Positions 1 through 64,000 of a stretch of 64,000 nucleotides of DNA are shown in pieces. Numbering within the stretch: position 1 is the stretch's first letter; every line of letters starts with the position of its first letter. The notes below the pieces were generated by a model. The model had not been told where the DNA came from, ran no database searches, and saw nothing but the letters and a program-made list of their open reading frames with translations. The stretch covers positions 30,927 to 94,926 of IMG/VR virus record IMGVR_UViG_3300030108_003282; one strand, 5' to 3'. This DNA comes from a virus. The position numbers and the translations under genes were made by a program.

Positions 1-1
1 A

Positions 2-1456
2 TCTATCTAAACTGGTATCTTCAAATTTAACACGAGTTAATAAATTACTATTTGATAAATTAAATGCCCTGCGATACACCTTTTCTCCGCCAAGTAAAGT
101 GGTCATATCAAAAGTAGTTGTGAATTTTCCTTCTGTCAATAATCTACTTTTTTCGGTAAGAACAATCTCATTACCATTACGACTTGAAACGATACAAACC
201 CTATCTCCTATCCTTATTTCATCATTTTGATTAAAGTATTCTGAAATGTTAATATGTTCACCATAGGTAGCATTTTTTAAGTCATAGAAATATGATGTTG
301 ATGAAACAGTCACAAAAGAATCTATTTCTCCTACTTGTACCCAATCATTAAAACTACCAGTTCCTATTGCTTGTCGGATAATATAATCTTGATTGGTCTG
401 TAATTTTTTTCCTAAAATTTGATTATTATCAATTACTTTAGTTTCTGAATATCCTGCCTTACCATCAATTGATTCTTCGATATACGAATCAAAAACATTA
501 TTTAGTAAATTGCTTTTATTAGGAGAGTCTCTATAATGAGTGTATCTAGTTAAACCATTTAATGAGAGAGAAGAGTAATTATCATCACTATCCCTTCTTG
601 CATTAATAAAACAATCGTTATAGTCATCATAATCAGTAAAAGTCCCAGAAAGAACAGAACTTTCATTACTAGTTGCAGTATTGGGGTCATCTTTTAATTT
701 AAGATTATCTTTTAATTTGACAACATAAGAATACTTGCTTGAGTCAATAACTCTATAATGGGTTTCAGCCATTGTTACGAAAGAAACTTTTTCGGCACTA
801 GCACTTAAATCAATACTATTTCCACTACTTGCTTCGTGTAATCTAACAAAATATTTAGTATTATGGTCTAATTCATTATCCTTTACTGTTTTATCATTGT
901 AAAAATACCATAACGGTCTTGATACAACATAATTTGCTCCAAAGGTAGAAGCATCTAAGCCTCCAGTAATTGCGACGATTTTAGTAGAATTAGCAATAGA
1001 TGGTCCTTTAAAAATCATAAACTTCGTTCCTTTAGCGACCCTATTACCAAATTTAGGCTCAAAAGTAAAGGAATCTCCGTTAGAATCAGCGTTTTCTACT
1101 GTATCAATTTTAGCAAAGTGATGCATATTAGCATCATCAGAATGGATTAAAACAAAATAAGTGTCTGTTGTTAAATCAATACTAGCCAAATCAACTCCAT
1201 TTGTTCCATCATAACATCTTATAGTGTGTCCGTTTGTATTATCCAAATTAGAATATTCTGTTAAAAGAGCAGTACCAACTTTTTCAATAACTGTATTTGC
1301 ATTTGAACCGAGTAAAGTATCATCAGTATGAATAATTCCAAAAACTCTTTGTGTAAATGCAGTATTTTTAGTTATTTTGGGATTAGTAGGAACATCATAA
1401 TTATTATCTGCCGTAGCATTGTAAATAGAAGTCAAACCGCCAACTGTTAATGTCAT
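2..1456 (-). CDS. Tail/baseplate-region structural protein (partial, runs off window)
   Basis: ATG at 1456 overlaps the upstream TGA (ATGA); translates MTLTVAGLTSIYNATADNNYDVPTNPK...; absent from the ORF track, presumably because no stop lies in the window; downstream of tape measure. Confidence 0.6.
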   Translation of the reverse strand, partial: MTLTVGGLTSIYNATADNNYDVPTNPKITKNTAFTQRVFGIIHTDDTLLGSNANTVIEKVGTALLTEYSNLDNTNGHTIRCYDGTNGVDLASIDLTTDTYFVLIHSDDANMHHFAKIDTVENADSNGDSFTFEPKFGNRVAKGTKFMIFKGPSIANSTKIVAITGGLDASTFGANYVVSRPLWYFYNDKTVKDNELDHNTKYFVRLHEASSGNSIDLSASAEKVSFVTMAETHYRVIDSSKYSYVVKLKDNLKLKDDPNTATSNESSVLSGTFTDYDDYNDCFINARRDSDDNYSSLSLNGLTRYTHYRDSPNKSNLLNNVFDSYIEESIDGKAGYSETKVIDNNQILGKKLQTNQDYIIRQAIGTGSFNDWVQVGEIDSFVTVSSTSYFYDLKNATYGEHINISEYFNQNDEIRIGDRVCIVSSRNGNEIVLTEKSRLLTEGKFTTTFDMTTLLGGEKVYRRAFNLSNSNLLTRVKFEDTSLDR

Positions 1457-2589
1457 AAGTTTTCCTCCTCAAATTGCAAAAATAAAAGAGTTTCTGAAAA
1501 TTTTGGCATAAGACTATTTAAATATCTAAATGATTTTTGATAACTGCCAACAACACAAAGTTCATGTATCTCTCCCATAAATTGACAATCAGTAGAAGCA
1601 TTATTATCAGAAGTCGTTTTCTTTCCTATAACAATGTCTTCTCTACCAAAAGTTAAGATTTCAGACGCTAGTGTTTTTGTTGTCGTATTAATTAAAGAGC
1701 CATTATAATACATATTTATTTTTTGAGAAGTTGAAGAATATGCAACCGCTATGTGATGTATATTATCAATGTATTTTGGTTCTTTATATGTTCTAGTAAA
1801 TAGCCTAGTGCCTAATGAAAGCGCACTTGTTGTAGAAGTATCTAAAGTAATTCTACCGCTACTTGGAACATCTACTCCTGTAATTGTTCCCAAAAGAGTA
1901 AAATCAAATTCATTTTCTCTTATGAAAACTTCTTGCCCTACTCCAAATTTAGTAGTATCTGCTCCAATAACTGCTGATGCAGAAGACTGGCCGGGAATAA
2001 CTGAACCAGCATCATTAAATCTAATTCTACCGTCCTCTGTAAAGCCTTCAATATAACTATTATAATTTGCATTTCCGTATTCATAAGAGCGTGAATTAGA
2101 AGAGGTTATAACTGCGCTTGATTGAGAAGAACCTGTACCGCCACTATAAGAATATTCAATTCTAATTCCATACTCGGCAGGTTGATTTACATTATTTGTT
2201 GTAGTATTGACTAAATATAAAGAAAAATTAGCACATTTGAAAAAACACATTTTATGCCCAAATCTATCGCTCGTTGGTAGGTAGGTTTCGCTTAGAAAAG
2301 TCCCTGTTCCGTTAGCGGGCATAACGCCCCTTCTGTTATTCTGTGCTAAACGGTCCCTTCTGCCCGTTGCTCCACTTCCGTTTATGTCATAGGGGGTGAT
2401 AAGGGCTTCTACCGTCCAGTCGCCCTCATGCGCCCATATCCCATAAGGAATATCATCGGTTGTGTCGCTTGGGGTGGACTCTATATCAGGAATATTATCG
2501 GTATAACTAACCGAAACATGAGAATTGCACATAATAGGAAAAACTAAACTTTTCCTCTTACCTACATAAACATCATACATTGATAGCAC
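1453..2589 (-). CDS. Tail protein with LamG/concanavalin A-like domain
   Basis: WTVEALI...HHIAVAY...MYYNGSL...IVIG...FMGEIHEL pattern of LamG-like domains; tail module context. Confidence 0.7.
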   Translation of the reverse strand: MLSMYDVYVGKRKSLVFPIMCNSHVSVSYTDNIPDIESTPSDTTDDIPYGIWAHEGDWTVEALITPYDINGSGATGRRDRLAQNNRRGVMPANGTGTFLSETYLPTSDRFGHKMCFFKCANFSLYLVNTTTNNVNQPAEYGIRIEYSYSGGTGSSQSSAVITSSNSRSYEYGNANYNSYIEGFTEDGRIRFNDAGSVIPGQSSASAVIGADTTKFGVGQEVFIRENEFDFTLLGTITGVDVPSSGRITLDTSTTSALSLGTRLFTRTYKEPKYIDNIHHIAVAYSSTSQKINMYYNGSLINTTTKTLASEILTFGREDIVIGKKTTSDNNASTDCQFMGEIHELCVVGSYQKSFRYLNSLMPKFSETLLFLQFEEENL

Positions 2590-2590
2590 C

Positions 2591-3220
2591 TCAAGGGAAA
2601 ATATTTGCTTGTTTAAATTCCATGCTAAATTCTACTTCTGTAGTTTCACCGCTTAGTGTAAAATTAAAAGATTGAATATAGCCACTAATTCCATCGGCTG
2701 TTTGTGTATCTGGAAAATTAAAAGGAAAAGGTACACGTTCATTATCTTTATCATTTGCTTCTCCCCTTGCACTAAAGGTAAATGGAATCAAATCGCCTCT
2801 TGAACCAACGCCTGAAGCAGAATCTCTATCAACAAAGGAAGAATCAACATTAGAAGGTATAAGAATTACTAGTTCATTAAAGTTTTGATATTTAGCGATA
2901 CTAGATGAATCAACGCTTGCGGCTATCATTTGAGCAATTTCCTGAGCAGTAAAGAAAACAGAACCCGAAGTGTGGCTCTTTGTTATGTTTGCATCAGTAA
3001 TGAACCCACTAAGAGAAATGGTTTTTTCAGCCGCACCAAAGTCAGCACCAACAGTTAATGACTCACCAGTAGCAATACTTGATAAAGGAATAGTAAAATC
3101 TAAAACTTGACGACTAACTGAAATGCTTAAATTATTTATTCTTAGAGGAATAGTATCTGTAGTTAAATCAGTAGAGCCTTTAGCAAAAGCATTAAGTTTT
3201 AAATATACATAACTACTCAT
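2591..3220 (-). CDS. Distal tail/hub-like protein
   Basis: Immediately downstream of tape measure; beta-rich (ISLSGFI, GYIQSFNFT, EFSMEF). Confidence 0.5.
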   Translation of the reverse strand: MSSYVYLKLNAFAKGSTDLTTDTIPLRINNLSISVSRQVLDFTIPLSSIATGESLTVGADFGAAEKTISLSGFITDANITKSHTSGSVFFTAQEIAQMIAASVDSSSIAKYQNFNELVILIPSNVDSSFVDRDSASGVGSRGDLIPFTFSARGEANDKDNERVPFPFNFPDTQTADGISGYIQSFNFTLSGETTEVEFSMEFKQANIFP

Positions 3221-3224
3221 TTAA

Positions 3225-4886
3225 TCACCTCATTATTGCAGAAGATGTGCTTCTATTGACAGAATTATTAACCATATTTCCTATTTTTTGTGCTATTCTT
3301 CTAAGTTCTGCATCAGATGTATCTTTTGCATTAATCGTAATATTGAAATTATTAACAGGGCTAGAATTAGAAATCATCTTTTTACTTTGTGAATTGGAAT
3401 GAACCCTTGAACCTCTTGGTAATGAAACTAATTCTGCTCCTCTTTCTCCAACAACTGCTAATCCTCCTGAAGAAGTTCCTCCTTTAGAAAAACCTGGAAC
3501 TATATCAGCCAACTTTTTAACTGCAAATGCCGCTACTTTGTATAAAACTATGCCAATTGTTAATGCCAACCAAACAGGCGCACCCATTATAAATGCAATA
3601 AGACCACCGACAACTAAAAGAATAGCAGGTAAAGCCTTAAGGAAGTTTTCTGTGTTTTTAAAAGCATTACTTATGAAACCTTTTAATCTATCAAATGCAA
3701 TTCCTACAAATTCTACAACAAATCCACCTAAAGCAACTAATAATGTCCCTACAACCCCTAAAGCAAATTGTAATATGCCAAGACCAATTAGAATAACCCC
3801 GTCAATAACATCATTTAAACTACCCCCTTCTCCGAAGAATCCTTTAAAAATGCTTTGTATTCCTTCCCACACTAGCATTATTCCACCAAGAGCAATAGTA
3901 GCCACTTGTAATATTGCAGGATAAATAGTTTTAAGTGTTTCAATAATAGTTTTCCCAACCGTTTTATATAAAATATATGCTATGGTTAGGAAAAGAGTAG
4001 CATATAGCATCACTTTACCAAAAAATACAAGTGACTTTGCTAAAAATTGAGGTGCGGCTTTCAATCCTTTAATAAATTTATTTGTAAACTTACCCATTTT
4101 ACTCATTTCGATAGCACTATCTCTTGATTCTTCTAATATTTTAATTTGTTCCTCTATATCTTCTATTTCTCGTTTTCCTGCATCACTACTAGCATAAGAC
4201 CTAGAATCCTTAATGGTAGAAAGTTTATTCTTTTCTTCTTTTATTAAACTGTTATAAAATTTAGAAGTTTCTCCTATATCCCTAGCCTCTGCTATTCCTG
4301 ATTTTATTTTGCTTATTATATTAAAGTCGCCCTTCTTCATTTTCATTGCTTTAGGTAAAGACAATATTCCTCTAGTCATTTTTTTGAATATATTATCTAT
4401 ATTTTCTCCGTCTTCTCCCGTTTTTCTAAATACTCCGCCTAAAAATCTAAAAGAAGTAGATAATTTATTCACTAATCTAAACATTCCAGGCGGTAAAAAC
4501 CCATACATAACTTTTCTTGCTAGTGAAGCCTCTACACCAAAGATTTTAACTCTTTGATTAGTTGATGATAATGCTAAGTCAAAGAAATCGAAGGCGTTTC
4601 CACCCGAAGCAATAAAAGCATCAAATGATTTTTTAGAAAAAATTTCAAATTTTCTTACTTCTAATCCACCCGCTTCTAATTGCTTAAAAGCGCGATTAAG
4701 AGTTTCTTCTCTCGTAACCAATTCTTTATTAAGTGCTTTTTCTGTCTTTTCTGCTTTTTTGGTTTGTTCAGTAAATGTCTTTTGTGATTTAGCAAAATTA
4801 TCTAAAGTATCTGTTAATTTATCCATAGTGGCTTGCATTGTCTCCAACATCGCATTATTTTGCCTTAATGTTGCAGTATATGTCAT
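3225..4886 (-). CDS. Tape measure protein
   Basis: Helical with hydrophobic segments; C-terminal FSKGG...AVVGERGAELV typical of TMPs; follows the chaperone pair. Confidence 0.8.
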   Translation of the reverse strand: MTYTATLRQNNAMLETMQATMDKLTDTLDNFAKSQKTFTEQTKKAEKTEKALNKELVTREETLNRAFKQLEAGGLEVRKFEIFSKKSFDAFIASGGNAFDFFDLALSSTNQRVKIFGVEASLARKVMYGFLPPGMFRLVNKLSTSFRFLGGVFRKTGEDGENIDNIFKKMTRGILSLPKAMKMKKGDFNIISKIKSGIAEARDIGETSKFYNSLIKEEKNKLSTIKDSRSYASSDAGKREIEDIEEQIKILEESRDSAIEMSKMGKFTNKFIKGLKAAPQFLAKSLVFFGKVMLYATLFLTIAYILYKTVGKTIIETLKTIYPAILQVATIALGGIMLVWEGIQSIFKGFFGEGGSLNDVIDGVILIGLGILQFALGVVGTLLVALGGFVVEFVGIAFDRLKGFISNAFKNTENFLKALPAILLVVGGLIAFIMGAPVWLALTIGIVLYKVAAFAVKKLADIVPGFSKGGTSSGGLAVVGERGAELVSLPRGSRVHSNSQSKKMISNSSPVNNFNITINAKDTSDAELRRIAQKIGNMVNNSVNRSTSSAIMR

Positions 4887-4890
4887 TTAA

Positions 4891-5106
4891 TCACCTAATT
4901 TTGTTCATATTATTTTTTGTATTTTTTTCCATTTTATCCATTTCTTCTTGTTCTAGTTCTAGCATTACTTTATGAATGGATAATAAATCAATAACTAATG
5001 AAGATGGCATTTTGTAAATTTCAAGAGGACTTATTCCTAATGCTTTCGCCAATGAATAAACTATGATTAAGGAAATATGTTCAGGAGAGCCTTTTCCTCC
5101 CTTCAA
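4891..5106 (-). CDS. Tail assembly chaperone, frameshift extension (gpT-like)
   Basis: In the -1 frame relative to 5115..5492 and open through the slippery site; LAKALGISPLEIYKMP motif. Confidence 0.75.
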   Translation of the reverse strand: MKGGKGSPEHISLIIVYSLAKALGISPLEIYKMPSSLVIDLLSIHKVMLELEQEEMDKMEKNTKNNMNKIR

Positions 5107-5114
5107 TATTCCCT

Positions 5115-5492
5115 TTAATTTACGTTTTTTTCTTCATCCTCCTCTAACGCATTAAATGGGTTTGGGAGAATTTCTTTTAACTGATTGCCGATATACGGCG
5201 TGAGTCGTAAAATGTCAATCGCAGAAAGACTTGGTTCTGTCTTTACTACGAAATTTTCAACCATGAATCTAAACATAGCGTTTAGGTCTAACTCCATGTC
5301 TTGACGCTTTGCATCAATCTTCATCATGGCGTTCATGGCTTTATCAACCTCAAGCCATGTGGGTTCTTTTACCCACACTTTGAGGTATTCTTCTTTTTCG
5401 GGTGCTACACGAATATAATGCAGCGTAGGCTCGGTTAGTGCAAAAAGCACACTTTTATCTGATACAATTTTTCTGTTCAACATTTTATCCAC
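5115..5492 (-). CDS. Tail assembly chaperone (gpG-like)
   Basis: Between major tail protein and TMP; ends GAA-AAA-AAC-GTA-AAT-TAA. Confidence 0.75.
   Translation of the reverse strand: MDKMLNRKIVSDKSVLFALTEPTLHYIRVAPEKEEYLKVWVKEPTWLEVDKAMNAMMKIDAKRQDMELDLNAMFRFMVENFVVKTEPSLSAIDILRLTPYIGNQLKEILPNPFNALEEDEEKNVN
5124..5130 (-). other. -1 ribosomal frameshift heptamer A-AAA-AAC
   Basis: X-XXY-YYZ in frame; -1 frame reads KRKLKGILKGGKGSPEH into 4891..5106. Confidence 0.8.
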
Positions 5493-5532
5493 CTTTTATA
5501 CCAACAAACAAACAAACGGTGTTGGTGGAATA

Positions 5533-5640
5533 TCATTCTGCTAACTTAGACTTTTGAGTAGTTTTCTTTTCTTTTTTTGGTTTTTTATCCTGTGCTTTTA
5601 GTGCCTTAACTAAGGCTAATTTTTCTGCTCTTGAAACCAT
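5533..5640 (-). CDS. Small basic protein (35 aa)
   Basis: MVSRAEKLALVKALKAQDKKTKKRKKTTQKSKLAE; GGTGA RBS upstream; fills an intergenic gap. Confidence 0.55.
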   Translation of the reverse strand: MVSRAEKLALVKALKAQDKKPKKEKKTTQKSKLAE

Positions 5641-5644
5641 GCTA

Positions 5645-7486
5645 TCACCCCTGCAAAACCCAATGTGTTTTAACGGTGCAAAGACTTAAATTTCTCGGCA
5701 TAACTGTGGCTTCTACTGCAATTGGCCCTTTATCATCAGCGATTGGGAAATTGTTAGAACTTACCATGTAATCAGTAAAGTTTAAAGTAATTGCTTCACC
5801 GTTAGGCTTAGTGAAAATTAATTCAATAGTCTGTGTAATATTTTCAGTATCATCTCTAAGTGCCTTATATAATGCATTATCAGTCACATGACCTGTAAAT
5901 GAAATTTCATAATTTCTTTGAGCAGGAATAGCCTCTTGAACTTCTTTGCTTCCAACACCTAAAAACCTACGGTCTTGGAGATTATTGTTCATAGTCAATG
6001 TTAGAGTATTGATTTTCAAAAACTCTTGTCCTAATACCTTAAAGGTTCCATCGGAGAAGAAAAATGGCTCTCGGAACTCTTGTGCTGCATTTGCACCAGT
6101 TGTTTCTGCTTCAAAATTAAAGAAATCTTTTTCATTAGAAACTGCGCTTCTAGCATCATATTGCTCTCCTTCTTTTGGAGAGTGAACATTTCTAGTATTT
6201 AGGCTAAGAGTCATTTTAACCTCTTCATTTTCATTTGCGGTCATTGTTAAAGTATTAACCCTACATCCTCTTGCGATTTGAACAAAAGAATTATCTTCAT
6301 CTTCTGTTAAAGTAAATGTAAGAGAAGAACCCGTAGCAGTAGCATTGTTTGTCAATTCTGCTCTAACCCCGCTAACAATTTGTGCAATACGAGTATGGGC
6401 AGGAATACCAGTTCCACTAATTAACATTCCAACCTGCATTAAAGCAGAATTAGCATTATCAGTAAATGTAATTGTGGTATCTCCTGAAGTTGTGCTTCCG
6501 CCAGTAATTGAAATAGAAGTTGTATCTGTTCTAAACGGGGTAGTGGCCGCTAATTTACTATCACTTCTTTCAATAGCAAAAGAAGGTAAATTATCCGAAT
6601 CCGATTCAGCAAAGGTATAAGTGATGGGATTGGTAATAGAGCCACTTGAAATACTCGGTCTAGTCAAAACATCCATATTCGTTATATTAGCAATTTCATT
6701 ATCTGCTAAAGGAGGACAAATATCTGTTCCTACACTCCTATAAAAAATAGGGCCAGTTTCAGTAAATGATGCTAAAGTTTTTCCAGCACCAACAGGAACA
6801 TTAGTTCCGCTTGCATCTAAGCCTTCAATCAAAACTTTATTTGATTCACCAGCAGTAAATCTATCTGTAATTGAAGAACCAACCGCTTCGGTTGAGCAAA
6901 TTAGGCTTGTGCATCTTCCTAAGAAATAATAAAGCCAAGCACCATGATTTGCTACCAAATTTAAATCAGCCGTCCCAAAGTTCGTAATCCCTTTGTATTG
7001 GTAAGTAAAGTTTCTTGAGCCACCGAGACTTAAATTAACTTGCTTAAAGTCAGGCTCAACTGTTGGGAAAGTAGCACTTTCAAGAACACCTAACCATTGG
7101 TCAGAAAGAAGTCTTTTTGCGGTTGAAGTAGTTGAAGGAGTGGGTGCGCCATATGCACGAATAACGAAATAGTCATCTGCATGGGGCTTAAATGAATGTG
7201 TCGTAGTAATAGTTGTGGCGGTATTTGATTTAATTCTATGAACTGAGGCTAAGGTATCGTCTGCCCCAGTATATCTTTCAATTAAACAACCAATATACAA
7301 ATCCTCCAATAAAGAAAAATTTGTTAAAAACCCAGAGGATGCTTTAACTTCATTAGTTGTTAATGAGCCGTTTGTTGGGAATGCTGAATCGTCATCCTGT
7401 CGCCCTACCCCTAAATATAAATCACATTCAGGAATAAATGTTAAACTAGTGCCAGCCCCTAAAAATATATCTTTGTTTAATACCAT
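5645..7486 (-). CDS. Major tail (tube) protein with inserted decoration domains
   Basis: Tube-like motifs (LPSFAIE, GCRVNTLTMT, LTMNNNL, RNYEISFTG); position before the chaperones. Confidence 0.75.
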   Translation of the reverse strand: MVLNKDIFLGAGTSLTFIPECDLYLGVGRQDDDSAFPTNGSLTTNEVKASSGFLTNFSLLEDLYIGCLIERYTGADDTLASVHRIKSNTATTITTTHSFKPHADDYFVIRAYGAPTPSTTSTAKRLLSDQWLGVLESATFPTVEPDFKQVNLSLGGSRNFTYQYKGITNFGTADLNLVANHGAWLYYFLGRCTSLICSTEAVGSSITDRFTAGESNKVLIEGLDASGTNVPVGAGKTLASFTETGPIFYRSVGTDICPPLADNEIANITNMDVLTRPSISSGSITNPITYTFAESDSDNLPSFAIERSDSKLAATTPFRTDTTSISITGGSTTSGDTTITFTDNANSALMQVGMLISGTGIPAHTRIAQIVSGVRAELTNNATATGSSLTFTLTEDEDNSFVQIARGCRVNTLTMTANENEEVKMTLSLNTRNVHSPKEGEQYDARSAVSNEKDFFNFEAETTGANAAQEFREPFFFSDGTFKVLGQEFLKINTLTLTMNNNLQDRRFLGVGSKEVQEAIPAQRNYEISFTGHVTDNALYKALRDDTENITQTIELIFTKPNGEAITLNFTDYMVSSNNFPIADDKGPIAVEATVMPRNLSLCTVKTHWVLQG

Positions 7487-7516
7487 GCTAAAACTCCCCC
7501 TTTCCTAACAAACTTA

Positions 7517-8029
7517 CTAGGGAATACTTAATGCAAATCTTTTCGCTTCTAAATTGACTTTATATCCGAATAAACGCTTGGCTCTATCATTTGATTCGCT
7601 TCTTGAACCAACGAACAACTGATTGAACTTTGAACCATCACTTGCGGTATAGCCCTTGCGCTTACCCTCAAGAACCCTACGCAGAATCAAGTATATAGCC
7701 CTTAGCCTATCTTTTCCGTGTGAGGCATCTGCTCCACCCCTCTCATCATGTAATACTCGGATATGAATAGTGAATGAATAAGTTTCATTTCTAACATCAT
7801 AATGAATTGTTGGATATTCAATTGTTTGTGAGTCTTCAAAAACAACAATAGTAGCAGGACTTCTGCTTAAATCAACACGAACACCTTTATTAGCAGATAG
7901 TGTTCTAATATCAATAAATTCAGGAATAACTGCATGGTCGGCACTAATTGTCCCTGCGCTAACAAGAGCAGTAGCATTAGAAGACCAATTACTTGATAGT
8001 AAATCTAAGAGAAGAGAGACTTCATCAAT
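7517..8029 (-). CDS. Tail completion/terminator-like protein, probable ATT start
   Basis: 170-aa open frame (I/M)DEVSLLLDLLSSNW...FGYKVNLEAKRFALSIP missed by the ORF track; GGAGGT 6 nt upstream of ATT. Confidence 0.7.
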   Translation of the reverse strand: MDEVSLLLDLLSSNWSSNATALVSAGTISADHAVIPEFIDIRTLSANKGVRVDLSRSPATIVVFEDSQTIEYPTIHYDVRNETYSFTIHIRVLHDERGGADASHGKDRLRAIYLILRRVLEGKRKGYTASDGSKFNQLFVGSRSESNDRAKRLFGYKVNLEAKRFALSIP

Positions 8030-8229
8030 AACGATACCTCCTTGTTTATTTGTTTATCAATTTCTTTTTGATATTCTTCTAAAGCAAATTCCATTACTTC
8101 ATCATCACTAAAGCCAATATCAATACCTAATGCTTCGGACGCTTCTTTCATAGCCAATTGTCTTTCCTTTTGTATTTGAAGAAGTTTTTCAAATGATGAT
8201 ATATCAATTTTTATTGCCATATTAATCAA
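8005..8229 (-). CDS. Hypothetical protein (neck region)
   Basis: ORF track; tightly packed with neighbours. Confidence 0.55.
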   Translation of the reverse strand: MINMAIKIDISSFEKLLQIQKERQLAMKEASEALGIDIGFSDDEVMEFALEEYQKEIDKQINKEVSLLMKSLFS

Positions 8230-9527
8230 TCCAAGAAATAAACAAGGTCGCCCTTTCCTTTTAAAATATCCATAGCCTCTTTACGAAGAATATCATATTT
8301 TTCTTTTGTTGAAATATTAGCACCTGATTCTGCGATTAGAATACTTTGGTCGTCATGTCTTATAATTTCAGATGCCGCTAATTTTGTGGTGGCTTCGTGA
8401 ATAGCAGAAGGAACTCGATTATCACCAGCAATATAAGAAACAATAACTGAGTTGCTTCTATGATAGGGATAATCTTTCAAAAAGAAAATACGGCCTTCTT
8501 CATTGATAGTCCAATAATCACCAAGTCTTCTTAGGTCTTCTTTATCTGTAAAATCTATTAATGTGCAAACAGTTGGTATTGCTTCTGTTGTAGTAAATGT
8601 TAAAACATTTGACGCACTTGCCGAAGCAGGTGCGCTTAATACAACATTTGTTGCATCAGTGATTGAAGCGATAGTAATTGTCCCTGTAATACCAGTTCCA
8701 CTAACAACCATACCTACTGCTAATTTTGATGAATCAGCGACAGTAAGAGCAGTAGATGAGTTAATCGTCGTGCATGACTGTTTTATGGTCGCCTTGATAA
8801 CGCAATCTGCCCCATCATCCCCCGAAAGTAGGGATGAGATGAAAATTTGCTTGCCATTTTCTTTGTTCTTGGCGGCATAGAAAAAGTCAGAAATAGAAAG
8901 ATTAGAAGAAGTGAGGCTTTTTGGAGCAGTTGCACCAGTATATTGAGACATTGAAGGGAACGATTCGTTTATTAAAGAAACAATTTCTTCATTGGTTGTC
9001 TTGATGCCAAAGGTATTATTGAACTCATCGTTTCCTAGATTTGTCAAATCATTTTCAGAGAGCAGTTCAAAAGAAACTCCGCTATTTGGTAATTGAAGAA
9101 TAATAGAATTCAAGTCTCTAAAATTATCTTGTAAGGTAATTTTTGCTTGTGCTGAAGCAATTTCAATATATTGGCTTCCTTGCCACAACTGTAATGAAAC
9201 AATCTTCCTTACTTTCATTTTTGATAATTGAATAAAACCAACATGACCACCATAATATGCCTTGTGTGGCATACGAGAAAATTCAAAGTTATGGTGTTCA
9301 TCCTTCGTAATAATTGGTCGGTATGAACGCTTTACCTTATCATCAACGATTCCCTCCACCCTTTTGATGATTGAACCAACTTGGGCTAAGGTTGGGAAGG
9401 TAGAGACTGAAAATGCAGGAACTTGGAGTAAATTAGCAACCTCGGTAGCATTGGTATAAAAACCTCGACCTTCAGAATAATTAGGATTAATTTCTGTAAA
9501 GTCGCTTGGCGAAATTGTTTGACCCAT
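8226..9527 (-). CDS. Head-tail adaptor/connector with inserted domains
   Basis: N-terminal YTNATEVANLL and C-terminal VIVSYIAG...VPSAIHEATTKLAA typical of gp6/gp15-like adaptors. Confidence 0.65.
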   Translation of the reverse strand: MGQTISPSDFTEINPNYSEGRGFYTNATEVANLLQVPAFSVSTFPTLAQVGSIIKRVEGIVDDKVKRSYRPIITKDEHHNFEFSRMPHKAYYGGHVGFIQLSKMKVRKIVSLQLWQGSQYIEIASAQAKITLQDNFRDLNSIILQLPNSGVSFELLSENDLTNLGNDEFNNTFGIKTTNEEIVSLINESFPSMSQYTGATAPKSLTSSNLSISDFFYAAKNKENGKQIFISSLLSGDDGADCVIKATIKQSCTTINSSTALTVADSSKLAVGMVVSGTGITGTITIASITDATNVVLSAPASASASNVLTFTTTEAIPTVCTLIDFTDKEDLRRLGDYWTINEEGRIFFLKDYPYHRSNSVIVSYIAGDNRVPSAIHEATTKLAASEIIRHDDQSILIAESGANISTKEKYDILRKEAMDILKGKGDLVYFLD

Positions 9528-9528
9528 T

Positions 9529-11148
9529 TTATACACCAATCATTCTTTTAAGTTTTCTAACATTCTTTTTTATTTTATTTGAATGAGAAACCATGCTTCT
9601 ATTCTGTCTTGACCTTGAGCCACTCAAATTGTATTCTCCGTGTTTAGTCACTTCAAAAGTTAATTTAACAAAAGCATCACCAAAAGCGTCTTGAATATCT
9701 CCTAATCTGAGAGTCTCTGTTCCAAATTTCATTTGACCAAAATCACCCGCATCTCTTGTAGTTGTTGGTTTTTCATCTCCTACTTCAAACACTCTAATTT
9801 CAGACTTGTAATTTTCTTTTTCTGCTTTAGGCAATTTAGCATATTCATCTTCCGAAATAAAGATAGGATTTCCTTTTTCGTCTTTTTCTGTTTTATGGCT
9901 AAAGGCTCTTTTAGATTGCTCATCAATCATTTCTTGAGTTAATGGCTTTCCACCTTCACCCATAGTTGTTAATCCTTCGGCAGCAGTAGCAAAATCTCTA
10001 TATGTTTCTGCTCTATCCTTTTTTGTAGTAATATTTCCATATACTTTAAAAGAATACACTTCATCAGGTATAACCAAGAAAGGCTTAAATGCTTTCATAA
10101 TTACTCTTTTAACTGCTTCATCCTCAAAGAAACCTTCAATAGTTCCTCTTCCTTCTCCATCAAATTTAAGATTTGCTTGCTTACCAGATTCACCTTCGGG
10201 CTTAAATACGAAGGAGTAGTATTTACCATTCAATTCGATAATATCTTCTTCTTTCATCTCTTCCGTTCTATTCAAATCCCCGATTGCTGATTGAACATTA
10301 AGCATATTGATTTCTTCTTCAGGATTTGATGTAAGATTTATTTTTTCCCCAACAGATTCAAACTCTCCATCTTCATTTAATTCTGCTTCAATGACATAAT
10401 TTTCTTGTGCAGAAACCCCGCCTTTTAATTTGTCAATAAAGGAATCAGGTATGTTAAATGAATAATCAACAACATCTTCTGCAATTGTAAACTTTTGGTT
10501 AGATGGTCTATATGATGCCTCTTGCCCAGTAGTTTCTAAAATAAAATCTGCTTTAACTTTCTCTAAATCTCCATAATCAAAAGCAGGTATCTTGGCCTCA
10601 ATGTGTGCCTTAAGCGAACTTCGTTGTGGTTGATGAGCATAGTTGAACCTATCATTTAATCTTTTATTTTCTCTAAACTGAATATCATAGTTTACAGTTG
10701 GCTTATCACCATAGGCTGAAATAAAATCATCAAAATCAAAGTCGGGTAATTTAGTTTTTCCACTACGAATAAAAGAAACATCAGTTCCTTTTAATCTACC
10801 AAGAACTCTTGCATTTGTAATGTCTCCTACTTTTTTATCTTCAATAAAAGCAAGATTAGATTCGTTTGGGGTTTTATCCCTCTTACGAGAAAATCCTTTC
10901 CATGCGTCAGCGTCTCTTTCCAAAAGAGGTTTTAGTGGTTCATCGAGAACCTTTTCTAAAATTTCTGTTAATTGTTCTTTTAGTGCGGCACTATTTGGCT
11001 CGCTATCATCTACACTATCCTTTGCAGTCTTAACCTTACGACGAAATTCTTTATCGCCAGTAAGAACATAGTCTTTCATCTGTGTTTCAATAAAAGACGC
11101 AGAACGAGGAAGACTAAGGGTTTGTCGTCCCCAATTAAAACTAACCAC
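9529..11148 (-). CDS. Hypothetical protein
   Basis: 539-aa ORF with RBS; no recognised motif. Confidence 0.7.
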   Translation of the reverse strand: MVSFNWGRQTLSLPRSASFIETQMKDYVLTGDKEFRRKVKTAKDSVDDSEPNSAALKEQLTEILEKVLDEPLKPLLERDADAWKGFSRKRDKTPNESNLAFIEDKKVGDITNARVLGRLKGTDVSFIRSGKTKLPDFDFDDFISAYGDKPTVNYDIQFRENKRLNDRFNYAHQPQRSSLKAHIEAKIPAFDYGDLEKVKADFILETTGQEASYRPSNQKFTIAEDVVDYSFNIPDSFIDKLKGGVSAQENYVIEAELNEDGEFESVGEKINLTSNPEEEINMLNVQSAIGDLNRTEEMKEEDIIELNGKYYSFVFKPEGESGKQANLKFDGEGRGTIEGFFEDEAVKRVIMKAFKPFLVIPDEVYSFKVYGNITTKKDRAETYRDFATAAEGLTTMGEGGKPLTQEMIDEQSKRAFSHKTEKDEKGNPIFISEDEYAKLPKAEKENYKSEIRVFEVGDEKPTTTRDAGDFGQMKFGTETLRLGDIQDAFGDAFVKLTFEVTKHGEYNLSGSRSRQNRSMVSHSNKIKKNVRKLKRMIGV

Positions 11149-11158
11149 TTAATTCACC

Positions 11159-11806
11159 TCACATGAGCCATTTTGCCCAAGCCGCCCCTTTTTGGATTGC
11201 CGCACCTAAATGTAATCCACTTGAAGGAGGCTCATAACTCATTTGACCTTGAGCATCAATCCAATAAGGACGACCATATCCGTCTGTTCCCGAAGGAGGA
11301 ATAGGATAGCCTGTGCCATTATTCATAGCACCTTGCATTTGTTGATATTGTTGAGTATTTCCAGTAACGTTGGCTAAAGCCATACCTGCTGATGGTTGTT
11401 GCATACCTCCACCACTAAATCCCTGTGATTCAAGATACTGTTGTTTTGCCATCTTTCTTTGCATAACAACCTCAGTATTAATTGCTGATTGCAATAACTT
11501 TTGAATATCTAAATCAATGTTTTCTTGAGTAATTCTTTCGTATTCACGAAGAGCATCTCGGTTTACAGTAAGGTTGCTGCCATTAGTGTCAAAACTTAAC
11601 TTAGCAAGCATTTGAGAAACAACTCTTTCAACAACATCTTCCATTAACTTTTCAAGAGCAATCAAGAATTGTTCTCCATGATATTGAAAAAATTCTTCAA
11701 CATGATTTTCCTGTAATGAAAGTAAATTATTTACAGTCTTAAATTGTGTGTCGCTTTGCGCTTGAACTGCTCCTAAAACAGTCTTGTTGCTAGTTCCAAA
11801 TACCAT
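11159..11806 (-). CDS. Coiled-coil protein with Q/G-rich linker and amphipathic C-terminal helix
   Basis: Ends LGAAIQKGAAWAKWLM; part of the GTPase module. Confidence 0.65.
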   Translation of the reverse strand: MVFGTSNKTVLGAVQAQSDTQFKTVNNLLSLQENHVEEFFQYHGEQFLIALEKLMEDVVERVVSQMLAKLSFDTNGSNLTVNRDALREYERITQENIDLDIQKLLQSAINTEVVMQRKMAKQQYLESQGFSGGGMQQPSAGMALANVTGNTQQYQQMQGAMNNGTGYPIPPSGTDGYGRPYWIDAQGQMSYEPPSSGLHLGAAIQKGAAWAKWLM

Positions 11807-11808
11807 AT

Positions 11809-12498
11809 CTATGCCTCCTTAACTAATTCCTCTTTTATTTCTTCTTGCGGTAATTCATTTTGTGCTTGAACATTATGCTTAAGCATCAAATGATTGAGTC
11901 TTTCTGTGATAATATTTATTTCAGTGATTAGACGAATGACCTCATCCGTTGCCGTCTTTGAATCTCCTATTGCGGGTGGGGTTATAAACCATCCTGCCGA
12001 GGTAAGACTCATAACATCTTCTTTGCTTAAAGTCTTAATTGGTCCTGCTTTGAGCATTTTAGGCATACGGGGCTTAAATGATTTAAATTCAAGTCCATGC
12101 TTATCTGCAAGAATTTGCTGTTGTAGCATTTCTAATTGCATATATATGGAAGCGTGTTTAGGACAATAAGTTCCCATTAAAGGTCTTCCCTTAACTACTC
12201 CATCTAAAGGCATAGGAGGACGCATATAATCTCCTTGTTCCCAAATATGATGAAAACCACAAACAACACATCTGTCTTTGAGGTTAAATTTTTTTCCATA
12301 TTTAATGCCTAAAAACTTCTTTGGTTCTGCTTTTAAAACCAATTTAAGTTCCTTTAATTGAGTCTTCGGCTTATACGAAATAAACTTGTATTCTTGCACA
12401 ACACCACTTGCTCTTGCCTGTTGAAGTGGCGAAAGAGCAGGATTAAATTGTTGTGGTGCATTTTGTCCTATAATGTTGTTTTGGTACATAATAATCAA
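11809..12498 (-). CDS. Zn-finger protein
   Basis: CVVC...CPKH; C-terminal coiled coil. Confidence 0.6.
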   Translation of the reverse strand: MIIMYQNNIIGQNAPQQFNPALSPLQQARASGVVQEYKFISYKPKTQLKELKLVLKAEPKKFLGIKYGKKFNLKDRCVVCGFHHIWEQGDYMRPPMPLDGVVKGRPLMGTYCPKHASIYMQLEMLQQQILADKHGLEFKSFKPRMPKMLKAGPIKTLSKEDVMSLTSAGWFITPPAIGDSKTATDEVIRLITEINIITERLNHLMLKHNVQAQNELPQEEIKEELVKEA

Positions 12499-13160
12499 TA
12501 GTCCTTTATCATTGTGGTAATTCCTCTATAAACCATTTCGGGGTCAGACTTTGCAGAAACAATATATTTGAAACACGGTATTCCTTTATCATTTAACTTT
12601 CTCATTCCATATTTAAATGGTTCAAATATTTCATGCTTATCTATAGATTGGTCTTCTAATGGATATTTCTTTCCCCAAATATCATACTTATTTGCCCAAA
12701 TACCTACTGCCATTGGAAAATCTGAGTCTCTTTTCTTTTTACCGTTTGACCACTTATTTGAAATAATCGAATCAACTAAAAACTTCCATGCTAACTGATG
12801 GTCTAAATTAACTTCACTATCTAAATGCCTGTGGTCAATCATGAAAATAATATATTTGACTCTCCTATTTTGCATATCCTTTTCCCATTCTTTCCAGTAA
12901 ATTGCTTCTCCTCCAATATCTGCACTTCTTACTGTATGGGAGTCTCCATCTATTTTGACATTTTTTCTTGTTGCTCTATGTCTTCCAACCGTTCTTTCAT
13001 TTATTTGAGGAACTTCCCCTCTTGTTCTTAATTGATGGCTTAGTGTTGTTTTTCCAACCATTGTGGCCCCATAGACTCCAAAATTAATTGCGTGAATTTT
13101 TTTGTAAAATCCTATGATTGCTTCACCTACAAGAATAGCAAATCCTGTCATTAGGGACAT
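12495..13160 (-). CDS. Small Ras-superfamily (Arf/Rab-like) GTPase
   Basis: G1 GATMVGKTT, G2 ERT, G3 DIGG, G4 NKYD, G5 SAK; hydrophobic N-terminal helix; start via TAATG overlap. Confidence 0.9.
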   Translation of the reverse strand: MSLMTGFAILVGEAIIGFYKKIHAINFGVYGATMVGKTTLSHQLRTRGEVPQINERTVGRHRATRKNVKIDGDSHTVRSADIGGEAIYWKEWEKDMQNRRVKYIIFMIDHRHLDSEVNLDHQLAWKFLVDSIISNKWSNGKKKRDSDFPMAVGIWANKYDIWGKKYPLEDQSIDKHEIFEPFKYGMRKLNDKGIPCFKYIVSAKSDPEMVYRGITTMIKDY

Positions 13161-13378
13161 TAATGCCCCCACCCATTGAGAAGGGTATCTAATAACCAGC
13201 CCATGATGTTAATATCAAAAACACCAAGAATATTTCCAATAAGGAAACCTGAAAGACAGGCACAAGAACCCCAAAACCACATTCTCATCTTCAAAAAGAA
13301 GATATCTGCTGAATGCGCCCTTTGTTGATTATAAGCATAATCCGAATCAGAAAAGCCCATTATGTCGCCAAAGACCAT
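13160..13378 (-). CDS. Small membrane protein
   Basis: One or two hydrophobic segments. Confidence 0.65.
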   Translation of the reverse strand: MVFGDIMGFSDSDYAYNQQRAHSADIFFLKMRMWFWGSCACLSGFLIGNILGVFDINIMGWLLDTLLNGWGH

Positions 13379-13389
13379 TCTTTCACCGC

Positions 13390-13773
13390 CTATTGTAGTG
13401 CGGCCAAGAACTCATTACCAACGCTATTTTCTTCTTCCTGCTGAACAGGTTGATAAAAGGTAGTGTTGTATTGTTTTGCGCTTTCACGCATCTTTTGTCT
13501 TTGTTGTTCATCCCTAGCCTTTCTTTCCCAGTATGCCGCAATTTTACGGTCTAAGAGCCAAAGTTCAATTCTATCATTGAGTGATAAATCAAAAATTGCT
13601 TTCATAACCATAATTGCACCAATTGTGCCTAAACCAAATAGAACTGAGTGTGCTAATGGGCCATAAGGAAAATTCATTCCGAATGCCGCATATGCCCAAA
13701 CATTTGTTCCGCTTAATGCGCCAACAAATAAAATTGTCATAATGAGTCTTGTATCTTGACTTAATGCTGCCAT
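13390..13773 (-). CDS. Two-TM membrane protein with charged coiled-coil tail (holin-like topology)
   Basis: LIMTILFVGALSG and VLFGLGTIGAIMVM helices, then WERKARDEQQRQK. Confidence 0.65.
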   Translation of the reverse strand: MAALSQDTRLIMTILFVGALSGTNVWAYAAFGMNFPYGPLAHSVLFGLGTIGAIMVMKAIFDLSLNDRIELWLLDRKIAAYWERKARDEQQRQKMRESAKQYNTTFYQPVQQEEENSVGNEFLAALQ

Positions 13774-13782
13774 TTTAACACC

Positions 13783-14067
13783 TCAAGAAAAGTGAATGAA
13801 AGTATTTGCGTTTCCACTAGTCTCTTCATAAAAGAGTCCAACAGAACAAATAACCCCATGCATGTCAAATTCGAGATTTTGGACACCAGCACCATCTATG
13901 TTAATACGGGCTAATTCTTTACCCGTATTATCTGTTCCGTCAAATACTTTTATTTGACAAGGCGCACCGCCACTATCGTTATTAACATGAATAGAAATTA
14001 ATTTGCATTGTCCAACAAAAACCTTTCCACTAGCCGTTAAAAGACCACTACTTCTGCAACTCGGCAT
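13783..14067 (-). CDS. Small beta-rich virion protein
   Basis: Beta-sandwich-like composition; downstream of capsid genes. Confidence 0.5.
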   Translation of the reverse strand: MPSCRSSGLLTASGKVFVGQCKLISIHVNNDSGGAPCQIKVFDGTDNTGKELARINIDGAGVQNLEFDMHGVICSVGLFYEETSGNANTFIHFS

Positions 14068-14128
14068 GATTCATCACTTCCGTTCAAACTGTCTATGAGG
14101 CATCACCCTCTTAATCCTATCGCTAGGA

Positions 14129-14449
14129 TTATTCAGCCAAAGAGGACTTTTTGCTCTTAGCAGGTGCTTTCTTCACCTTTGGTTTAGCGGGGAGAAGATA
14201 TGCACACAATTTATCATGTGTGTCAAAATCTTTTCCTAACGCCTTGCCTAAGCGAACCAGTCTTTCGGGCTTTAGTTGCTTCAAAACCTTTCTTTCACTT
14301 TCGAGAAAAGTGATTTCTAAAGCACTATCGCCTAAATAGATTAAAGCCTTTTCAGTAGGCAAATCTAAAGAGACTGTTCTATCAAGCACTTGTCCATCAA
14401 CAAATAGTGTTTTTGACCTTGCCCCTTTGGTCAGTTTAATTGTTGCCAA
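14129..14449 (-). CDS. Hypothetical protein with basic tail
   Basis: TTG start after AGGTGG. Confidence 0.6.
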   Translation of the reverse strand: MATIKLTKGARSKTLFVDGQVLDRTVSLDLPTEKALIYLGDSALEITFLESERKVLKQLKPERLVRLGKALGKDFDTHDKLCAYLLPAKPKVKKAPAKSKKSSLAE

Positions 14450-14459
14450 TTAAACCACC

Positions 14460-14795
14460 TCAAAGCAAACCAAAGACTCTTACACGAACAATTCCTTCAT
14501 CAGCAGTTCCGCTTTGTTGTGCAGAACCAGTCGAAAGAATGATTTTGACGCTAGAAACAGATTCATAAGCCCCCGTTGTTGAAACAACGGCTCTTGCTGA
14601 ATGACCAATTTCTTCTACGCCAGTTACCATCAATTGCGTGATTTGACTTAAACCGACTTCGGCAGCCGTTAAAGTAATACCTCCAGAAACATAATTGGTG
14701 ATGTTAATGATTGCATCAACCATATATTCATCGCCATTTGCTCTTGGCTTGGTAAAACCTTTATGGTCTGCCAATAACGTAACTGTATGTGCCAA
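14460..14795 (-). CDS. Putative capsid decoration/minor capsid protein
   Basis: GAGGTGA RBS + TTG at 14795 (track extension to 14930 overlaps MCP); directly after MCP. Confidence 0.55.
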   Translation of the reverse strand: MAHTVTLLADHKGFTKPRANGDEYMVDAIINITNYVSGGITLTAAEVGLSQITQLMVTGVEEIGHSARAVVSTTGAYESVSSVKIILSTGSAQQSGTADEGIVRVRVFGLL

Positions 14796-14805
14796 TTTAA
14801 TCACC

Positions 14806-16158
14806 TCAAAGAAGGTTGGTAATCTTTCCTTGACCCTTGAAGTAAGAACAACCAGTTTCACCCATTGTGCGATAAAGAGCCTTGTTTCCGAGGTTTCCAA
14901 CACCGAATGGGTTTCCGTTGCTGATACCATCCTCGAAATACTGAGTAGGCTTCATCACAGACAGCCACAAATGGTCAGTATCAAGGAAAAGCATATCGCT
15001 AATCAAACTTGAGTTATTACCAGTAGTAGGCATAGCGGCAACAGGAATCAAAGGAATGTCGTAGTAAGTAGAAACACGGAATCCGACTTCTTGACCCTTA
15101 ACACCACGAACACCGTTCACGGTTGGGACAATTTCTTTTCGGTCCATGAATCGCTCTTGAGCCTGTAATAAGTCAGAAAGCGTTTGAAGGGTGTCATATC
15201 CAGTAAGGATAACCTTTGGTGAACCGCCAGCAACACGGAGTCTTCGGAGCATATCGTTAATAACCGTTAAGGTTAATTGTCGTGCTTCTGCCGAAAGGTA
15301 GCCATCACCAAAAGAAACTTCTGCATCCAAAAACTCGTTTCCTGAATCACTTCTTTGCTTTCCGTAAAGGTGGTCAATTTGTTGGTCAGTAGCAGAATCA
15401 ACAAGGTTTCCACCAGAATTGTCAGCCAATTCGGTAATTTCAGCCGAGTTAGAAACAATCTTCATAAGAGAAGTGTAGCCTCTATCAATAGCGTTTGCCG
15501 TGTTATAAGCCGTAGTTGGAGAATAGTTCTCCAATGGCATAACAAGCATAGTGTTTTGAACTTCAGCGTGATGCTTACCCATGTCTTCTCTCAATTGCGC
15601 TCTAATATCACCGATACCGTCGTCAATCTGAGCCATTTCCATTGAAAGTTCGCTGAAAGCAAATTGATGAGCAATAATTTTTGGGCTCGTAAAGAGAACA
15701 TCGTATTCAGGAGCAATTGATTGAAGACCGTCCGAATCTGAATCTAACGATGCATTTTCTGGAACGCCACCAATTCGGTCTGCTCTCAAAGAATCAGCAC
15801 CATAAAGTGCAGTATTAAGAGTGGTGTTGGAAGCGGCAGAAATGTCCAAAAAGTTTCCAGAACCGCCAGCAGGACGCTTCTTGAGGATTCTCCAACCACT
15901 TGAAGAATATGGTCGCTTTGAAATAACAGACAATGCGTTGCATTCTCGGTTTAACATAGACCAGACCTTTTGGCCGTAAATCTTGTTGTAAAGGTTTGCG
16001 TTAATTCCCGATGGGTCGCTAAATGAACCATCGTGAGCAACATGAATGCCGCTTACGGTTCCTTGAGCCTTAAGCAATTGATTGCTAATGTGGCCCGTTG
16101 CGCTTGTTCCATAGGTTTGTGCTTCTAAATCTGCAATAGTGTTAATATATCCTGTCAT
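14806..16158 (-). CDS. Major capsid protein (HK97 fold)
   Basis: Follows protease; GGVPEN, PKIIAHQFAFSELS, STYYDIPLIP, MLFLDTDHL; strong RBS; codon bias of high expression. Confidence 0.85.
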   Translation of the reverse strand: MTGYINTIADLEAQTYGTSATGHISNQLLKAQGTVSGIHVAHDGSFSDPSGINANLYNKIYGQKVWSMLNRECNALSVISKRPYSSSGWRILKKRPAGGSGNFLDISAASNTTLNTALYGADSLRADRIGGVPENASLDSDSDGLQSIAPEYDVLFTSPKIIAHQFAFSELSMEMAQIDDGIGDIRAQLREDMGKHHAEVQNTMLVMPLENYSPTTAYNTANAIDRGYTSLMKIVSNSAEITELADNSGGNLVDSATDQQIDHLYGKQRSDSGNEFLDAEVSFGDGYLSAEARQLTLTVINDMLRRLRVAGGSPKVILTGYDTLQTLSDLLQAQERFMDRKEIVPTVNGVRGVKGQEVGFRVSTYYDIPLIPVAAMPTTGNNSSLISDMLFLDTDHLWLSVMKPTQYFEDGISNGNPFGVGNLGNKALYRTMGETGCSYFKGQGKITNLL

Positions 16159-16169
16159 GCTAAATCACC

Positions 16170-17438
16170 TCAAAGGTTTCCTCCAACCATTTTATGAATG
16201 TCAGCCCAATCCATTTCGGCTAATTCATCCATAGTAGGGAGTTTGATAGAAGACTCTTCTTGAGCCTTTAGGATGTTTTCCTTCTCAGCAGTCAAAGACT
16301 TGCGAAGTGCGGCAAATTCATCCTTAAGAGAAGCAATTTCGCTTTGAGCATCATATTGAGACTTTGCGAGAATGTTTTCTCTTTGAGAAGTTTCAGCCTT
16401 GAAGCGAGCCTCAAACTGCTTTTGGAGGTTGTCGTAAGCCAACTTCTCTAATTGTTCTTGACGGAAAGCCTCGTAAGCCTTCTCAATGTTTCCAACAGAT
16501 AAGTCAAGGGTTTCTAATTCTTCGTTGTTAAATGCCTTAACAACTGGTAAATCAGAAGCCTTTGGTCGGCCTCCTTCAATAATGATTCTGTCAGCAGGTT
16601 CGCCAATTTCAACACCTGCTCCATCAAGAGTAGGAACATAGGCTTTGGCTTCATCATCCATGTATTCGCCCATACCCTTCTCTTCATCATCCATCATTTC
16701 TTTGTCGTCCTTCATCTTTTCAGACATCATTTTGTCCTTTTCAGACATCATTTTGTCCTTTTCATCCATCAACTTTTCAGACATCATTTTTTCGTCCTTC
16801 ATGTCCATGTTTTCTTCTTCTTCCTTTCTTAGCGTATTGACTTCTTCCATAAGAGCGTCAAGTTCTGCCAATGCTTTTTCAATTCTGGTCATTTTTTTCA
16901 CCTTTTTTGTTTTTTCTTGCTTTAAAATGTCAAATTTTGCTTCTGGATTAATTCCTTTTTCACAAATAGTGACTTCATGTAATTCTAACTTTGAAATTTC
17001 GTTGTATTCCCCTAATTCATCATGGGTTTTCTTAACTTTCTCTAAAGCCTGTCCTCCAATACTGAAACTTCTTAATGAACCTTTTCTAATGCCACGATTA
17101 ATTTCTTTGGCCTTTTCAATATCATCTCTTAATTTGATTACAACAAAGAATCCTACATCATCAACTTCTGTTTTGAATAGTCTCCCTGATTTATCTCGGT
17201 ATGATTCAACAACTTCTCCGACTTGAACATTTGAATGATTTGTCATTACATTTCTAAACTTGGGGTTCTCCATGTATTTCTTTACCGCTTCTTGAAGGGC
17301 TTTAAGTGTGATTAAATCATTTTGCTTATCAACGATTTCAATGCTTGCATATCCTCCAATCATTAAATCGTCTTGGCTTTTGAGAATCCTGAAATCAGAA
17401 GTGTTGTTTCGCATCACCACAGAAGACATTCTTCTCAA
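16170..17438 (-). CDS. Prohead protease (HK97/U35 type) fused to scaffold
   Basis: IGGYASIEIVDKQNDLI, H(SNVQVG), SFSIGG, LHEVTICEKGINPEA; acidic coiled-coil C-half. Confidence 0.9.
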   Translation of the reverse strand: MRRMSSVVMRNNTSDFRILKSQDDLMIGGYASIEIVDKQNDLITLKALQEAVKKYMENPKFRNVMTNHSNVQVGEVVESYRDKSGRLFKTEVDDVGFFVVIKLRDDIEKAKEINRGIRKGSLRSFSIGGQALEKVKKTHDELGEYNEISKLELHEVTICEKGINPEAKFDILKQEKTKKVKKMTRIEKALAELDALMEEVNTLRKEEEENMDMKDEKMMSEKLMDEKDKMMSEKDKMMSEKMKDDKEMMDDEEKGMGEYMDDEAKAYVPTLDGAGVEIGEPADRIIIEGGRPKASDLPVVKAFNNEELETLDLSVGNIEKAYEAFRQEQLEKLAYDNLQKQFEARFKAETSQRENILAKSQYDAQSEIASLKDEFAALRKSLTAEKENILKAQEESSIKLPTMDELAEMDWADIHKMVGGNL

Positions 17439-17459
17439 CCCCTACTAACCATTATCCAG

Positions 17460-17467
17460 TATATAAA
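17460..17467 (-). promoter_or_regulatory. TATA box upstream of protease/MCP
   Basis: GTTCTTTATATAC on the minus strand; same core as 46390, 54254 and 55498. Confidence 0.65.
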
Positions 17468-17474
17468 GAACAAC

Positions 17475-20012
17475 CTATTCTTCGGTAGGAAGGGGTAATT
17501 TGTTATACCTATCTTCATAAATATTCCACTTTCCTTCATCCCCTTCCTTATCAGCAGGAGTTTGTTTATATCCAGTCCATGCAAGCCACATTCTTTGTCC
17601 ATCTACGTCTAAGACTCTATAATGCATTTTAGTTTCAAACTTGTTGCCTTCTAAGAAATATTCATGATAGCCGTCCCTTTGAATGCCTAATCTTATCTTT
17701 CCAGAATCAATAACTTTTCCCTTAGTTACTGTTTTTGCTACTTCTGCTGGATATTTCCCAGCCGCACCGAATAAATCAAAAAGTTCTTCCTCATTCTCGA
17801 CATTAATTGTCCAAAACATATTTTCAGTTTTAAGTTTGATTGCTAATGTTATATTATCATCTTCTCTCGAATAAAGTTTGAATTCACCCTCTCTTAACTC
17901 AGGCGGTGTTTTATATTCACCTTCGACGGCTTTAATATCTTCTTTTTTAATTTCTTCTTCCTGCATGATTTTATCATCATCAGCAACTATTTTATTGTCT
18001 TTTTCGCTAATACCGTCTCTAAGAATAGACCATTGTTTAAGTTTTTTCTCATCAGAATCAAGAACCTCTTCATATAAACTGGGCTGTTTTTCTTTTAAGA
18101 AATTATGTAATTGTTTTGGTGTCTTAGGACCATTCATTTTTAAATGCTGAAAAATAGCAACAGTTAAATCGCTTTGTTTTGATTTCATAATATCAATTAC
18201 CTGTTGCTTCCACATATCTAAATCCATTGTAGCATTTCTAGACATTAGATTATCTTCTTCATAGCCATAGATTGTAAATCCATCTATATCATATTTGATA
18301 ATAATATTTGCTTCTCCATGAATATGGTCAGTAATTTTTATTCCTTTTGTGAATGCTTCAACATCATAATTAAGAGATTTCTTAGTGTCTTGAGAAAGTA
18401 ATTCTAATGTGACTAGTTTATCGGGATGTTCTACTTCGGGAATCTCAATAGGTTTTGCTGAAAACAAACTAAACCCGTCTCCCTTCTTTTTGACTTCATC
18501 TACCTTTACTCGAATAATATCCCCAACATCTACAGAAATTTTTGTATTGAGTGCTTTACCTACATTCAAATAATGTCTTTTCTTTATTTCAACTGCTCCA
18601 GTCATTTCTTCATCAACTGGCCCAACACCCACAGTATAAGAAAATAGATTACTTTTTGTTTTCTTCTTATCTAAAACAATAACATCTAAGTCAACAAACT
18701 TCTTCAATTTAATCCATTTTGGATTTTTCTTAGTGCCAATATAATAAGTTGAAGTAGCGTCTTTAATAACTACTCCTTCAGATGTAGGAATTTGCATCAT
18801 TTCTTCTGCATACTTCTCAATATCTTTTAAATTATCTGCTTGGCGAGTATCTTTCTTTGATGGATATGCTATCGCTTCGCTAGATTTAGAGGAATAGTTA
18901 TTGAATAAAATTGTCATTCGGTTCTCTAATTCTTCGTCTGCCAATGTCTGAGATTCGTGGCGAATAATATCAAAAACATGGCATCGAAGTTTAGCGTCTT
19001 TATATTTCCCTTTGAAGACATGAGCGACGGTATCGGCTCTATGAAGAGGCTCATCATTATTAAAAAGAACCAATTCTCCATCTAAAATACAATCACCATA
19101 CTCTTTTTTCTTTAATTCCTTTACTTGTTCTTTACATTGTTCAGAAATGTCTTTACCATTAAATGAATATATTTTAACATTGTCATCAATTTTATGCAAC
19201 TGGACTCTCATCCCGTCGTATTTTTCTTGAACATACCAGTTGCCACTAAACCCTTTTAATTCATTAATATCATCTACTTCAAAAATTCTATACATGGGTT
19301 TATTAGGAATAATAAACTGCGATATGGACTTTTTCTCATCACTCGGAATAGACTTCTCTAATCCGTCTATATCTTTCAGTTCTTCCCAATCTTCCTCTTC
19401 ATTTTTAGAAAAGAAGATTAGTTCTAACATATCCATAGCAGCCTTTACTTTCGATTCGACCTTTTTTGAGTCTTTTCCGTCTCCGTAATGTTCTATAATA
19501 TAGAGGGCTATGTCGTCCGATTCTAGGTCAAGACCCATAAGACCCTCCGTAATTGTGTCGGGACGCATCCCTTTAACACTATAAATGTCAGCAGATAGGG
19601 CTTTATTATCGTCCCTTAATGCATAATGCACAAATTTAACCATAGTTTCTGGATTATCTAACAATTCTTCAAGAACACCGTCCTTGAACATCGTTGCGAA
19701 AGGGTCAGCAACGATAGATGAGGAATAGCGAAGAAGTTTTACTTTATCAAACAGTTCTTTTGCTTGTCTTGAAGAAGGGTCTTTTGCGTCTTTGTCTTCT
19801 AAATCCTTTTCATCAATAAAGTTTCTCATCTCTTTTCCTGCGGCATCACTCTCATTATAAGAGTCTATAATCATATCAACCGCTTTACGCCAACGACCCG
19901 AATATTCTGTAGGGTCTTGTCTTGCAGATAAATAGGCAACTCTTGTCTTTTCAAATAGACGAAGAATTTCTTGGGAAGGCTGTTTATCCTTCTCAATAGA
20001 ACCCAACTTCAT
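17475..20012 (-). CDS. lig: ATP-dependent DNA ligase, multidomain
   Basis: EKYDG (I), ILDGEL (III), FDII (IIIa), EGVVIK (IV), WIKLK (V), OB fold; extra N- and C-terminal domains. Confidence 0.9.
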   Translation of the reverse strand: MKLGSIEKDKQPSQEILRLFEKTRVAYLSARQDPTEYSGRWRKAVDMIIDSYNESDAAGKEMRNFIDEKDLEDKDAKDPSSRQAKELFDKVKLLRYSSSIVADPFATMFKDGVLEELLDNPETMVKFVHYALRDDNKALSADIYSVKGMRPDTITEGLMGLDLESDDIALYIIEHYGDGKDSKKVESKVKAAMDMLELIFFSKNEEEDWEELKDIDGLEKSIPSDEKKSISQFIIPNKPMYRIFEVDDINELKGFSGNWYVQEKYDGMRVQLHKIDDNVKIYSFNGKDISEQCKEQVKELKKKEYGDCILDGELVLFNNDEPLHRADTVAHVFKGKYKDAKLRCHVFDIIRHESQTLADEELENRMTILFNNYSSKSSEAIAYPSKKDTRQADNLKDIEKYAEEMMQIPTSEGVVIKDATSTYYIGTKKNPKWIKLKKFVDLDVIVLDKKKTKSNLFSYTVGVGPVDEEMTGAVEIKKRHYLNVGKALNTKISVDVGDIIRVKVDEVKKKGDGFSLFSAKPIEIPEVEHPDKLVTLELLSQDTKKSLNYDVEAFTKGIKITDHIHGEANIIIKYDIDGFTIYGYEEDNLMSRNATMDLDMWKQQVIDIMKSKQSDLTVAIFQHLKMNGPKTPKQLHNFLKEKQPSLYEEVLDSDEKKLKQWSILRDGISEKDNKIVADDDKIMQEEEIKKEDIKAVEGEYKTPPELREGEFKLYSREDDNITLAIKLKTENMFWTINVENEEELFDLFGAAGKYPAEVAKTVTKGKVIDSGKIRLGIQRDGYHEYFLEGNKFETKMHYRVLDVDGQRMWLAWTGYKQTPADKEGDEGKWNIYEDRYNKLPLPTEE

Positions 20013-20017
20013 ACAAA

Positions 20018-20554
20018 TCATCTATTTCTTTCGTACTCAGGGTCTAATGTTTCTCCTGAGTATTCGGAATCATAAAACATAGTTTGTTCAGGAATAGAAG
20101 CCAATTCTTTTTCAAGAGCCATTAATTTACGATTGATATTAATGATTTCATTCATCATTTCATTTCGTTCTTCAGGCTTAGCCATTTTAATCTGTTTAGA
20201 TAAACCAGTAAGCATAGAAGCAAGACCATCAATTTGACTAATCAACTTAACTCTTTGTTCATGATTCAGAAGAGGGTTTTCATCCATATCTTCAGGTAGA
20301 ATAGCCTTAAGCAAACTAACCATCTTTGTTATTTCTCCCGCATAAGCATGAAGAGTATCGGGGCCATCGTTTGATTGTGCATTGTAGTTATAATTTTCAG
20401 CCTTTGGTCTTTTCAATTTCACCGCTTCTGATTCATCATCCATTGGGTTTCTATTATTATCCATTAAGGACTGATAAAGAATTTCTTTGGCTTCTCTCGC
20501 TTTTTGAATAATAATACTAATCTGTCTTTCTTCTTTCGTTACTCTTTCAGGCAT
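20018..20554 (-). CDS. Hypothetical head-module protein
   Basis: ORF track. Confidence 0.65.
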   Translation of the reverse strand: MPERVTKEERQISIIIQKAREAKEILYQSLMDNNRNPMDDESEAVKLKRPKAENYNYNAQSNDGPDTLHAYAGEITKMVSLLKAILPEDMDENPLLNHEQRVKLISQIDGLASMLTGLSKQIKMAKPEERNEMMNEIININRKLMALEKELASIPEQTMFYDSEYSGETLDPEYERNR

Positions 20555-20559
20555 TTAAA

Positions 20560-20805
20560 TCACTCCATTTTTGAAACCATTTTATGAATTTCGGACCAAT
20601 CCATACTAGAAACATCAGTTGTCGGTAAAGAATCAACTCCACCAACACTATTATCCATAGAAGGGGTTGGACTTTGAGAAACAACTAAACCTGCTTTCAT
20701 TAGAAGACTATCCTTTGCATAAATTGTTTTTTCTAATGCTTCCACTTTAGCGGTTAAAGCCTTAATTATTTCTAACACATCTTTGTTAATACTCTCTTCT
20801 GTCAT
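20560..20805 (-). CDS. Small scaffold-like protein
   Basis: C-terminal MDWSEIHKMV matches the protease-scaffold end MDWADIHKMV. Confidence 0.65.
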   Translation of the reverse strand: MTEESINKDVLEIIKALTAKVEALEKTIYAKDSLLMKAGLVVSQSPTPSMDNSVGGVDSLPTTDVSSMDWSEIHKMVSKME

Positions 20806-21167
20806 TTCTTTTCCTCCTTTTTACCAACTGGATAAATTAAATCTCTTAATTGTCTATAAAGAAGTTCGTACTCTTTACGAAGTTTCGTAGCAGTAGCCAC
20901 TATATCAATGTTCCTTTCATCCATTGACTTCATTTTCTTATTTAACTTCTTGTCTGATTTGATTAGTTCTAATTCTCTAAGAGTCTCAATAAGTTCACCT
21001 AATTTAGTAAAGTCTTGACCAAAAAATTCTGTGGGTTCTGCGGCTTGAAGTGTCTTTTTCAGTTTTCTTCTTCCTTTAGTATCTAAAGAGTCAATAAGTT
21101 TTTTAGGCTTTTGTTTCTCCTCTTTGAGAACAAAATTATCTCCATCTCCGTAGTAATCCCATGTCAT
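20802..21167 (-). CDS. Hypothetical protein
   Basis: ORF track; coupled to neighbours. Confidence 0.65.
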   Translation of the reverse strand: MTWDYYGDGDNFVLKEEKQKPKKLIDSLDTKGRRKLKKTLQAAEPTEFFGQDFTKLGELIETLRELELIKSDKKLNKKMKSMDERNIDIVATATKLRKEYELLYRQLRDLIYPVGKKEEKK

Positions 21168-22744
21168 TCTTCTTCCCCCACATCAGAAAGATTTCTCAAC
21201 TGATTTACAATATCGCCTAATTCATTTGACTTTTCTTGGTATTTGTCAGAAGCATCTTCAAACTCTGTCATTCTTGCAGCATTAAGAGTAGGGAATCCTT
21301 CAAAGAAACCATCTACTAGTCTAGCGTCGGGATTTTCCATCATAAAATCAGTAAATCCTTGAGTAATCGCTCCTTCGGATTCACGAGTAATTTGTGCCAT
21401 TTTATTAGATTGTCTTCTTAGATACGAAAGCATATTGATTCCCTTAGTAAATAATTTTTTAACTGGAGTAGATGGTTCTAATTCTCTGAACATTCCTAAG
21501 AATCTTCCAAACGCTTTTATATTTTCATCTTGGTCAAAAGCGTCAATATCTGTCATTAATCTTTCTAATTTTCTTCTTTCTAAGGCAATCTCTCTTTCTA
21601 ATTCTTGAGTTGCTTCGGCAACATATTTGTCTTTATTCTCGCTTATATCTTTAAATGTGGACATCAGAGACTTGACATCCTCGACACTTCCTGAGCCAAT
21701 AACACGCTTCAAAGATTCATTTAATTTTTGCAACTTTCTTCCAACAATCTTATCTTTATCTTTTAACAGTTTCTCTAATTCACCTATCTTTTCTTCTAAA
21801 AATATCTTAGAAGAAGCAATTTGCCTATTGTTAGCCTGAACTGCTTGAACTTTTCTTAATGCTCTTTCATATTGAACATTTACCCCTAAATCTACATCTT
21901 TCTTTTTTGCTCTTTCCATCATGGATAGCCTTTCTCTTTTGACTCTTCTTCTATCAACAAGATTTCTTGGCTTTCTTTTATATTTTTGAGTATGTAATAA
22001 TTCAAAGACCTTTAAGAAATCAATTGGCTCTTTTCCTTCAACCTCAAAATCTAAATCCAAAATTCCTCTAAGAGTTCTAAATATTCTATTAGCATCAATA
22101 TCTTTTCCTGTTCTTTCTTCTGTTCTTTGGGTTCTGCTTAAATTAAATTTTTTACCAGTTAAAATCCCATCGACCAAAAGTTTATCATATTTATCGTTTA
22201 GATAATCAGGATTCTTCTTAATCATTGTCAGCAAAGTAAGTAATTTACTAGATTTAGCGGCAGTTGCCCCTAATTTAAGATAATCTTTCATAGCACCTCT
22301 AACAACAGTTTTGCCGTCAACAACTTGAACTCTTGCATTTTCGGCAATATCTAAAAGAATATCTTTTTGATAATTTAATTCAGATAATTCTTTGTAAGCA
22401 TCTTTTTCTTCAGATTGCCTACTAATTCTTGAACCCAATGCCTCTTCTTCTAATCTTGCTTCTCTTTCTTCTTCGGTAGAGAGAATCTCTTCCTCGGTTG
22501 TTAAATCAGACTCTCCTTCTTCAAGGCTTCTCCTTGCATCTTCTCTTGCTTCTTCTTCATTCTTCGCAATAGTAATATATTTACGATATTCAATCATATT
22601 TTGAGAAGTAAGGTTGTTTATTAAAGAAACCTTGATTAAAGAAGCATCAGCGCCCTCATTAACTAATGAGGTAGTTTCTTCGTCTAAATTAGCCTTTCTT
22701 AAAATGTTAAGCAAAGATTTATCTTTGGCTAATTCATAATACAT
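21164..22744 (-). CDS. Large coiled-coil protein (putative internal virion protein)
   Basis: 526 aa, charged helical; GAGGTGA RBS. Confidence 0.65.
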   Translation of the reverse strand: MYYELAKDKSLLNILRKANLDEETTSLVNEGADASLIKVSLINNLTSQNMIEYRKYITIAKNEEEAREDARRSLEEGESDLTTEEEILSTEEEREARLEEEALGSRISRQSEEKDAYKELSELNYQKDILLDIAENARVQVVDGKTVVRGAMKDYLKLGATAAKSSKLLTLLTMIKKNPDYLNDKYDKLLVDGILTGKKFNLSRTQRTEERTGKDIDANRIFRTLRGILDLDFEVEGKEPIDFLKVFELLHTQKYKRKPRNLVDRRRVKRERLSMMERAKKKDVDLGVNVQYERALRKVQAVQANNRQIASSKIFLEEKIGELEKLLKDKDKIVGRKLQKLNESLKRVIGSGSVEDVKSLMSTFKDISENKDKYVAEATQELEREIALERRKLERLMTDIDAFDQDENIKAFGRFLGMFRELEPSTPVKKLFTKGINMLSYLRRQSNKMAQITRESEGAITQGFTDFMMENPDARLVDGFFEGFPTLNAARMTEFEDASDKYQEKSNELGDIVNQLRNLSDVGEEE

Positions 22745-22753
22745 TTAATCACC

Positions 22754-22978
22754 TCAAAAAGGAATGTTTTCTTTCTTTCCTCTTTTTTTAGGAGGTAATA
22801 GAATAACATCGGGATTATCTGCCGATGATGGCCTAGCCTTGTGAGAAGTATCTGGTGGTAATCCAACAGACATATCTCTATTCTTCTTTACCTTATTATT
22901 CTCTTGTGCTGTCATAGCCTTAACTTTGGCTAATTCTTTTGTTAGTCTTCTTTGTTTTTGGTGTAAATCTTCGCTCAT
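22754..22978 (-). CDS. Hypothetical protein
   Basis: ORF track; overlaps upstream stop. Confidence 0.55.
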   Translation of the reverse strand: MSEDLHQKQRRLTKELAKVKAMTAQENNKVKKNRDMSVGLPPDTSHKARPSSADNPDVILLPPKKRGKKENIPF

Positions 22979-23289
22979 ATTTTTGCCTCCATTAAATTTC
23001 CTCGTGTTCTTTCTAAAATTTTAATAAGTTCTTCTTTTGACATTTGACCAATTTTATCCATAACGGCATCCATTAAATCTTCTCTTGTCATTTCAGCCAA
23101 TTCATCCATTTCTTCTCCAAACATAGAATCAAAGGTAGGGTCATCCATTCTTCCAGAAGCAGGAGAAGGTTTTCCTCCTGCTACCTTAATAGGTGGTTTT
23201 CTTCTTTCAGGACTTCTACTTCTTCTTTCGGGGTCAAGTTCCCGAATAGGTCTTACTCTTGCCTTTATGATGTTTTCCCAACTATTCAT
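22975..23289 (-). CDS. Putative internal head protein (W-tag MNSWENIIK)
   Basis: Start just after the portal stop; tag shared with many neighbours. Confidence 0.6.
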   Translation of the reverse strand: MNSWENIIKARVRPIRELDPERRSRSPERRKPPIKVAGGKPSPASGRMDDPTFDSMFGEEMDELAEMTREDLMDAVMDKIGQMSKEELIKILERTRGNLMEAKI

Positions 23290-23290
23290 A

Positions 23291-24931
23291 TTAACCAACC
23301 CTCCTTTCTGTTCTTCTGTCATTGTTTTGATTTCCAGCGTCTAACGGCAATCCCGACATTCGCTTATCGGGTGCTACGCTCATGGAGGGTTTATTTCTTG
23401 TGGTCGCAGGATTCTCCTGTGGCTTGCTCCCGCCTTGAAGTGCTTGTTCTTGCATTTGTCCCAATTGTGAAGCATCAATGTTTGTTCCTGCATACGGGTC
23501 AGTTTGAGCAGTTCCCTCTCCCTTTTCACCCTCTGGTTTTTGTTCGGGTTCTGGCTTCTTAAAAGTAAATTGACCATCTTCATCCATATCTACTTCAAAT
23601 CCTAGATTTTTAGTTGATGCAGCAATATTAACTTCAATCTCACGCTTACGAAGAACAGCAATTTCATCTTCTTCTTCGCTTGGAGGCAACTTTAAGTTCC
23701 AATCTGTAATACCAAATTGTTTTACAAGGAATGGAAAAACGTAATTATTATAGACAGTTTGTGCTTTTTGAACTGCTCTATTCGTTACAAGAATTTGCAT
23801 ACCTTCATTGTTTAATCCACCGCTAGTAGTGTTATCAGCCATAAAGACTTTACTAACTCCATAAAAGGCTGATATTCTATCTCTTAAATCATCTTTAACA
23901 GAAACATAATCCATTTCTTTAAGGCTATCCATGAACTTAATCCACTCAACTCCGCCTTTACCACCTTCTGCTTCAATTCCCATAACAGGAATAAAATGAG
24001 GGTCTGCCTCCATTTTTTCTTTTACAGAACGCCAAAAAGACCTCATTGAATCCATGTTTCTTGTTTGGACTGCCAAAAGACCTCTTGGCATACGACTCTT
24101 AGTATAGGAAGAATTAACATAGTTTTCCATAGCAATAAGAGTCATGATATTATTAAAGAGAGTAATTACAGGAGACATACCATATAACCTTGAAGGGCTG
24201 TATTTACTAAAATGTAATACTTCTCCTTTTAAGAAATATTGGTCGTCTCCTTTTACCCTATTAACATAATGAATAGGGAATAAATTACTACCACAAATTT
24301 CGCACTTTTCATGTGGGTCTTTGTGAATAATGTTGCGATGATTTACACAAGTAAAGCCTTTTGTTCCTCTTTGTCCATTTTCATCGCTATAAATAAACAT
24401 AGTAACTGGGTCGCCTCGATAAACTTCTTTAACTCGATGCATTCTAATTTTACCATTACCATCAATAAAATATTCTTTAACAAGAACAATATAAGCATCA
24501 TCCATAATATTTAAATCATCTTCAAGTTCCTGTAAAACATCAATAAACAACTGTTCAGACTTATTTACATAACCCTCGATGAACTTCTCAGCGTATTCCA
24601 ATTGTTTAACATCGGGAATCTTAAGGTCGGTGCTTCCACAACGAGAGCATTCTTGAACAGGTCTTTTGTGTTCTTTACTACAATTATTACATCGTGCTTC
24701 ATATGCTTTTTCCCAAACATAACCTCTTCTAAATACTTCTTGTTTTAGTTGAGTAATACAAGTTCTAGCGATTACGGATTGATTAACGATATTATAAATA
24801 ATTGGGCCTGTCATTAAGTGGTGGGTTTCTCTTTCTTGAATACCCATATTGTAGACTTTTCTATCAGCAGGTTTGGGAGTTTGTCTCCTAAATAGGTTAG
24901 TAATACTAAATCGTCTTTTTTCTTCAACCAT
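23291..24931 (-). CDS. Portal protein with Zn-ribbon insertions
   Basis: EVLHF...LYGMSPV, MPRGLL, ISAFYGVS; two Cys-rich inserts. Confidence 0.9.
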   Translation of the reverse strand: MVEEKRRFSITNLFRRQTPKPADRKVYNMGIQERETHHLMTGPIIYNIVNQSVIARTCITQLKQEVFRRGYVWEKAYEARCNNCSKEHKRPVQECSRCGSTDLKIPDVKQLEYAEKFIEGYVNKSEQLFIDVLQELEDDLNIMDDAYIVLVKEYFIDGNGKIRMHRVKEVYRGDPVTMFIYSDENGQRGTKGFTCVNHRNIIHKDPHEKCEICGSNLFPIHYVNRVKGDDQYFLKGEVLHFSKYSPSRLYGMSPVITLFNNIMTLIAMENYVNSSYTKSRMPRGLLAVQTRNMDSMRSFWRSVKEKMEADPHFIPVMGIEAEGGKGGVEWIKFMDSLKEMDYVSVKDDLRDRISAFYGVSKVFMADNTTSGGLNNEGMQILVTNRAVQKAQTVYNNYVFPFLVKQFGITDWNLKLPPSEEEDEIAVLRKREIEVNIAASTKNLGFEVDMDEDGQFTFKKPEPEQKPEGEKGEGTAQTDPYAGTNIDASQLGQMQEQALQGGSKPQENPATTRNKPSMSVAPDKRMSGLPLDAGNQNNDRRTERRVG

Positions 24932-24984
24932 AAATCACACCCCCTTTTTTATCCCTACGCTATCCTTGCCTATCAACGCTTCGG

Positions 24985-25218
24985 TCAGGGTTGGCCCCTA
25001 TCCTCGATGTCATATCTTTCGTTGCTTGAACGAAGCATTTCGTCTAAAATACCCTTTAAATACGTTGGTCTATTTTCTGGTTTTTTCATTCCAGACTTTA
25101 AATAATAGATGACCATTCTTTTATTTATGTCTGCTAAATTAGTGTATCGGACATATTTTTTCCTATCTCTTGGTAATTCGTCATTTATGATACCGTCTTT
25201 GAGTTCTTTCCAACTCAT
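24985..25218 (-). CDS. Hypothetical protein (MSWKELK start)
   Basis: GGTGA upstream; W-tag-like N-terminus. Confidence 0.5.
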   Translation of the reverse strand: MSWKELKDGIINDELPRDRKKYVRYTNLADINKRMVIYYLKSGMKKPENRPTYLKGILDEMLRSSNERYDIEDRGQP

Positions 25219-25400
25219 TCTTTTTTTAGCAATCACCATGCTTGCCCCCAATATAAAGCGAATTCTGTTTGACAGGTCATACATTTTTCTCTTTGACTAA
25301 CGGCCTTTTTGCATTTACGACAGACCGTAGCATAACGAATGCGTTTAGGTAATTTTTTTCTTACTGTGTGTTTAAACACTTCATAATGATGGCGTGGCAT

Positions 25401-25691
25401 TTAGCAATTCCACCTTCTTCTAGCGGCTTTTGCTTTCTCGCTGTAAGTGCCATCTTTTCTCTTAAATCCTCTTGACCTTGCACAAAAACTCTTTCTTCTT
25501 TTTGCTGCCTTACTTCCAGGTTTTAATTTACTAGGCTTAGTAGTAACTGGTGGCTTTAAATTAGAACCTTGTTCACGCTTAAACTTAGCACGACCTTTAG
25601 CACTTAATCCACCCGTTCTTGCGTGAATCTTTTTGTTATAGCCTTTAAATGGCTTCTTTTTCTTTTTAAGAATATCTTGCCAATCATTCAT
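25401..25691 (-). CDS. Lys/Arg-rich putative DNA-binding core protein
   Basis: W-tag; GGL.AKGR...GSNLKPPV...RRKSFCAR...RRWNC, a motif recalled from marine phage proteins. Confidence 0.65.
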   Translation of the reverse strand: MNDWQDILKKKKKPFKGYNKKIHARTGGLSAKGRAKFKREQGSNLKPPVTTKPSKLKPGSKAAKRRKSFCARSRGFKRKDGTYSEKAKAARRRWNC

Positions 25692-26259
25692 ATTTATCAC
25701 CTATCATGTAGCCTAATTTTTTTCCTGCTTCAATATCGCTTGGGTAGTGGCTTCCCATTTGTATTCTTGATAAAGAAATTTTGTCAGCCATTTCTTTTAA
25801 TTCTTTCTTCTTATCTGGATATTTTTTTCCTAAAACTCTTTCTAATCCATGAGCAAGCATTGAATGACCGCTTGGGAAAGCAGGAGTATCATCTGTTTTT
25901 GTTTTTGTTGTTTTTATTTTATCAGATATTTGATGAGGACGTGGCCTTTGGTATTTCATTTTAAGTGTCATGGCATAATAATTAATATCTTTCATGAAGT
26001 CCATGTAATTATTTTTGTCCTCGCCTACAATTTTAAACATTTCAACATCGGGTTTTAAGTCAGAATCTTTCATTTGCTTAGGAGTTATTCTTTTCTTTTT
26101 CATTGTTGCTATCACAGAAGGTATTTCTTTTTCTTCTTGGGGATAACTTAATTTAGGAATATCTATTTTCATCTTTGGGCTTCTTTCTAATATTTTCTTC
26201 TTATCTTCCGAAAGTGTTCCTTCCCACTTTCTTTTCTTAAGAATAGAAAACCAATTCAT
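25684..26259 (-). CDS. PAP2/acid phosphatase (haloperoxidase superfamily)
   Basis: KxxxxRPRP, FPSGH, SRxxxGxHYPSD; N-terminal W-tag MNWFSILK. Confidence 0.85.
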   Translation of the reverse strand: MNWFSILKKRKWEGTLSEDKKKILERSPKMKIDIPKLSYPQEEKEIPSVIATMKKKRITPKQMKDSDLKPDVEMFKIVGEDKNNYMDFMKDINYYAMTLKMKYQRPRPHQISDKIKTTKTKTDDTPAFPSGHSMLAHGLERVLGKKYPDKKKELKEMADKISLSRIQMGSHYPSDIEAGKKLGYMIGDKYE

Positions 26260-26263
26260 TTTA

Positions 26264-26641
26264 TCACTTTGGTTTATGTGTGTAAATGTCTCCATCTTTG
26301 TGCATAAAGATTTTACCTTCCTTTTCTAATTTAGACAAGGCTCTTTTAATTTCAGATTCTTCTCCAAATTGTTTTAGATTTTTCATCCCCAATGCTCCGC
26401 CTTCTTTTTTGATTTCAGCAAGAATTTTTGCTTCAATGTCTTGTTTAACCATTCTTCCAACCACAGGTCTTTGCCCTACACCATATTTTTGTTTTAGTTC
26501 GCTAATCAAACGACTTACATTAATCATAGGGCTATTTCTTCTATCAAACTCTCTTATTGCTTCATCAGGCAATCCTCTTAGAGCAGGATAAGTTTGCCTT
26601 AGTCCTTTAATATCTAATTTCAATATATCTTTCCAAGTCAT
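26264..26641 (-). CDS. Winged-helix-like protein with W-tag
   Basis: MTWKDILK; IKRALSKLEKEGKI. Confidence 0.55.
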   Translation of the reverse strand: MTWKDILKLDIKGLRQTYPALRGLPDEAIREFDRRNSPMINVSRLISELKQKYGVGQRPVVGRMVKQDIEAKILAEIKKEGGALGMKNLKQFGEESEIKRALSKLEKEGKIFMHKDGDIYTHKPK

Positions 26642-27096
26642 GCTCTCATCCTCTTTGTTTTTCTTTTACTAGATTCTTTTCTTGCTAGTGCTACCTTATG
26701 TGCTGAATTTAATCTTTTCTTTGTTTCAGGGTCTTTGGCTCTCTTTGCTGCTACCCTTGCTCTTTGTTCAACTAAATTGATAATTTGTGATTGTCTCTTG
26801 TGTGGTTTTGATTTAAATGAAGAACTAGAAAAAGTTTCTCTTACATCTTTTGCAGTTTTAAACTTTACAGGGACAGTATCTTTCGGGTTTTCATCAGTAT
26901 ATAATCTTCTTGTAGAACCCTTCGGCTTCTTCCCAGTCCCCTTCTTCGGGTCTTTCTTTAAAATATTTTTCCAACTCTTTCCAACATATCCTGAAGCATA
27001 AGCGGCTGCTGCTTGTCTTTCGGCATCTTTACGATTTTTATAGACTTTACCCTTACTACCCCATTTATAGCCGCCTTTTACCTTTCTAATAGGCAT
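26638..27096 (-). CDS. Basic protein (two modules joined by a W-tag)
   Basis: MPIRKVKGGYKWG module + SWKNILK + LYTDENPKDT module. Confidence 0.65.
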   Translation of the reverse strand: MPIRKVKGGYKWGSKGKVYKNRKDAERQAAAAYASGYVGKSWKNILKKDPKKGTGKKPKGSTRRLYTDENPKDTVPVKFKTAKDVRETFSSSSFKSKPHKRQSQIINLVEQRARVAAKRAKDPETKKRLNSAHKVALARKESSKRKTKRMRA

Positions 27097-27101
27097 AAGA
27101 A

Positions 27102-27371
27102 TCACTTTTGACTAAATTTCTTTCCTGTTGGAACGTGCTGAATACCCTTTTTACGGCCTTTTCTTTTCTTTGAGTCTTGATACCGAAGAGTTTTCTTATC
27201 TGTTCTCTTATAGGTCGCTCTTGGCATATATCTTCCTTTAGTTTTGGGTTTTGGTTTCTTGCCTTTATCTTTTGCTCTATGCTGTTCAGCACTCCCCCAA
27301 TCCTCATCAGTCCAAGTAGATAAATCTCTTTGCCTTTTTGATTTGGCTTTGAGAATATTACGCCAATTAAT
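27102..27371 (-). CDS. Basic protein (DUF5872-like), probable ATT start
   Basis: (I/M)NWRNILK tag; QRDLSTWTDEDW...GRYMP. Confidence 0.6.
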   Translation of the reverse strand: MNWRNILKAKSKRQRDLSTWTDEDWGSAEQHRAKDKGKKPKPKTKGRYMPRATYKRTDKKTLRYQDSKKRKGRKKGIQHVPTGKKFSQK

Positions 27372-27576
27372 TTTTATATCCGCCACCAGCCCTCTTATAC
27401 GCCTGAGCCAACATCTGCGCTTTTCTTGCAGACCATTGACCTGCCGCACCACCTTTTGTTCCTCGTTTAATTCTATTAAAAATTCTTTTTCTCATTCCAG
27501 GTTTTGTATAGTTTCCAGACTGATTTACAGTAGATTTCTTCTTTTTCTTTTTCTTTAAAATATCCTGCCATTCCAT
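27367..27576 (-). CDS. Basic protein
   Basis: MEWQDILKK; YTKP.MRKRI...GG..GQWSARKAQ.LA..YK..GGGY. Confidence 0.7.
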   Translation of the reverse strand: MEWQDILKKKKKKKSTVNQSGNYTKPGMRKRIFNRIKRGTKGGAAGQWSARKAQMLAQAYKRAGGGYKN

Positions 27577-27593
27577 TTTTTCACTTCCTTAAA

Positions 27594-29228
27594 TTAATCT
27601 TGTGTTTTTTCAATAGTTCCCATTTCTTCAATATAAAGTTTAAGATATTTTTGCATTCTTCCAATAGCATAACTGTAATTTTGTCCAGATTTATACATCA
27701 AGTGTGCGGTTTCAAGTTCTCTGATAATTTTTGCAAGTCTATCACTAATAGCAGTGGTATCTAGTTTTCTATCAAGAATTTTTTTAGTTGAAGAAATAAT
27801 GTGGTCTACCTCTTTATCACCTAAACCTTTTTTATCTCTTAAATACGGAGTTGAACTTTTAGTAATCTTAATAATTGTTCCAATATTTTCTAAAGAGTCC
27901 ATAACCGACATTTTACAATTGTCTTTGTATTTTTGAATATCATCTAAATAGATACCTTCTTTCAACCAATCAAAACCCACATGGTCTTTATGATTCTCCC
28001 ACTTCATTAACTTAAAAATTTCATCACAACGGCTTTTATACCAGTCGGCTTTCTTATATGACTTCTTCATGCGAATCAACTCAAGCAATAACTCAGCGTT
28101 GCCTTTCTTAAGACGAAAATGAGGAAGACAATTCTTTAACAGTTTAGAAACATCATCCTGTGAATAAAAATTTAATCTATTAATTAAACGGGTTGCTTGT
28201 GGAGATTTCTGGTCTAAATGCATTCTGCCGAAACCAAGAGACTTATGCATTTCTTGCATAAAAGCCTTACCTCTTTCTCCTGTTGCGACTAATCCTACTC
28301 TTGGATTCATGTTGCGGTCTAATGTAATATATCCATCTGAATCAATAAAAGCAGCAGTATAAGCCCAAATATTTTTCTTAATCATAGAAGGGACTTTGTA
28401 ATACGAACCCTTTACAGAACTAATTTCTAATTTTTTGACTGCCTTTGAAATTGAATTAGGGCTTGCTGCTTTATGAAGAGAGGAAGGCATTCTTTCGTGT
28501 ATTCCTGAAGCAGTAATTCCTGGATTTTCACAAACCATTTTTAAAATAAAGTCCTCTGTTCTTTGTTTCTTTGATTTGGTAAGAGACTGGTCTGTAATCT
28601 TAGAAATAGCATTTCTAAAATCCTTTTTAGCAGAACTCATAGTTTTGTGCAGATTAGAATATTCTTTTCCATAGGCCATTCCAGTTTGCTCTATTTCAGC
28701 CTCCCAGTATTTACAAAGAGCATCAACAGTTTCTCTTCTTAATTCTGAACTTTTCATCTTATGTAGTTTGGACAAATCTTTCTCATTATACCTCATTTTT
28801 CTTAGAGGAACCTCATAGTCGTTTAACCAAGTAATAGAACCGATGCAATTATTTAAATGTTCAGTATAAGCATCAATCATCGTATCAATGGCTTTTGACA
28901 TTTTAATACGATGTTCCCCCTTCAACGCTCTCCGAGACTTTCTCATTTTTCTAACTAAATCAGGAATAGTGTGTTCTTGAACAATATATTCATTTGGAAA
29001 AGAAGTGAGTCTCTTTCTTGCATCGCTAGCATTGATGTTAAAAGCAGTAGATAATTTAACTATTTCTTCATGCTCAGACATAACATAGGTATTGTTGAAG
29101 ATACTCTTTAATTCTGTATCTAGTTGTTCCTCTATGCTATCTTTAACTTCGGCTTCTTCTTCATCTAATTCGGCTAAACGGTTCATTTGTTCAGCCGCTT
29201 GACGGTATTTATCTGCCTGTTCTGTCAT
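27594..29228 (-). CDS. Multidomain protein with HTH and LAGLIDADG endonuclease domain
   Basis: AYTAAFIDSDGYI motif and LPHFRLKK; HTH at ENPGITASGIHE. Confidence 0.75.
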   Translation of the reverse strand: MTEQADKYRQAAEQMNRLAELDEEEAEVKDSIEEQLDTELKSIFNNTYVMSEHEEIVKLSTAFNINASDARKRLTSFPNEYIVQEHTIPDLVRKMRKSRRALKGEHRIKMSKAIDTMIDAYTEHLNNCIGSITWLNDYEVPLRKMRYNEKDLSKLHKMKSSELRRETVDALCKYWEAEIEQTGMAYGKEYSNLHKTMSSAKKDFRNAISKITDQSLTKSKKQRTEDFILKMVCENPGITASGIHERMPSSLHKAASPNSISKAVKKLEISSVKGSYYKVPSMIKKNIWAYTAAFIDSDGYITLDRNMNPRVGLVATGERGKAFMQEMHKSLGFGRMHLDQKSPQATRLINRLNFYSQDDVSKLLKNCLPHFRLKKGNAELLLELIRMKKSYKKADWYKSRCDEIFKLMKWENHKDHVGFDWLKEGIYLDDIQKYKDNCKMSVMDSLENIGTIIKITKSSTPYLRDKKGLGDKEVDHIISSTKKILDRKLDTTAISDRLAKIIRELETAHLMYKSGQNYSYAIGRMQKYLKLYIEEMGTIEKTQD

Positions 29229-29237
29229 ATAAATACC

Positions 29238-30668
29238 TCAAAAGTTTAAGCCTATGGACGAAGAAAAGCCCTGTTTTGGTCGTTGCGGAGCATCGTTAAA
29301 CAGCCCTAAATCATCGAGCAGTATGAAGTTATCGCTGGCCTGATAAGTAGCGGCATTTGCTAAAGCAAGACTCATCACCATATCGTCATGCGCCCCAATA
29401 CCTTCAAATTTTCCACGCTCGGTAATAGCAAACATTGATAATTCTTCAATAAGCAAAGAAGAAACCTTTCTACTTTCTTCATTCCCGTATGGGAAGTGAA
29501 TCTTTCCATTTTCAAGAGACATTTGTAAATTAAGAATAATCTCTTGTTTCTTTCTTCTAGTTGTATCAAAGTCATGAACATTTACATCAGCAACTTGACG
29601 AAGTTCTTGAGTAAATGATTTAGCAAAAGTATTTGTTTCAAACAAAATAACTTCGGGTCTAAAGACTTGATTTAATAATTTTACCTTTTGAATATTTTCA
29701 CGGAACTGAACGTTCTTTGCTCGGTCTACGTACACAATTGATTTATTTTCATTTTCATCTACCTCAAGAACAGTAATCACATTGTAATCCCCATCAGTAG
29801 AAATAGCGGGGTCCACTCCTATGAAATATTTATATCCTTCACGCTTTAATGGTTTCAATACTAAATCTTTGTTCTTAGCATTATCTAAATGTTCGGGACT
29901 GAATAAAGAAGTTCCTGTTGAAATAGGCACACACATATATTCTCTTGTAAACATTAATGAACCGACTTCTGCCTTACGAGCCATTAACGCCTCATAGTTC
30001 CATCGGTCAGGCCACAACGGTTCGTTTAGTGCATTTAAACAGGGGTATGTTCTAACAGTATAAGCAGCATTTTCGGATAATTGCTGGTAAATATCCGTAT
30101 AACTGAAAGGTGTTCCAATAACACGTAAAGATGCGGTATGGTGAAGTGTTGGAATCATATCCCCATAAAACCAGTCAGTGACTTTTTGAATACCAGTCAT
30201 ACTAAACTCTTTCAAAGGGTCATCAATAACAATCTCTTGAGGGTGAAGCCCACGAATCTGTGAACCAACCGACCTTTCAAGGATTTGGTTTCCATTGGTT
30301 AATGTAATATTCCCAATAGCCCAACCTCTTGCGGGTTTAAATTTCTTGAGCATTGGGTGAGTAAACATCTTATCAATGTCTCTCATGTGAACCAAAGTCT
30401 GTTTTTGGTTAGAAGAAATATAAAGCATTTGATATGGAGGCTCTTCAAAGATTAATTTCCACACAACCCATGAATGCATAAATACAGATTTTCCGTGGTC
30501 TCTTGAACAGATAATTACAGTTCTTTGAGTAGTGTTCATTAACTCATGCCATTCCTGTATGTATGAAGGAAAATCAAAACCTAATACATTTTGAAAAAAA
30601 TAAGGGAACGAGTTTTTGGATAACTGCATATCCATCTCATGTTCAAAATTAAAGGCTTCTAATTCCAT
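29238..30668 (-). CDS. terL: Terminase large subunit
   Basis: Walker A SRDHGKS, Walker B IVIDD, GTP motif, nuclease GVDPA and HDDMVMS. Confidence 0.95.
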   Translation of the reverse strand: MELEAFNFEHEMDMQLSKNSFPYFFQNVLGFDFPSYIQEWHELMNTTQRTVIICSRDHGKSVFMHSWVVWKLIFEEPPYQMLYISSNQKQTLVHMRDIDKMFTHPMLKKFKPARGWAIGNITLTNGNQILERSVGSQIRGLHPQEIVIDDPLKEFSMTGIQKVTDWFYGDMIPTLHHTASLRVIGTPFSYTDIYQQLSENAAYTVRTYPCLNALNEPLWPDRWNYEALMARKAEVGSLMFTREYMCVPISTGTSLFSPEHLDNAKNKDLVLKPLKREGYKYFIGVDPAISTDGDYNVITVLEVDENENKSIVYVDRAKNVQFRENIQKVKLLNQVFRPEVILFETNTFAKSFTQELRQVADVNVHDFDTTRRKKQEIILNLQMSLENGKIHFPYGNEESRKVSSLLIEELSMFAITERGKFEGIGAHDDMVMSLALANAATYQASDNFILLDDLGLFNDAPQRPKQGFSSSIGLNF

Positions 30669-30672
30669 ATGA

Positions 30673-32280
30673 CTATCTCCTTAATAATTGTTTCCATAAC
30701 ATTCTTTCAAGGGATTCTCTTTGTCCTCCCATAATGTCTTTCTTTCCTCTTTCTGTTGCTCTACCAAGTTGATTTAATCTGTCTTTTAAAGACTGAATAT
30801 GCTTGATTCTTTTTTCAAGAAATGTTTCTAAATACTTTTTCTCTTCGTTTAACCTAATTCTATATTTATTCGTTTCTTTTTCTTTATCTTTTCCTGTGTA
30901 TTCATTCGCAAATTGTTCTACCATTGGTTCGATATTTTCTAATTGTTTAAGTCTTTTTCTTGCACTTTCTATGTTAAACTTTCTTCTGACTTTCCCTTGA
31001 GAAGTATTGACCATTCTATCAGTAACTTGGTCATAGTCTGTCTGTATTCTATCTATGAGTTTTTGTCTAATGTCAATGATTTCTTTTTGAGGATTTTTAT
31101 CATAATACTCTCTTTGCTTTCTGTTTTTTTCTCTTCTCTCTTCTATCTCTTTAGCCCTTTCTTGGCTTTCCTTTTTTCTTCTTTCTTCTTTAATTCTTTT
31201 TTCTTCTCTATCTATTGTATCTTGGTAAGAATCACCCATAAGATGGCCCTCTTTTATTTCATCTACAAAGATATTATGAAATTTATATTTTTTTGAAGGA
31301 TATCCCATTGGGTGACTTCTTATTGAATCAAAAACATAAATTTGTTTTGGTTTTTCATTTAAAAAATATTGCTTAATTTTTGGGTTTGACTCTAATTCTT
31401 CCTTTCCCCTATAGGTTCCTTGCTGTCTTTGAATCGTTTCAAAAGTAATATAAGAATAATCTTCAGAATCATCATTAATATAAATCCAGCCATATCTGCC
31501 ATAAAATGGATTAGCATCTAATTCAGAAGCAATTTCTTCCATTTTTTCAGTTGAGTAATCAGGATGTTCTTTGAATCTTGCATTTACCATTACTGAGTAG
31601 TGAGGTCTATACATTATATTATATCCAGAACTGTATTTTATCGGGTTATCATTATCCTTTGGAAAGCGACTGATTAATTTATTTCCATCAATGTCTTCGG
31701 CATCTTCAAAAGTATTATCGGGCAAGATTTTGAGAAGATTAAACCATGTCGGCATAGGGTCGTCAAGATAAACACACTTCGCAAACTCGCCTTCGCCACG
31801 AATGGGCCGAATAGCCATCCTATCAGGATATTTGGACAACCAAGCACTTAAAACATCAGGTGGCAATAATTTACTCATTTGCCCCCAATTTGGACTATCT
31901 GGAAAAGACCATCCATTCTTTTTTGCGTTAGCAATCCAACGAGCATTATCTCCGTCTCTATGTCCAAAAGCAGCAACTAATGGTTTTGAAGGATTTAACT
32001 GCGGTTCTCTTGCATCTTGTAATGCTCGACTATTTCCACCAATTTGTCTTCCTTCAGCAGTAGCATACATTCCCCCAACAACGGTATGTGAAGGGTGTTC
32101 TTTGAAACCAACGGTTGCTATTGCTCTATTATTATCATCAACACGAATAAGCCAACTATCTAATTCATAAATGCCAGATTCTAAATCAGCCCTGCGAGTA
32201 TAGGGGTCGTCAGGATTATCCTGAGCAAACCTACTTTTCATATTTTCATATGAAAAAATTGCGGGGAGAACTTTAGTCAT
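30673..32280 (-). CDS. Protein with GNAT-like N-terminal domain
   Basis: AIATVGF...VGGMYATAEGRQIG resembles acetyl-CoA motif A; internal WFNLLK and C-terminal WKQLLRR tags. Confidence 0.5.
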   Translation of the reverse strand: MTKVLPAIFSYENMKSRFAQDNPDDPYTRRADLESGIYELDSWLIRVDDNNRAIATVGFKEHPSHTVVGGMYATAEGRQIGGNSRALQDAREPQLNPSKPLVAAFGHRDGDNARWIANAKKNGWSFPDSPNWGQMSKLLPPDVLSAWLSKYPDRMAIRPIRGEGEFAKCVYLDDPMPTWFNLLKILPDNTFEDAEDIDGNKLISRFPKDNDNPIKYSSGYNIMYRPHYSVMVNARFKEHPDYSTEKMEEIASELDANPFYGRYGWIYINDDSEDYSYITFETIQRQQGTYRGKEELESNPKIKQYFLNEKPKQIYVFDSIRSHPMGYPSKKYKFHNIFVDEIKEGHLMGDSYQDTIDREEKRIKEERRKKESQERAKEIEERREKNRKQREYYDKNPQKEIIDIRQKLIDRIQTDYDQVTDRMVNTSQGKVRRKFNIESARKRLKQLENIEPMVEQFANEYTGKDKEKETNKYRIRLNEEKKYLETFLEKRIKHIQSLKDRLNQLGRATERGKKDIMGGQRESLERMLWKQLLRR

Positions 32281-32286
32281 GAAGCA

Positions 32287-34776
32287 TCACCTAAAAGATG
32301 CCTTAATCATATATACTTGTTCACCGCTAATTCCATACTCCTTTGAAATATTGTCGTGAGAATCTACTGCCTTAATAATTTGCTCCACTTCAAACGAAGT
32401 CAAGTCAATATTTTCATCAACTTGCATCTTTGTAATCATTTTGTTAATACCATACTCATTCATAGGAATCTGTGCATAAATGACAGGCTTTCCTAATTCC
32501 TGCCTAATTACATCGTGAGCCTTTAATAACTTGTGAAGAAGAACTGGTAAGTCCACTTGAGCCGATTCAAAGATAGCCTTTAATCTATTATATGCGGTCT
32601 TTTTAGCAGGAGCGCCTTTCGTTAAAATCCCTTGATTCATGTCTAACCAATGGGGTAATGCAAATACAGGGAATGGTTTTCTAGCCCTATAGTCCTCGAA
32701 AAACTGTTCCTTTCTCTCTTTGATAGACTTCCCATCAAAGTCTTTGCCTTCTCTTTGTAAATCATTAGTCTCTGTCATATAATGATGAATTAAAGCGGCT
32801 GCGTAATTGTTGTTTCTTTCTCTTGTTCCTTCACCAAAAATTTCTGTTAATGCATCAGCAAACTCTTCACCATCGGCAATCAAAGAACCATCAATTTGAA
32901 TTTCAGGCATGAAGATGTTGTCTAAGAAATCAGCAATAGCGGCCATATCGCCAGCATCTATTTCTTCTCTTGAGCCTTCAAAGAGAGTATCGTAAGCACC
33001 TGACATAATAGTTTCCATTCCTAATTCTAAACTCATTGTTTGGAGAACCTTTGAACCAATGCTGGAACCAAAGGCAGGGATTTCAATTGGCATCATTCCA
33101 CTATATAGAGGGTCAAAAAAGTATGCAATTGCTGAATCTAGCATTTTTTGTAATTCTGTTTTAAACCCACGCAGTTCATCTCTAATTTCACCTTTTTGAT
33201 TTAAAGATAAAGGAATTTTTCCTGCACCAATCTCAGTTACACTTGAACCTCTTGCATCTCTTGTTTCAAACACACTTCCTCTTCTTCGTCCTTTTGTGCT
33301 TCTTGTTTCAACTTCCGCCCTAAAGTCTTCTCCACTTAATAAATCATACAAATCGTTAAAGAAGTCTTTAATTATAGAAATGTTATCTATTCCAATAGGT
33401 TCATTATCTTCAAATGAAGGGAAAGTGTCCGTATCATACATTCTCTTAAACTTTGAATTTGACATAACTGATATTGGTAAGGCTAGAACCTTAACCTCGC
33501 CTTCATCAAGAATTTGAGTATTTTCTACTTGGTCTAACCATTCTGCAATATCAGCAGATGTTTCTAAAGAAACCTGCCCATAATCATCTGCTTCTTCCAA
33601 TTGTTCTTCCATATCTTCCAATAGTCCGAGAATCTCTCTTTCCATTTGGTCATTGATAGCAATAAGTTTAGTTCCTCTGTTATATTCATAAACCAACAAT
33701 GGGTCAGCCTGACCCAAAACTTTTTCATAATCTTCATCCCAACGAAGTTGAGTTTGTAGTAAATCTTCTAATTCATCAACAATATCCATATCTATTTCAT
33801 CACCTGCTGTGCTGCTAGATGCTGCTAAAGAGCCTTCAAGGTATTGTACCAAAGAAGCATTTACATCTCCATACGATTGAGGGTCGTCAGAATATCCGCT
33901 TTGGTCGTCTTCTTTTGTAGTCATTCTATCCAAAGCCAATCTATGTGCGATAATGTTAAAGAAACGGTGATAACCAGACTCAAATCTTCCTTCAACATTT
34001 TCAAACTTAGCAATATATTCTAAGTTTACATTTCCCACCTGCTTGTAAAGTTTTTCAAAAGTATCTTTAATCTCTTCTGGAAAGTCAATATCTCTGACTT
34101 CAATAAAGAAATTTGTTAAGTCTTCCTCAAACTGTTCATATAACGCACCAATACCCGCCCAGTAGTTATAAATTTCTATACGAACATCCTTCTTAGAAAC
34201 ATCCACCGCCCCTAAGAACTTATTAATATCAATCTTGAATGTTCTGTATTCTGAAACATCCAATCTGTCTTCAAGGACTTCCTTAATTTCTAATAAGTTA
34301 TGTCTAAGATTTTCTCCAATATTTCCTTTTAGAGCATCCTGAATGATTTCTAAAACTTCCTGTTTAGGATTTCTAATGTCAATACTGTCCTTAATTTTAA
34401 CATTTAATAGTTGATTAGCAGTAATCTTTGCTCCTTTAGCATACAAATTTAAAGATAAGAAGTCCTCAACAATATCTTCTTGCGCTTTTGCTGAAGCCGC
34501 TTCTTGTTTTGGTTTTTTATCTTTGAGAGTAGAACGAATAAATTTAATTGCGGCCTTCTTCTTCTCTCTAATTTCTTGCATGGCCCTGTCCTTTTCGGAT
34601 GGCTCTGCAATTAACCTCGCCTTTTCCTTTAAGCGATTTTCAAAACGGGTAGCAATTCTATTAATTTCAGTTCTTTTCTGCGAAGCATCAGTAGTTCTTG
34701 CTAAATCTGCAATTCTTTCAGGGGACAAATCCAGCATTTCTTTTTCTTCACTACTCAGTTCTACCATTTTACTCAC
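32287..34776 (-). CDS. Large acidic putative internal virion protein
   Basis: 829 aa; no recognised motif. Confidence 0.6.
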   Translation of the reverse strand: MSKMVELSSEEKEMLDLSPERIADLARTTDASQKRTEINRIATRFENRLKEKARLIAEPSEKDRAMQEIREKKKAAIKFIRSTLKDKKPKQEAASAKAQEDIVEDFLSLNLYAKGAKITANQLLNVKIKDSIDIRNPKQEVLEIIQDALKGNIGENLRHNLLEIKEVLEDRLDVSEYRTFKIDINKFLGAVDVSKKDVRIEIYNYWAGIGALYEQFEEDLTNFFIEVRDIDFPEEIKDTFEKLYKQVGNVNLEYIAKFENVEGRFESGYHRFFNIIAHRLALDRMTTKEDDQSGYSDDPQSYGDVNASLVQYLEGSLAASSSTAGDEIDMDIVDELEDLLQTQLRWDEDYEKVLGQADPLLVYEYNRGTKLIAINDQMEREILGLLEDMEEQLEEADDYGQVSLETSADIAEWLDQVENTQILDEGEVKVLALPISVMSNSKFKRMYDTDTFPSFEDNEPIGIDNISIIKDFFNDLYDLLSGEDFRAEVETRSTKGRRRGSVFETRDARGSSVTEIGAGKIPLSLNQKGEIRDELRGFKTELQKMLDSAIAYFFDPLYSGMMPIEIPAFGSSIGSKVLQTMSLELGMETIMSGAYDTLFEGSREEIDAGDMAAIADFLDNIFMPEIQIDGSLIADGEEFADALTEIFGEGTRERNNNYAAALIHHYMTETNDLQREGKDFDGKSIKERKEQFFEDYRARKPFPVFALPHWLDMNQGILTKGAPAKKTAYNRLKAIFESAQVDLPVLLHKLLKAHDVIRQELGKPVIYAQIPMNEYGINKMITKMQVDENIDLTSFEVEQIIKAVDSHDNISKEYGISGEQVYMIKASFR

Positions 34777-37024
34777 CTAATCTCAAAAGTCCAAAATTAT
34801 CCACAAATTGTTTCTTTGCGAGAATTACTTGATTGTCTGGGAATTGTGCTGGATTTTTAGCAAACTTTTCAAGTTGCAGTTTAAATGCCTCAACAATCTC
34901 ATCCTGCATTTTTTGAATGATATTAGCCATATTATCATTTAACTCTTTAGCCGCTTCTTCCGCTTTCGTTGAGTCGGGGTTGTCGTCTATGGTCTTAAAT
35001 GCTTTCCTCACCGTTTCGTCTCCCGCCAGTTCATCAACTTGAGCAAAGAACGCTAAACTGTTTTCTGGTGTTATTGAATCAAATCTTGATTGGGTTTCTA
35101 AACGGTCAGCAAGACCAATTAAGCCTCCTTTATCTTTTAATCTTTTAGATGTCTCTAATAAATATTGCTCAAAATCAGTCATGTTTAGCAACTCTTGACG
35201 CATTCTTTCAGCCTGTGCAGAAATATCTGTTTGCGCTCGACCTTCAGTTAATATTCTTTTGGCCTGTTCAATATCTTTTTCTAAGTTTGCTATTTTTGTT
35301 TTTGACCTAGACATCGTTTCTTCCGCAACATCTTCTTTAAATTGTTTTTGTTTTTCTTTGGCCGTATCTAATTTTTCTTGGAGTGTCTTCAGCCTATTTT
35401 TATATCTCTGTCTTTCCTTTTCTCCGAATTCAGCCGTTTTTGCTTTTACTCCTTCTTTATATGCTTCTTCAGGAGTAACTTTTTGGAATCCATCTCCTTC
35501 ATCTACTCTTATTTCAGCGTAGTTGGCTTCTTGTTTAGCATCAATACGTTCCATTACAATTTGGCCTTCTTCATCCCTAATCTGATTACCTTCTTTATCT
35601 TCTTTTGGTCTATTTACTGGAACTGGTACACCATCTTTAAAATATTCAATAGTATAGTCTTCTCCTTGTTCATATCCCATATCTTCAAGATATTTTTCGT
35701 AGGCAACCGCTTCTTTTACTGTAAAATTACCCTCAAGAAAACTCAATTGCTCTAACTGTCGTTCTTCTTGTTCATTAGCGATGGTGTTTTCTAATCTCTC
35801 ACTCTCTGTGATTTTTTTACGAATATCAGCAGTAATTTGTTTTCTACTCCTACCAGCAAGTTCTACACCATCTTGACCAGTAAAGGGTCTAATGTTTAAG
35901 CCTCTCTTTGTTGTGCTTTCTCCTTCGATAAGAGCGTTATAAATATCGTCAATAATTAATTCAAAAGCATTTTTGTCCGATAGGGTTTCTTGGGTTCTTA
36001 CTGCATTAAAAAATGGCTTAGCCCAGTCCTGTGGAAACTCATTTGATAGAATAATTTTAGCAAAAGGATTCGCATTCATAGATTTATTGCTTCCTTTCTC
36101 CAAAAATATAATATTTGGGAAGTCAGCGCCATTTGGAAGTTTCTTTGGCCTGAATGCTCTTGTGCTTCCTTTGATTTTATCAACTGCTCTTAAATATTTA
36201 AGAACAGATGCGCCAGTAAAGGGTTCAATGACTGTCATTTTTTGCCCACTAGCAACAAAAATTTTCTTTTCACGAACTTTGTCGTCAATATTAACAGATG
36301 TATTGCCTGAAACGAATAACATTTTAGTATTTGTCTTTTTTCCGCTTTCATCTCTAGTGATTGCGTTATAAGCCTCTCTTAATTTCTTCTTTTCATCGAG
36401 AGTTTCTTTGGAATCGCCCTTTTTTGTAATCATTCTACTAATTAACTCAGAATCTGACTTCAAATTTGTTAAAATAGAGCCTTCTTTGAGTTCTCCGCCA
36501 ATTGCTTCAGCAAAATTTGCTAAAAGTTTTTCGTCTGATGGCGGATTTTCAAACATAATTACGGATTGACCCGTTCTTTCACGCAAAATGTCCAAAGAAT
36601 CCCTAATATCTCGGTTTCTTTGTAGCGTTTTCTTCTGTAATCCAGCCTCTTCATCAATTCTTTGTAAAATTTCATCAACTTTTGCTTGATTTGCTTCCGA
36701 TTTTGCATCTAAAGCCTCTCTGATTAACGCTCTAACATCATCAATTGTCATAAAACTGGCGGCTTCCTTCAATTTTTGAACATTTTCTTTCATTTGCTCA
36801 AGAGTTTGGTCGCCATACGGAGGTTGCCCGTATAAATCTTTTAATTTTTGCAGGTCAATTGTCCCTGCATCTACTTGACGAAGCAGATTTTTCAATGTTT
36901 GCGGTTCAGTTCGCAGATTTTTAATCTCTTCAACTGCTTTTTCTGTTTGAGCAGCATTAACAATCACAAAGGCCAAAGTATTTTTGTCCGATGGAATCAT
37001 TTTTAACTGCTCAAACCAACTCAT
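34769..37024 (-). CDS. Large putative internal virion protein (MSWFEQLK)
   Basis: 751 aa; W-tag. Confidence 0.6.
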   Translation of the reverse strand: MSWFEQLKMIPSDKNTLAFVIVNAAQTEKAVEEIKNLRTEPQTLKNLLRQVDAGTIDLQKLKDLYGQPPYGDQTLEQMKENVQKLKEAASFMTIDDVRALIREALDAKSEANQAKVDEILQRIDEEAGLQKKTLQRNRDIRDSLDILRERTGQSVIMFENPPSDEKLLANFAEAIGGELKEGSILTNLKSDSELISRMITKKGDSKETLDEKKKLREAYNAITRDESGKKTNTKMLFVSGNTSVNIDDKVREKKIFVASGQKMTVIEPFTGASVLKYLRAVDKIKGSTRAFRPKKLPNGADFPNIIFLEKGSNKSMNANPFAKIILSNEFPQDWAKPFFNAVRTQETLSDKNAFELIIDDIYNALIEGESTTKRGLNIRPFTGQDGVELAGRSRKQITADIRKKITESERLENTIANEQEERQLEQLSFLEGNFTVKEAVAYEKYLEDMGYEQGEDYTIEYFKDGVPVPVNRPKEDKEGNQIRDEEGQIVMERIDAKQEANYAEIRVDEGDGFQKVTPEEAYKEGVKAKTAEFGEKERQRYKNRLKTLQEKLDTAKEKQKQFKEDVAEETMSRSKTKIANLEKDIEQAKRILTEGRAQTDISAQAERMRQELLNMTDFEQYLLETSKRLKDKGGLIGLADRLETQSRFDSITPENSLAFFAQVDELAGDETVRKAFKTIDDNPDSTKAEEAAKELNDNMANIIQKMQDEIVEAFKLQLEKFAKNPAQFPDNQVILAKKQFVDNFGLLRLGE

Positions 37025-37041
37025 TGTAATCTCTCCTGCAT

Positions 37042-37359
37042 TTAAGCCATTAACTCCCTTAATTCATTAATAAAATTCTGAATATACTTTGCTCTTTCAG
37101 GGTCATCTTTCTTAACACTATTCATAACGATTTCATTTTCTTTAATTTCATTTATAATTGCATCAACAACGCTAAGACCTTTATCAAATTCTTCTTGATA
37201 TTCTTCTATTAAAAAATCAGGATAACCTTCTTCAGTATATTCTGTTGGTTTTCCGTCATTAAACTTAGCCCAACCCATGTTCTCATATTCTCTTCTAATT
37301 ACTTTGAAAAACTCATTTTTCATTTCATCTTCATTTTTGAGAATAGTTTGCCAACTCAT
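37042..37359 (-). CDS. Acidic W-tagged protein
   Basis: MSWQTILK. Confidence 0.6.
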   Translation of the reverse strand: MSWQTILKNEDEMKNEFFKVIRREYENMGWAKFNDGKPTEYTEEGYPDFLIEEYQEEFDKGLSVVDAIINEIKENEIVMNSVKKDDPERAKYIQNFINELRELMA

Positions 37360-38021
37360 TGCAATCTCTCCTGCATCTTCTGTTTAATATCCAACCAAAT
37401 CTCAGGATTGTTCTGTGCTAACACTTCTTGAACAATTTGCATTTGTGCAACAATAATGGTGTCCTGTCTCTTGTGAATCAATTTACCCTTAAACTCCATA
37501 AGATACTTCAAAGATTCTCTAATCTCTCTTGCTAACTTAGTTAAGGCATCAATCATCTTAGGGTCAAGGTCATTCCCTAAATCGTTGAACACTTGCTCTA
37601 AACGCATATCCAACTTCTGCACATTGTTTGAAAGCAAATCAACTTCATTTACTTCCTTTTTCGCTATCATCATGGCCGCAGATTCTTGTACGATTGGGGC
37701 CAAGTGGTGCTTCATGTGGCGTTGCACCTGCGTTTTCGTGGTGTTAAGAGCAGAAGAAACAGCCTCACTTGAAATATTACCTTCTTTTAACGCTTGTTCA
37801 TAGTGTTTCCTCATTGGGTCTGTGCATAGAACACATTGAGGATTAGACGACATTTTGTATTCGCCCATGTGGTTTCTTTGATGTTGTGCCGCAGTTCCAC
37901 TTCTCCAGTTATGAATAGTGTCTAATTCGTCGCAACTCGCCTGTCCTGTTTCAAGAGCCGATTCAAGTTCTTCTCTATTCGGGGCTTGACATAAACCACA
38001 CCGTTTGCGATTAACAACCAT
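37356..38021 (-). CDS. Putative terminase small subunit (tandem Zn/HTH + coiled coil)
   Basis: Two CxxC...HxxxH units with HTH spacing, then oligomerisation helices. Confidence 0.5.
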   Translation of the reverse strand: MVVNRKRCGLCQAPNREELESALETGQASCDELDTIHNWRSGTAAQHQRNHMGEYKMSSNPQCVLCTDPMRKHYEQALKEGNISSEAVSSALNTTKTQVQRHMKHHLAPIVQESAAMMIAKKEVNEVDLLSNNVQKLDMRLEQVFNDLGNDLDPKMIDALTKLAREIRESLKYLMEFKGKLIHKRQDTIIVAQMQIVQEVLAQNNPEIWLDIKQKMQERLQ

Positions 38022-38025
38022 AAAA

Positions 38026-38244
38026 TCACTTATACCGCATTCTCATAGAATCTCGCAACATATCTTTAATTGAATCGGAAAACGGAGGAAGGTCGCCATA
38101 AGAAGTTTTAGGGCTATGTCCACCACTCTCTTTTACAAACATATTACATTTTGCGTTTTGGTCAAGAGTAATAACATCTAATTGGCATTTTCTATCTTCA
38201 TTATTTTTACAGTTAGTTGCTGCACAATCTCTCATTTTTGCCAT
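38026..38244 (-). CDS. Small Cys-rich protein (DUF1540-like)
   Basis: CAATNCKNN...C...C. Confidence 0.5.
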   Translation of the reverse strand: MAKMRDCAATNCKNNEDRKCQLDVITLDQNAKCNMFVKESGGHSPKTSYGDLPPFSDSIKDMLRDSMRMRYK

Positions 38245-38246
38245 AA

Positions 38247-39413
38247 TTAATCTCTCCATAGTAATTGTTGCCACATCTTAGAAATAACTTTTTGGTCAGG
38301 TCTTAGTTTAAAGTCATCATCTTGATATGTGTCTGGATATTTTTCTCTAGCAGTCTTTCTGTAATCAAAACCGCCCTTTCTGTCGCCTTGCCACGCTCGG
38401 AATCCATTCGGTGCTTTATTAGTATTCTTTCGCTTTAATGCTCTATCAACTAAATTAATAATGGGTAAAGCAGTAGCCGTTAATTTAAAACTAACAACAT
38501 CTCCCGTCAAAGCATCCTTTTCATCCTCTTTACCAACATTTGTAATTTTTCTTGCTGGCTTCTGTTCATTAGGCTTAACTGCAAATTCTGTAGCCTGTAA
38601 AGAAGACCTTACTTTGCTGGTCAATAAACGACCACCTGCATTCCAAAAAGATTCATTACGGACAACATCATTAAAGAAAGACTCGACTGATTTAATTTCG
38701 TCTAAATCAACTTCATCAACCCCTTCGGGTATTCTATCCACTTCAACTTCCATTTCCATATCATCTATGAATTCAGTTGCTTCCTTCATCAGCCAAAGCA
38801 AACCTTTGGGATTAGCGAACTTTGTTTTTGTTCTTGAAAATAACGCTTGATGAGGAGGATTGCCACCATTAAAACCATCAGGAGCATCAATGTGTGCAAA
38901 CCATTCAGCAGGAGCAACACCAGATTTATTCTTTTTATCATAAAATTCTGTGGCATAGTGTCCTTGAATTTTACGGGGTCTTTTCTTTTGACCAGTCTTT
39001 GTTTTTTCTTGCTCAGTAAAAAGAATAAATGCGGGGTCTCTTGCTGGCCCTTTTCCTCCAGCATCGTTCCCTTCAAGATAAAAACTTTCTAATGTATCAG
39101 CAAGAGTTTTAATAATATTTGCCTGTCCTTCAGTAAATAAATTATTATCCACAAATGCTTCGATTGGTTCAAGAAACTGTATTGCTCCCTGACCATCACG
39201 GCCCCTATTTCTACTTCCTGCACGAATATTATTCATCATATGAGTTTTTAAAAACGCATAAAGATTTGGTACGTTTTTAACCATCATTTGGTCACCAGAA
39301 ACACCTTGACAGGTTTTTCTCCAAGTATTAAAGTTTTCAATGAAAGGAAAGGTTCCTCCCTGATTGACTTTGTTTCCTTTATGGGGCTGAAAGTTCTTTT
39401 TCTTCTTACTCAT
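38247..39413 (-). CDS. Hypothetical protein with C-terminal W-tag
   Basis: Ends ISKMWQQLLWRD. Confidence 0.65.
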   Translation of the reverse strand: MSKKKKNFQPHKGNKVNQGGTFPFIENFNTWRKTCQGVSGDQMMVKNVPNLYAFLKTHMMNNIRAGSRNRGRDGQGAIQFLEPIEAFVDNNLFTEGQANIIKTLADTLESFYLEGNDAGGKGPARDPAFILFTEQEKTKTGQKKRPRKIQGHYATEFYDKKNKSGVAPAEWFAHIDAPDGFNGGNPPHQALFSRTKTKFANPKGLLWLMKEATEFIDDMEMEVEVDRIPEGVDEVDLDEIKSVESFFNDVVRNESFWNAGGRLLTSKVRSSLQATEFAVKPNEQKPARKITNVGKEDEKDALTGDVVSFKLTATALPIINLVDRALKRKNTNKAPNGFRAWQGDRKGGFDYRKTAREKYPDTYQDDDFKLRPDQKVISKMWQQLLWRD

Positions 39414-40248
39414 CTTTCTTCCTCCGTTTCTTTCTACCTCTTACTACCTTATTAAACATAGCGGGGGCTGAAGTGGTAGTCACGGCTCCCACCATTTTAA
39501 GTTCAGAATCATTAAAATCTGCCGCCTTTCGACCAGAAGCATCAAGTAATAATTTAATAAAAAATGATTCATGTCTTTTTCCGTATCTATTGGTTAAATC
39601 ATTAATATTTGTAGGGTCAATGTCTTTAAGTTTTTGTCTCTTTCTCTGAGTTCTAGCAGTTATTTCCATCCTTGCTAGTTTTTCTTTGACTTTATCTTTA
39701 GTGTTTTCAGGGAGATTGTCGGTAATTGCATCAATAAAACCAATAAGGGTTTCAATTTCTTCAACCTGTTGGCTCTTAACTGCTGTTTCAATCCCAATAG
39801 CGTCAAACATTGGGTGAAGTATTTGTCTCTGTGAATCAGGATGTTTAAGGAATGTCTTAAGACGATAGTAAGTATTTTGTGGAAATTGCCCTACAATTGC
39901 CCCATATTCTGATGCTTGCGGAGACATGGTAAATTGTTCTTTCCCCATTCCTGCATGAGTCGCTTCATGCATAATAGTTCTAACAACGTACTCCATTATT
40001 TCTCTTTCTTTGGGTTCTCTTTTAAGTTTTCTTTTAAGATGGTCATAAATGGCTTTATGATTAATTCTTATTTTTTCTTCAACTAAATCTTTTAATTCTG
40101 GAGCCTTGCCTTGCGACATAGCCCTCATAATAGCCATTGATACTTCCATAGGATTAGAATGTATATTTTCTAAAGAATACGCCCCGAATGCCTGAAGGTC
40201 TTCATCGAAGGCAATATCTTCTACTTTAAGAATATCGAACCAACTCAC
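39406..40248 (-). CDS. Zincin-like metallopeptidase (HExxH) with W-tag
   Basis: TIMHEATHAG...SEYGA; MSWFDILK. Confidence 0.6.
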   Translation of the reverse strand: MSWFDILKVEDIAFDEDLQAFGAYSLENIHSNPMEVSMAIMRAMSQGKAPELKDLVEEKIRINHKAIYDHLKRKLKREPKEREIMEYVVRTIMHEATHAGMGKEQFTMSPQASEYGAIVGQFPQNTYYRLKTFLKHPDSQRQILHPMFDAIGIETAVKSQQVEEIETLIGFIDAITDNLPENTKDKVKEKLARMEITARTQRKRQKLKDIDPTNINDLTNRYGKRHESFFIKLLLDASGRKAADFNDSELKMVGAVTTTSAPAMFNKVVRGRKKRRKKDE

Positions 40249-40250
40249 AA

Positions 40251-40427
40251 CTAATCCTCCTGTTCACGCATTGGGCAACTAGGACTAATTGGTGGTGCTG
40301 GAAGATTTAAAGGACACTTTTGGTATTTAGTGACCATTTGTTGACAGCGACGACAATAGCCAGTTTTTTGAACACGACTGGCGACTTCTCGCTCGTCAAA
40401 CTTAAGCACTACATCTCTCCAAGACAT
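40251..40427 (-). CDS. Small Cys-rich W-tagged protein (58 aa)
   Basis: MSWRDVVLK...CRRC...C...C; below the ORF-track cutoff. Confidence 0.6.
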   Translation of the reverse strand: MSWRDVVLKFDEREVASRVQKTGYCRRCQQMVTKYQKCPLNLPAPPISPSCPMREQED

Positions 40428-40670
40428 TTACTGGCCTCTTGCATTTAATTCGTCTCGACATTCTTCAAGCATTTCTCTAATTTTTCTTAGTTGTTGTTCA
40501 GGTCTATCTGCCTTCATTTCATACATTTTAAGTAAATATTTCATTTCTTCAAGAAATTCATCTTTTTTAGGAATAGGCTTTCCTTCATCGTCTAAGCCTC
40601 TTTCCTCGTAATCCCTGCCGTATTCATCAAATGCAGGAGGAAGATTCTTTTTAATGCTTTCTTTCCACAT
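40428..40670 (-). CDS. Small W-tagged protein
   Basis: MWKESIKK. Confidence 0.55.
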   Translation of the reverse strand: MWKESIKKNLPPAFDEYGRDYEERGLDDEGKPIPKKDEFLEEMKYLLKMYEMKADRPEQQLRKIREMLEECRDELNARGQ

Positions 40671-40671
40671 A

Positions 40672-40875
40672 TCAATCTTTCCGAGTAAATGGATTTTTAG
40701 ATTTAGGTTTCTTTTTAGCATCTTTAGCCGCTTCTTTCATCGGCTCTTTCTTATTGCCATCTTTATCTAAATCTAAGAAATCGGGCTTTGCCGCTTTTAG
40801 TTCTTCGTCATCAGCCTTTTCAGTCCCACAATGTGCCTTTTCGTCTTCTTTCCTAATAATGTCTCTCCAACTCAT
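40672..40875 (-). CDS. Small W-tagged protein with EF-hand-like loop
   Basis: MSWRDIIRK; KPDFLDLDKDGNKKEPMK. Confidence 0.6.
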   Translation of the reverse strand: MSWRDIIRKEDEKAHCGTEKADDEELKAAKPDFLDLDKDGNKKEPMKEAAKDAKKKPKSKNPFTRKD

Positions 40876-40979
40876 TTTTTCTCACCTGTAATCAAGTCTT
40901 TGTTTTGTTTTTCTTCTTCTTTATCTAAACGCTTTGATTCAACATCAAGCCATTTATCTAGTAATGTGCATCTTGTCAT
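40872..40979 (-). CDS. Small protein (35 aa)
   Basis: MTRCTLLDKWLDVESKRL...; fills the gap exactly. Confidence 0.5.
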   Translation of the reverse strand: MTRCTLLDKWLDVESKRLDKEEEKQNKDLITGEKK

Positions 40980-41174
40980 CTATTTAGCCTCCAAAAATAG
41001 TTTTTTCAAAAATCTTCTGACTTCGCCTCGTTGTGCTGTATTTAAATCTCTTTGTGGACGGCTTCTGTTTAATAAAGTATCAATTCTTGCTAAGACACTA
41101 TCAGCAAAATCCATAGCATCCATTCTAAGTTGCTGTTCATCTGACCTTTGCTTCTTAATATCATCTTTCCACAT
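40980..41174 (-). CDS. Small W-tagged protein
   Basis: MWKDDIKKQ. Confidence 0.55.
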   Translation of the reverse strand: MWKDDIKKQRSDEQQLRMDAMDFADSVLARIDTLLNRSRPQRDLNTAQRGEVRRFLKKLFLEAK

Positions 41175-41178
41175 AATA

Positions 41179-41433
41179 TCAAGCCTCAAAAATTTCATTC
41201 AAAAATTCTTCAACATCGCCTAAATCGTAAATCATATCATCTATTCTATCAAGAGAATCTAAAATATCTTGATTATCTAAATCAATTGCAATGCTTTGTA
41301 TTTCTTGATGTTCTTCCGCAATAACTCTTAAAAGTCTTTTCAAAGACTCAGCCTTTAATCTAATGATTCTTGCTTGTCTAACATTGGGATTAATGCTATA
41401 ATCAGGTTGTTTCCTAATATCCTCTTTCCACAT
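41179..41433 (-). CDS. Small W-tagged protein
   Basis: MWKEDIRKQ; AGGTGA RBS. Confidence 0.6.
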   Translation of the reverse strand: MWKEDIRKQPDYSINPNVRQARIIRLKAESLKRLLRVIAEEHQEIQSIAIDLDNQDILDSLDRIDDMIYDLGDVEEFLNEIFEA

Positions 41434-41641
41434 AATATCACCTAAAATTTCTCAAAAATTGGCTCGGAATTTTTTTGGCACTTGCGCCCTCATTTAAATT
41501 TGTTCATTTGTATTCCCAGAATAAAAATCTATAGTTTAAAGATAATGCTTTAAAGATAATAAGTTTGGCGGCCGTGTAAAAAATGTTTTATAAGAATGCG
41601 TTTAGTAATAATTAAATTAATTATATTAATAGTATTGTTTA

Positions 41642-41881
41642 TTATTCATCTTTATTTAGGCCAAAATCGCTTAATGATGTTTGTACACGGAACGCTCTTA
41701 AGTATTTGTTCAGATTACTGCGAACTTGTTTTAATTTATTTGTTATTTGGGTAAGTGCTTGTTTCTCCTCATTTGATAGTTCTCTCGCTTGTTCCCTATT
41801 CTTTTGGGCTTCTTCAAGGGTTTCTTTGATAATGGTGAATATCTCATCTAAATAAGTAATAGCCTCTTGTTCGGCTGACAT
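41642..41881 (-). CDS. Hypothetical helical protein
   Basis: ORF track. Confidence 0.5.
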   Translation of the reverse strand: MSAEQEAITYLDEIFTIIKETLEEAQKNREQARELSNEEKQALTQITNKLKQVRSNLNKYLRAFRVQTSLSDFGLNKDE

Positions 41882-42285
41882 ACTGTATCATGTTATGGCA
41901 GTAAGCCACAGGCTATAATACTGGCGGTTTTACCTTGAAATAATTAAAGATAATGCGTTAAAATAGAGCATTTAAAGCATTTCGTTCTAAATGAGAAGAA
42001 TTAAAAAATTTGAAACAAAGCCATATGGTTGTAGATTATGAATGCGGGAAATGTTGTTAATAACTACCATTTTCATCTATTGTCTTATTTTCATCTTTCT
42101 TAACAGTTCTCTATAGAACGCTATTGGTAACTACAAAATGTTTGTTTACACTCATCTATGACAAATATAATTATATGCCTATCATCTCTAAATGATAGTT
42201 ATTAAATACTCTAACACCATATGGTTGGCTTTGCCAGTTTGGACGAAACCCCAGCGAACTGGGGCTACGGAGGGAAAAGCCAGCA

Positions 42286-42792
42286 TCATTCCTCCTCTTG
42301 ACCTCCTTCGTCGGATTTAACCGCAGGTGGGGTCATTGCTGGGATTTCACCGTTCATGGTTCCGTCCCAACGACCTTCTTTGTAGCCCTTAACGAGAGCA
42401 TCATAGGCTTTTTTGCCCATAGATTGAGCAAATGCCTCGATGTCGTCAAAAGCGCCACCAGTTCGCCCATGAGGGAGAATAACGGTGGTAATCAAGTCAG
42501 GGTTAGTAATACCCGCAAAGGCAGCAATGACCGCATTCTTCACAGAATTGGCAGACAAATCCACTTCTTCGGGCAAAGCCGATTCTCGGCCTCTTCGGGC
42601 GGCTGGGAAATCCGAGTAAGGACTCCCAATTGAGCGAATAGCAGTCCAGTAGGTGGAGCGCAAATCATCGCTATCTGTTGCATTTCCAAGTGTAATAGAC
42701 AAAGAAATGGCATTACCCACGTCTCCCCTATCTTCACGCTCAAGCCATGCTTGAACGGCATTTGTGTTCTTAATCCAATTTTCCTTCTTCAT
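42286..42792 (-). CDS. Cassette A protein, paralog family 1
   Basis: LRSTYWTAIRSIGS, FPAARRGRES, PHGRTGG and RWDG shared with 44061..44585. Confidence 0.8.
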   Translation of the reverse strand: MKKENWIKNTNAVQAWLEREDRGDVGNAISLSITLGNATDSDDLRSTYWTAIRSIGSPYSDFPAARRGRESALPEEVDLSANSVKNAVIAAFAGITNPDLITTVILPHGRTGGAFDDIEAFAQSMGKKAYDALVKGYKEGRWDGTMNGEIPAMTPPAVKSDEGGQEEE

Positions 42793-42944
42793 ATCAATTC
42801 CTCCAAAAAGGGTTTGATGCCCCGTTTTCCCTCCGAAGCACTAAATCGGAGACGGTGGCGTATATGGTTGCTTTTGCATTAACACTCGCAAAGCGAAAAG
42901 CAACCATATGGTTGTGACTTTGCTCACAACCCCGAAGGGCGGAT

Positions 42945-43256
42945 TTACATCCAGTTTTGATAGTATTGGGCCTTATATTTACCAGTATCACGGTTAAAGT
43001 GCATCAAGGTGATTTTACCTTCCCATGTTTGGGCTAATGCCAAGAATGAGGTCAATGCTGGAGTTAAACCAGTGATATAGAGAGTTAATACTTCAACCTC
43101 TTCAATTTCATAGAGAAAATCACTTGCTTGGCCTTCAAGCAAATCAAAGTCCATAGGGTCCTCAATATGTCCATATATGTATTTATCAATTATCTCACCA
43201 TTAGCGTTCTTAATCTCATGTCGTCCTTTACAAAGCCCTACTTCCATCACTCGCAT
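42945..43256 (-). CDS. Cassette B protein (small alpha/beta)
   Basis: GLCKGRHEI...LYITGLTPAL...LMHFNR; ATG 38 nt from the palindrome arm. Confidence 0.7.
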   Translation of the reverse strand: MRVMEVGLCKGRHEIKNANGEIIDKYIYGHIEDPMDFDLLEGQASDFLYEIEEVEVLTLYITGLTPALTSFLALAQTWEGKITLMHFNRDTGKYKAQYYQNWM

Positions 43257-43360
43257 GATTTAATCGGAAAAACTTGGATAATAGCGGGGTATCGCAAAGT
43301 GCTACCATATGGTTGTTCTTTGATAAAACCATACTATTGGCGCATATAAACACTTGGGGT

Positions 43361-43600
43361 ATGTCATATGTGCATGGATTGGGAGATGCCCAAGAAAGGT
43401 TTGCTAAAGATTGGGACTACAAATACGGCTGGATTAACGATTTGAAAATTATTTGCCCTCATTGTGGTTCCGAACATACTGAGGTTGAAGGATTTGAACA
43501 AAGCGATTCTTGGGAGTTTGGTCAAGAATGGACTATTGAATGCTGGTGCGAAGGTTGCAGCAAAGAGTTTGAATACATCCATGAGGTGGATTATTCCTAA
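43361..43600 (+). CDS. Cassette C Zn-ribbon protein
   Basis: CPHC...CEGC; ATG 38 nt from the arm. Confidence 0.7.
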   Translation: MSYVHGLGDAQERFAKDWDYKYGWINDLKIICPHCGSEHTEVEGFEQSDSWEFGQEWTIECWCEGCSKEFEYIHEVDYS

Positions 43601-43689
43601 TTAGATGCCTTCGGGCTCTTTATCAAAGATACGACCATATGGTAGTGCTTTGTTTTACCCCAGTTAATTTGGGTCTGTATGATTAAATC

Positions 43690-43950
43690 ATGCAGTCAGT
43701 ATGGATTATTGAGCAGAAGCAAGGAAACGATTGGAAACCTCAGATGTATCTCGGTGTTCATCGCTGGGAAAACAATGCAACGGCAGAAATGCACAGGCAC
43801 ACGCAGAATCTCCAAATCAACGAAATGCGAACCATTCCAGATTTGCGCTCTCCGAAGCGTGGTGAAGGAAAGCGCATCTTTGGCATGAAAATGCGAGAAA
43901 TCGCTGAGATTCCATCACACTTCCGAGTTTGCCAACTCAGAATACGTTGA
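43690..43950 (+). CDS. Cassette D protein
   Basis: ATG 37 nt from the arm; GATTAAATC-ATG shared with cassette B. Confidence 0.65.
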   Translation: MQSVWIIEQKQGNDWKPQMYLGVHRWENNATAEMHRHTQNLQINEMRTIPDLRSPKRGEGKRIFGMKMREIAEIPSHFRVCQLRIR

Positions 43951-44060
43951 TGGCCTTTGGGGGGCTTTGCCCTCCATTGGGTATTACAAAGCATTACCAT
44001 ATGGTTTTACTTTGTATAAACCCCCCGAAAGGGGCTACAAGGGGGAAAAGCCTTGTAGAA

Positions 44061-44585
44061 TCATTCCTCTTCGGAACCTCCATTATCAGCCTTTACAGGC
44101 GTTGGTTCAATTTGAGGAACACCGTCTTTCAACGAAAGACCGTCCCAGCGATTTTCCTTGATGGACTTAACCATGTAGGAATGCGCCTTACTGCGGAACG
44201 AATCAACCAATTCGCTGAAGGAGCCATAAACTCCACCAGTTCGGCCATGTGGCACAATAACTGACAAAATCATGTCGTGGTATTCAGTAGGGATTGCAGC
44301 AATAGCACCTGCCACGGTTTCCTCCACAGTCGCCAAAACAAGTTCCTGTTCGTCTGACAAGGTTGATTCTCGGCCTCGTCGTGCCGCAGGAAAACCCTCC
44401 ATAGTGGAACCAATTGAACGAATTGCCGTCCAATAGGTGCTTCTTAGTTCATCAGTACCCGCATTATCTCCCAATGTGAGAGAAAGCATCACTGCGTTCA
44501 AATTGTCGCTCGGTTCTTGAGTTTCAGCCCAAGCCCGAACCTTGTTCGTGTTTAGTGTCCAATTTTTCATCTTCATTTTTTTCAC
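44061..44585 (-). CDS. Cassette E protein, paralog family 1
   Basis: Clear homolog of cassette A; GAGGTGA RBS suggests the start is a few codons in. Confidence 0.8.
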   Translation of the reverse strand: MKKMKMKNWTLNTNKVRAWAETQEPSDNLNAVMLSLTLGDNAGTDELRSTYWTAIRSIGSTMEGFPAARRGRESTLSDEQELVLATVEETVAGAIAAIPTEYHDMILSVIVPHGRTGGVYGSFSELVDSFRSKAHSYMVKSIKENRWDGLSLKDGVPQIEPTPVKADNGGSEEE

Positions 44586-44741
44586 CTCTTCCTTTCAAAA
44601 AGATACTTCAAGTCTATTTCCCCCTTGAAGCACTAATAGGGGCAAGGTAGCAAATAAGGTTGTTTTCATGCAAAGCAAAAAACAACCATATGGTATTGCT
44701 TTGTAAATACCGTATAGAATAGAGAACAAGACAATAAAAGC

Positions 44742-45005
44742 ATGTCAAGAGAAATAGTGCTTAGACTTGCTGAAATGTCTCCTTTGTTGAAGAACTGGAT
44801 TGAACCCCAAGTAAATAACGCCGTTAAGCGTGATTTTACCGAGTTTGCTGATGAACCTAATGCTATGATTGGAATATTCATCATGGAGCAGTCTATTGCT
44901 GGCTTTGCTAAAGAAATGGCTAAATGTGCTATGGAGTTCTTGTATGAGGAATTGCAGACCCAATTGCAGGATATTACCTCTGATTTGCTCAAAGAGTGGA
45001 TTTGA
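44742..45005 (+). CDS. Cassette F protein
   Basis: ATG 38 nt from the arm; TTCG hairpin downstream. Confidence 0.7.
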   Translation: MSREIVLRLAEMSPLLKNWIEPQVNNAVKRDFTEFADEPNAMIGIFIMEQSIAGFAKEMAKCAMEFLYEELQTQLQDITSDLLKEWI

Positions 45006-45122
45006 GGAGCATTCTGCCACCTGCGCCATCCTGAGCATCTGCTGATGTAAAACTGCTCCCTTCGGGTTTATCCAAAGTAACACCATATGGTGGTGTTAAT
45101 GCTTTGCATTAATAGAACCATA

Positions 45123-45652
45123 AAAGAAACATGGTCGCAACGGGACAGGGAAAAGCCTAATGCAGTTTTTTTCGTGCTAATTTGTCCGTTGCGACTTTTG
45201 AATATGAAAAACGCCGCCTACTCCATTAATCCGACTTACCCCCGTACTTTGTTTTTCATGCCTTCGTGCAGATAACTAGTATCTCGTACACTCCATGTTT
45301 CTTTCGGGCTTTACTGCGTTTGTTTCGGCTTTGTTTCCGATTGGTATATATGGCCAATCAACCAAAGGAATATGAAAGGTGGGAAGAAGAACTGGGTATC
45401 TCCATCATAGAAGCGATTGGGTCGCTCTCACTTATAGACGCTCTTATGTTATCTTAAGAGCCTATGAACCATTCTTACGAACATGATTAGTAGTCATGCG
45501 CCTTTTGAGCCTTAATCGCTTTCACAGGGAACGAATAATTAACCATTTAGTCATCATATCCGCTTTGTGTCCCACTACAGGAAAGAATGTGCATTAACCC
45601 CGTCTATTGGGCCATTGATGCTATTCCCCTTCGGGGTTGCATGCCCCGAAGC
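45123..45652 (-). ncRNA. Putative structured ncRNA (cassette G)
   Basis: No convincing ORF; multiple nested stems; promoter geometry as in cassette E. Confidence 0.5.
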
Positions 45653-45834
45653 AAAAAATTGGTTCTTACGCCAAATAAGGTTATTAATTGCAAAGCAATC
45701 AACAACCATATGGTTTGAATATATCAAAGAACGTAGAACTTTCTTATTTGAGGATAGTCAATCCAACTGAAATAGGGAAAACATTTCATCCCCAAAAAAT
45801 CTGTCAATTTTGACATAGCAGTTTCAACTGTGGT

Positions 45835-46200
45835 TATATTAATTCGTATTCATATTCTTATATTCAATATTAGTATTATAGTAAAATAAATCGGTTGTCT
45901 CATCTTCGGGAGGGAATGAGACGAGACAACTCAAGGAAGAATCACTAAGGTTATGCAACATAAGTAAAAATATAATTTATACTGTCTCATTATCTCATCA
46001 TCTCATCATCATCATCATCTTCTTCTTCTCTTACAGAACCCCTTATTTTCTTATGGGGTGTGTAGAGAAATATATCCATGATTCGCATGAGACGAGATGA
46101 GACAACTTATTTTTGCAGGTTTCCGCAAGGTTTTGTAGGGTTGTGTTGCATAACCCCATCGTCTCACAATGAGACAATAGCCGAGACAGTCTCATGCGTC
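45835..46200. repeat. Origin-like region: AT-rich tract plus GAGAC/GTCTC repeats
   Basis: About 10 copies of (T/C)GAGAC or GTCTCA in both orientations; TCATCA microrepeat; at the strand switch. Confidence 0.5.
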
Positions 46201-46373
46201 GGATAACAAAACTTATTTCATTGGGCAAACTATTGAAAGAAATAAATACGAATTGTTTTATTGTAATGTATTGTTGTGATTTGTTTAATTTAGAATCAAG
46301 TGAAAGAAGTTGCAGGTGTCTGCGCCCTGCCTAACAAAAAGGGTAGTAATCCGTCCAATGAGGTGCATTTGAG

Positions 46374-46398
46374 GTGATTTCTGCACTCCTTTATATAC
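46374..46398 (+). promoter_or_regulatory. Promoter, copy 1 (GTGATTTYTGCACTCCTTTATATAC)
   Basis: 24/25 identical to 55482..55506; contains the TATA box. Confidence 0.75.
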
Positions 46399-46448
46399 CC
46401 AAAAGTAAGTGTTGAAGATACCCCGCAAAGGGGAAGGAGAGAGATAAC

Positions 46449-46925
46449 ATGGATGATACCACATGGGAAAGCCTCGTCATTGAGGTGAACGAATACCTAG
46501 AAGCCGACACTACGCTTGATGCAGGATTGCGTCAAGTTATTGAACTGAACCTGCAAATTGGGACAAACAACCCTAATGAGCGAACTGCCGCAGAAGGAGC
46601 ATTAAAGGCTCTTTTGAAGGGAAGAGACGGAACTCCATTCCGTCGAGGCCAAAAGAGCGCAGTTCCAGCCGCAGTTCGTGTTTCAATTGACCGAATCTGT
46701 GGAGTTGTTGAAGAAGCCGCATTAGGCTACTACAACCACGATGCAATTATTGGTGCAATTACCATGAAGCACATCAAATCTGGTGGCGGTGCTTTTGACA
46801 ACGGAGAAGAATACGCTTCTGCTGTTGTTAAGCGAACCAGAACCAATCTTGGCAAAATGTTCAAGAGTGGTTCTTGGGACGGTAGCGTTGATTCCCTCTT
46901 AGGAAACAACGAAACCACGCTTTGA
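46449..46925 (+). CDS. Distant member of paralog family 1
   Basis: FRRGQKSAVP, KSGGGAFDN and SWDGS align to A/E motifs. Confidence 0.75.
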   Translation: MDDTTWESLVIEVNEYLEADTTLDAGLRQVIELNLQIGTNNPNERTAAEGALKALLKGRDGTPFRRGQKSAVPAAVRVSIDRICGVVEEAALGYYNHDAIIGAITMKHIKSGGGAFDNGEEYASAVVKRTRTNLGKMFKSGSWDGSVDSLLGNNETTL

Positions 46926-47184
46926 GACTAAAACCTCAAAAAGCGACCAATCAGGTCTTTGACCTGAACAACGGGGATTTTGAGTCTAAGGACTCTTAAT
47001 CTGAATCATTAGGATTTATCCTGATGAATGCCGAATTGTGGGGGAATCTGTTCCCCTGCAATTCCCCCCTTTTCTTGGGGGTTGTCAGCCAAAATAAAAT
47101 TTGACGAGCAGTTCATGTCCTGTTCGGACATTCCTGTAAATGCAGGATTTGTCGCTGGCAACTCCCTCCCTTTGGGTTGATTTG

Positions 47185-47442
47185 ATGCGTTTAGTTGAAG
47201 AAGTTTATGTTAAGGCAAAAGAGGATTTAATTTGCCAATCTTGCGGTATTGACATACCAAAAGACAGTAATCATCTTCTTGAATCTTATGTTCATCATGG
47301 CGTTATTTCAACTAGTCATTATTGTCTCAATCCAAAATGCAACCCGCCCAATAATGTTCGTTTGAAGTTATTTTGGGGCAGTCTAGTCATAGGTTTTTCC
47401 CTGTGGCTAATCTACTATTTCTATCAAAACGCAGGGTTTTAG
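47185..47442 (+). CDS. Zn-finger membrane protein
   Basis: CQSC...HYCLNPKC plus C-terminal TM helix. Confidence 0.55.
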   Translation: MRLVEEVYVKAKEDLICQSCGIDIPKDSNHLLESYVHHGVISTSHYCLNPKCNPPNNVRLKLFWGSLVIGFSLWLIYYFYQNAGF

Positions 47443-47581
47443 ATTTGTTCGCCTGAGCAACCCCTGTCCTCCGACCATATACGCCCCCCGATGCGGAAGG
47501 TGTTCTTGAACAGTCGCAAAGCAGACTTATTTCACTTTTGTAAATAGAATTGCGTGGCTATTATTGAACAACAGTAAATAC

Positions 47582-47666
47582 GCTGGGATGGCTGAGCATG
47601 GTTAAAAGCGCAGGGCTTAAACTCCTGTCCTAAAATGGTTCGCAGGTTCAAATCCTGCTCCCAGCA
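47582..47666 (+). tRNA. tRNA-Leu(TAA)
   Basis: GCTGGGA/TCCCAGC acceptor; CAGGG-CTTAAAC-TCCTG anticodon arm; long variable arm; GGTTCAAATCC. Confidence 0.9.
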
Positions 47667-48043
47667 CTTATTTTAAATTCATGGAAGTTTGCAAAGTAAT
47701 AATCATTATAATATAGGGAAGATAGATACATTAGAAACTATGAAACCCCTCACCCCGACTAGAAGGGGCGTTGAATCGGTAATAAATTCAACAACGCAGG
47801 TAATAAGTCTATTTATCTTCTAACGAAGAAGGACTATTATACGAATGATTTCTTCCACCCACATGGGGAAAGTTGAGCAAGGGGGCTACTAATGAAGTAA
47901 ATGCCGAGCAATCGGCTCTGCTCCTTTCCCCGCCTTTTCACGAGGTTTATCCAATAATAACTGCAAAATGCTCAAATGGAGATAGTGGCCAAACACCATG
48001 AAGCAGTTTCCTCTCGCATTCAACATATTAATGAGGTAATAAT

Positions 48044-49471
48044 ATGAAACACACACATGAACAAATAGCAATCTTTGATTGCATAGAAAAAACAGATAAC
48101 CACCTAATTGTAAATGCAGGTGCAGGGACAGGAAAAACAACAACGATTGTTGAAGCGGCAAATCGTATCAATGGTCAAAAGGCTGCTTTTTTAGCGTTCA
48201 ATAAATCTATTGCTACTGAATTAGCAGAAAGACTTCCAACTGGTGTGGAAGCAAAAACATTCCATGCTTTCGGCTTCGCTGCGATTCGTGCGGCAGGAGT
48301 TAAAACGAAGGTAAACAATTTTAAGTTGAACAATATCATTAAAGAACTTTTAGGTGCTGATTATCACATCGCTCCACTTAAAAAATTAGTATCTTTGGTC
48401 AAAGGTAGCCGTATTAATCCTACTAATCGAGTTGCTATTGATTTCCTGATTGATGAATATAATATCAATTTTAACTCAGACCGTGAAGAAGAAATAGCGA
48501 TTCAAAGCATTCCTGCTATATTAACTATGTGTAAAACACAAACATATCACGTTGATTTTGATGATATGATTTGGATGCCCATTGTAAATGACTATCCTTT
48601 CCCAAAATACGATGTTTTGTTTGTTGATGAAGCACAGGATTTCAACGAGATTCAGCGTGAGATGATTTCTTTATCGGTGAATGGTGGTCGTTGCATCATT
48701 GTTGGTGATAAAAACCAAGCAATTTATGGATTCCGAGGTGCTGATTCAAACTCAATCGGTCTTTTTCGAGAACGACTCGAAGAAACAAGTCGAGAAATCA
48801 CCGAATTACCACTCTCCATTACATGGCGATGTCCAAATGCGGTTGTTAAGGAAGCCAATAGATATGTAAAGGAGTTTAGTGCGCCTGATTTTGCTATTGA
48901 TGGAACGGTTGTAGTAGATGCACCGTTTAATCCACAACGCAACGATATGGTTCTTTGTCGTTATAATGCTCCTTTAGTTGGAGCATTTTATGATTTGATT
49001 TCTCAGGGCAAATCGGCCTACATTCTCGGAAGAGACATGACAAAAGGTTTAATTAATGCCGTACACAAGATTACAAAGAACAACCACATGGGCATTGAAG
49101 AGTTTGAACAATTGTTTCAGCAAGACTTTACTTACAATTATAAGCGGCTACTTGATTTAGGAAAACAAAATCAGGCTATGGCTCTTGAAGATAAGGCTAA
49201 TTGTATTACAATCTTTATGAGGAAAGCAACAACTGTTGGTGGAATTATTGAAGAAATTAAGCGTGTTTTTGACGGAAAAGATGAAGGTGAAATTATGCTT
49301 TCGACTGTTCACAAGGCTAAAGGTCTTGAAGCAGATAATGTATATATTCTCGCAACTGATAGAATGCCACATCCTCTTGGAAACAAAGAAGAGAACAACA
49401 TTTGTTATGTAGCGATTACACGGGCCAAAAAGAATTTATTCTACTGTGGTCCAAAACCAGGTATTATTTGA
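48044..49471 (+). CDS. UvrD/Rep-family SF1 helicase
   Basis: AGAGTGKT, VDEAQD, VGDKNQAIYGFRGA, STVHKAKGLE, YVAITRAK. Confidence 0.95.
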   Translation: MKHTHEQIAIFDCIEKTDNHLIVNAGAGTGKTTTIVEAANRINGQKAAFLAFNKSIATELAERLPTGVEAKTFHAFGFAAIRAAGVKTKVNNFKLNNIIKELLGADYHIAPLKKLVSLVKGSRINPTNRVAIDFLIDEYNINFNSDREEEIAIQSIPAILTMCKTQTYHVDFDDMIWMPIVNDYPFPKYDVLFVDEAQDFNEIQREMISLSVNGGRCIIVGDKNQAIYGFRGADSNSIGLFRERLEETSREITELPLSITWRCPNAVVKEANRYVKEFSAPDFAIDGTVVVDAPFNPQRNDMVLCRYNAPLVGAFYDLISQGKSAYILGRDMTKGLINAVHKITKNNHMGIEEFEQLFQQDFTYNYKRLLDLGKQNQAMALEDKANCITIFMRKATTVGGIIEEIKRVFDGKDEGEIMLSTVHKAKGLEADNVYILATDRMPHPLGNKEENNICYVAITRAKKNLFYCGPKPGII

Positions 49472-49480
49472 GGTGATAAA

Positions 49481-49726
49481 ATGGAATACGAAGAATTTGA
49501 GAAGATAACTGAAATGTGGTCATACAATGATATGGTTGCATATATGATGGAAGATGACCGTTGGTGTGATGCGATTATTTGGTTTATCCGAGATAACTGG
49601 GAAGAGGCCGATAAAGATATTACACTTGATAATTTAAATGCCTTTGGTAAATCTAAGGGCTATCCAATTCAAACTAAATTAGAGTTTGATGCATGGAATG
49701 ATTTTAAAACAAAGGAAGATGAGTGA
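49481..49726 (+). CDS. Hypothetical protein
   Basis: GAGGTGA RBS. Confidence 0.65.
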   Translation: MEYEEFEKITEMWSYNDMVAYMMEDDRWCDAIIWFIRDNWEEADKDITLDNLNAFGKSKGYPIQTKLEFDAWNDFKTKEDE

Positions 49727-51032
49727 AATGGAAGCAATTGTGGCAAAGCGTGAACTTGGTAATGGCCGTTGGGATAAAGCCCTAAAGCGCAAAATGGTCG
49801 AATTGTCCGTTGCTGATAACTATGATGAAGCAAAAGAAGAATGGATTGCTACTGGTGAAGTTTGGTGGGCAGGAAACGAAGAAGTTCCTGATTGGGTCGC
49901 TAATTCACAAATGGGGCAAGGTAAGTGTCTTTGTGGACATATTGTAGTTTATCACTTTCAAATCACCAATACTGAAAATGGTGTTGTTGAATGTGTTGGT
50001 AGCGACCATATCAATACTTATCTAATTATGCGAGCAATTGCAGAAGATGAAGGTATTTCTGTTGATGCTATTACAGATGAAAAGATTCAAGCATGGATTG
50101 ATGTGCGAACAAAATCAATGAAAGCCGAAGCATGGTGGAAAGCCAACGGTGCTGGATTTGAAATGATGTTTGATTCAGTCAAAGAAATGGATTTATTCTA
50201 CAATGTTCGTGATACAAACAAAACCTATTATGACCCTGAAACTGAATGGTATGATACTGAAAAGGTTATCCGTAAGCGAGCAGATGGGCAATTTGGTTCT
50301 CCTGATTATAAGATGGCTTCTATCGTTTGGCGATGGAATCATCCCGATAATCCAAAAGCACAGATTAATACAACAGGTTATCCTAATGACAATCTAATGA
50401 AAGATTTGTCTTTGTTCTATGTAATGCAAGCCCAGTATTTGCCACGATTTAATGACGCAAAAGAAAAGCGAGCAAAGCGTATTGCTGATTTAGCAGAAAA
50501 GCAACGACTTGCAGAAGAAAGAAGGGAACGAAGGCGTTTAGAAGCAGAAGCAAGAGAAGCCGAGCGTTTGCGTATTTACAATCTTCCTGAAAATGTTGAG
50601 AAGCGTCGTCTTCAAGCAATTGAAGATGAAAAGCGTAGGCAAGAACAGATTCTTATTAATCAGAAACTACGACAAGAAAGAGAACAGCGTGAAAAAGCGA
50701 AAAAGATTGCTGAACAAATGAAGCAAGAAGAAACATTAACTTCAATCAATGATGACTTTGAAAATATGTGCGACTATTATGGCGTACCTGTGTTTGATGA
50801 ATCATTTGCTGGTAATGACTGGGAACGAGCCTTTCTGTCTAGTGTTAAAGAACAAATGCTTAAAGGCAAAGAAATGACTGATAGACAATTGTCTACTTTA
50901 CAAAGAGTTCTTGTAAAGGAAAAGGCAACTGAAAAACAAATTAATTACTTGTTAAGTCTTGGCTATGAAGGCCGAACAACTGGTTTGAATAAGATTCAAG
51001 CAAGTGAATTAATTAAACAACACATTCAATGA
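49719..51032 (+). CDS. Zn-binding/coiled-coil protein
   Basis: CLCGH...VGSDHI; C-terminal ATEKQINYL. Confidence 0.65.
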   Translation: MSEMEAIVAKRELGNGRWDKALKRKMVELSVADNYDEAKEEWIATGEVWWAGNEEVPDWVANSQMGQGKCLCGHIVVYHFQITNTENGVVECVGSDHINTYLIMRAIAEDEGISVDAITDEKIQAWIDVRTKSMKAEAWWKANGAGFEMMFDSVKEMDLFYNVRDTNKTYYDPETEWYDTEKVIRKRADGQFGSPDYKMASIVWRWNHPDNPKAQINTTGYPNDNLMKDLSLFYVMQAQYLPRFNDAKEKRAKRIADLAEKQRLAEERRERRRLEAEAREAERLRIYNLPENVEKRRLQAIEDEKRRQEQILINQKLRQEREQREKAKKIAEQMKQEETLTSINDDFENMCDYYGVPVFDESFAGNDWERAFLSSVKEQMLKGKEMTDRQLSTLQRVLVKEKATEKQINYLLSLGYEGRTTGLNKIQASELIKQHIQ

Positions 51033-51586
51033 AGGGTTAAACATGGGGTTTGCTTGTATGGGCCTCAATATCATGCCCTTATTGAAAAAGCAGGTTTAAA
51101 AGTAAAAATCATCAAATACTTGTCTACGCATAGATGGTTTTCCTGCACCCACTCACGGGGTTTTTCCAGTAAAAATGGTAATTCTACCTCACGGAATACT
51201 AGTTTCTCGCAGTTTACTAGGAGCCATTTTCCCCACTAAGAGGTGCTAATATGAAATTAATGAAAGATGTAATTCCAAGTCAGAATCACCGTCTATACAA
51301 AAAAGAGTTTTTACTCAGGAGTTGTTGGGCGGAAAATAATAGAAAAAGAATATTTAAACAATTAAGGAGTTTAGGTATGCCTCCTTATCAAGCATACCAA
51401 ATATCAATAAAAAGGATGTATGAAAATGAATGAAGAACGAAGAGAATGTTTGTATAAAATACTTGATTATGCTGCTAAAGCATTACAATACGAAGAAAGG
51501 AATGATTCACATTGGAAAATTTGTGTAAGCCTTCTTCGACATGAATTGGGAGTATTGAAGAATACATACGATGAGGAGGAATAAAT

Positions 51587-51871
51587 ATGAATATAGAAAA
51601 AGCAAAAGCAAACGTAGAAAGGCTATTAAGTGATAAATATGGCAGTGGTTCAATCAATGCGATGAAACAACTATTTGATGTTCTTACGAAGTGCGGTGTT
51701 GGTTATACTGCAAATCGTGAAGATAGAAAATCAGCAAATCATGGGCCATTTGATATACACAACCATGAGGCATTGATGACTGTTTTGACAGACCGTGAAA
51801 CAATTCGTGAATTGGTTCGTCGTTGGTATTATCGTCATGAAAACAAGGACTTTGATTGTAAAGAGGACTAA
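51587..51871 (+). CDS. Hypothetical protein
   Basis: GAGGAGG RBS. Confidence 0.6.
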   Translation: MNIEKAKANVERLLSDKYGSGSINAMKQLFDVLTKCGVGYTANREDRKSANHGPFDIHNHEALMTVLTDRETIRELVRRWYYRHENKDFDCKED

Positions 51872-51873
51872 TT

Positions 51874-52125
51874 ATGAAACTTAAATTTATGAATGTAGAA
51901 ATTGAGTATGGAAACATTATTCACAATGATGGGACAGTTAGTAAAACAACTATCACGCAATACCCTACTATGGAAACATTTAGAGAAGCACTAAAAGAAC
52001 GAAATAAGTTCTCAAATAACATCTTTGAAGCAAACATTAAAAACAAAACTATCTCCATTAAAGAATATGTCTCTTGTGAAGAAGTGTTTGATATGCATGA
52101 TTTATCTACGGAGGAAGAAGAATGA
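51874..52125 (+). CDS. Hypothetical protein
   Basis: ORF track. Confidence 0.55.
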   Translation: MKLKFMNVEIEYGNIIHNDGTVSKTTITQYPTMETFREALKERNKFSNNIFEANIKNKTISIKEYVSCEEVFDMHDLSTEEEE

Positions 52126-52282
52126 ATAGCCATGAAATAAGAGATAGCCTTAGAAAAGTAATGGACTTCTTGGAAGAAAATGAACAATATGGTGATGATT
52201 GGGGGTCAGAATTAACCGTTCTAACTTGGCTAATTAGCGAAGCAGATGAAATCGAACGCAACGCTGGAAAAAATCAGAGAGG

Positions 52283-52945
52283 ATGGAAGTAATGAATATC
52301 TTTGCATTATCACGAAATCCACAAGAATGTGCTGAACAAATGATTGATAAGCACATTATCAAAATGCCGACTGAAACCTGTCAAATGCTGCATACTAATA
52401 TTCTTTACATGCAATATGTTCAAGAACATGGTAAAGAACCGACTTTGCGTGAACTTAAGGCTTTTCACCTCGCCATCGAGTCAAAATTAATGAAGCCAGC
52501 CATGCTTAACCACCCCTCAACCGTTTGGGCGAGGCAATCTTTCAGTAATTTCATGTGGCTTTTTGAACATGGATTGGCTCTTTGTAATGAATACTCTTAT
52601 CGTTATGATAAAGAACATGGAACACATCAAAGAATACTTCAATGTAATTCTCATACTGATTTAGTTATTGATTTTCAATACAATGAAGATTCTTTGACAC
52701 CAGTATCTATTGCTATGGATAACCAGTATCGTATTCCTAATCCTTTGCCCGAACATAATTGGGATTATGTGATTGAATCCTACCGTCATTATTACCTTGA
52801 AGGCAAATGGGATATTGCTGAATGGAGGCAAAATAGGCGACCAGATTGGTTTCCTGCGAATCACTTCGCAAAAAAATACAATGTAGGGGTTCGTGCCTAC
52901 AATTCCCGAAACCCACGATATCCAAAACAACTAATGGAGGAATAG
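52283..52945 (+). CDS. Pyrimidine-dimer DNA glycosylase-like (DenV family)
   Basis: MNIF.L...DKH..KM..E..QML, HPST.WAR, LC.EY..RY...H. Confidence 0.75.
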   Translation: MEVMNIFALSRNPQECAEQMIDKHIIKMPTETCQMLHTNILYMQYVQEHGKEPTLRELKAFHLAIESKLMKPAMLNHPSTVWARQSFSNFMWLFEHGLALCNEYSYRYDKEHGTHQRILQCNSHTDLVIDFQYNEDSLTPVSIAMDNQYRIPNPLPEHNWDYVIESYRHYYLEGKWDIAEWRQNRRPDWFPANHFAKKYNVGVRAYNSRNPRYPKQLMEE

Positions 52946-53562
52946 AAATGAAAAAACCAAAACCACTAACTAACGAAGAAAGACTTAAATCAGAGATGAA
53001 TTTTATGGTTCATTTTGAAACGTTTGAAGAAATTGTAAAAGAACAATACAAAGAAGATATGTCAGAAGGACTACATAATCTGGACTTCTACTCTTGGCTA
53101 ATTTTCTTTGTTCATGCTCACTTTTATCAGGAGGAGGAATAAATATGGAAGAGCATTTAATAGAAGATATGTATGATGGAATTACTTGGAAAGAAGCAGC
53201 AAAAGAATATTACGATGAACACGGAAGCAACGAAGATTATGTTTTTGAATTCGTTGATAGCCTCGTTCCTATCTATTATGGCGATATTTCTCATGTAGCA
53301 TTTGGTTTAGGTTGTCTTAGCAAAAATGTAGAACAGACTGCCGTAGGCTATCCTTTGTACAAATATTTACAAATGCTTATATTTATTAAATATGAGAAGT
53401 TTTTCATGGAAGAATATCGTGCCATTTTGGAGGAAGAGGAATGATTGGATATATCATCGTTCTTAGCCTGTTAGCAGTATTTTTATACTGGCTTGGGGGA
53501 ATCCTTGTTGTTCCCTATGAACCCATTCAACAAGAAAGAATCAAACTAGAGGAGGAATAAAA

Positions 53563-53814
53563 ATGTATAGTGATTTTGAAAATAAAGTATTAGAATCTTT
53601 GCGTAAAGAATTTGGAAAAGTATATGAATCACTCGAAGAAGAAGTGGTTATGAGTAAAGCAGAATCAGCAAGAAAACTCTATGAATTGTCTGTCGAGAAG
53701 TTTCGCATAAATCAATCAGCACAAAATTATAATATGCTGATTCTTGGTATGATTACTTTACAGTATTGGAATCAAAAGAAAGTCCGTTTGTTTAATATCA
53801 CGGAGGATTTCTGA
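53563..53814 (+). CDS. Hypothetical protein
   Basis: GAGGAGG RBS. Confidence 0.55.
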   Translation: MYSDFENKVLESLRKEFGKVYESLEEEVVMSKAESARKLYELSVEKFRINQSAQNYNMLILGMITLQYWNQKKVRLFNITEDF

Positions 53815-54117
53815 ATGGAATGTAAGATTTGTAATGGAACAGGCTGGTATAAAGTGCCAAACCACCGTCTTGAGATAATGGAAAACGTTGAGTGTATGGA
53901 CTGTTTATTGAATGAACAGTTCAAAGACCACTTAAAAGAAGAATTAACTCGCTTGATGGTGAACACAAGCCCACAAAAACTTGCTCAAATTGTAGCACAG
54001 TTAGTTGTCAATTCGGTAGATAGGAACGAAAATGACGACATTCAACGAATTGAAGGCATCATTCATACGAAGAATGTAATCAATGCCCTTGCGCTTGCGG
54101 AAGCGTATTCACAATGA
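53815..54117 (+). CDS. Zn-finger protein
   Basis: CKICNGTG...CMDC. Confidence 0.6.
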   Translation: MECKICNGTGWYKVPNHRLEIMENVECMDCLLNEQFKDHLKEELTRLMVNTSPQKLAQIVAQLVVNSVDRNENDDIQRIEGIIHTKNVINALALAEAYSQ

Positions 54118-54129
54118 TAAATGGCTTAT

Positions 54130-54204
54130 GGGCATATGGTGTAATGGATAGCATTTTGGCCTTCTAAGCCGAAGATACGGGTTCGATTCCTGTTATGCCC
54201 GCCA
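54130..54204 (+). tRNA. tRNA-Arg(TCT) with encoded CCA
   Basis: GGGCATA/TATGCCC acceptor; TTGGC-CTTCTAA-GCCGA; GGTTCGATTCC. Confidence 0.92.
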
Positions 54205-54253
54205 TTTATCATTTATGACCAGCCTTGAGTTAGCGGGCCTCGATTTTGGGTTC

Positions 54254-54261
54254 TTTATATA
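54254..54261 (+). promoter_or_regulatory. TATA box
   Basis: GTTCTTTATATACCC upstream of 54318. Confidence 0.6.
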
Positions 54262-54317
54262 CCCTCGACCATATGTTATTTCAAGGCGCAACGGTAATCA
54301 ACAAATGAGGAATAAAA

Positions 54318-54686
54318 ATGTTTAGTGAAACAGAAACGATGCAAACTGTTGTTCTTAATGTTCTTTTGAATAACAATGAAGTATCATATGAAGAATTTAA
54401 AAATGCTTTAATACATGCGAGTCTGATTAAACCCACCGAAGAATCAATGATGAATACTATTCGTGCAATATTGATTTCTTTAAACAGATTCTTTTTAAAG
54501 CATCATGTTCAACTATATGCTGGTAGCAGTTATGGTTTTAAGAGAAAATATACTCCTACACAGGAAGCAATTGAATTTTGTCATATGCATTTAATAGAAG
54601 ATATGTATGATGAAGAAGGACAACACATTGGGCGATTCTTTCAACACCCAATTGTGCTAAGAGAAGAAAGGTTGGAATTAATATGA
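54318..54686 (+). CDS. Hypothetical protein
   Basis: ORF track; RBS. Confidence 0.6.
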   Translation: MFSETETMQTVVLNVLLNNNEVSYEEFKNALIHASLIKPTEESMMNTIRAILISLNRFFLKHHVQLYAGSSYGFKRKYTPTQEAIEFCHMHLIEDMYDEEGQHIGRFFQHPIVLREERLELI

Positions 54687-54916
54687 ATGTAGAATTTAGA
54701 ATTATTGATGCAGAAGATATGCCACCTATGGTCATATCACAGAATGAAAACGATGAACCAAAAGTGGTAATAAATACTCACCACCGTCTTTGGTTAAGTC
54801 TTAACCGAAGATTAATTGCAGGTATTGTTGATGCTCTACCTGAAAAACTAGATATGATTTTGAATGCATATCTTGAACAACAAAGAGCATTTGAGAAAAT
54901 GGACAGGGAGGAATAA
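54683..54916 (+). CDS. Hypothetical protein
   Basis: ORF track; coupled. Confidence 0.6.
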   Translation: MNVEFRIIDAEDMPPMVISQNENDEPKVVINTHHRLWLSLNRRLIAGIVDALPEKLDMILNAYLEQQRAFEKMDREE

Positions 54917-54918
54917 AT

Positions 54919-55371
54919 ATGGTAGGATTAACAAAAGAATGTACTTTATGTGGTGCTAGTTTTCAAACAAAAAGCCTAAAATCAGCAACATGGGAACGTA
55001 GATGCCATGAATGTCATGGTAGAATAAGACAAAGTGCGGCTGAGCGTCATGTGAAAAGAACTCAGAATAACCTCGAATCTTCTCTTCGTAGAGAAATAGA
55101 GAGTCTTGCTTTGAAAGTTTCCAATATTGATGTTTTGATTGGTGCGGAAGTTAGCAACTGTCTTCAAAATATGACAGGTACTGAGGTTTATGCCACTATT
55201 GAAGAATCCAATAATATTAGGATTAATAATCTTGAGACCAAAGTTCAAGAGACATTACTTGAACAAATTAACAAGATGAACGAAGAGAACAAAAAGTTCC
55301 AAAACAAAATTCAACTGCAATTAGTTGCGTTGAATAACAAAATAATTAAAATAATGAAGGAGATGAAATAA
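54919..55371 (+). CDS. Zn-finger/coiled-coil protein
   Basis: CTLC...CHEC. Confidence 0.6.
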   Translation: MVGLTKECTLCGASFQTKSLKSATWERRCHECHGRIRQSAAERHVKRTQNNLESSLRREIESLALKVSNIDVLIGAEVSNCLQNMTGTEVYATIEESNNIRINNLETKVQETLLEQINKMNEENKKFQNKIQLQLVALNNKIIKIMKEMK

Positions 55372-55481
55372 ATGTTAGGAAAACTGATTAAAATTGCAGC
55401 ATTAGGAACAATAGGACTAGCAACGGGCTTAGTAGGTCTTGGCTTACTTGCCGCCCTTGATGATGCCGATTACCCTTTGGA

Positions 55482-55506
55482 GTGATTTTTGCACTCCTTT
55501 ATATAC
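55482..55506 (+). promoter_or_regulatory. Promoter, copy 2 (drives Ubl)
   Basis: 24/25 identical to 46374..46398. Confidence 0.75.
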
Positions 55507-55543
55507 TTTGGAAGAGTAGAGAAAACACAACGGAGATGATACG

Positions 55544-55750
55544 ATGATTAAGTTAAGAATTATGAATGAAACAGGCCACACAGAAGTTATGCTCGCAGAT
55601 AGCGAAGTTATTGACCAAATTGACCGACACCCGACCCATTGGGTCTTTATTGATGGTGAAATGGTCGCAAGAGAACAAATCGCAGAAATTAATTGGGATT
55701 CTGTTCAATCGGTTGATTTGACCCCCGCTATTGTTGGAGGAAACTGTTGA
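55544..55750 (+). CDS. Ubiquitin-like (ThiS/MoaD/SAMP beta-grasp) protein
   Basis: 68 aa; VFIDGEMV and VDLTPAIVGG match the V.vNGe and v.i.p.v.GG signature; 2 residues after GG. Confidence 0.75.
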   Translation: MIKLRIMNETGHTEVMLADSEVIDQIDRHPTHWVFIDGEMVAREQIAEINWDSVQSVDLTPAIVGGNC

Positions 55751-55783
55751 GATTAATTCATTTCAATACTCTTCCAACAATTT

Positions 55784-55829
55784 AGGGGGTAGCGTGAGGT
55801 TTAATCCTCCTTACGCTATCCCCTTTTTT
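55784..55829 (+). terminator. Hairpin + T-run terminator
   Basis: AGGGGGTAGCGTGAGG...CCTTACGCTATCCCCT-TTTTT. Confidence 0.7.
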
Positions 55830-55831
55830 GG

Positions 55832-56215
55832 GTGATGACACCCGATTTGATAAATTTTATCAACCAAAATGGATTAAAAATAATGCTAGACCTCAAAGGA
55901 TGGAAATATTCCTCCGCTATTGAGATAAATGGTTTAGCGATTGTAAAACCCGACTTCTACCCAACCCGTCATGTCCTCGCTATGGGAAAGCGGGGCTACA
56001 TTTATTGCGACGGTCAGACTCGGATAGAATACGCAGGGCAAACATTTTCATCAACAGATGATTTGTTGAATACCTGCGGTGAAGATGCAATTTTGCATTT
56101 TAAGGACTGGGTATTCCTTGAAGAAAAAGAATGGGTGATAACTGATGGCACTCGTTGGTTAGCCTCTTTTTCTAATTTATCAGAACTACCTAAAAGAAGT
56201 AAATACAGGTGTTAA
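55832..56215 (+). CDS. Hypothetical protein
   Basis: ORF track. Confidence 0.5.
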   Translation: MMTPDLINFINQNGLKIMLDLKGWKYSSAIEINGLAIVKPDFYPTRHVLAMGKRGYIYCDGQTRIEYAGQTFSSTDDLLNTCGEDAILHFKDWVFLEEKEWVITDGTRWLASFSNLSELPKRSKYRC

Positions 56216-56217
56216 AT

Positions 56218-58083
56218 ATGACTCAAGCCCCCAATAAGAAAATTTTAAGCGACATTACAGTTCACATGAAATATGCAAAATACAATCCAGAAATTTTGCG
56301 AAGAGAGTCGTGGGATGAAATTGTAGAAAGAAACATGCAAATGCACATCAAAACATACCCTCAACTTGAAGAAGATATTAGAGATGTTTATACTCATTTT
56401 GTTAAAACCAAAAAGGTTCTTCCTTCTATGCGTTCAATGCAATTCGGTGGTAAGCCAATTGAAATCAGCCCTAATCGGGTCTATAATTGTGCTTATATGC
56501 CTATTGATACTCACATCGCTTTTAGCGAGGCTATGTTCCTATTATTAGGAGGAACAGGCGTAGGATATTCAGTTCAGCGACACCATATTGAATTAATGAC
56601 TCCTATTCAGCATCCTAACCCAAGTCGCCAACGACGATATTTAGTCAATGATTCAATAGAAGGTTGGGCTGATGCAGTAAAAATTCTAATGGAATGTTAT
56701 ACTGGTATTAGAACATCTACACCTACATTTGATTATTCGGATATTAGACCAAAAGGTTCTCTTTTGAAAACTTCTGGTGGAAAAGCGCCAGGCCCACAAC
56801 CATTAAGAGAATGTCTCGTTAAAATTGAAGGTATGCTTCAAAACATTCCTAATGGTTCTATGTTAAAACCAATTCAAGCACACGATATTATGTGCCATAT
56901 TGCAGATGCAGTTCTAAGCGGTGGTATTCGTCGTGCGGCTATGATTAGCCTATTTTCAGCAGATGACCATGAAATGATTGCTTGTAAATCTGGTAATTGG
57001 TGGGAAAATAATCCACAAAGAGGCAGAGCAAACAATTCAGCAGTATTACTACGACATAGAGTAACTAAAGATTTCTTTATGGATTTGTGGAACAGAATTA
57101 AAGCATCTGGTTCAGGAGAACCTGGAATTTATTTTAATAATGATAAAGACTGGGGAACTAACCCTTGTTGCGAAATTGCACTACGACCATATCAATTTTG
57201 TAATTTAACTGAGGTAAATGCCTCAGATATTGTAGACCAAGCCGATTTAGAATCAAGAGTATCAGCCGCAGCGTTTTTAGGAACATTACAGGCTGGATAT
57301 ACTGATTTCCATTATCTTCGTGAAGTTTGGCGTAAAGCAACTGAAAAGGATGCTTTGCTCGGTGTTTCAATGACAGGAATTGCTTCAAATGTTGTTGAGC
57401 ATTTAGATTTAGAAATGGCCGCATATGAAGTTAAGAAAGAGAATGAGCGTGTTGCTAAAGAAATAGGGATTAATCCAGCATCAAGAACAACTTGTGTTAA
57501 ACCTGCTGGAACCACTTCCCTTGTTCTTGGCACAAGTAGTGGTATTCATGCTTATCATGATGAATATTATATTCGTCGTTTGCGTGTTGGTAAGAATGAA
57601 GCAATTTATGGTTATCTCGTAAAACATCATCCTGAATTAGTTGAGGATGAGTTTTTCAATCCGCACGAACAGGCTGTTATTTCAGTTCCGCAAAAAGCAC
57701 CAAAAGGCGCAATTACTCGCCATGAATCAGTATTTGATTTGTTAGAACGAGTTAAAAACTTTAGCATTCGTTGGGTTCGTGCAGGACATAATGACGGATT
57801 AAATACTCACAACGTTTCCGCTACCGCTTCTATCAAAGAAGACGAATGGGAAACTGTTGCCGATTGGATGTGGCTTAATCGCCATTATTACAACGGTTTA
57901 TCTGTTTTACCTTATGATGGCGGAACATACACTCAAGCACCGTTTGAAACTTGTGATAAAGAAACATATGATAAATTGACTCAATCTCTAAAAGATGTTG
58001 ATTTAACCATGATTCAGGAACTACAAGATGATACTGACCTTTCAGGCGAATTAGCCTGTGCAGGTGGGGCTTGCGAAATTTAA
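56218..58083 (+). CDS. nrdJ: Class II (B12-dependent) ribonucleotide reductase
   Basis: NPCCEI, CNLTEV, TCVKPAGT, C-terminal CAGGAC; no R2 subunit adjacent. Confidence 0.9.
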   Translation: MTQAPNKKILSDITVHMKYAKYNPEILRRESWDEIVERNMQMHIKTYPQLEEDIRDVYTHFVKTKKVLPSMRSMQFGGKPIEISPNRVYNCAYMPIDTHIAFSEAMFLLLGGTGVGYSVQRHHIELMTPIQHPNPSRQRRYLVNDSIEGWADAVKILMECYTGIRTSTPTFDYSDIRPKGSLLKTSGGKAPGPQPLRECLVKIEGMLQNIPNGSMLKPIQAHDIMCHIADAVLSGGIRRAAMISLFSADDHEMIACKSGNWWENNPQRGRANNSAVLLRHRVTKDFFMDLWNRIKASGSGEPGIYFNNDKDWGTNPCCEIALRPYQFCNLTEVNASDIVDQADLESRVSAAAFLGTLQAGYTDFHYLREVWRKATEKDALLGVSMTGIASNVVEHLDLEMAAYEVKKENERVAKEIGINPASRTTCVKPAGTTSLVLGTSSGIHAYHDEYYIRRLRVGKNEAIYGYLVKHHPELVEDEFFNPHEQAVISVPQKAPKGAITRHESVFDLLERVKNFSIRWVRAGHNDGLNTHNVSATASIKEDEWETVADWMWLNRHYYNGLSVLPYDGGTYTQAPFETCDKETYDKLTQSLKDVDLTMIQELQDDTDLSGELACAGGACEI

Positions 58084-58092
58084 GGTGATTAA

Positions 58093-58458
58093 ATGAAACT
58101 CTTCAAAGATTATGAAGAGTATTTAGAAACAATAACAATTATGTGTAGAGACCTATCTGATGAGTCTCTTAAAAAAATAGTAATGGCAATAAATGTCTGT
58201 GATTCTTACATGGATGACAGCGAAAAAATATATAGGCTAAATACTACTGTAATGAAATGTCTGTGGGAAAAACAGGAAGCCATCGAGATGGGATTCTCTC
58301 AATATCTTAAAAAAGAATATAAGAAGATAAGAGAAGCCATTGATTATTATAAGGCTAATAGTGAATATGATGAAACTTTTATTCAAACAATGGATAAAAT
58401 AAAAAATAGAATGAGGAATATAAATGAAAGAAAAAGACCCGCAATACGTTCTCAGTAA
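58093..58458 (+). CDS. Hypothetical protein
   Basis: AGGTGA RBS. Confidence 0.6.
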   Translation: MKLFKDYEEYLETITIMCRDLSDESLKKIVMAINVCDSYMDDSEKIYRLNTTVMKCLWEKQEAIEMGFSQYLKKEYKKIREAIDYYKANSEYDETFIQTMDKIKNRMRNINERKRPAIRSQ

Positions 58459-58589
58459 AAGAAATAATAAGCCGATAGCCACACGCTGTCGTGTTTGCGG
58501 TGGTCAATTATTATTGGCTCACGAAATTAAAAATGAAATACATGACTCCTGCAATATAGATAACAAAAATGTATATATGATGTGATAAT

Positions 58590-59753
58590 ATGAAACTTAA
58601 AATATTAAAACCAGATGATAGCCAAATGTATCATACTTGCAATATTACTTGCGAAACCTTTCTTTTCCCCGAAGAAAAAATAGTGAGTTATTCTAGGTCA
58701 GCAAAAGACCCAATTCAAGCAGGACTTGAATCTTATTGGAGAAATCTTATTTCTCCAAGAAGAAAAAGACGGAATTATTACAATGATTATGGTTTTGGTG
58801 AGCAGTTTCATCATATTGTTTTCATTGAAGAATGCCCAGTTGTTCTTTCAAGAGAAGGTATTCGTTATCAATTAAACGGTAAGTCTTACAGTCTAGCAAC
58901 TATTTGTTCTGCTTTGGCTAGAGTTACTTACAAAGCGTGTTTTAACAAAGATGGAGCAACATTGTTATCTTCACTATATGCGACCCTAGATTTACCAGAA
59001 AATGTCAAGTATTGCTTAGAAAATCGTGCACCGTATCATTTTATTCATGATTGGGTCAAACAAGATGTTCGTTTGAATGTCATGCAAATTGATGATAAAA
59101 TGCTGGCTATGGAAATTAGTGATGGTGTTTGGGGTGAAATTACTCCCAAACAGTTGGATTCATACTGTAATTTTTACTTGCATGGTAAGAAAAGGGGAAG
59201 TTGGAAACTTCTAGGCCCAAAGAAATTATATACTAGATTAATGGGTCGTGAACCAACGGATGCGGAGGATAAAGTTATGCGAGCGTTTTTAATGCAAAAT
59301 CGTATGCAAGACATCGTAGATGCAAGAGCATTGGAATTAGTTGCTGATATGTTAGTACAGCATAAAGGACGCATTTCTGCCCATTATGATGAAAGTGGAG
59401 TTTTGACTACTCTCTTTATTAGAGGTAAAGACTACGATTGGAAACTTACTAATAACCGATATAAGTCTGGTATTCAAATGGTTTCTACCTTTGTTTGGCA
59501 ACCTCTTAAAGAAACAATAAGAGATGAAGAGGATGTTTCAATTATTATTGGAAGCAAATACACTGAACCTGACTGGCGAGGGCCGATTTGTATTGATAAC
59601 ATGGCAGAAGGTTCTCCATTAGGCGACCAATTCGCAACTAGGGCATTAGCCCTTCTAAACGATTCTTTAACAATAAAAATAGTAAATACAATTAAGTCTT
59701 ATCTTAAGGCTGAACCGAATGAATATAGGATTGATAGAAATGATTTGCGATGA
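58590..59753 (+). CDS. Hypothetical protein; possible E2-like C-terminal domain
   Basis: WRGPICID resembles the E2 catalytic G.IC(L/I)D; weak. Confidence 0.4.
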   Translation: MKLKILKPDDSQMYHTCNITCETFLFPEEKIVSYSRSAKDPIQAGLESYWRNLISPRRKRRNYYNDYGFGEQFHHIVFIEECPVVLSREGIRYQLNGKSYSLATICSALARVTYKACFNKDGATLLSSLYATLDLPENVKYCLENRAPYHFIHDWVKQDVRLNVMQIDDKMLAMEISDGVWGEITPKQLDSYCNFYLHGKKRGSWKLLGPKKLYTRLMGREPTDAEDKVMRAFLMQNRMQDIVDARALELVADMLVQHKGRISAHYDESGVLTTLFIRGKDYDWKLTNNRYKSGIQMVSTFVWQPLKETIRDEEDVSIIIGSKYTEPDWRGPICIDNMAEGSPLGDQFATRALALLNDSLTIKIVNTIKSYLKAEPNEYRIDRNDLR

Positions 59754-60597
59754 GTGTGGTTGTAGCGAAAATATTTATGATGAAACTCTTGGAGAAAGAG
59801 TCTGCGCTGATTGTGGATTAGTTTTAGTTCAAGAACTATTTGAAGAAACGGTCCATATTATGGACAAAGTGGGTAATCTAAAACACTCAGCCGATAAAGG
59901 CAAATTAGGCTCAGTCATTACTGGAAAAGGCTCTTTCAAATTTAATAAGTTTGGAAAAAACAGCGTTGTTCCACAACATATTCAAAGGGCTCTTATGCAT
60001 TGTAATATGGTTCTAGCGCAAGTTGCGCCTAACCTAAATCTTAACGAAAGAGTTGAAAAAATATATATGGAACTTCACAACAAAAATATTTTTGGTAGAA
60101 CACAATTAGAAGCAAGAGCAACTGCTGTTGTTTTTTACGCTCTAAAAGAAAACGGAACTCCGCATCCTATGAAAGATGTTATGGCTGAATTCAATCCTAA
60201 TGAAAAGTCTGTTAAAAGACTAGTTAGGAAAATTAATCAAGTTTATCGCAATAGTGCAAACTATGTTCAAGTTAATCCTCAGTATCAACTTGAGCAAACC
60301 TTATCTAAGGTAAGTAATGATTTAGAGTTTAGAAGACAATGCTTGAAAGTATTGGAGTTCTTTGAAGCAAAAGTAGAAAAGAACACCTTTAATAAAGGAA
60401 GGTCTTATTATGCGGCAATCATTTGGATTAGTGCTAAAATGAATGTCAATACTTCAATCAAAGATAAATTACTCTCGGAGAAAACAGGCTTTTCTCGTTG
60501 GGTGATTTGGAGACAGACCAAAGAAATACTTGGCATGGTTGGTCTTGAAAATGCTCGTCAAGTAAAAGGAAAACAATTAAGTGAATTAGGTGAATAA
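59740..60597 (+). CDS. tfb: Transcription factor B (TFIIB) homolog
   Basis: CDECG...GERVCADCGLV Zn ribbon; two cyclin repeats (GR..EA.ATAVVFYA; GR...AAIIWIS). Confidence 0.85.
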   Translation: MICDECGCSENIYDETLGERVCADCGLVLVQELFEETVHIMDKVGNLKHSADKGKLGSVITGKGSFKFNKFGKNSVVPQHIQRALMHCNMVLAQVAPNLNLNERVEKIYMELHNKNIFGRTQLEARATAVVFYALKENGTPHPMKDVMAEFNPNEKSVKRLVRKINQVYRNSANYVQVNPQYQLEQTLSKVSNDLEFRRQCLKVLEFFEAKVEKNTFNKGRSYYAAIIWISAKMNVNTSIKDKLLSEKTGFSRWVIWRQTKEILGMVGLENARQVKGKQLSELGE

Positions 60598-60781
60598 AAT
60601 GGGATTAATGAGTGAACTACACATTATGTTAAGCAACGGGGCTACCGTGAAAGAAATCGCAGACTGGATTTTTAGTTTGAAAGTAAGTCGTGGTGAGACA
60701 ATCAATGAAGATACTTTAGAGGGTTGTTATTATACCGCTAAACACTTTTACGAACAGTTTCATTATGGGAGTGGTGTTTGA
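60590..60781 (+). CDS. Hypothetical protein
   Basis: ORF track; coupled. Confidence 0.5.
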   Translation: MNKMGLMSELHIMLSNGATVKEIADWIFSLKVSRGETINEDTLEGCYYTAKHFYEQFHYGSGV

Positions 60782-61104
60782 TGTTTGAGAAAGAATGGAA
60801 TAGAATAGCAAAGAAAGTTTATACTAACGCAGTTAATCATGGATTTTGGAAAGGTGAAGTAAATGATGGCGAAAGGATGGCTTTAATCCATGCTGAAATA
60901 AGCGAGGCATTGGAGGCTTTGCGTGAGGGCAATCCCTCATCAAACAAGATTATTGAATTTACTAATCTTGAAGAGGAATTGGCAGATGCAGTAATTCGTA
61001 TTATGGATTATGCATTTGGTAAAGATTTAGACATAGCAGGTGCGATTCTTGCTAAATTAGAATATAATAAAAACCGTGAATTTATGCACGGTAAATCGTT
61101 TTGA
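60781..61104 (+). CDS. MazG-like NTP pyrophosphohydrolase
   Basis: LIHAEISEALEALR, EEELADAVIRIMD, KLEYNKNR. Confidence 0.85.
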   Translation: MFEKEWNRIAKKVYTNAVNHGFWKGEVNDGERMALIHAEISEALEALREGNPSSNKIIEFTNLEEELADAVIRIMDYAFGKDLDIAGAILAKLEYNKNREFMHGKSF

Positions 61105-61425
61105 GGTGAAAAAAGATGTGTGAACACGATTGGAAACAGACAGACAGTTATGCTGGTACCTTCTGGGAAGGATATGGCGTTGATGCTGTAATGTTTGAAG
61201 AATTAATAATTGAATACACCTGCACAAAATGTGGAGCAATTAAAGAGGAATAAATATGAATAATCAAGAAAAAACAGAGAAAGCATTTTTAGAACATAAA
61301 GAAATGATAATGACATTATTGAGGAATACTCATTCCGAAGGAGTTAGAAGAAAAGAAGTGAATATTTCTTTTGAGGACTGGTTATCTATTATGGCCTTTG
61401 AAAACATAACAAAGGGGATGAACAT

Positions 61426-61722
61426 ATGAATAATGTAAAATTAACATACTATATACAGAACAATAAAAATGAATACGAACACCATACGGTGTCTGGAGAA
61501 TTAGTCGTGGGTAATGCCATGTTTTCGGATATGCTAGGAGTGAGGAATGATAAAGAAGGTATTATTCTCTTTCCTGCATCAACATTAGTTAGGCTGGAAG
61601 CAAAAGAATTAGACGATATGTTCTTCGTTAAGTTTAATTTGTTGCAAGAAGTGATTAATCATCAAGATACAGAAATGTCAAATAAAATCAACAATGGTGG
61701 AGGAAACCATTTGTTTAGTTAA
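61426..61722 (+). CDS. Hypothetical protein
   Basis: ORF track. Confidence 0.55.
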   Translation: MNNVKLTYYIQNNKNEYEHHTVSGELVVGNAMFSDMLGVRNDKEGIILFPASTLVRLEAKELDDMFFVKFNLLQEVINHQDTEMSNKINNGGGNHLFS

Positions 61723-61734
61723 GGAGGAATAAAT

Positions 61735-62163
61735 ATGCAACTAGAATTAGGAATAGTAATAGGAAGCCTGACTACGGGAATAATTTTTATGATTATTACC
61801 CGTTTTATTAACCGCCCCGTATTAGAACCAACTATACATGATAGGTTCAATACATTAGTATGGTCTAAAATAACTAAACAAGGTATGGAGAGAAATAAGA
61901 ACAACTTCAAATCTTTTACTCAATCAATTTATGGTTGGGATAAAGATGATGAAGGTAACTTAACTCCTAATTGGGATGAACAAGCAGTTATTGATGAAAT
62001 GAAAAGAATGAGAAATCAAAATCAAAGTTGGTCAGGAATCGCTAGAACATTGAATGAAAAAGGATTCAAAGGAAAAAAGGGCGGTAAATTTACCCCACAA
62101 ACAATTAAAAGAACTATGGAAAATCCTTTCCATGATAAGAGAACTCAATTTAAGGAGGAATAA
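61735..62163 (+). CDS. TM-anchored protein with serine-recombinase-type DNA-binding ('Recombinase') domain
   Basis: YGW....GNL.PN..EQAVI...S..GIAR.LN..G...K.GGKF....I; no catalytic domain. Confidence 0.7.
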   Translation: MQLELGIVIGSLTTGIIFMIITRFINRPVLEPTIHDRFNTLVWSKITKQGMERNKNNFKSFTQSIYGWDKDDEGNLTPNWDEQAVIDEMKRMRNQNQSWSGIARTLNEKGFKGKKGGKFTPQTIKRTMENPFHDKRTQFKEE

Positions 62164-62165
62164 AA

Positions 62166-62723
62166 ATGAGAAAAATATTAGTAATTGGAGCAGGAGGAAT
62201 TGGAAGTTTTCTAATTCCTATTTTAGATAAAGTTGGTCTTTACCGCATTCATGTGGCTGACCCTGATGGAGTAGAAACAAAGAATTTACCCTATCAAAAC
62301 TTTAAGAAAGGTCATGTTGGACAGAATAAGGCTCAAGTAATGATGGATTCCTATGAATCTGTTGCTACTTTCAGCAAATACCCAGTTTTGACTGAAAAAC
62401 AAATGCAAGGCTATGACCTTGTGATTTGTTGTGTGGATAACATCGGAGTAAGAAGAACGTTATACAACACAACCCTTAAATGGCTTGACCTACGAGCGCA
62501 AGGTAGAAACGCTGCGCTTGTGTCGCATAAGGCTGACCCTAAAATGTACGATATGCTTTTAGCGGGGGATGATAAAAGTTATTCTTGTCAAGGAGATTCA
62601 TGGGATGGAACAAATAGCAATGTTCATTTCATGCAAGTCGCAATTGCAGGAATTGGCGCACAATGGACGCAAAGATATTTTAATAAAGAAGAAATAAGAG
62701 AATATATGGTGGTGAATGTATGA
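62166..62723 (+). CDS. ThiF/E1-like adenylyltransferase
   Basis: GAGGIGS, D.D.VE.KNL..Q, GQNKA, CVDN...R, YSC. Confidence 0.9.
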   Translation: MRKILVIGAGGIGSFLIPILDKVGLYRIHVADPDGVETKNLPYQNFKKGHVGQNKAQVMMDSYESVATFSKYPVLTEKQMQGYDLVICCVDNIGVRRTLYNTTLKWLDLRAQGRNAALVSHKADPKMYDMLLAGDDKSYSCQGDSWDGTNSNVHFMQVAIAGIGAQWTQRYFNKEEIREYMVVNV

Positions 62724-63976
62724 CCAGAGGAAAAAAATATGAATGGACAAATGATGAAGACGGATTTTTGATTGTCATGAGAATGAAAGGCTTTAATTGG
62801 TCTGAAATTGCTAGGCAAGTGAATGCTAAGTTTAAGAGAAATACTGTTGGCCATGTCTGTAAAACCAGATATAACACTATTATGGGTATTGATGTTAAAA
62901 CTCAATTTACCACTGAACAATCAGACTTTGTGCGCTCTATGTTTTTAAATAATTTTAGAACGCCGCAGATTATCACAGGATTCAAGGAACAATACCAGAG
63001 AATCATAAATGAAGACGATATTGACTTCATCCTGACACAAACCTCACATGAGGACAAAGTGGAGAAGGAAATTAAAACACAAAAAGAAAAAATAAAAAAG
63101 GAGATGAAAAGAATGAAACCAGCAAATGCATGGACAAAGGAACAGGAAGAAGAATTACTTGCTTGTGGTTCTTGGAGTAAAGCGATGAAATTGGATAATG
63201 GTCGCTCGGTAGCGGCAAATAACCAAAGGTGGTCTTTGTTGAAAAAGCAAGGCAGAACACCCGCTAAGAAACCTGCTTCTTCAAAGCCAAAAAAGACAAA
63301 GGAGCCAAAGAAGACGAAGAAACCAAAAAAGCCGAAGCATAAGGGTGGCCGCTTGTCTAACAAGGAATTAGACTTGATTAGGAAGTGTGGAACTGTTGAA
63401 GAAGCACTGGCTTTGAATTTGCGAAAGCCTGAAACGATTATTCGTTATTTTGCTACACTTAAAACGACTGAGCCAAAACAACCCAAACCTGAGAAGATAG
63501 CAAGAAAAGAACGAGGTACTGCTTATTCTGATGAAGAAATTCAACTTATTCTGTCTTGTGATTCTCTTGGGGAAGTAAAAGCATTAAAGGTAGGAAATCG
63601 TTCTTCTGCAAGTATTGTTCAAAAATATTACAGTTTGCGAAAGCAATATCCTTCGCACTTTTGGAACCAAAAGGATGAATATGATTTGGTTTTGAACTTT
63701 TACGAACTTTCGATTGATGAGGCTCGAAAGCGGTTTAATCGCTCATACGGTGAAATCGCAACCCGCTTAGAAAAGATTGTTGATAGCACAGAACCCAAGT
63801 ATATTTCTATGCTTATGGAGGCTTCAACGGAAATCAAGGCTCGCAAGGAAGCGGAGAAACCAAAGCCAAAACAAAGCCGCAGAATGCTACGGAAGGCCCG
63901 AAAGAAGGCCAAGAAAGAGGCCAAGTTGAAGGCGAAGTTGCAGAAGTTGAGAGGCGAAAAAGATGGAAAACAATGA
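62720..63976 (+). CDS. Myb/SANT-like HTH repeat protein
   Basis: Six repeats starting WTNDED, FTTEQ, WTKEQE, LSNKEL, YSDEE and WNQKDE. Confidence 0.7.
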   Translation: MTRGKKYEWTNDEDGFLIVMRMKGFNWSEIARQVNAKFKRNTVGHVCKTRYNTIMGIDVKTQFTTEQSDFVRSMFLNNFRTPQIITGFKEQYQRIINEDDIDFILTQTSHEDKVEKEIKTQKEKIKKEMKRMKPANAWTKEQEEELLACGSWSKAMKLDNGRSVAANNQRWSLLKKQGRTPAKKPASSKPKKTKEPKKTKKPKKPKHKGGRLSNKELDLIRKCGTVEEALALNLRKPETIIRYFATLKTTEPKQPKPEKIARKERGTAYSDEEIQLILSCDSLGEVKALKVGNRSSASIVQKYYSLRKQYPSHFWNQKDEYDLVLNFYELSIDEARKRFNRSYGEIATRLEKIVDSTEPKYISMLMEASTEIKARKEAEKPKPKQSRRMLRKARKKAKKEAKLKAKLQKLRGEKDGKQ

Positions 63977-64000
63977 ACACAAAGATTGGACAAATACCGA

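Follow-up and report, generated by a model that had tools for sequence, protein, structure and literature searches.

A conserved five-gene cassette with an Arf/Sar/SR-beta-like small GTPase and predicted membrane proteins in a magrovirus: a possible membrane remodelling or egress module

The Cassette and Its Genome

The 64-kb window, the whole stretch of DNA that was analysed, is from a magrovirus (Poseidoniales virus). The viral genome is complete at 95 kb and is that of a tailed virus with Marine Group II archaea as host. Five tightly packed genes form a cassette on the minus strand between 11159 and 13773 of the window. From its upstream end it encodes a 127-aa membrane protein with two hydrophobic helices (13390..13773), a 72-aa single-pass membrane protein (13160..13378), an Arf/Sar/SR-beta-like small GTPase of 225 aa (12495..13172), a Cys/His protein of 229 aa (11809..12498) and a Q/G-rich protein of 215 aa (11159..11806). 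The first two were predicted from the ORFs and hydropathy, the GTPase from its motifs, AF2 fold and profile, and the last two from alignment, hhalign and HMM.

The junctions comprise gaps of 9 and 11 nt and a TAATG stop/start overlap at 13160. Ahead of the Cys/His gene the spacing is 5 nt (or a 4-nt overlap) and ahead of the Q-rich gene it is 2 nt, while 10 nt lie between the Q-rich gene and the next gene. A conserved ATG at 13160 gives a 221-aa GTPase. This ATG, overlapping the upstream stop as TAATG, is the likely true start of the GTPase, as is the conserved ATG at 12489 for the Cys/His protein.

In the window a prohead protease gene and the major capsid protein gene lie upstream of the cassette and a tail tube gene lies downstream. 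In the window's lineage the cassette is found inside a late head-to-tail gene string. An earlier note made from the sequence had described five tightly coupled genes between capsid and neck genes. All five ORFs were recovered with short gaps or overlaps, as it had said. The placement holds in this lineage but not elsewhere, where the cassette adjoins a giant ORF or a thermosome gene. Hydrophobic helices were predicted in three of the five products and there are few other TM proteins in the genome. The capsid-targeting tag W-x-x-[IL]-[IL]-K was absent, by eye, from all five proteins. The cassette was not described in the searchable magrovirus literature.

The Small GTPase

Motifs G1 to G5 are intact in the GTPase (GATMVGKT, RT of switch I, DIGG, NKYD and SAK). 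G1, G3 and G4 are invariant in an alignment of 23 relatives. GATMVGKT agrees with the P-loop GxxxxGK[ST], and across the 23 sequences there was no variation at G35, G40 and K41 of this motif, at D85 and G88 of DIGG (G3) or at N161, K162 and D164 of NKYD (G4). The Thr of ERTVG in switch I aligns with the Thr of EATIG in Rab33B, and R-T is kept across clades. G5 is SAK in this GTPase and SA[KLRQ] or AT[KR] in relatives. After DxxG this clade has Glu (DIGGE), where relatives have Gln, His, Asp or Ala. The catalytic Gln is also missing from atypical small GTPases, for instance Sar1 (His) and Rap (Thr), so its loss does not exclude the protein from the Ras superfamily. Switch II reads D85-I-G-G-E...W96, with W96 kept in at least 90% of the 23 sequences, and an F-x-x-D strand is present. 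We take such a strand, like the D-x-G-G...W(+11) signature, to be typical of Arf, Sar and G-alpha.

The AF2 model (pLDDT 89.4, pTM 0.84) has a small G-domain fold. Together with the five motifs it bears out the earlier description of an intact Ras-superfamily GTPase. Foldseek of the model against the PDB gave at least 500 matches at E<=1e-3, and the top 50 were all GTPases. The nearest structures were Arf6, SR-beta, Sar1 and G-alpha, with VIA-align Z scores of 18.4 for Arf6, 17.7 for SR-beta and 17.4 for Sar1. The best match of the family profile to the PDB was Asgard ArfR (8OUN, E 9.6e-10), then Arl3 (5e-9) and Arf; EngA, KRas and Rab33B followed the top Arf-type matches within two orders of magnitude. 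At E<=0.1 this GTPase had no match to Pfam Arf (PF00025), which was matched by five of the 23 family members (best E 1.9e-15). Pfam SRPRB was likewise matched by five of the 23. Fold and profile support its assignment as a very divergent GTPase of the Arf/Sar/SR-beta type.

The 360 homologs of the GTPase were all from marine metagenomes or viruses. It matched none of the PHROG families, and tblastn with both GTPase clades against 50,697 GenBank phage records (INPHARED), a set from which near-identical records may be missing, gave no match, in agreement with the earlier remark that a small GTPase is unusual in tailed viruses. Viral structural look-alikes in BFVD were giant-virus GTPases only. 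Scans of viral contigs for distant relatives, made with P0161 and P0177, two of the most distant GTPase relatives, and with P0134 and P0148, gave no usable match. The sole match of a single-protein scan of cellular genomes was an 86%-identical 12-kb contig in a 'Maricaulis' MAG. Its length and range equal those of an IMG/VR magrovirus contig, and it was rejected as a binning error and not a cellular homologue.

Residues 2-26 of the AF2 model form a helix ahead of the G domain. Residues 4-22 are hydrophobic (Kyte-Doolittle 1.89). The helix has a mean hydrophobicity of 0.71 and a hydrophobic moment of 0.18, against about 0.15-0.29 and 0.27 for the reference helices of Arf1 and Sar1. For a typical Arf/Sar1 helix it appears overly hydrophobic and not amphipathic enough. 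Judged on sequence, it looks more like a TM-like anchor in the style of SR-beta than an amphipathic helix. The earlier note had called it an Arf/Sar1-like hydrophobic N-helix; the hydrophobic helix was confirmed and the likeness to Arf/Sar1 was not.

The Small Membrane Proteins

In the 127-aa protein residues 39-61 are hydrophobic, with a weaker segment at about 10-32 and a charged, Q/E/R-rich C-terminal tail. The 72-aa protein has a predicted TM segment at 38-63, an acidic N-terminal part and a Trp-rich C-terminus. Hydropathy thus agrees with the two-TM protein and the small TM protein proposed before. Each gene was present in 78 of 80 close loci. The clade-2 family HMM found positional counterparts of the 127-aa protein in four further lineages (E 1e-11 to 1e-68). 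Their alignment showed an architecture common to the lineages, while hhalign of clade 1 against clade 2 was weak (E 0.01). At the position of the 72-aa gene an ORF of 72-100 aa was found in all lineages examined, and alignment of these ORFs showed an invariant Phe3 and an acidic stretch. Neither HMM nor hhalign detected homology of the 72-aa proteins between clades.

The Cys/His and Q-Rich Proteins

The Cys/His protein contains the motif C77-x2-C80 ... G104-R105 ... T-Y-C112-P-x-H115, with C77, C112 and H115 invariant in the alignment. This is probably a zinc knuckle between helices, and the Zn-finger protein of the earlier note was found in this form. Clades 1 and 2 aligned by hhalign with a probability of 94.8% (E 5.5e-8), and HMM matches were present in L162-L165. 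None of its 896 homologs carries a name or a Pfam family. The AF2 model had a pLDDT of 65 and matched no known fold, with nothing below E 5 in Foldseek and a best VIA Z of 4.4. Rab-binding helices among these fold matches were considered noise at that score. An ArfGAP-like zinc finger was also rejected, as the conserved G-R lies before and not after the second knuckle and there was no fold match. A co-fold of GTPase residues 24-225 with residues 20-210 of the Cys/His protein scored 0.00, which counts neither way.

The Q-rich protein has a conserved central domain and a Q/G/N/M-rich low-complexity stretch at about 125-200. It ends in a C-terminal Gly/Ala/Trp helix (GLHLGAAIQKGAAWAKWLM). Alignment to the clade-2 counterpart by hhalign gave a probability of 80% (E 1.4e-5, 86 columns), and the clade-2 HMM found counterparts in three of the four further lineages. 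A match to phrog_14074 'virion structural protein' was weak and unreliable (E 0.013). Matches of the Cys/His and Q-rich proteins in the ESM Atlas were at noise level (scores 0.76-0.82), including the neighbours of the Q-rich protein named as portal or head-tail connector (0.76).

Conservation, Selection and Expression

At least six divergent lineages keep the cassette gene order, namely clades 1 and 2, with 80 loci each, and four further ones. Identity of the GTPases falls as low as about 30%. Co-occurrence in relatives was the check named in the earlier note, and the five-gene order is indeed kept in distant lineages. The further lineages include two complete genomes of 128 and 140 kb, which share almost no other phmmer-detectable protein with the 95-kb genome. 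Outside the window's lineage the cassette was found outside the virion gene block, about 12 kb before the portal gene, so late expression should not be assumed for all lineages. Searches of G001 and G002 for the MCP, portal and terminase families were negative.

Purifying selection on the five genes is strong throughout. dN/dS was 0.045 for the GTPase, 0.065 for the 127-aa protein, 0.084 for the 72-aa protein, 0.088 for the Cys/His protein and 0.10 for the Q-rich protein, and these values indicate that all five genes are real. Four of the five were at or below the value of the capsid protein and the GTPase was below it. Short Logan contigs from seawater metatranscriptomes of two studies included pieces on the 72-aa gene and its junction and on the GTPase, Cys/His and Q-rich genes. 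Pieces on the capsid gene were more numerous; DNA carry-over is possible in these data, and operon structure and timing cannot be read from them.

Possible Functions

No endolysin, spanin or known holin family was found among the genes scanned, consistent with the earlier observation that no endolysin or lysis gene is visible. No envelope-degrading enzyme or other hydrolase was found in or near the cassette, and NCBIfam gave no informative match for it. The partners of the GTPase have no likeness to known GAPs, GEFs, coats, holin families or envelope-degrading enzymes.

We tentatively suggest that the cassette may encode a GTPase switch, bound to the membrane, around which a viral membrane complex is organised, with late membrane remodelling or egress as the most plausible role. 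The five products would form a single virus-made membrane complex around the switch. The two small TM proteins would insert into the host cytoplasmic membrane, and the GTPase would be anchored next to them through its N-terminal hydrophobic helix, its G domain lying in the cytoplasm. In the GTP form it might recruit or arrange the putative zinc protein and the Q-rich protein, and the C-terminal helix of the latter may also be able to lie on the membrane. Hydrolysis of GTP is probably slow or stimulated by a partner, given the Glu at the catalytic position, where relatives carry Gln or His, and would set the timing or render the step irreversible. Late in infection the complex would bend, vesiculate or breach the host membrane, allowing virions to leave a cell without peptidoglycan.

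Several observations count against a role in egress, among them the place of the cassette away from the virion gene block in other lineages, the Glu in place of the catalytic Gln and the want of a partner like any known regulator, coat or lysis protein. An amphipathic N-terminal helix that passes to the membrane on GTP binding is named as the defining feature of the Arf family (bioRxiv 10.1101/2024.02.28.582541). A permanently anchored GTPase cannot run such an Arf-type cycle on and off the membrane. Conservation is a further point. Phage lysis genes are usually fast-evolving, and the cassette ranks with the most conserved genes that these viruses have.

Such conservation, with the dN/dS of the GTPase below that of the capsid protein, would fit a core role in assembly or replication at least as well as lysis. 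The anchored GTPase and the TM proteins could mark an assembly site on the host membrane for proheads, the replisome or a virus factory, much as proheads of phage T4 are initiated at the membrane. The Q-rich protein could serve as scaffold or form condensates. Retention of the cassette in genomes that share almost nothing else detectable is in favour of a platform of this kind, as are the capsid genes next to it here, the chaperonin gene next to it in other lineages and the Q/N/G-rich low-complexity region of one partner. However, no similarity to any known assembly factor was found, and the neighbours differ between lineages so that there is no fixed functional neighbour. We consider this explanation unlikely.

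Small inner-membrane proteins of some phages block the entry of competing viruses. A complex that blocks division, secretion or vesicle formation in the host, or the entry of rival viruses, would be compatible with small TM proteins encoded beside a switch protein and with the different positions of the cassette between lineages. The SR-beta-like architecture also hints at contact with the membrane-targeting machinery. Genes for takeover or exclusion are usually variable accessories, however, whereas the cassette is deeply conserved and strongly constrained, and in this genome it is within the late structural string. PADLOC gave no match to it, its library being one of host defence systems and not phage exclusion genes. 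Takeover or exclusion is quite improbable. It is very improbable that some or all of the products are packaged or part of the neck and act in genome delivery to the next cell. The location of the cassette here, with capsid genes on one side and neck genes on the other, and the phrog_14074 and Atlas matches of the Q-rich protein might point to such a role. Those matches, however, reach no reliable threshold, no recognisable virion genes lie close to the cassette in other lineages, and tailed virions have no membrane to hold TM proteins.

A late, GTPase-controlled membrane complex remains our preferred, tentative reading. In its bolder form the cassette would be the egress machine of tailed archaeal viruses, vesiculating or rupturing the membrane of wall-less marine archaea, with an ancient viral Arf-like GTPase at its core, independent of the Arf lineages of eukaryotes and Asgard archaea. 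This bolder form is somewhat unlikely.

Magroviruses infect uncultured hosts and rank with the most abundant viruses in surface ocean water (PMC5434244). The exit of tailed archaeal viruses is an acknowledged gap, the egress players being described in a 2024 review as 'still completely uncharacterized' (PMC10791045), and the cassette offers a concrete candidate. Its five genes are short and strongly conserved, which makes synthesis and expression feasible. Whatever its function, the putatively membrane-anchored Arf/SR-beta-like GTPase constitutes a family confined to viruses of Thermoplasmatota. It is relevant to how Arf-type membrane switches evolved, which has until now been discussed for eukaryotes and Asgard archaea, and to GTPase-driven membrane remodelling in Euryarchaeota (ArvA).

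Comparison With Known Systems

The viral GTPase has the same fold as the Arf family (Arf1, Arf6, Arl3, Arl8 and Sar1) and Asgard ArfR (GerdArfR1, 8OUN), with a VIA Z of 18.4 and a Foldseek TM of 0.82 for Arf6. Going by sequence features, it resembles them in D-x-G-G with Trp at +11, in a helix before the G domain and in a probable association with the membrane. It differs in its identity of about 15-20%, in falling short of the Pfam Arf threshold, in having Glu for the catalytic Gln and in its N-helix, which is long, hydrophobic and TM-like where that of Arf is amphipathic. Arf and ArfR belong to eukaryotes and Asgard archaea, whereas the gene of the viral GTPase is carried by a tailed virus of Thermoplasmatota. 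Membrane deformation by Arf1 and Sar1 is known (compare the title of PDB entry 8s5c).

SR-beta is the best match in architecture, having an Arf-like G domain behind a membrane anchor at its N-terminus (VIA Z 17.7 and 16.4). Sequence similarity to it is marginal and no SR-alpha/SRX-like partner was found for the viral GTPase, with no SRX or longin-like protein seen among the cassette neighbours. To our knowledge archaea lack SR-beta.

The Rab/Ras/Ran-like GTPases of giant viruses are also virus-encoded small GTPases and were its sole viral structural neighbours in BFVD. Those GTPases derive from eukaryotic genes that viruses of eukaryotes captured recently. In contrast, the magrovirus family is viral-only, very divergent and apparently membrane-anchored, and is found in a fixed cassette of a prokaryotic tailed virus.

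Holin cassettes and PVAP likewise involve small viral membrane proteins, and the host envelope is breached from within. The 127-aa protein is like class II holins in its two predicted TM helices and charged C-terminal tail. Conservation of the cassette is far higher than is usual for holins, and its proteins have no similarity to PVAP (virus-associated pyramids). We know of no lysis cassette with a GTPase. For Adrikavirales a holin plus amidase pair has been reported (PMC11706807).

Among the cassette neighbours neither ArvB (DUF2073) nor ArvC (DUF2072) was found, and OapC/DUF2072 (PF09845) had no match in the 95-kb genome at E<=1, with a positive Haloferax control. The viral cassette differs from the Arv operon in lacking DUF2073 and DUF2072 and in having two TM proteins and a Q-rich protein. 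In ArvA-ArvB-ArvC of Haloferax volcanii, membrane budding is controlled by a euryarchaeal small GTPase with an N-terminal hydrophobic helix, whose operon also encodes a Zn-ribbon protein. In Haloferax the small GTPase with its N-terminal helix and Zn-ribbon partner drives vesicle formation and, likened by description, ArvABC may be the nearest functional analogy to the cassette in the host's wider group (PMC10927574).

Organization and conservation of the cassette

The five minus-strand genes at 11159-13773 are a genuine cassette, conserved and undescribed, with a very divergent Arf/SR-beta-like GTPase at its core. All five ORFs proposed in the earlier note were present. They encode a two-TM protein of 127 aa (13390-13773), a small TM protein of 72 aa (13160-13378), the GTPase (12495-13172), a Cys protein of 229 aa (11809-12498) and a Q-rich protein of 215 aa (11159-11806). 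Spacing is tight: along the string the junctions measure 9 and 11 nt, followed by a TAATG stop/start overlap at 13160 and then 5 and 2 nt, and the next gene is 10 nt away. For the GTPase and the Cys protein the true starts are likely the ATGs at 13160 and 12489, respectively, where homologues begin. By hydropathy the 127-aa protein has two hydrophobic helices, at 39-61 (strong) and ~10-32 (weaker), the 72-aa protein has a single helix at 38-63, and a 19-residue window at the N-terminus of the GTPase reaches a Kyte-Doolittle value of 1.89. Apart from a tape-measure-like protein, proteins with hydrophobic helices are scarce elsewhere in the genome.

Strong purifying selection acts on all five genes. 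Based on 25 close relatives per gene, dN/dS was lowest in the GTPase (0.045) and rose through the TM proteins (0.065 and 0.084) and the Cys protein (0.088) to the Q-rich protein (0.10); the capsid protein gave 0.089. Three small fast-evolving genes separate the capsid gene from the cassette (13783-14067, 14129-14449 and a gene of ~87 aa). The last is listed as a 156-aa ORF at 14460-14930 (minus strand), the start of which falls inside the capsid gene; the true gene probably starts at an ATG near 14722, just after the capsid gene.

The order two-TM, small TM, GTPase, Cys, Q-rich was kept in 80 close loci (clade 1, GTPase at least 82% identical), with a small extra ORF inserted now and then. Among the 45 loci with all marker genes the median identity was 74-86% for the five cassette proteins and 74% for the capsid protein, the GTPase value alone being inflated as loci were picked by GTPase similarity. 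Genes on either side were far more variable (51, 56 and 35%). Gene order was identical in clade 2, a divergent set of 80 loci with GTPases ~33% identical. Profile-profile comparison of the two clades linked the GTPase (99.9%), the Cys protein (94.8%, E 5.5e-8), the Q-rich protein (80%, E 1.4e-5) and, weakly, the two-TM protein (E 0.01); it found no similarity for the small TM protein. The order was repeated in four further lineages, where clade-2 HMMs detected the two-TM and Cys proteins in all four and the Q-rich protein in three. Two of these are complete genomes with terminal repeats (140 and 128 kb), having almost no other protein in common with this genome by phmmer. The synteny asked about in the earlier note thus extends across all these lineages, and as the order is kept while the flanks differ, the five genes travel as a unit.

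Flanking genes

The description of the cassette as embedded in a virion operon holds for this lineage only, where it lies between capsid and neck genes; elsewhere it is flanked by a giant ORF or a thermosome gene. In clade 2 an ORF of ~2,200 aa is upstream. At the clade-2 locus L109 this ORF (497-7108, 2,203 aa) is directly upstream and has no Pfam match; other loci have ORFs of 2,289-2,359 aa in its place. A portal gene was found ~12 kb downstream of the cassette in one clade-2-like genome. Immediately downstream in clade 2 is a homologue (L109 10633-11391, weak HTH match) of a 221-aa protein with a Cys motif encoded at 37356-38021 (minus strand), ~24 kb from the cassette in this genome. It is strongly conserved between clades (HMM E 1.5e-61). 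Clade-2 cassettes also have a sixth gene after the Q-rich gene, encoding an 85-aa protein with two TM helices (L109 10178-10435; L164, a further lineage, 10254-10514), which is absent from this genome. Two other lineages have a thermosome gene upstream. There, several genes after the cassette encode proteins whose only hydrophobic helix is C-terminal, e.g. of 658 and 909 aa (L162 10278-13787; L163 10265-14784). They resemble tail-anchored proteins, and the membrane gene cluster may therefore extend further in these lineages.

Virus and genome setting

The virus record is a complete genome of 94,926 bp, of which the window covers the last 64 kb. Long genes from 1 to ~41,000 are all on the minus strand. 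Among them are genes for terminase, portal, DNA ligase, prohead protease with scaffold, the major capsid protein (SU10 type) and tail tube. The plus-strand half encodes a UvrD-type helicase, ribonucleotide reductase and a TFIIB zinc-ribbon protein. Genes for tRNA-Leu (anticodon TAA, 47582-47667) and tRNA-Arg (anticodon TCT, 54130-54204), both on the plus strand, are located in the replication half. A homologue of the GTPase carries the name 'Poseidoniales virus YSH_150918 gp088'. The second ligase, located within the structural block, and the reductase agree with the description of magrovirus group B (PMC5434244). On this basis the virus belongs to the magroviruses, tailed viruses that infect Marine Group II archaea. 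A PAP2-superfamily phosphatase of 203 aa (25684-26295, minus strand, Pfam E 1.7e-12) is encoded in the late gene string with portal and terminase genes on either side. It is possibly a lipid-phosphate phosphatase, which could link it to membrane chemistry.

The GTPase and its partner proteins

Single-sequence family searches with the GTPase gave weak matches (MMR_HSR1 E 7e-4, TIGR00231 E 2e-4). The motif set is complete, in agreement with its description as intact. In an alignment of 23 relatives with identity down to 21%, G35, G40, K41, D85, G88, D113, N161, K162 and D164 were invariant and W96 nearly so. The AlphaFold2 model (pLDDT 89.4) has a helix at 2-26 followed by a canonical G domain. 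Top Foldseek matches were all small GTPases, the best TM-scores being Arf6 (0.82) and Arf1 on membrane tubules (0.77). VIA-align Z values, the leading ones all inside ~1.4 Z, were 18.4 and 18.3 for Arf6, 17.7 for SR-beta, 17.4 for a Lokiarchaeal RagA-like protein, 17.4 for Sar1, 17.0 for mimivirus Rab and 17.0 for G-alpha-s. The family profile matched first Asgard GerdArfR1 (8OUN, E 9.6e-10) in the PDB, then Arl3 and Arf, with EngA, KRas and Rab33B not far behind. When members were searched individually, the family with the best E-value was Pfam Arf (1.9e-15, 5 of 23 members); SRPRB likewise matched 5 of 23. Switch II reads D-I-G-G-E with Trp at +11; we take D-x-G-G with this Trp to be of the Arf/Sar/G-alpha type. 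At the position of the catalytic Gln its own clade has Glu; other relatives have Gln, His, Asp or Ala.

An Arf/Sar1-like hydrophobic N-helix had been proposed. The hydrophobic helix is present, with a mean hydrophobicity of 0.71 and a hydrophobic moment of 0.18, against about 0.15-0.29 and 0.27 for Arf1 and Sar1 helices. Judged by these values it resembles the fixed anchor of SR-beta more than a switchable amphipathic helix. The N-terminal segment of clade-2 GTPases is shorter and less hydrophobic.

In the Cys protein C77, G81 and T-Y-C112-P-x-H115 are invariant and G104-R105 nearly so. The position of the second Cys differs between the clades: +3 in clade 1, +5 in most clade-2 members. The motif is likely a zinc knuckle. 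The model had middling confidence (pLDDT 65) and no fold match among solved structures, and all 896 homologues were unnamed and without a Pfam family. In the Q-rich protein a conserved central domain is accompanied by a Q/G/N/M-rich stretch (C-terminal here, N-terminal in clade 2), and a Gly/Ala-rich helix forms the end of the protein.

Distribution of the GTPase family

Among 1.8 billion cluster representatives the GTPase had only 66 matches at E<=1e-3; fragments were frequent among these, and none was a cellular GTPase family. All 360 homologues in a 5.8-billion set came from marine metagenomes, a few auto-labelled 'GTPase SAR1 family protein'. One match (86% identical) was found in 185,579 species genomes, on the 12.2-kb contig NZMJ01000024.1 of a 'Maricaulis sp.' MAG. 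A bacterial homologue was rejected, as the contig coincides in length and range with an IMG/VR magrovirus contig; it is a viral contig mis-binned into a public MAG. Small GTPases are indeed unusual in tailed viruses: PHROG families gave no match, nor did tblastn of two family members against 50,697 GenBank phage records. The only viral structural neighbours were giant-virus GTPases. A GTPase is not mentioned in the main texts of the magrovirus papers PMC5434244, PMC10160649 (nor in four supplements of the latter) and PMC11706807.

Putative function

The cassette is located among the late genes of this genome. Short contigs on the cassette genes, and more on the capsid gene, were present in seawater metatranscriptomes from two studies; these are compatible with transcription without proving it or its timing. 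Tentatively, the role of the cassette may be egress or late membrane breaching, a plausible and testable idea. The high conservation speaks against a simple holin analogy, and no match to holin, endolysin, defence, ArvB or ArvC families was found among the five proteins. The same conservation keeps alive a membrane platform for assembly or replication, which we consider unlikely. Host takeover or exclusion is less probable again, and a virion-associated role is very doubtful.

In cells, GTPases of the Arf, Sar and SR-beta types act as switches bound to membranes; when loaded with GTP they recruit partners, and at high density they can deform the membrane. For egress, the two membrane proteins, the anchored GTPase and the two soluble partners would form a membrane-remodelling complex. 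Host lysis by archaeal tailed viruses depends on players that are unknown (PMC10791045). Haloferax needs ArvA, a small GTPase that has a Zn-ribbon partner, for vesicle budding (PMC10927574).

What the first reader, a model, noticed from the sequence alone, without database searches (positions are those of the whole stretch)
42016..45714. Array of single-gene cassettes joined at a conserved palindrome (integron/shufflon-like) in an archaeal virus
Seen: eight perfect ACCATATGGT cores (42216, 42903, 43304, 43634, 43996, 44685, 45082, 45705), none noticed elsewhere in 64 kb. Internal cores are flanked by inverted arms CAAAG-N4-9 / N4-10-CTTTG. Each interval (330-689 bp) holds exactly one transcription unit, in mixed orientation (-,-,+,+,-,+,-). 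The outer sites (42216, 45705) keep only the inward-facing arm, so each cassette behaves as a unit with terminal inverted repeats joined at CAT|ATG. The site at 43996 lies between two convergent 3' ends, so it is not only a promoter element. Inference: a symmetric recombination site lets cassettes be acquired, inverted, duplicated (A and E) or lost, giving a modular early-gene (host takeover/anti-defence) locus. No complete recombinase is in the window. I do not recognise this as a described system; the nearest analogies are integron attC arrays and T4-type PeSL cassettes.
Basis: partly seen in the sequence, partly recalled or inferred. Interest (0 to 1): 0.92.

Follow-up and report, generated by a model that had tools for sequence, protein, structure and literature searches.

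The report
Palindrome-jointed gene cassettes in marine archaeal virus
A marine archaeal virus (magrovirus) carries a row of single-gene units, each joined to the next by the same perfect 10-base palindrome, which sits at a fixed distance upstream of the gene starts like a promoter control site and is also the exact point where related viruses have swapped, flipped, gained or lost units.

Summary
ACCATATGGT occurs 8 times in 3.5 kb and nowhere else in the complete 94.9-kb virus genome. The virus is a group-B-like magrovirus, with a halovirus-like portal, a thermosome and a split PolB.

All 15 relatives found through the neighbouring helicase (61% identity or more) have such an array. Across 16 arrays there are 116 exact cores and 5 one-mismatch variants.

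The core centre lies 50-57 nt upstream of outward-reading ATGs. The consensus is ATGGT-N3-5-CTTTG-N4-6-ACC-TATA box-about 22 nt-ATG, which fits an archaeal BRE/TATA promoter with leaderless starts.

CTTTG arms and perfect cores also occur where only 3' ends meet, so the element is more than a promoter part.

Comparative data support the cassette idea:
- Homology blocks end at the core.
- One cassette end is joined to at least 12 different neighbours in 39 sequences.
- Whole cassettes are inverted, swapped, inserted or replaced core-to-core.

No tyrosine or serine recombinase is encoded, and no read-level test could be run.

Best reading: an archaeal-virus counterpart of T4 PeSL mobile regulatory cassettes, in which a palindromic operator or upstream site doubles as an orientation-free crossover point. 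An integron- or shufflon-type enzyme mechanism is not shown. I found no description of this array in the magrovirus papers I could search.

The parts
41996..42035 (.). Variant 'master' site: A-rich run, then CAAAG fused directly to CCATATGGT (core variant GCCATATGGT at 42020-42029). There is one per genome, 100-800 bp left of the first core.
   Evidence: Near-identical 30-mer in 13 relatives, including distant ones, always on the same side of the array (blastn).
42216..42225 (.). Core 1 (left edge). Only the right, inward arm is present (tgg-CTTTG).
42226..42902 (-). Cassette A. Gene 42286-42792 (168 aa, fam0). Its promoter arm has a 9-nt spacer. Predicted 5' UTR of about 43 nt with GGAGG. A hairpin plus T-run follows the stop codon.
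42903..42912 (.). Core 2, between A's 5' end and B's 3' end.
42913..43303 (-). Cassette B. Gene 42945-43256 (103 aa, no family). Leaderless geometry: the ATG lies 52 nt from the core centre.
43304..43313 (.). Core 3, shared by the divergent promoters of B and C.
43314..43633 (+). Cassette C. Gene 43361-43600 (79 aa, zinc-ribbon-like). The ATG lies 52 nt from the core centre.
43634..43643 (.). Core 4, between C's terminator and D's promoter.
43644..43995 (+). Cassette D. Gene 43690-43950 (86 aa). In relatives it is found in other positions and inverted.
43996..44005 (.). Core 5, between the convergent 3' ends of D and E. No promoter on either side, yet the core is perfect and both arms are present.
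44006..44684 (-). Cassette E. Gene 44061-44585 (fam0 paralog of A). Long-spacer promoter arm, 5' UTR with a hairpin.
44685..44694 (.). Core 6, shared by the divergent promoters of E and F.
44695..45081 (+). Cassette F. Gene 44742-45005 (87 aa). The ATG lies 52 nt from the core centre.
45082..45091 (.). Core 7, between the 3' ends of F and G.
45092..45704 (-). Cassette G. No conserved ORF. Encodes a structured non-coding RNA of about 450-500 nt, transcribed from the arm at core 8.
   Evidence: Many stops in all six frames. No fam0 remnant. 31 of 116 predicted pairs show compensatory change in only 4 sequences, and G-U pairs fit the - strand. No Rfam family.
45705..45714 (.). Core 8 (right edge). 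Only the left, inward arm is present.
   Evidence: Homology with the right flank starts exactly here in relatives.
46449..46925 (+). Third fam0 paralog, outside the array, conserved in relatives.

Best explanation
The locus is a hyperplastic accessory-gene region of a magrovirus, built from self-contained transcription units. Each unit carries, at its 5' end, half of a palindromic site followed by an archaeal promoter: ATGGT-N3-5-CTTTG-N4-6-ACC-TATA box, with the transcription start about 52 nt from the palindrome centre and most mRNAs leaderless. At its 3' end it carries a hairpin/T-run terminator followed by the other half-site, CAAAG-N-ACCAT. Two abutting units rebuild the full element CAAAG-N-ACCATATGGT-N-CTTTG.

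I infer that this element is the binding site of one dimeric regulator, viral or host, acting as operator or upstream activating site. That regulator would control the whole set as one temporal class, probably early.

Every junction carries the same perfect palindrome, which reads alike on both strands. It is therefore also the point at which recombination between any two junctions, within one genome or between co-infecting genomes, deletes, inserts, swaps, replaces or inverts whole units without damaging them.

Shown here: the motif, its geometry, its conservation, and the core-precise mosaic among relatives. Inferred: protein binding, timing of expression, and the enzymology of the exchange. 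The likeliest route is short-homology or template-switch recombination by general viral or host functions (XPF-like and Cas4-like nucleases, UvrD helicase and ligases are encoded) rather than a dedicated recombinase.
For: The motif is real and confined.
- 8 of 8 cores in the genome lie in 3.5 kb.
- In five full relatives all cores lie in one array per genome.
- 15 of 15 relatives found through the helicase at 61% identity or more have arrays.
- 116 exact cores stand against 5 one-mismatch variants, while flanks are 70-93% identical.

Promoter geometry.
- ATGs of outward ORFs cluster 50-57 nt from the centre: 32 arms, against 3.5% of first ORF starts falling at 50-56 nt from random positions.
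- A second class at 61-70 nt carries GGTGA/GGAGG just before the ATG.
- An A/T-rich TATA-like octamer lies about 27 nt before the ATG.

Symmetric element.
- CTTTG is present on 62 of 67 arms facing a 5' end and 48 of 57 arms facing a 3' end, against a 2.8% background.

Junction role.
- 92 of 255 blastn block ends inside arrays fall 0-30 nt past a core centre; only 6 fall in the 50 nt before one.
- Junction alignments show homology stopping at the core, with the arms travelling with their cassette.
- The A cassette (79-94% identical) is joined to at least 12 different neighbours.
- A full-length inversion of one cassette separates two collinear arrays. Cassette D is inverted core-to-core in L201 and L222.
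- There is a one-cassette indel, and a single cassette at 95.9% identity between flanks at 85-86%.
- The closest relative, L218, has flanks 92.6% identical but the order x-A-C-D-y-E-B-G-F against A-B-C-D-E-F-G.

Precedents: T4 PeSLs (PMC2839356, PMC4122927); a PeSL-like motif reported for halovirus HGTV-1 (PMC3950731); and conserved regulatory sequences before early anti-defence genes of archaeal viruses (PMC11065993).
Against: - No binding protein is identified. The only cassette protein present in every array (fam0) has a generic helical fold with no informative structural match.
- There are no expression data. Start sites and timing are inferred from geometry only.
- The perfectly shared stretch is only 10-12 bp, which is short for ordinary homologous recombination. 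This leaves room for a site-specific enzyme.
- Perfect cores at convergent junctions (43996, 45082) have no promoter to serve. The regulatory role alone does not explain their conservation.
- The arm spacers vary (3-10 nt), which is odd for a rigid dimer site.
Confidence: 0.6

Rival explanations
1. A dedicated site-specific system. An unrecognised viral or host recombinase or nuclease binds the symmetric site, possibly as a folded hairpin or cruciform, and cuts within CATATG. It rejoins cassettes in any order and orientation. This would be an integron- or shufflon-like shuffling machine in an archaeal virus, with the promoter geometry simply travelling along with the cassette.
For: - Crossovers are confined to a 10-bp core, and the arms stay with their cassette.
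- All 10 positions are invariant even at promoter-less junctions.
- A palindrome allows both inversion and excision, and both are seen.
- In single-stranded DNA, CAAAG can pair with CTTTG around the core at 4 of 6 sites.
- Many ORFs of the genome have no family.
Against: - No PF00589 or PF00239 domain is found in the complete genome.
- The ORF with a PF07508 fragment is absent from three complete array-bearing relatives.
- The hairpins are weak (-4 to -9 kcal/mol) and inconsistent, and the spacers are not complementary.
- The fixed 52-nt distance to gene starts is unexplained by a pure recombination site.
Confidence: 0.2
2. The site is purely regulatory. The palindrome is only an operator or activator site. 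Cassette differences among relatives arise from ordinary illegitimate or homologous recombination anywhere, and selection keeps only products that break between intact units. On this view the core has no mechanistic part in the exchange.
For: - The promoter geometry is strong.
- No recombinase is found.
- Intergenic spacers are short, so any viable breakpoint must lie near a core.
- Conserved regulatory sequences before diverse small early genes are known in other archaeal viruses without any claim of shuffling (PMC11065993).
Against: - Breakpoints are not merely intergenic. Block ends pile up within 0-20 nt past the centre, and very few fall in the 50 nt before it.
- Both arms of an inverted cassette are retained end to end.
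- At least 12 partners are all joined through an intact core.
- Random breaks would often leave duplicated, truncated or missing cores. Only 5 near-cores are seen against 116 exact ones.
Confidence: 0.15
3. The cores are initiator-binding repeats of a replication origin, because the array lies at the strand switch and at the GC-skew minimum.
For: - The cumulative GC skew is lowest at 44-46 kb, and gene orientation switches there.
- AT-rich non-coding stretches flank the array.
Against: - The sites are spread over 3.5 kb with a gene between each pair, and they keep a fixed distance to gene starts.
- The skew can be explained by coding-strand bias.
- The number and spacing of sites vary freely among relatives.
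Confidence: 0.03

Closest known systems
PeSL (promoter-early stem-loop) mobile regulatory cassettes of T4-type phages (Arbiol et al. 2010, PMC2839356; Comeau et al. 2014, PMC4122927)
   Same: - A short conserved promoter-plus-terminator motif separates small, mostly ORFan genes in a hyperplastic region.
- Insertions, deletions and replacements between related genomes have their ends at the motif.
- Recombination between the motifs is the proposed cause.
   Different: - The host domain and promoter type differ: archaeal BRE/TATA with leaderless starts, not sigma-70.
- The shared element here is a perfect 10-bp palindrome placed upstream of the promoter and shared by two neighbouring units.
- Units therefore occur in both orientations, and whole-cassette inversions are seen.
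- Identity between junctions is only 10-12 bp.
- There is a single array per genome.
- Mini-circles were not tested.
PeSL-like motif of haloarchaeal myovirus HGTV-1 (Sencilo et al. 2013, as summarised in PMC3950731)
   Same: - It is an archaeal tailed virus.
- A conserved motif with a TATA-like part and an inverted repeat precedes many ORFs.
- Its authors proposed roles in transcription control and genome shuffling.
   Different: - The sequence differs. HGTV-1 has only 4 scattered CCATATGG in 144 kb.
- Its motif precedes most ORFs of one genome arm rather than forming one compact array.
- I could not read the primary paper, so the details are second-hand.
- As far as I could see, shuffling there was a suggestion, whereas here core-precise rearrangements are documented among relatives.
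Conserved regulatory sequences of early/anti-defence genes in archaeal viruses (Bhoobalan-Chitty et al. 2024, PMC11065993)
   Same: - Clusters of small single genes of unrelated sequence are each preceded by a nearly identical regulatory sequence with a BRE/TATA promoter.
- In some viruses there are inverted repeats, thought to bind an Aca-like repressor.
   Different: - Those viruses infect Sulfolobales.
- Their repeats overlap the BRE or the promoter rather than lying at -52.
- No palindromic joint is shared by adjacent units, and no cassette shuffling is described.
- Early timing and anti-defence function are unproven here.
Integron attC cassette arrays
   Same: - There is an array of single-gene cassettes separated by imperfect inverted repeats.
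- Cassette content differs among relatives.
   Different: - There is no IntI-type integrase.
- Cassettes carry their own promoters and lie in both orientations.
- The site is defined by an invariant sequence, not by a conserved fold of variable sequence.
GvpE-responsive upstream activating sequences between the divergent gvp promoters of Halobacterium (from my own knowledge, not checked here)
   Same: An upstream element adjacent to the BRE is shared in the middle between two divergent archaeal promoters.
   Different: That is a single cellular locus. It is not repeated, not palindromic in the same way, and has no role in recombination.

Membership tests
PeSL-type mobile regulatory cassettes | A conserved composite promoter-plus-terminator motif repeated in the intergenic spaces of a variable region | tested here: met
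   A promoter arm and a hairpin/T-run terminator abut every core. The motif is repeated 8 times in this genome and 2-10 times in relatives.
PeSL-type mobile regulatory cassettes | Differences between related genomes (indels, replacements) end at the motifs | tested here: met
PeSL-type mobile regulatory cassettes | Sigma-70-type early promoter of a T4-like phage | tested here: not met
   The virus is archaeal. A TATA-like box lies about 27 nt before leaderless ATGs.
PeSL-type mobile regulatory cassettes | Excised mini-circles joined at the motif | not testable with these tools
Integron | An IntI tyrosine recombinase next to the array | tested here: not met
   No PF00589 match in the complete 94.9-kb genome; the control genomes all matched.
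Integron | Promoterless cassettes in one orientation, read from a common promoter | tested here: not met
   Each cassette has its own promoter arm, and orientations are mixed.
Integron | attC sites conserved in structure but variable in sequence | tested here: not met
   The core sequence is invariant, 116 exact against 5 near. The hairpins are weak and inconsistent.
Shufflon / DNA invertase systems | A serine (Hin/Gin) or tyrosine (Rci) invertase | tested here: not met
   No PF00239 and no PF00589. An ORF with a PF07508 fragment is present only in this genome.
Shufflon / DNA invertase systems | Inversion switches alternative segments of one gene or one promoter | tested here: not met
   The units are complete independent genes with their own signals.
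Archaeal-virus early/anti-defence regulatory-sequence gene sets (PMC11065993) | A near-identical regulatory sequence with a BRE/TATA promoter before diverse small single genes | tested here: met
   There are 12 shared families and 20 singleton cassettes behind the same element.
Archaeal-virus early/anti-defence regulatory-sequence gene sets (PMC11065993) | Immediate-early expression and anti-defence activity | not testable with these tools
   No transcript data. The cassette proteins have no family.
Archaeal-virus early/anti-defence regulatory-sequence gene sets (PMC11065993) | An Aca-like regulator that binds the motif | tested here: inconclusive
   No HTH or RHH domain was found in the array or its flanks. 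The fold of fam0 is uninformative.
Magroviruses (viruses of Marine Group II / Poseidoniales), group B | Halovirus-like head-tail module, own replication genes, thermosome, split family-B polymerase, marine origin | tested here: met
   - Portal similar to HCTV-5/HVTV-1.
- Cpn60/TCP-1 thermosome and ATP-dependent ligase.
- PolB in two ORFs, and an RFC-like ATPase.
- The split polymerase is described for group B in PMC5434244.
- Relatives occur in TARA and marine JGI contigs.
The host itself was not tested.

The most novel reading that the evidence does not exclude
The palindrome is the substrate of an as yet unrecognised, orientation-blind site-specific recombination or cut-and-ligate activity. 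That activity would let abundant marine archaeal viruses assemble and exchange ready-to-express gene cassettes: a natural 'plug-and-play' cassette system of a new enzymatic kind, unrelated to integron integrases or invertases.
Probability: 0.17. Interest if true: 0.92.

Novelty: new variant of a known kind. Interest (0 to 1): 0.72.

Why it matters
Magroviruses are among the most abundant archaeal viruses of the surface ocean. Their hosts are uncultured, so almost nothing is known about how they control genes or acquire accessory genes.

This locus offers three things:
- A precise, searchable regulatory signature that marks one co-regulated gene class. By analogy with other archaeal viruses this is a way to find early or anti-defence genes. 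The class includes a new structured RNA and a widespread protein family of unknown function (300 clusters at 50% identity).
- The clearest comparative case I know of in which archaeal-virus gene cassettes are exchanged, permuted and inverted at a single 10-bp joint. It extends the PeSL idea across domains and adds orientation freedom.
- A defined 28-40-bp element for binding and recombination assays.

Tried and rejected
- Bacterial promoter readings (sigma-70, Bacteroidota -33/-7, T4 MotA-type) were considered early and dropped. The spacing does not fit, and the virus proved archaeal.
- Host-genome use of the element: a scan of one genome each from 185,579 prokaryote species with both arms required gave about 37 single hits, as expected by chance. 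It gave one array, on a 14.7-kb contig binned as 'Altibacter', which carries fam0 genes and is most likely a mis-binned virus fragment.
- Cassette G as a decayed fam0 gene: rejected. The profile finds nothing in six frames.
- fam0 function: no Pfam or PHROG family and no PDB sequence match. Foldseek found no match at E <= 0.001. VIA-align gave only generic three-helix-bundle hits at Z <= 8.6. The ESM Atlas gave no usable hit.
- The ORF at 61735-62163 with a PF07508 'Recombinase' DNA-binding fragment, as the array's partner: rejected, because it is absent from array-bearing relatives.
- A different palindrome (ATGAGCTCAT) in a distant helicase relative proved to be a local tandem repeat, not a cassette array.
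- HGTV-1 does not share the core.
The primary HGTV-1 paper is not held.
- Assembly chimeras as the cause of the mosaics: unlikely. The identity shared between junctions (10-12 bp) is shorter than assembler k-mers, and the same patterns recur in independent TARA, JGI and ENA assemblies.

Full report
**Observation.** ACCATATGGT occurs exactly eight times in the window, at 42216, 42903, 43304, 43634, 43996, 44685, 45082 and 45705. Allowing one mismatch gives 14 matches against 1.4 expected from shuffles. The window is bases 30927-94926 of a 94,926-bp IMG/VR virus record rated complete, and that record holds only these eight copies. The six internal cores are flanked by CAAAG-N4-9 and N4-10-CTTTG. 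The two outer cores keep only the inward arm. Each of the seven intervals (330-689 bp) holds one unit. Six are short ORFs. The seventh has no conserved ORF but is a structured RNA.

**What the genome is.** The portal resembles those of the haloarchaeal siphoviruses HCTV-5, HVTV-1 and HCTV-1 and of a Methanomassiliicoccales virus. The genome also encodes:
- a group II chaperonin and an archaeal/eukaryotic-type ATP-dependent ligase;
- a family-B polymerase split into two ORFs, an RFC-like ATPase and a Cas4-like nuclease;
- an XPF/ERCC4 nuclease;
- a UvrD-type helicase and a ribonucleotide reductase;
- a TFIIB/TFB homolog.

This is the gene set of magroviruses, and the split polymerase is described for group B (PMC5434244). 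Relatives come from TARA and marine JGI assemblies. 'Archaeal virus' is therefore supported. The array lies where the leftward late block meets the rightward replication block.

**Distribution.** A pattern scan of IMG/VR found about 25 distinct contigs with arrays of 3-12 cores. An independent sample, drawn through the neighbouring helicase, gave 15 loci at 61-86% identity. All of them have cores upstream of the helicase. Seven loci at 31-38% identity have none. In five full records every core lies in one array per genome. One 184.7-kb record has two arrays and two helicase/TFB copies, so it is probably two genomes joined. Across 16 arrays there are 116 exact cores and 5 with one mismatch. The surrounding DNA is only 70-93% identical. 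All ten positions are therefore under strong constraint or are kept uniform by exchange.

**Promoter geometry.** I read outward from each core. The first ATG opening an ORF of 40 or more codons clusters 50-57 nt from the palindrome centre, with the mode at 52-53. This covers 32 arms; with random positions in the same loci, about 3.5% of first ORF starts fall at 50-56 nt. A second group at 61-70 nt has GGTGA or GGAGG a few bases before the ATG.

Aligned on the ATG, the arms read ATGGT-N3-5-CTTTG-N4-6-ACC-(C/T)TA(A/T)ATA-about 22 nt-ATG. An A/T-rich octamer centred about 27 nt before the start codon is what an archaeal TATA box looks like on a leaderless mRNA. The longer class fits the same start point plus a short leader with a Shine-Dalgarno sequence. 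In the window, B, C, D and F follow the short form, with ACC 33-34 nt before the ATG in all four. A, E and G have a 9-10-nt spacer, a TATAAGGTT box on the other strand and long leaders. I infer that the palindrome centre lies about 52 nt upstream of the transcription start. That is a position typical of an upstream regulator site, and at 43304 and 44685 one site serves two divergent promoters.

**More than a promoter part.** The CTTTG arm is present on 62 of 67 arms facing a 5' end. It is also present on 48 of 57 arms facing a 3' end, against a 2.8% background. At 43996 and 45082, two 3' ends meet and there is no promoter on either side. The core is still perfect and both arms are present. On 3' arms the terminator T-run abuts CAAAG directly. 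The spacers on the two sides of a site differ in length and are not complementary. As single-stranded DNA the sites fold only weakly (-4 to -9 kcal/mol), and the arms pair in 4 of 6 cases. So the element is recognised by sequence. Each cassette carries a half-site at both ends, whether or not its own transcription needs it.

**Cassettes as units of exchange.**
- Splitting 16 arrays at the cores gives 100 cassettes: 12 shared families and 20 singletons. Only the fam0 family (A/E type, two copies per array plus a third outside) is universal.
- Order differs even among close relatives. The ncRNA cassette sits last, second to last, or between the two fam0 cassettes. D and E, and F and the RNA cassette, are swapped in some pairs.
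- Of 255 blastn block ends inside arrays, 92 fall 0-30 nt past a core centre and only 6 fall in the 50 nt before one.
- Junction alignments show the inner arm conserved up to the core and unrelated sequence beyond it.
- A 286-bp cassette aligns end to end with the reverse complement of its counterpart in an otherwise collinear array.
- L174 and L179 differ by one 397-bp core-to-core unit. One fam0 cassette between them is 95.9% identical while its neighbours are 85-86% identical.
- A metagenome scan with the A-cassette arm plus core found 33 marine contigs. Together with six known arrays, the same cassette end (79-94% identical) is joined through the core to at least 12 different neighbours.
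- The closest relative, L218, has flanks 92.6% identical but the order x-A-C-D-y-E-B-G-F instead of A-B-C-D-E-F-G. Its cassette identities range from 74 to 94%.
- In L201 and L222 cassette D is inverted from core to core.
- In more distant relatives, 31 of 199 homologous cassette pairs are inverted relative to the flanks.

The identity shared between junctions is shorter than assembler k-mers, and the patterns recur in independent assemblies. Chimeric assembly is therefore an unlikely cause.

**Mechanism.** The comparative record shows insertion/deletion, permutation, allelic replacement and inversion, all with ends inside or at the 10-bp core. A palindrome is both a direct and an inverted repeat of itself, so exchange between two cores can give any of these products while leaving each unit with promoter and terminator intact.

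No tyrosine or serine recombinase domain is found in the complete genome. One 142-aa ORF (61735-62163) matches part of the DNA-binding 'Recombinase' domain of large serine recombinases. It is missing from three complete array-bearing relatives, so it is not the array's partner.

I therefore favour exchange by general recombination or template switching at a short shared regulatory site, as proposed for T4 PeSLs (PMC2839356, PMC4122927). The very short identity and the perfect cores at promoter-less junctions keep a site-specific enzyme as a live rival. Read-level evidence could not be obtained.

**Comparison with known systems.** The nearest concept is the PeSL cassette of T4-type phages. A PeSL-like motif (a TATA-like part plus an inverted repeat) was reported for the halovirus HGTV-1, with the same suggestion (PMC3950731). 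That genome lacks this core. Conserved regulatory sequences before small early and anti-defence genes are documented for Sulfolobales viruses (PMC11065993). This supports, by analogy only, the idea that the array is an early accessory set under one regulator. Integron and shufflon membership fails on the recombinase, on cassette expression and on site type. Two magrovirus papers searched for such terms do not mention a palindrome or promoter motif. A full-text search for the core sequence returned 52 papers; the 20 listed were all unrelated, mostly constructs and primers.

**Verdict.** I class the locus as a new variant of a known kind: a mobile regulatory cassette in an archaeal virus, with a palindromic, orientation-free joint.

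Noticed in passing
window 45130-45660 (- strand): Cassette G encodes a conserved structured RNA of about 450-500 nt with no conserved ORF. 31 of 116 predicted pairs show compensatory changes among only 4 homologs. There is no Rfam family. It is present in most close relatives, at varying positions in the array.
   Followed up: partly
window 41996-42035: A unique variant site (A-run, then CAAAG fused directly to CCATATGGT, then TGTA) is nearly identical in 13 relatives, including distant ones. It always lies 100-800 bp left of the first core. It is more conserved than any neighbouring sequence and may be the control site of the leftward block or a nucleation site for the regulator.
   Followed up: partly
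window 59719-60597 (+): A virus-encoded TFIIB/TFB homolog (zinc ribbon plus first cyclin fold; E 3.6e-5 to human TFIIB). It is conserved in all four array-bearing relatives that could be checked, at 36-75% identity. It could redirect host RNA polymerase to a viral promoter class. I did not find it mentioned in the magrovirus paper I searched for 'transcription' (PMC5434244).
   Followed up: partly
window 61735-62163 (+): A 142-aa ORF matches only the first half of Pfam 'Recombinase' (PF07508), the DNA-binding domain of large serine recombinases, and has no catalytic domain. It is absent from relatives G001, G003 and G005.
   Followed up: yes
window 45715-46448: About 730 nt with no ORF lie between the last core and the third fam0 gene. 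The stretch is 79-93% identical in relatives and sits at the strand switch and GC-skew minimum. It may be an origin or another RNA.
   Followed up: no
window 42263-42285, 44040-44060, 45145-45160 (- strand transcripts): Cassettes A, E and G share a GGCTTTTCCC motif near their predicted 3' ends. A and E also share TTAGTGCTTC near their predicted 5' ends. This suggests common RNA-level signals for this subclass with long spacers.
   Followed up: no
fam0 genes: window 42286-42792, 44061-44585, 46449-46925: There are three paralogs per genome of an all-helical protein of about 170 aa, with conserved P-x-RRG-x-S-x-LP, HG(R/K)(T/S)GG and GRWDG motifs and an acidic tail. A profile search found 300 clusters (at 50% identity) in a 1.8-billion-protein library, with no named relative and no informative fold match.
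   Followed up: partly
G001 (IMGVR_UViG_3300021958_000021, 184,733 bp): This record has two separate arrays (5306-9029 and 99604-103195) and two TFB copies of different identity. It is probably two related genomes joined in assembly.
   Followed up: no
L154 (NZ_NZTP01000027.1, 'Altibacter sp.' MAG, 14.7-kb contig): This is the only prokaryote-genome contig with an array. It carries three fam0 genes and the master site, so it looks like a magrovirus fragment binned into a flavobacterial MAG.
   Followed up: partly
G000 18480-19391, 20949-21644, 15035-18303 (before the window): Before the window lie a Cas4-like PD-(D/E)XK nuclease, an XPF/ERCC4-HhH2 nuclease and a family-B polymerase split into two ORFs. 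With the UvrD helicase and two ATP-dependent ligases, these form a possible general recombination toolkit.
   Followed up: no
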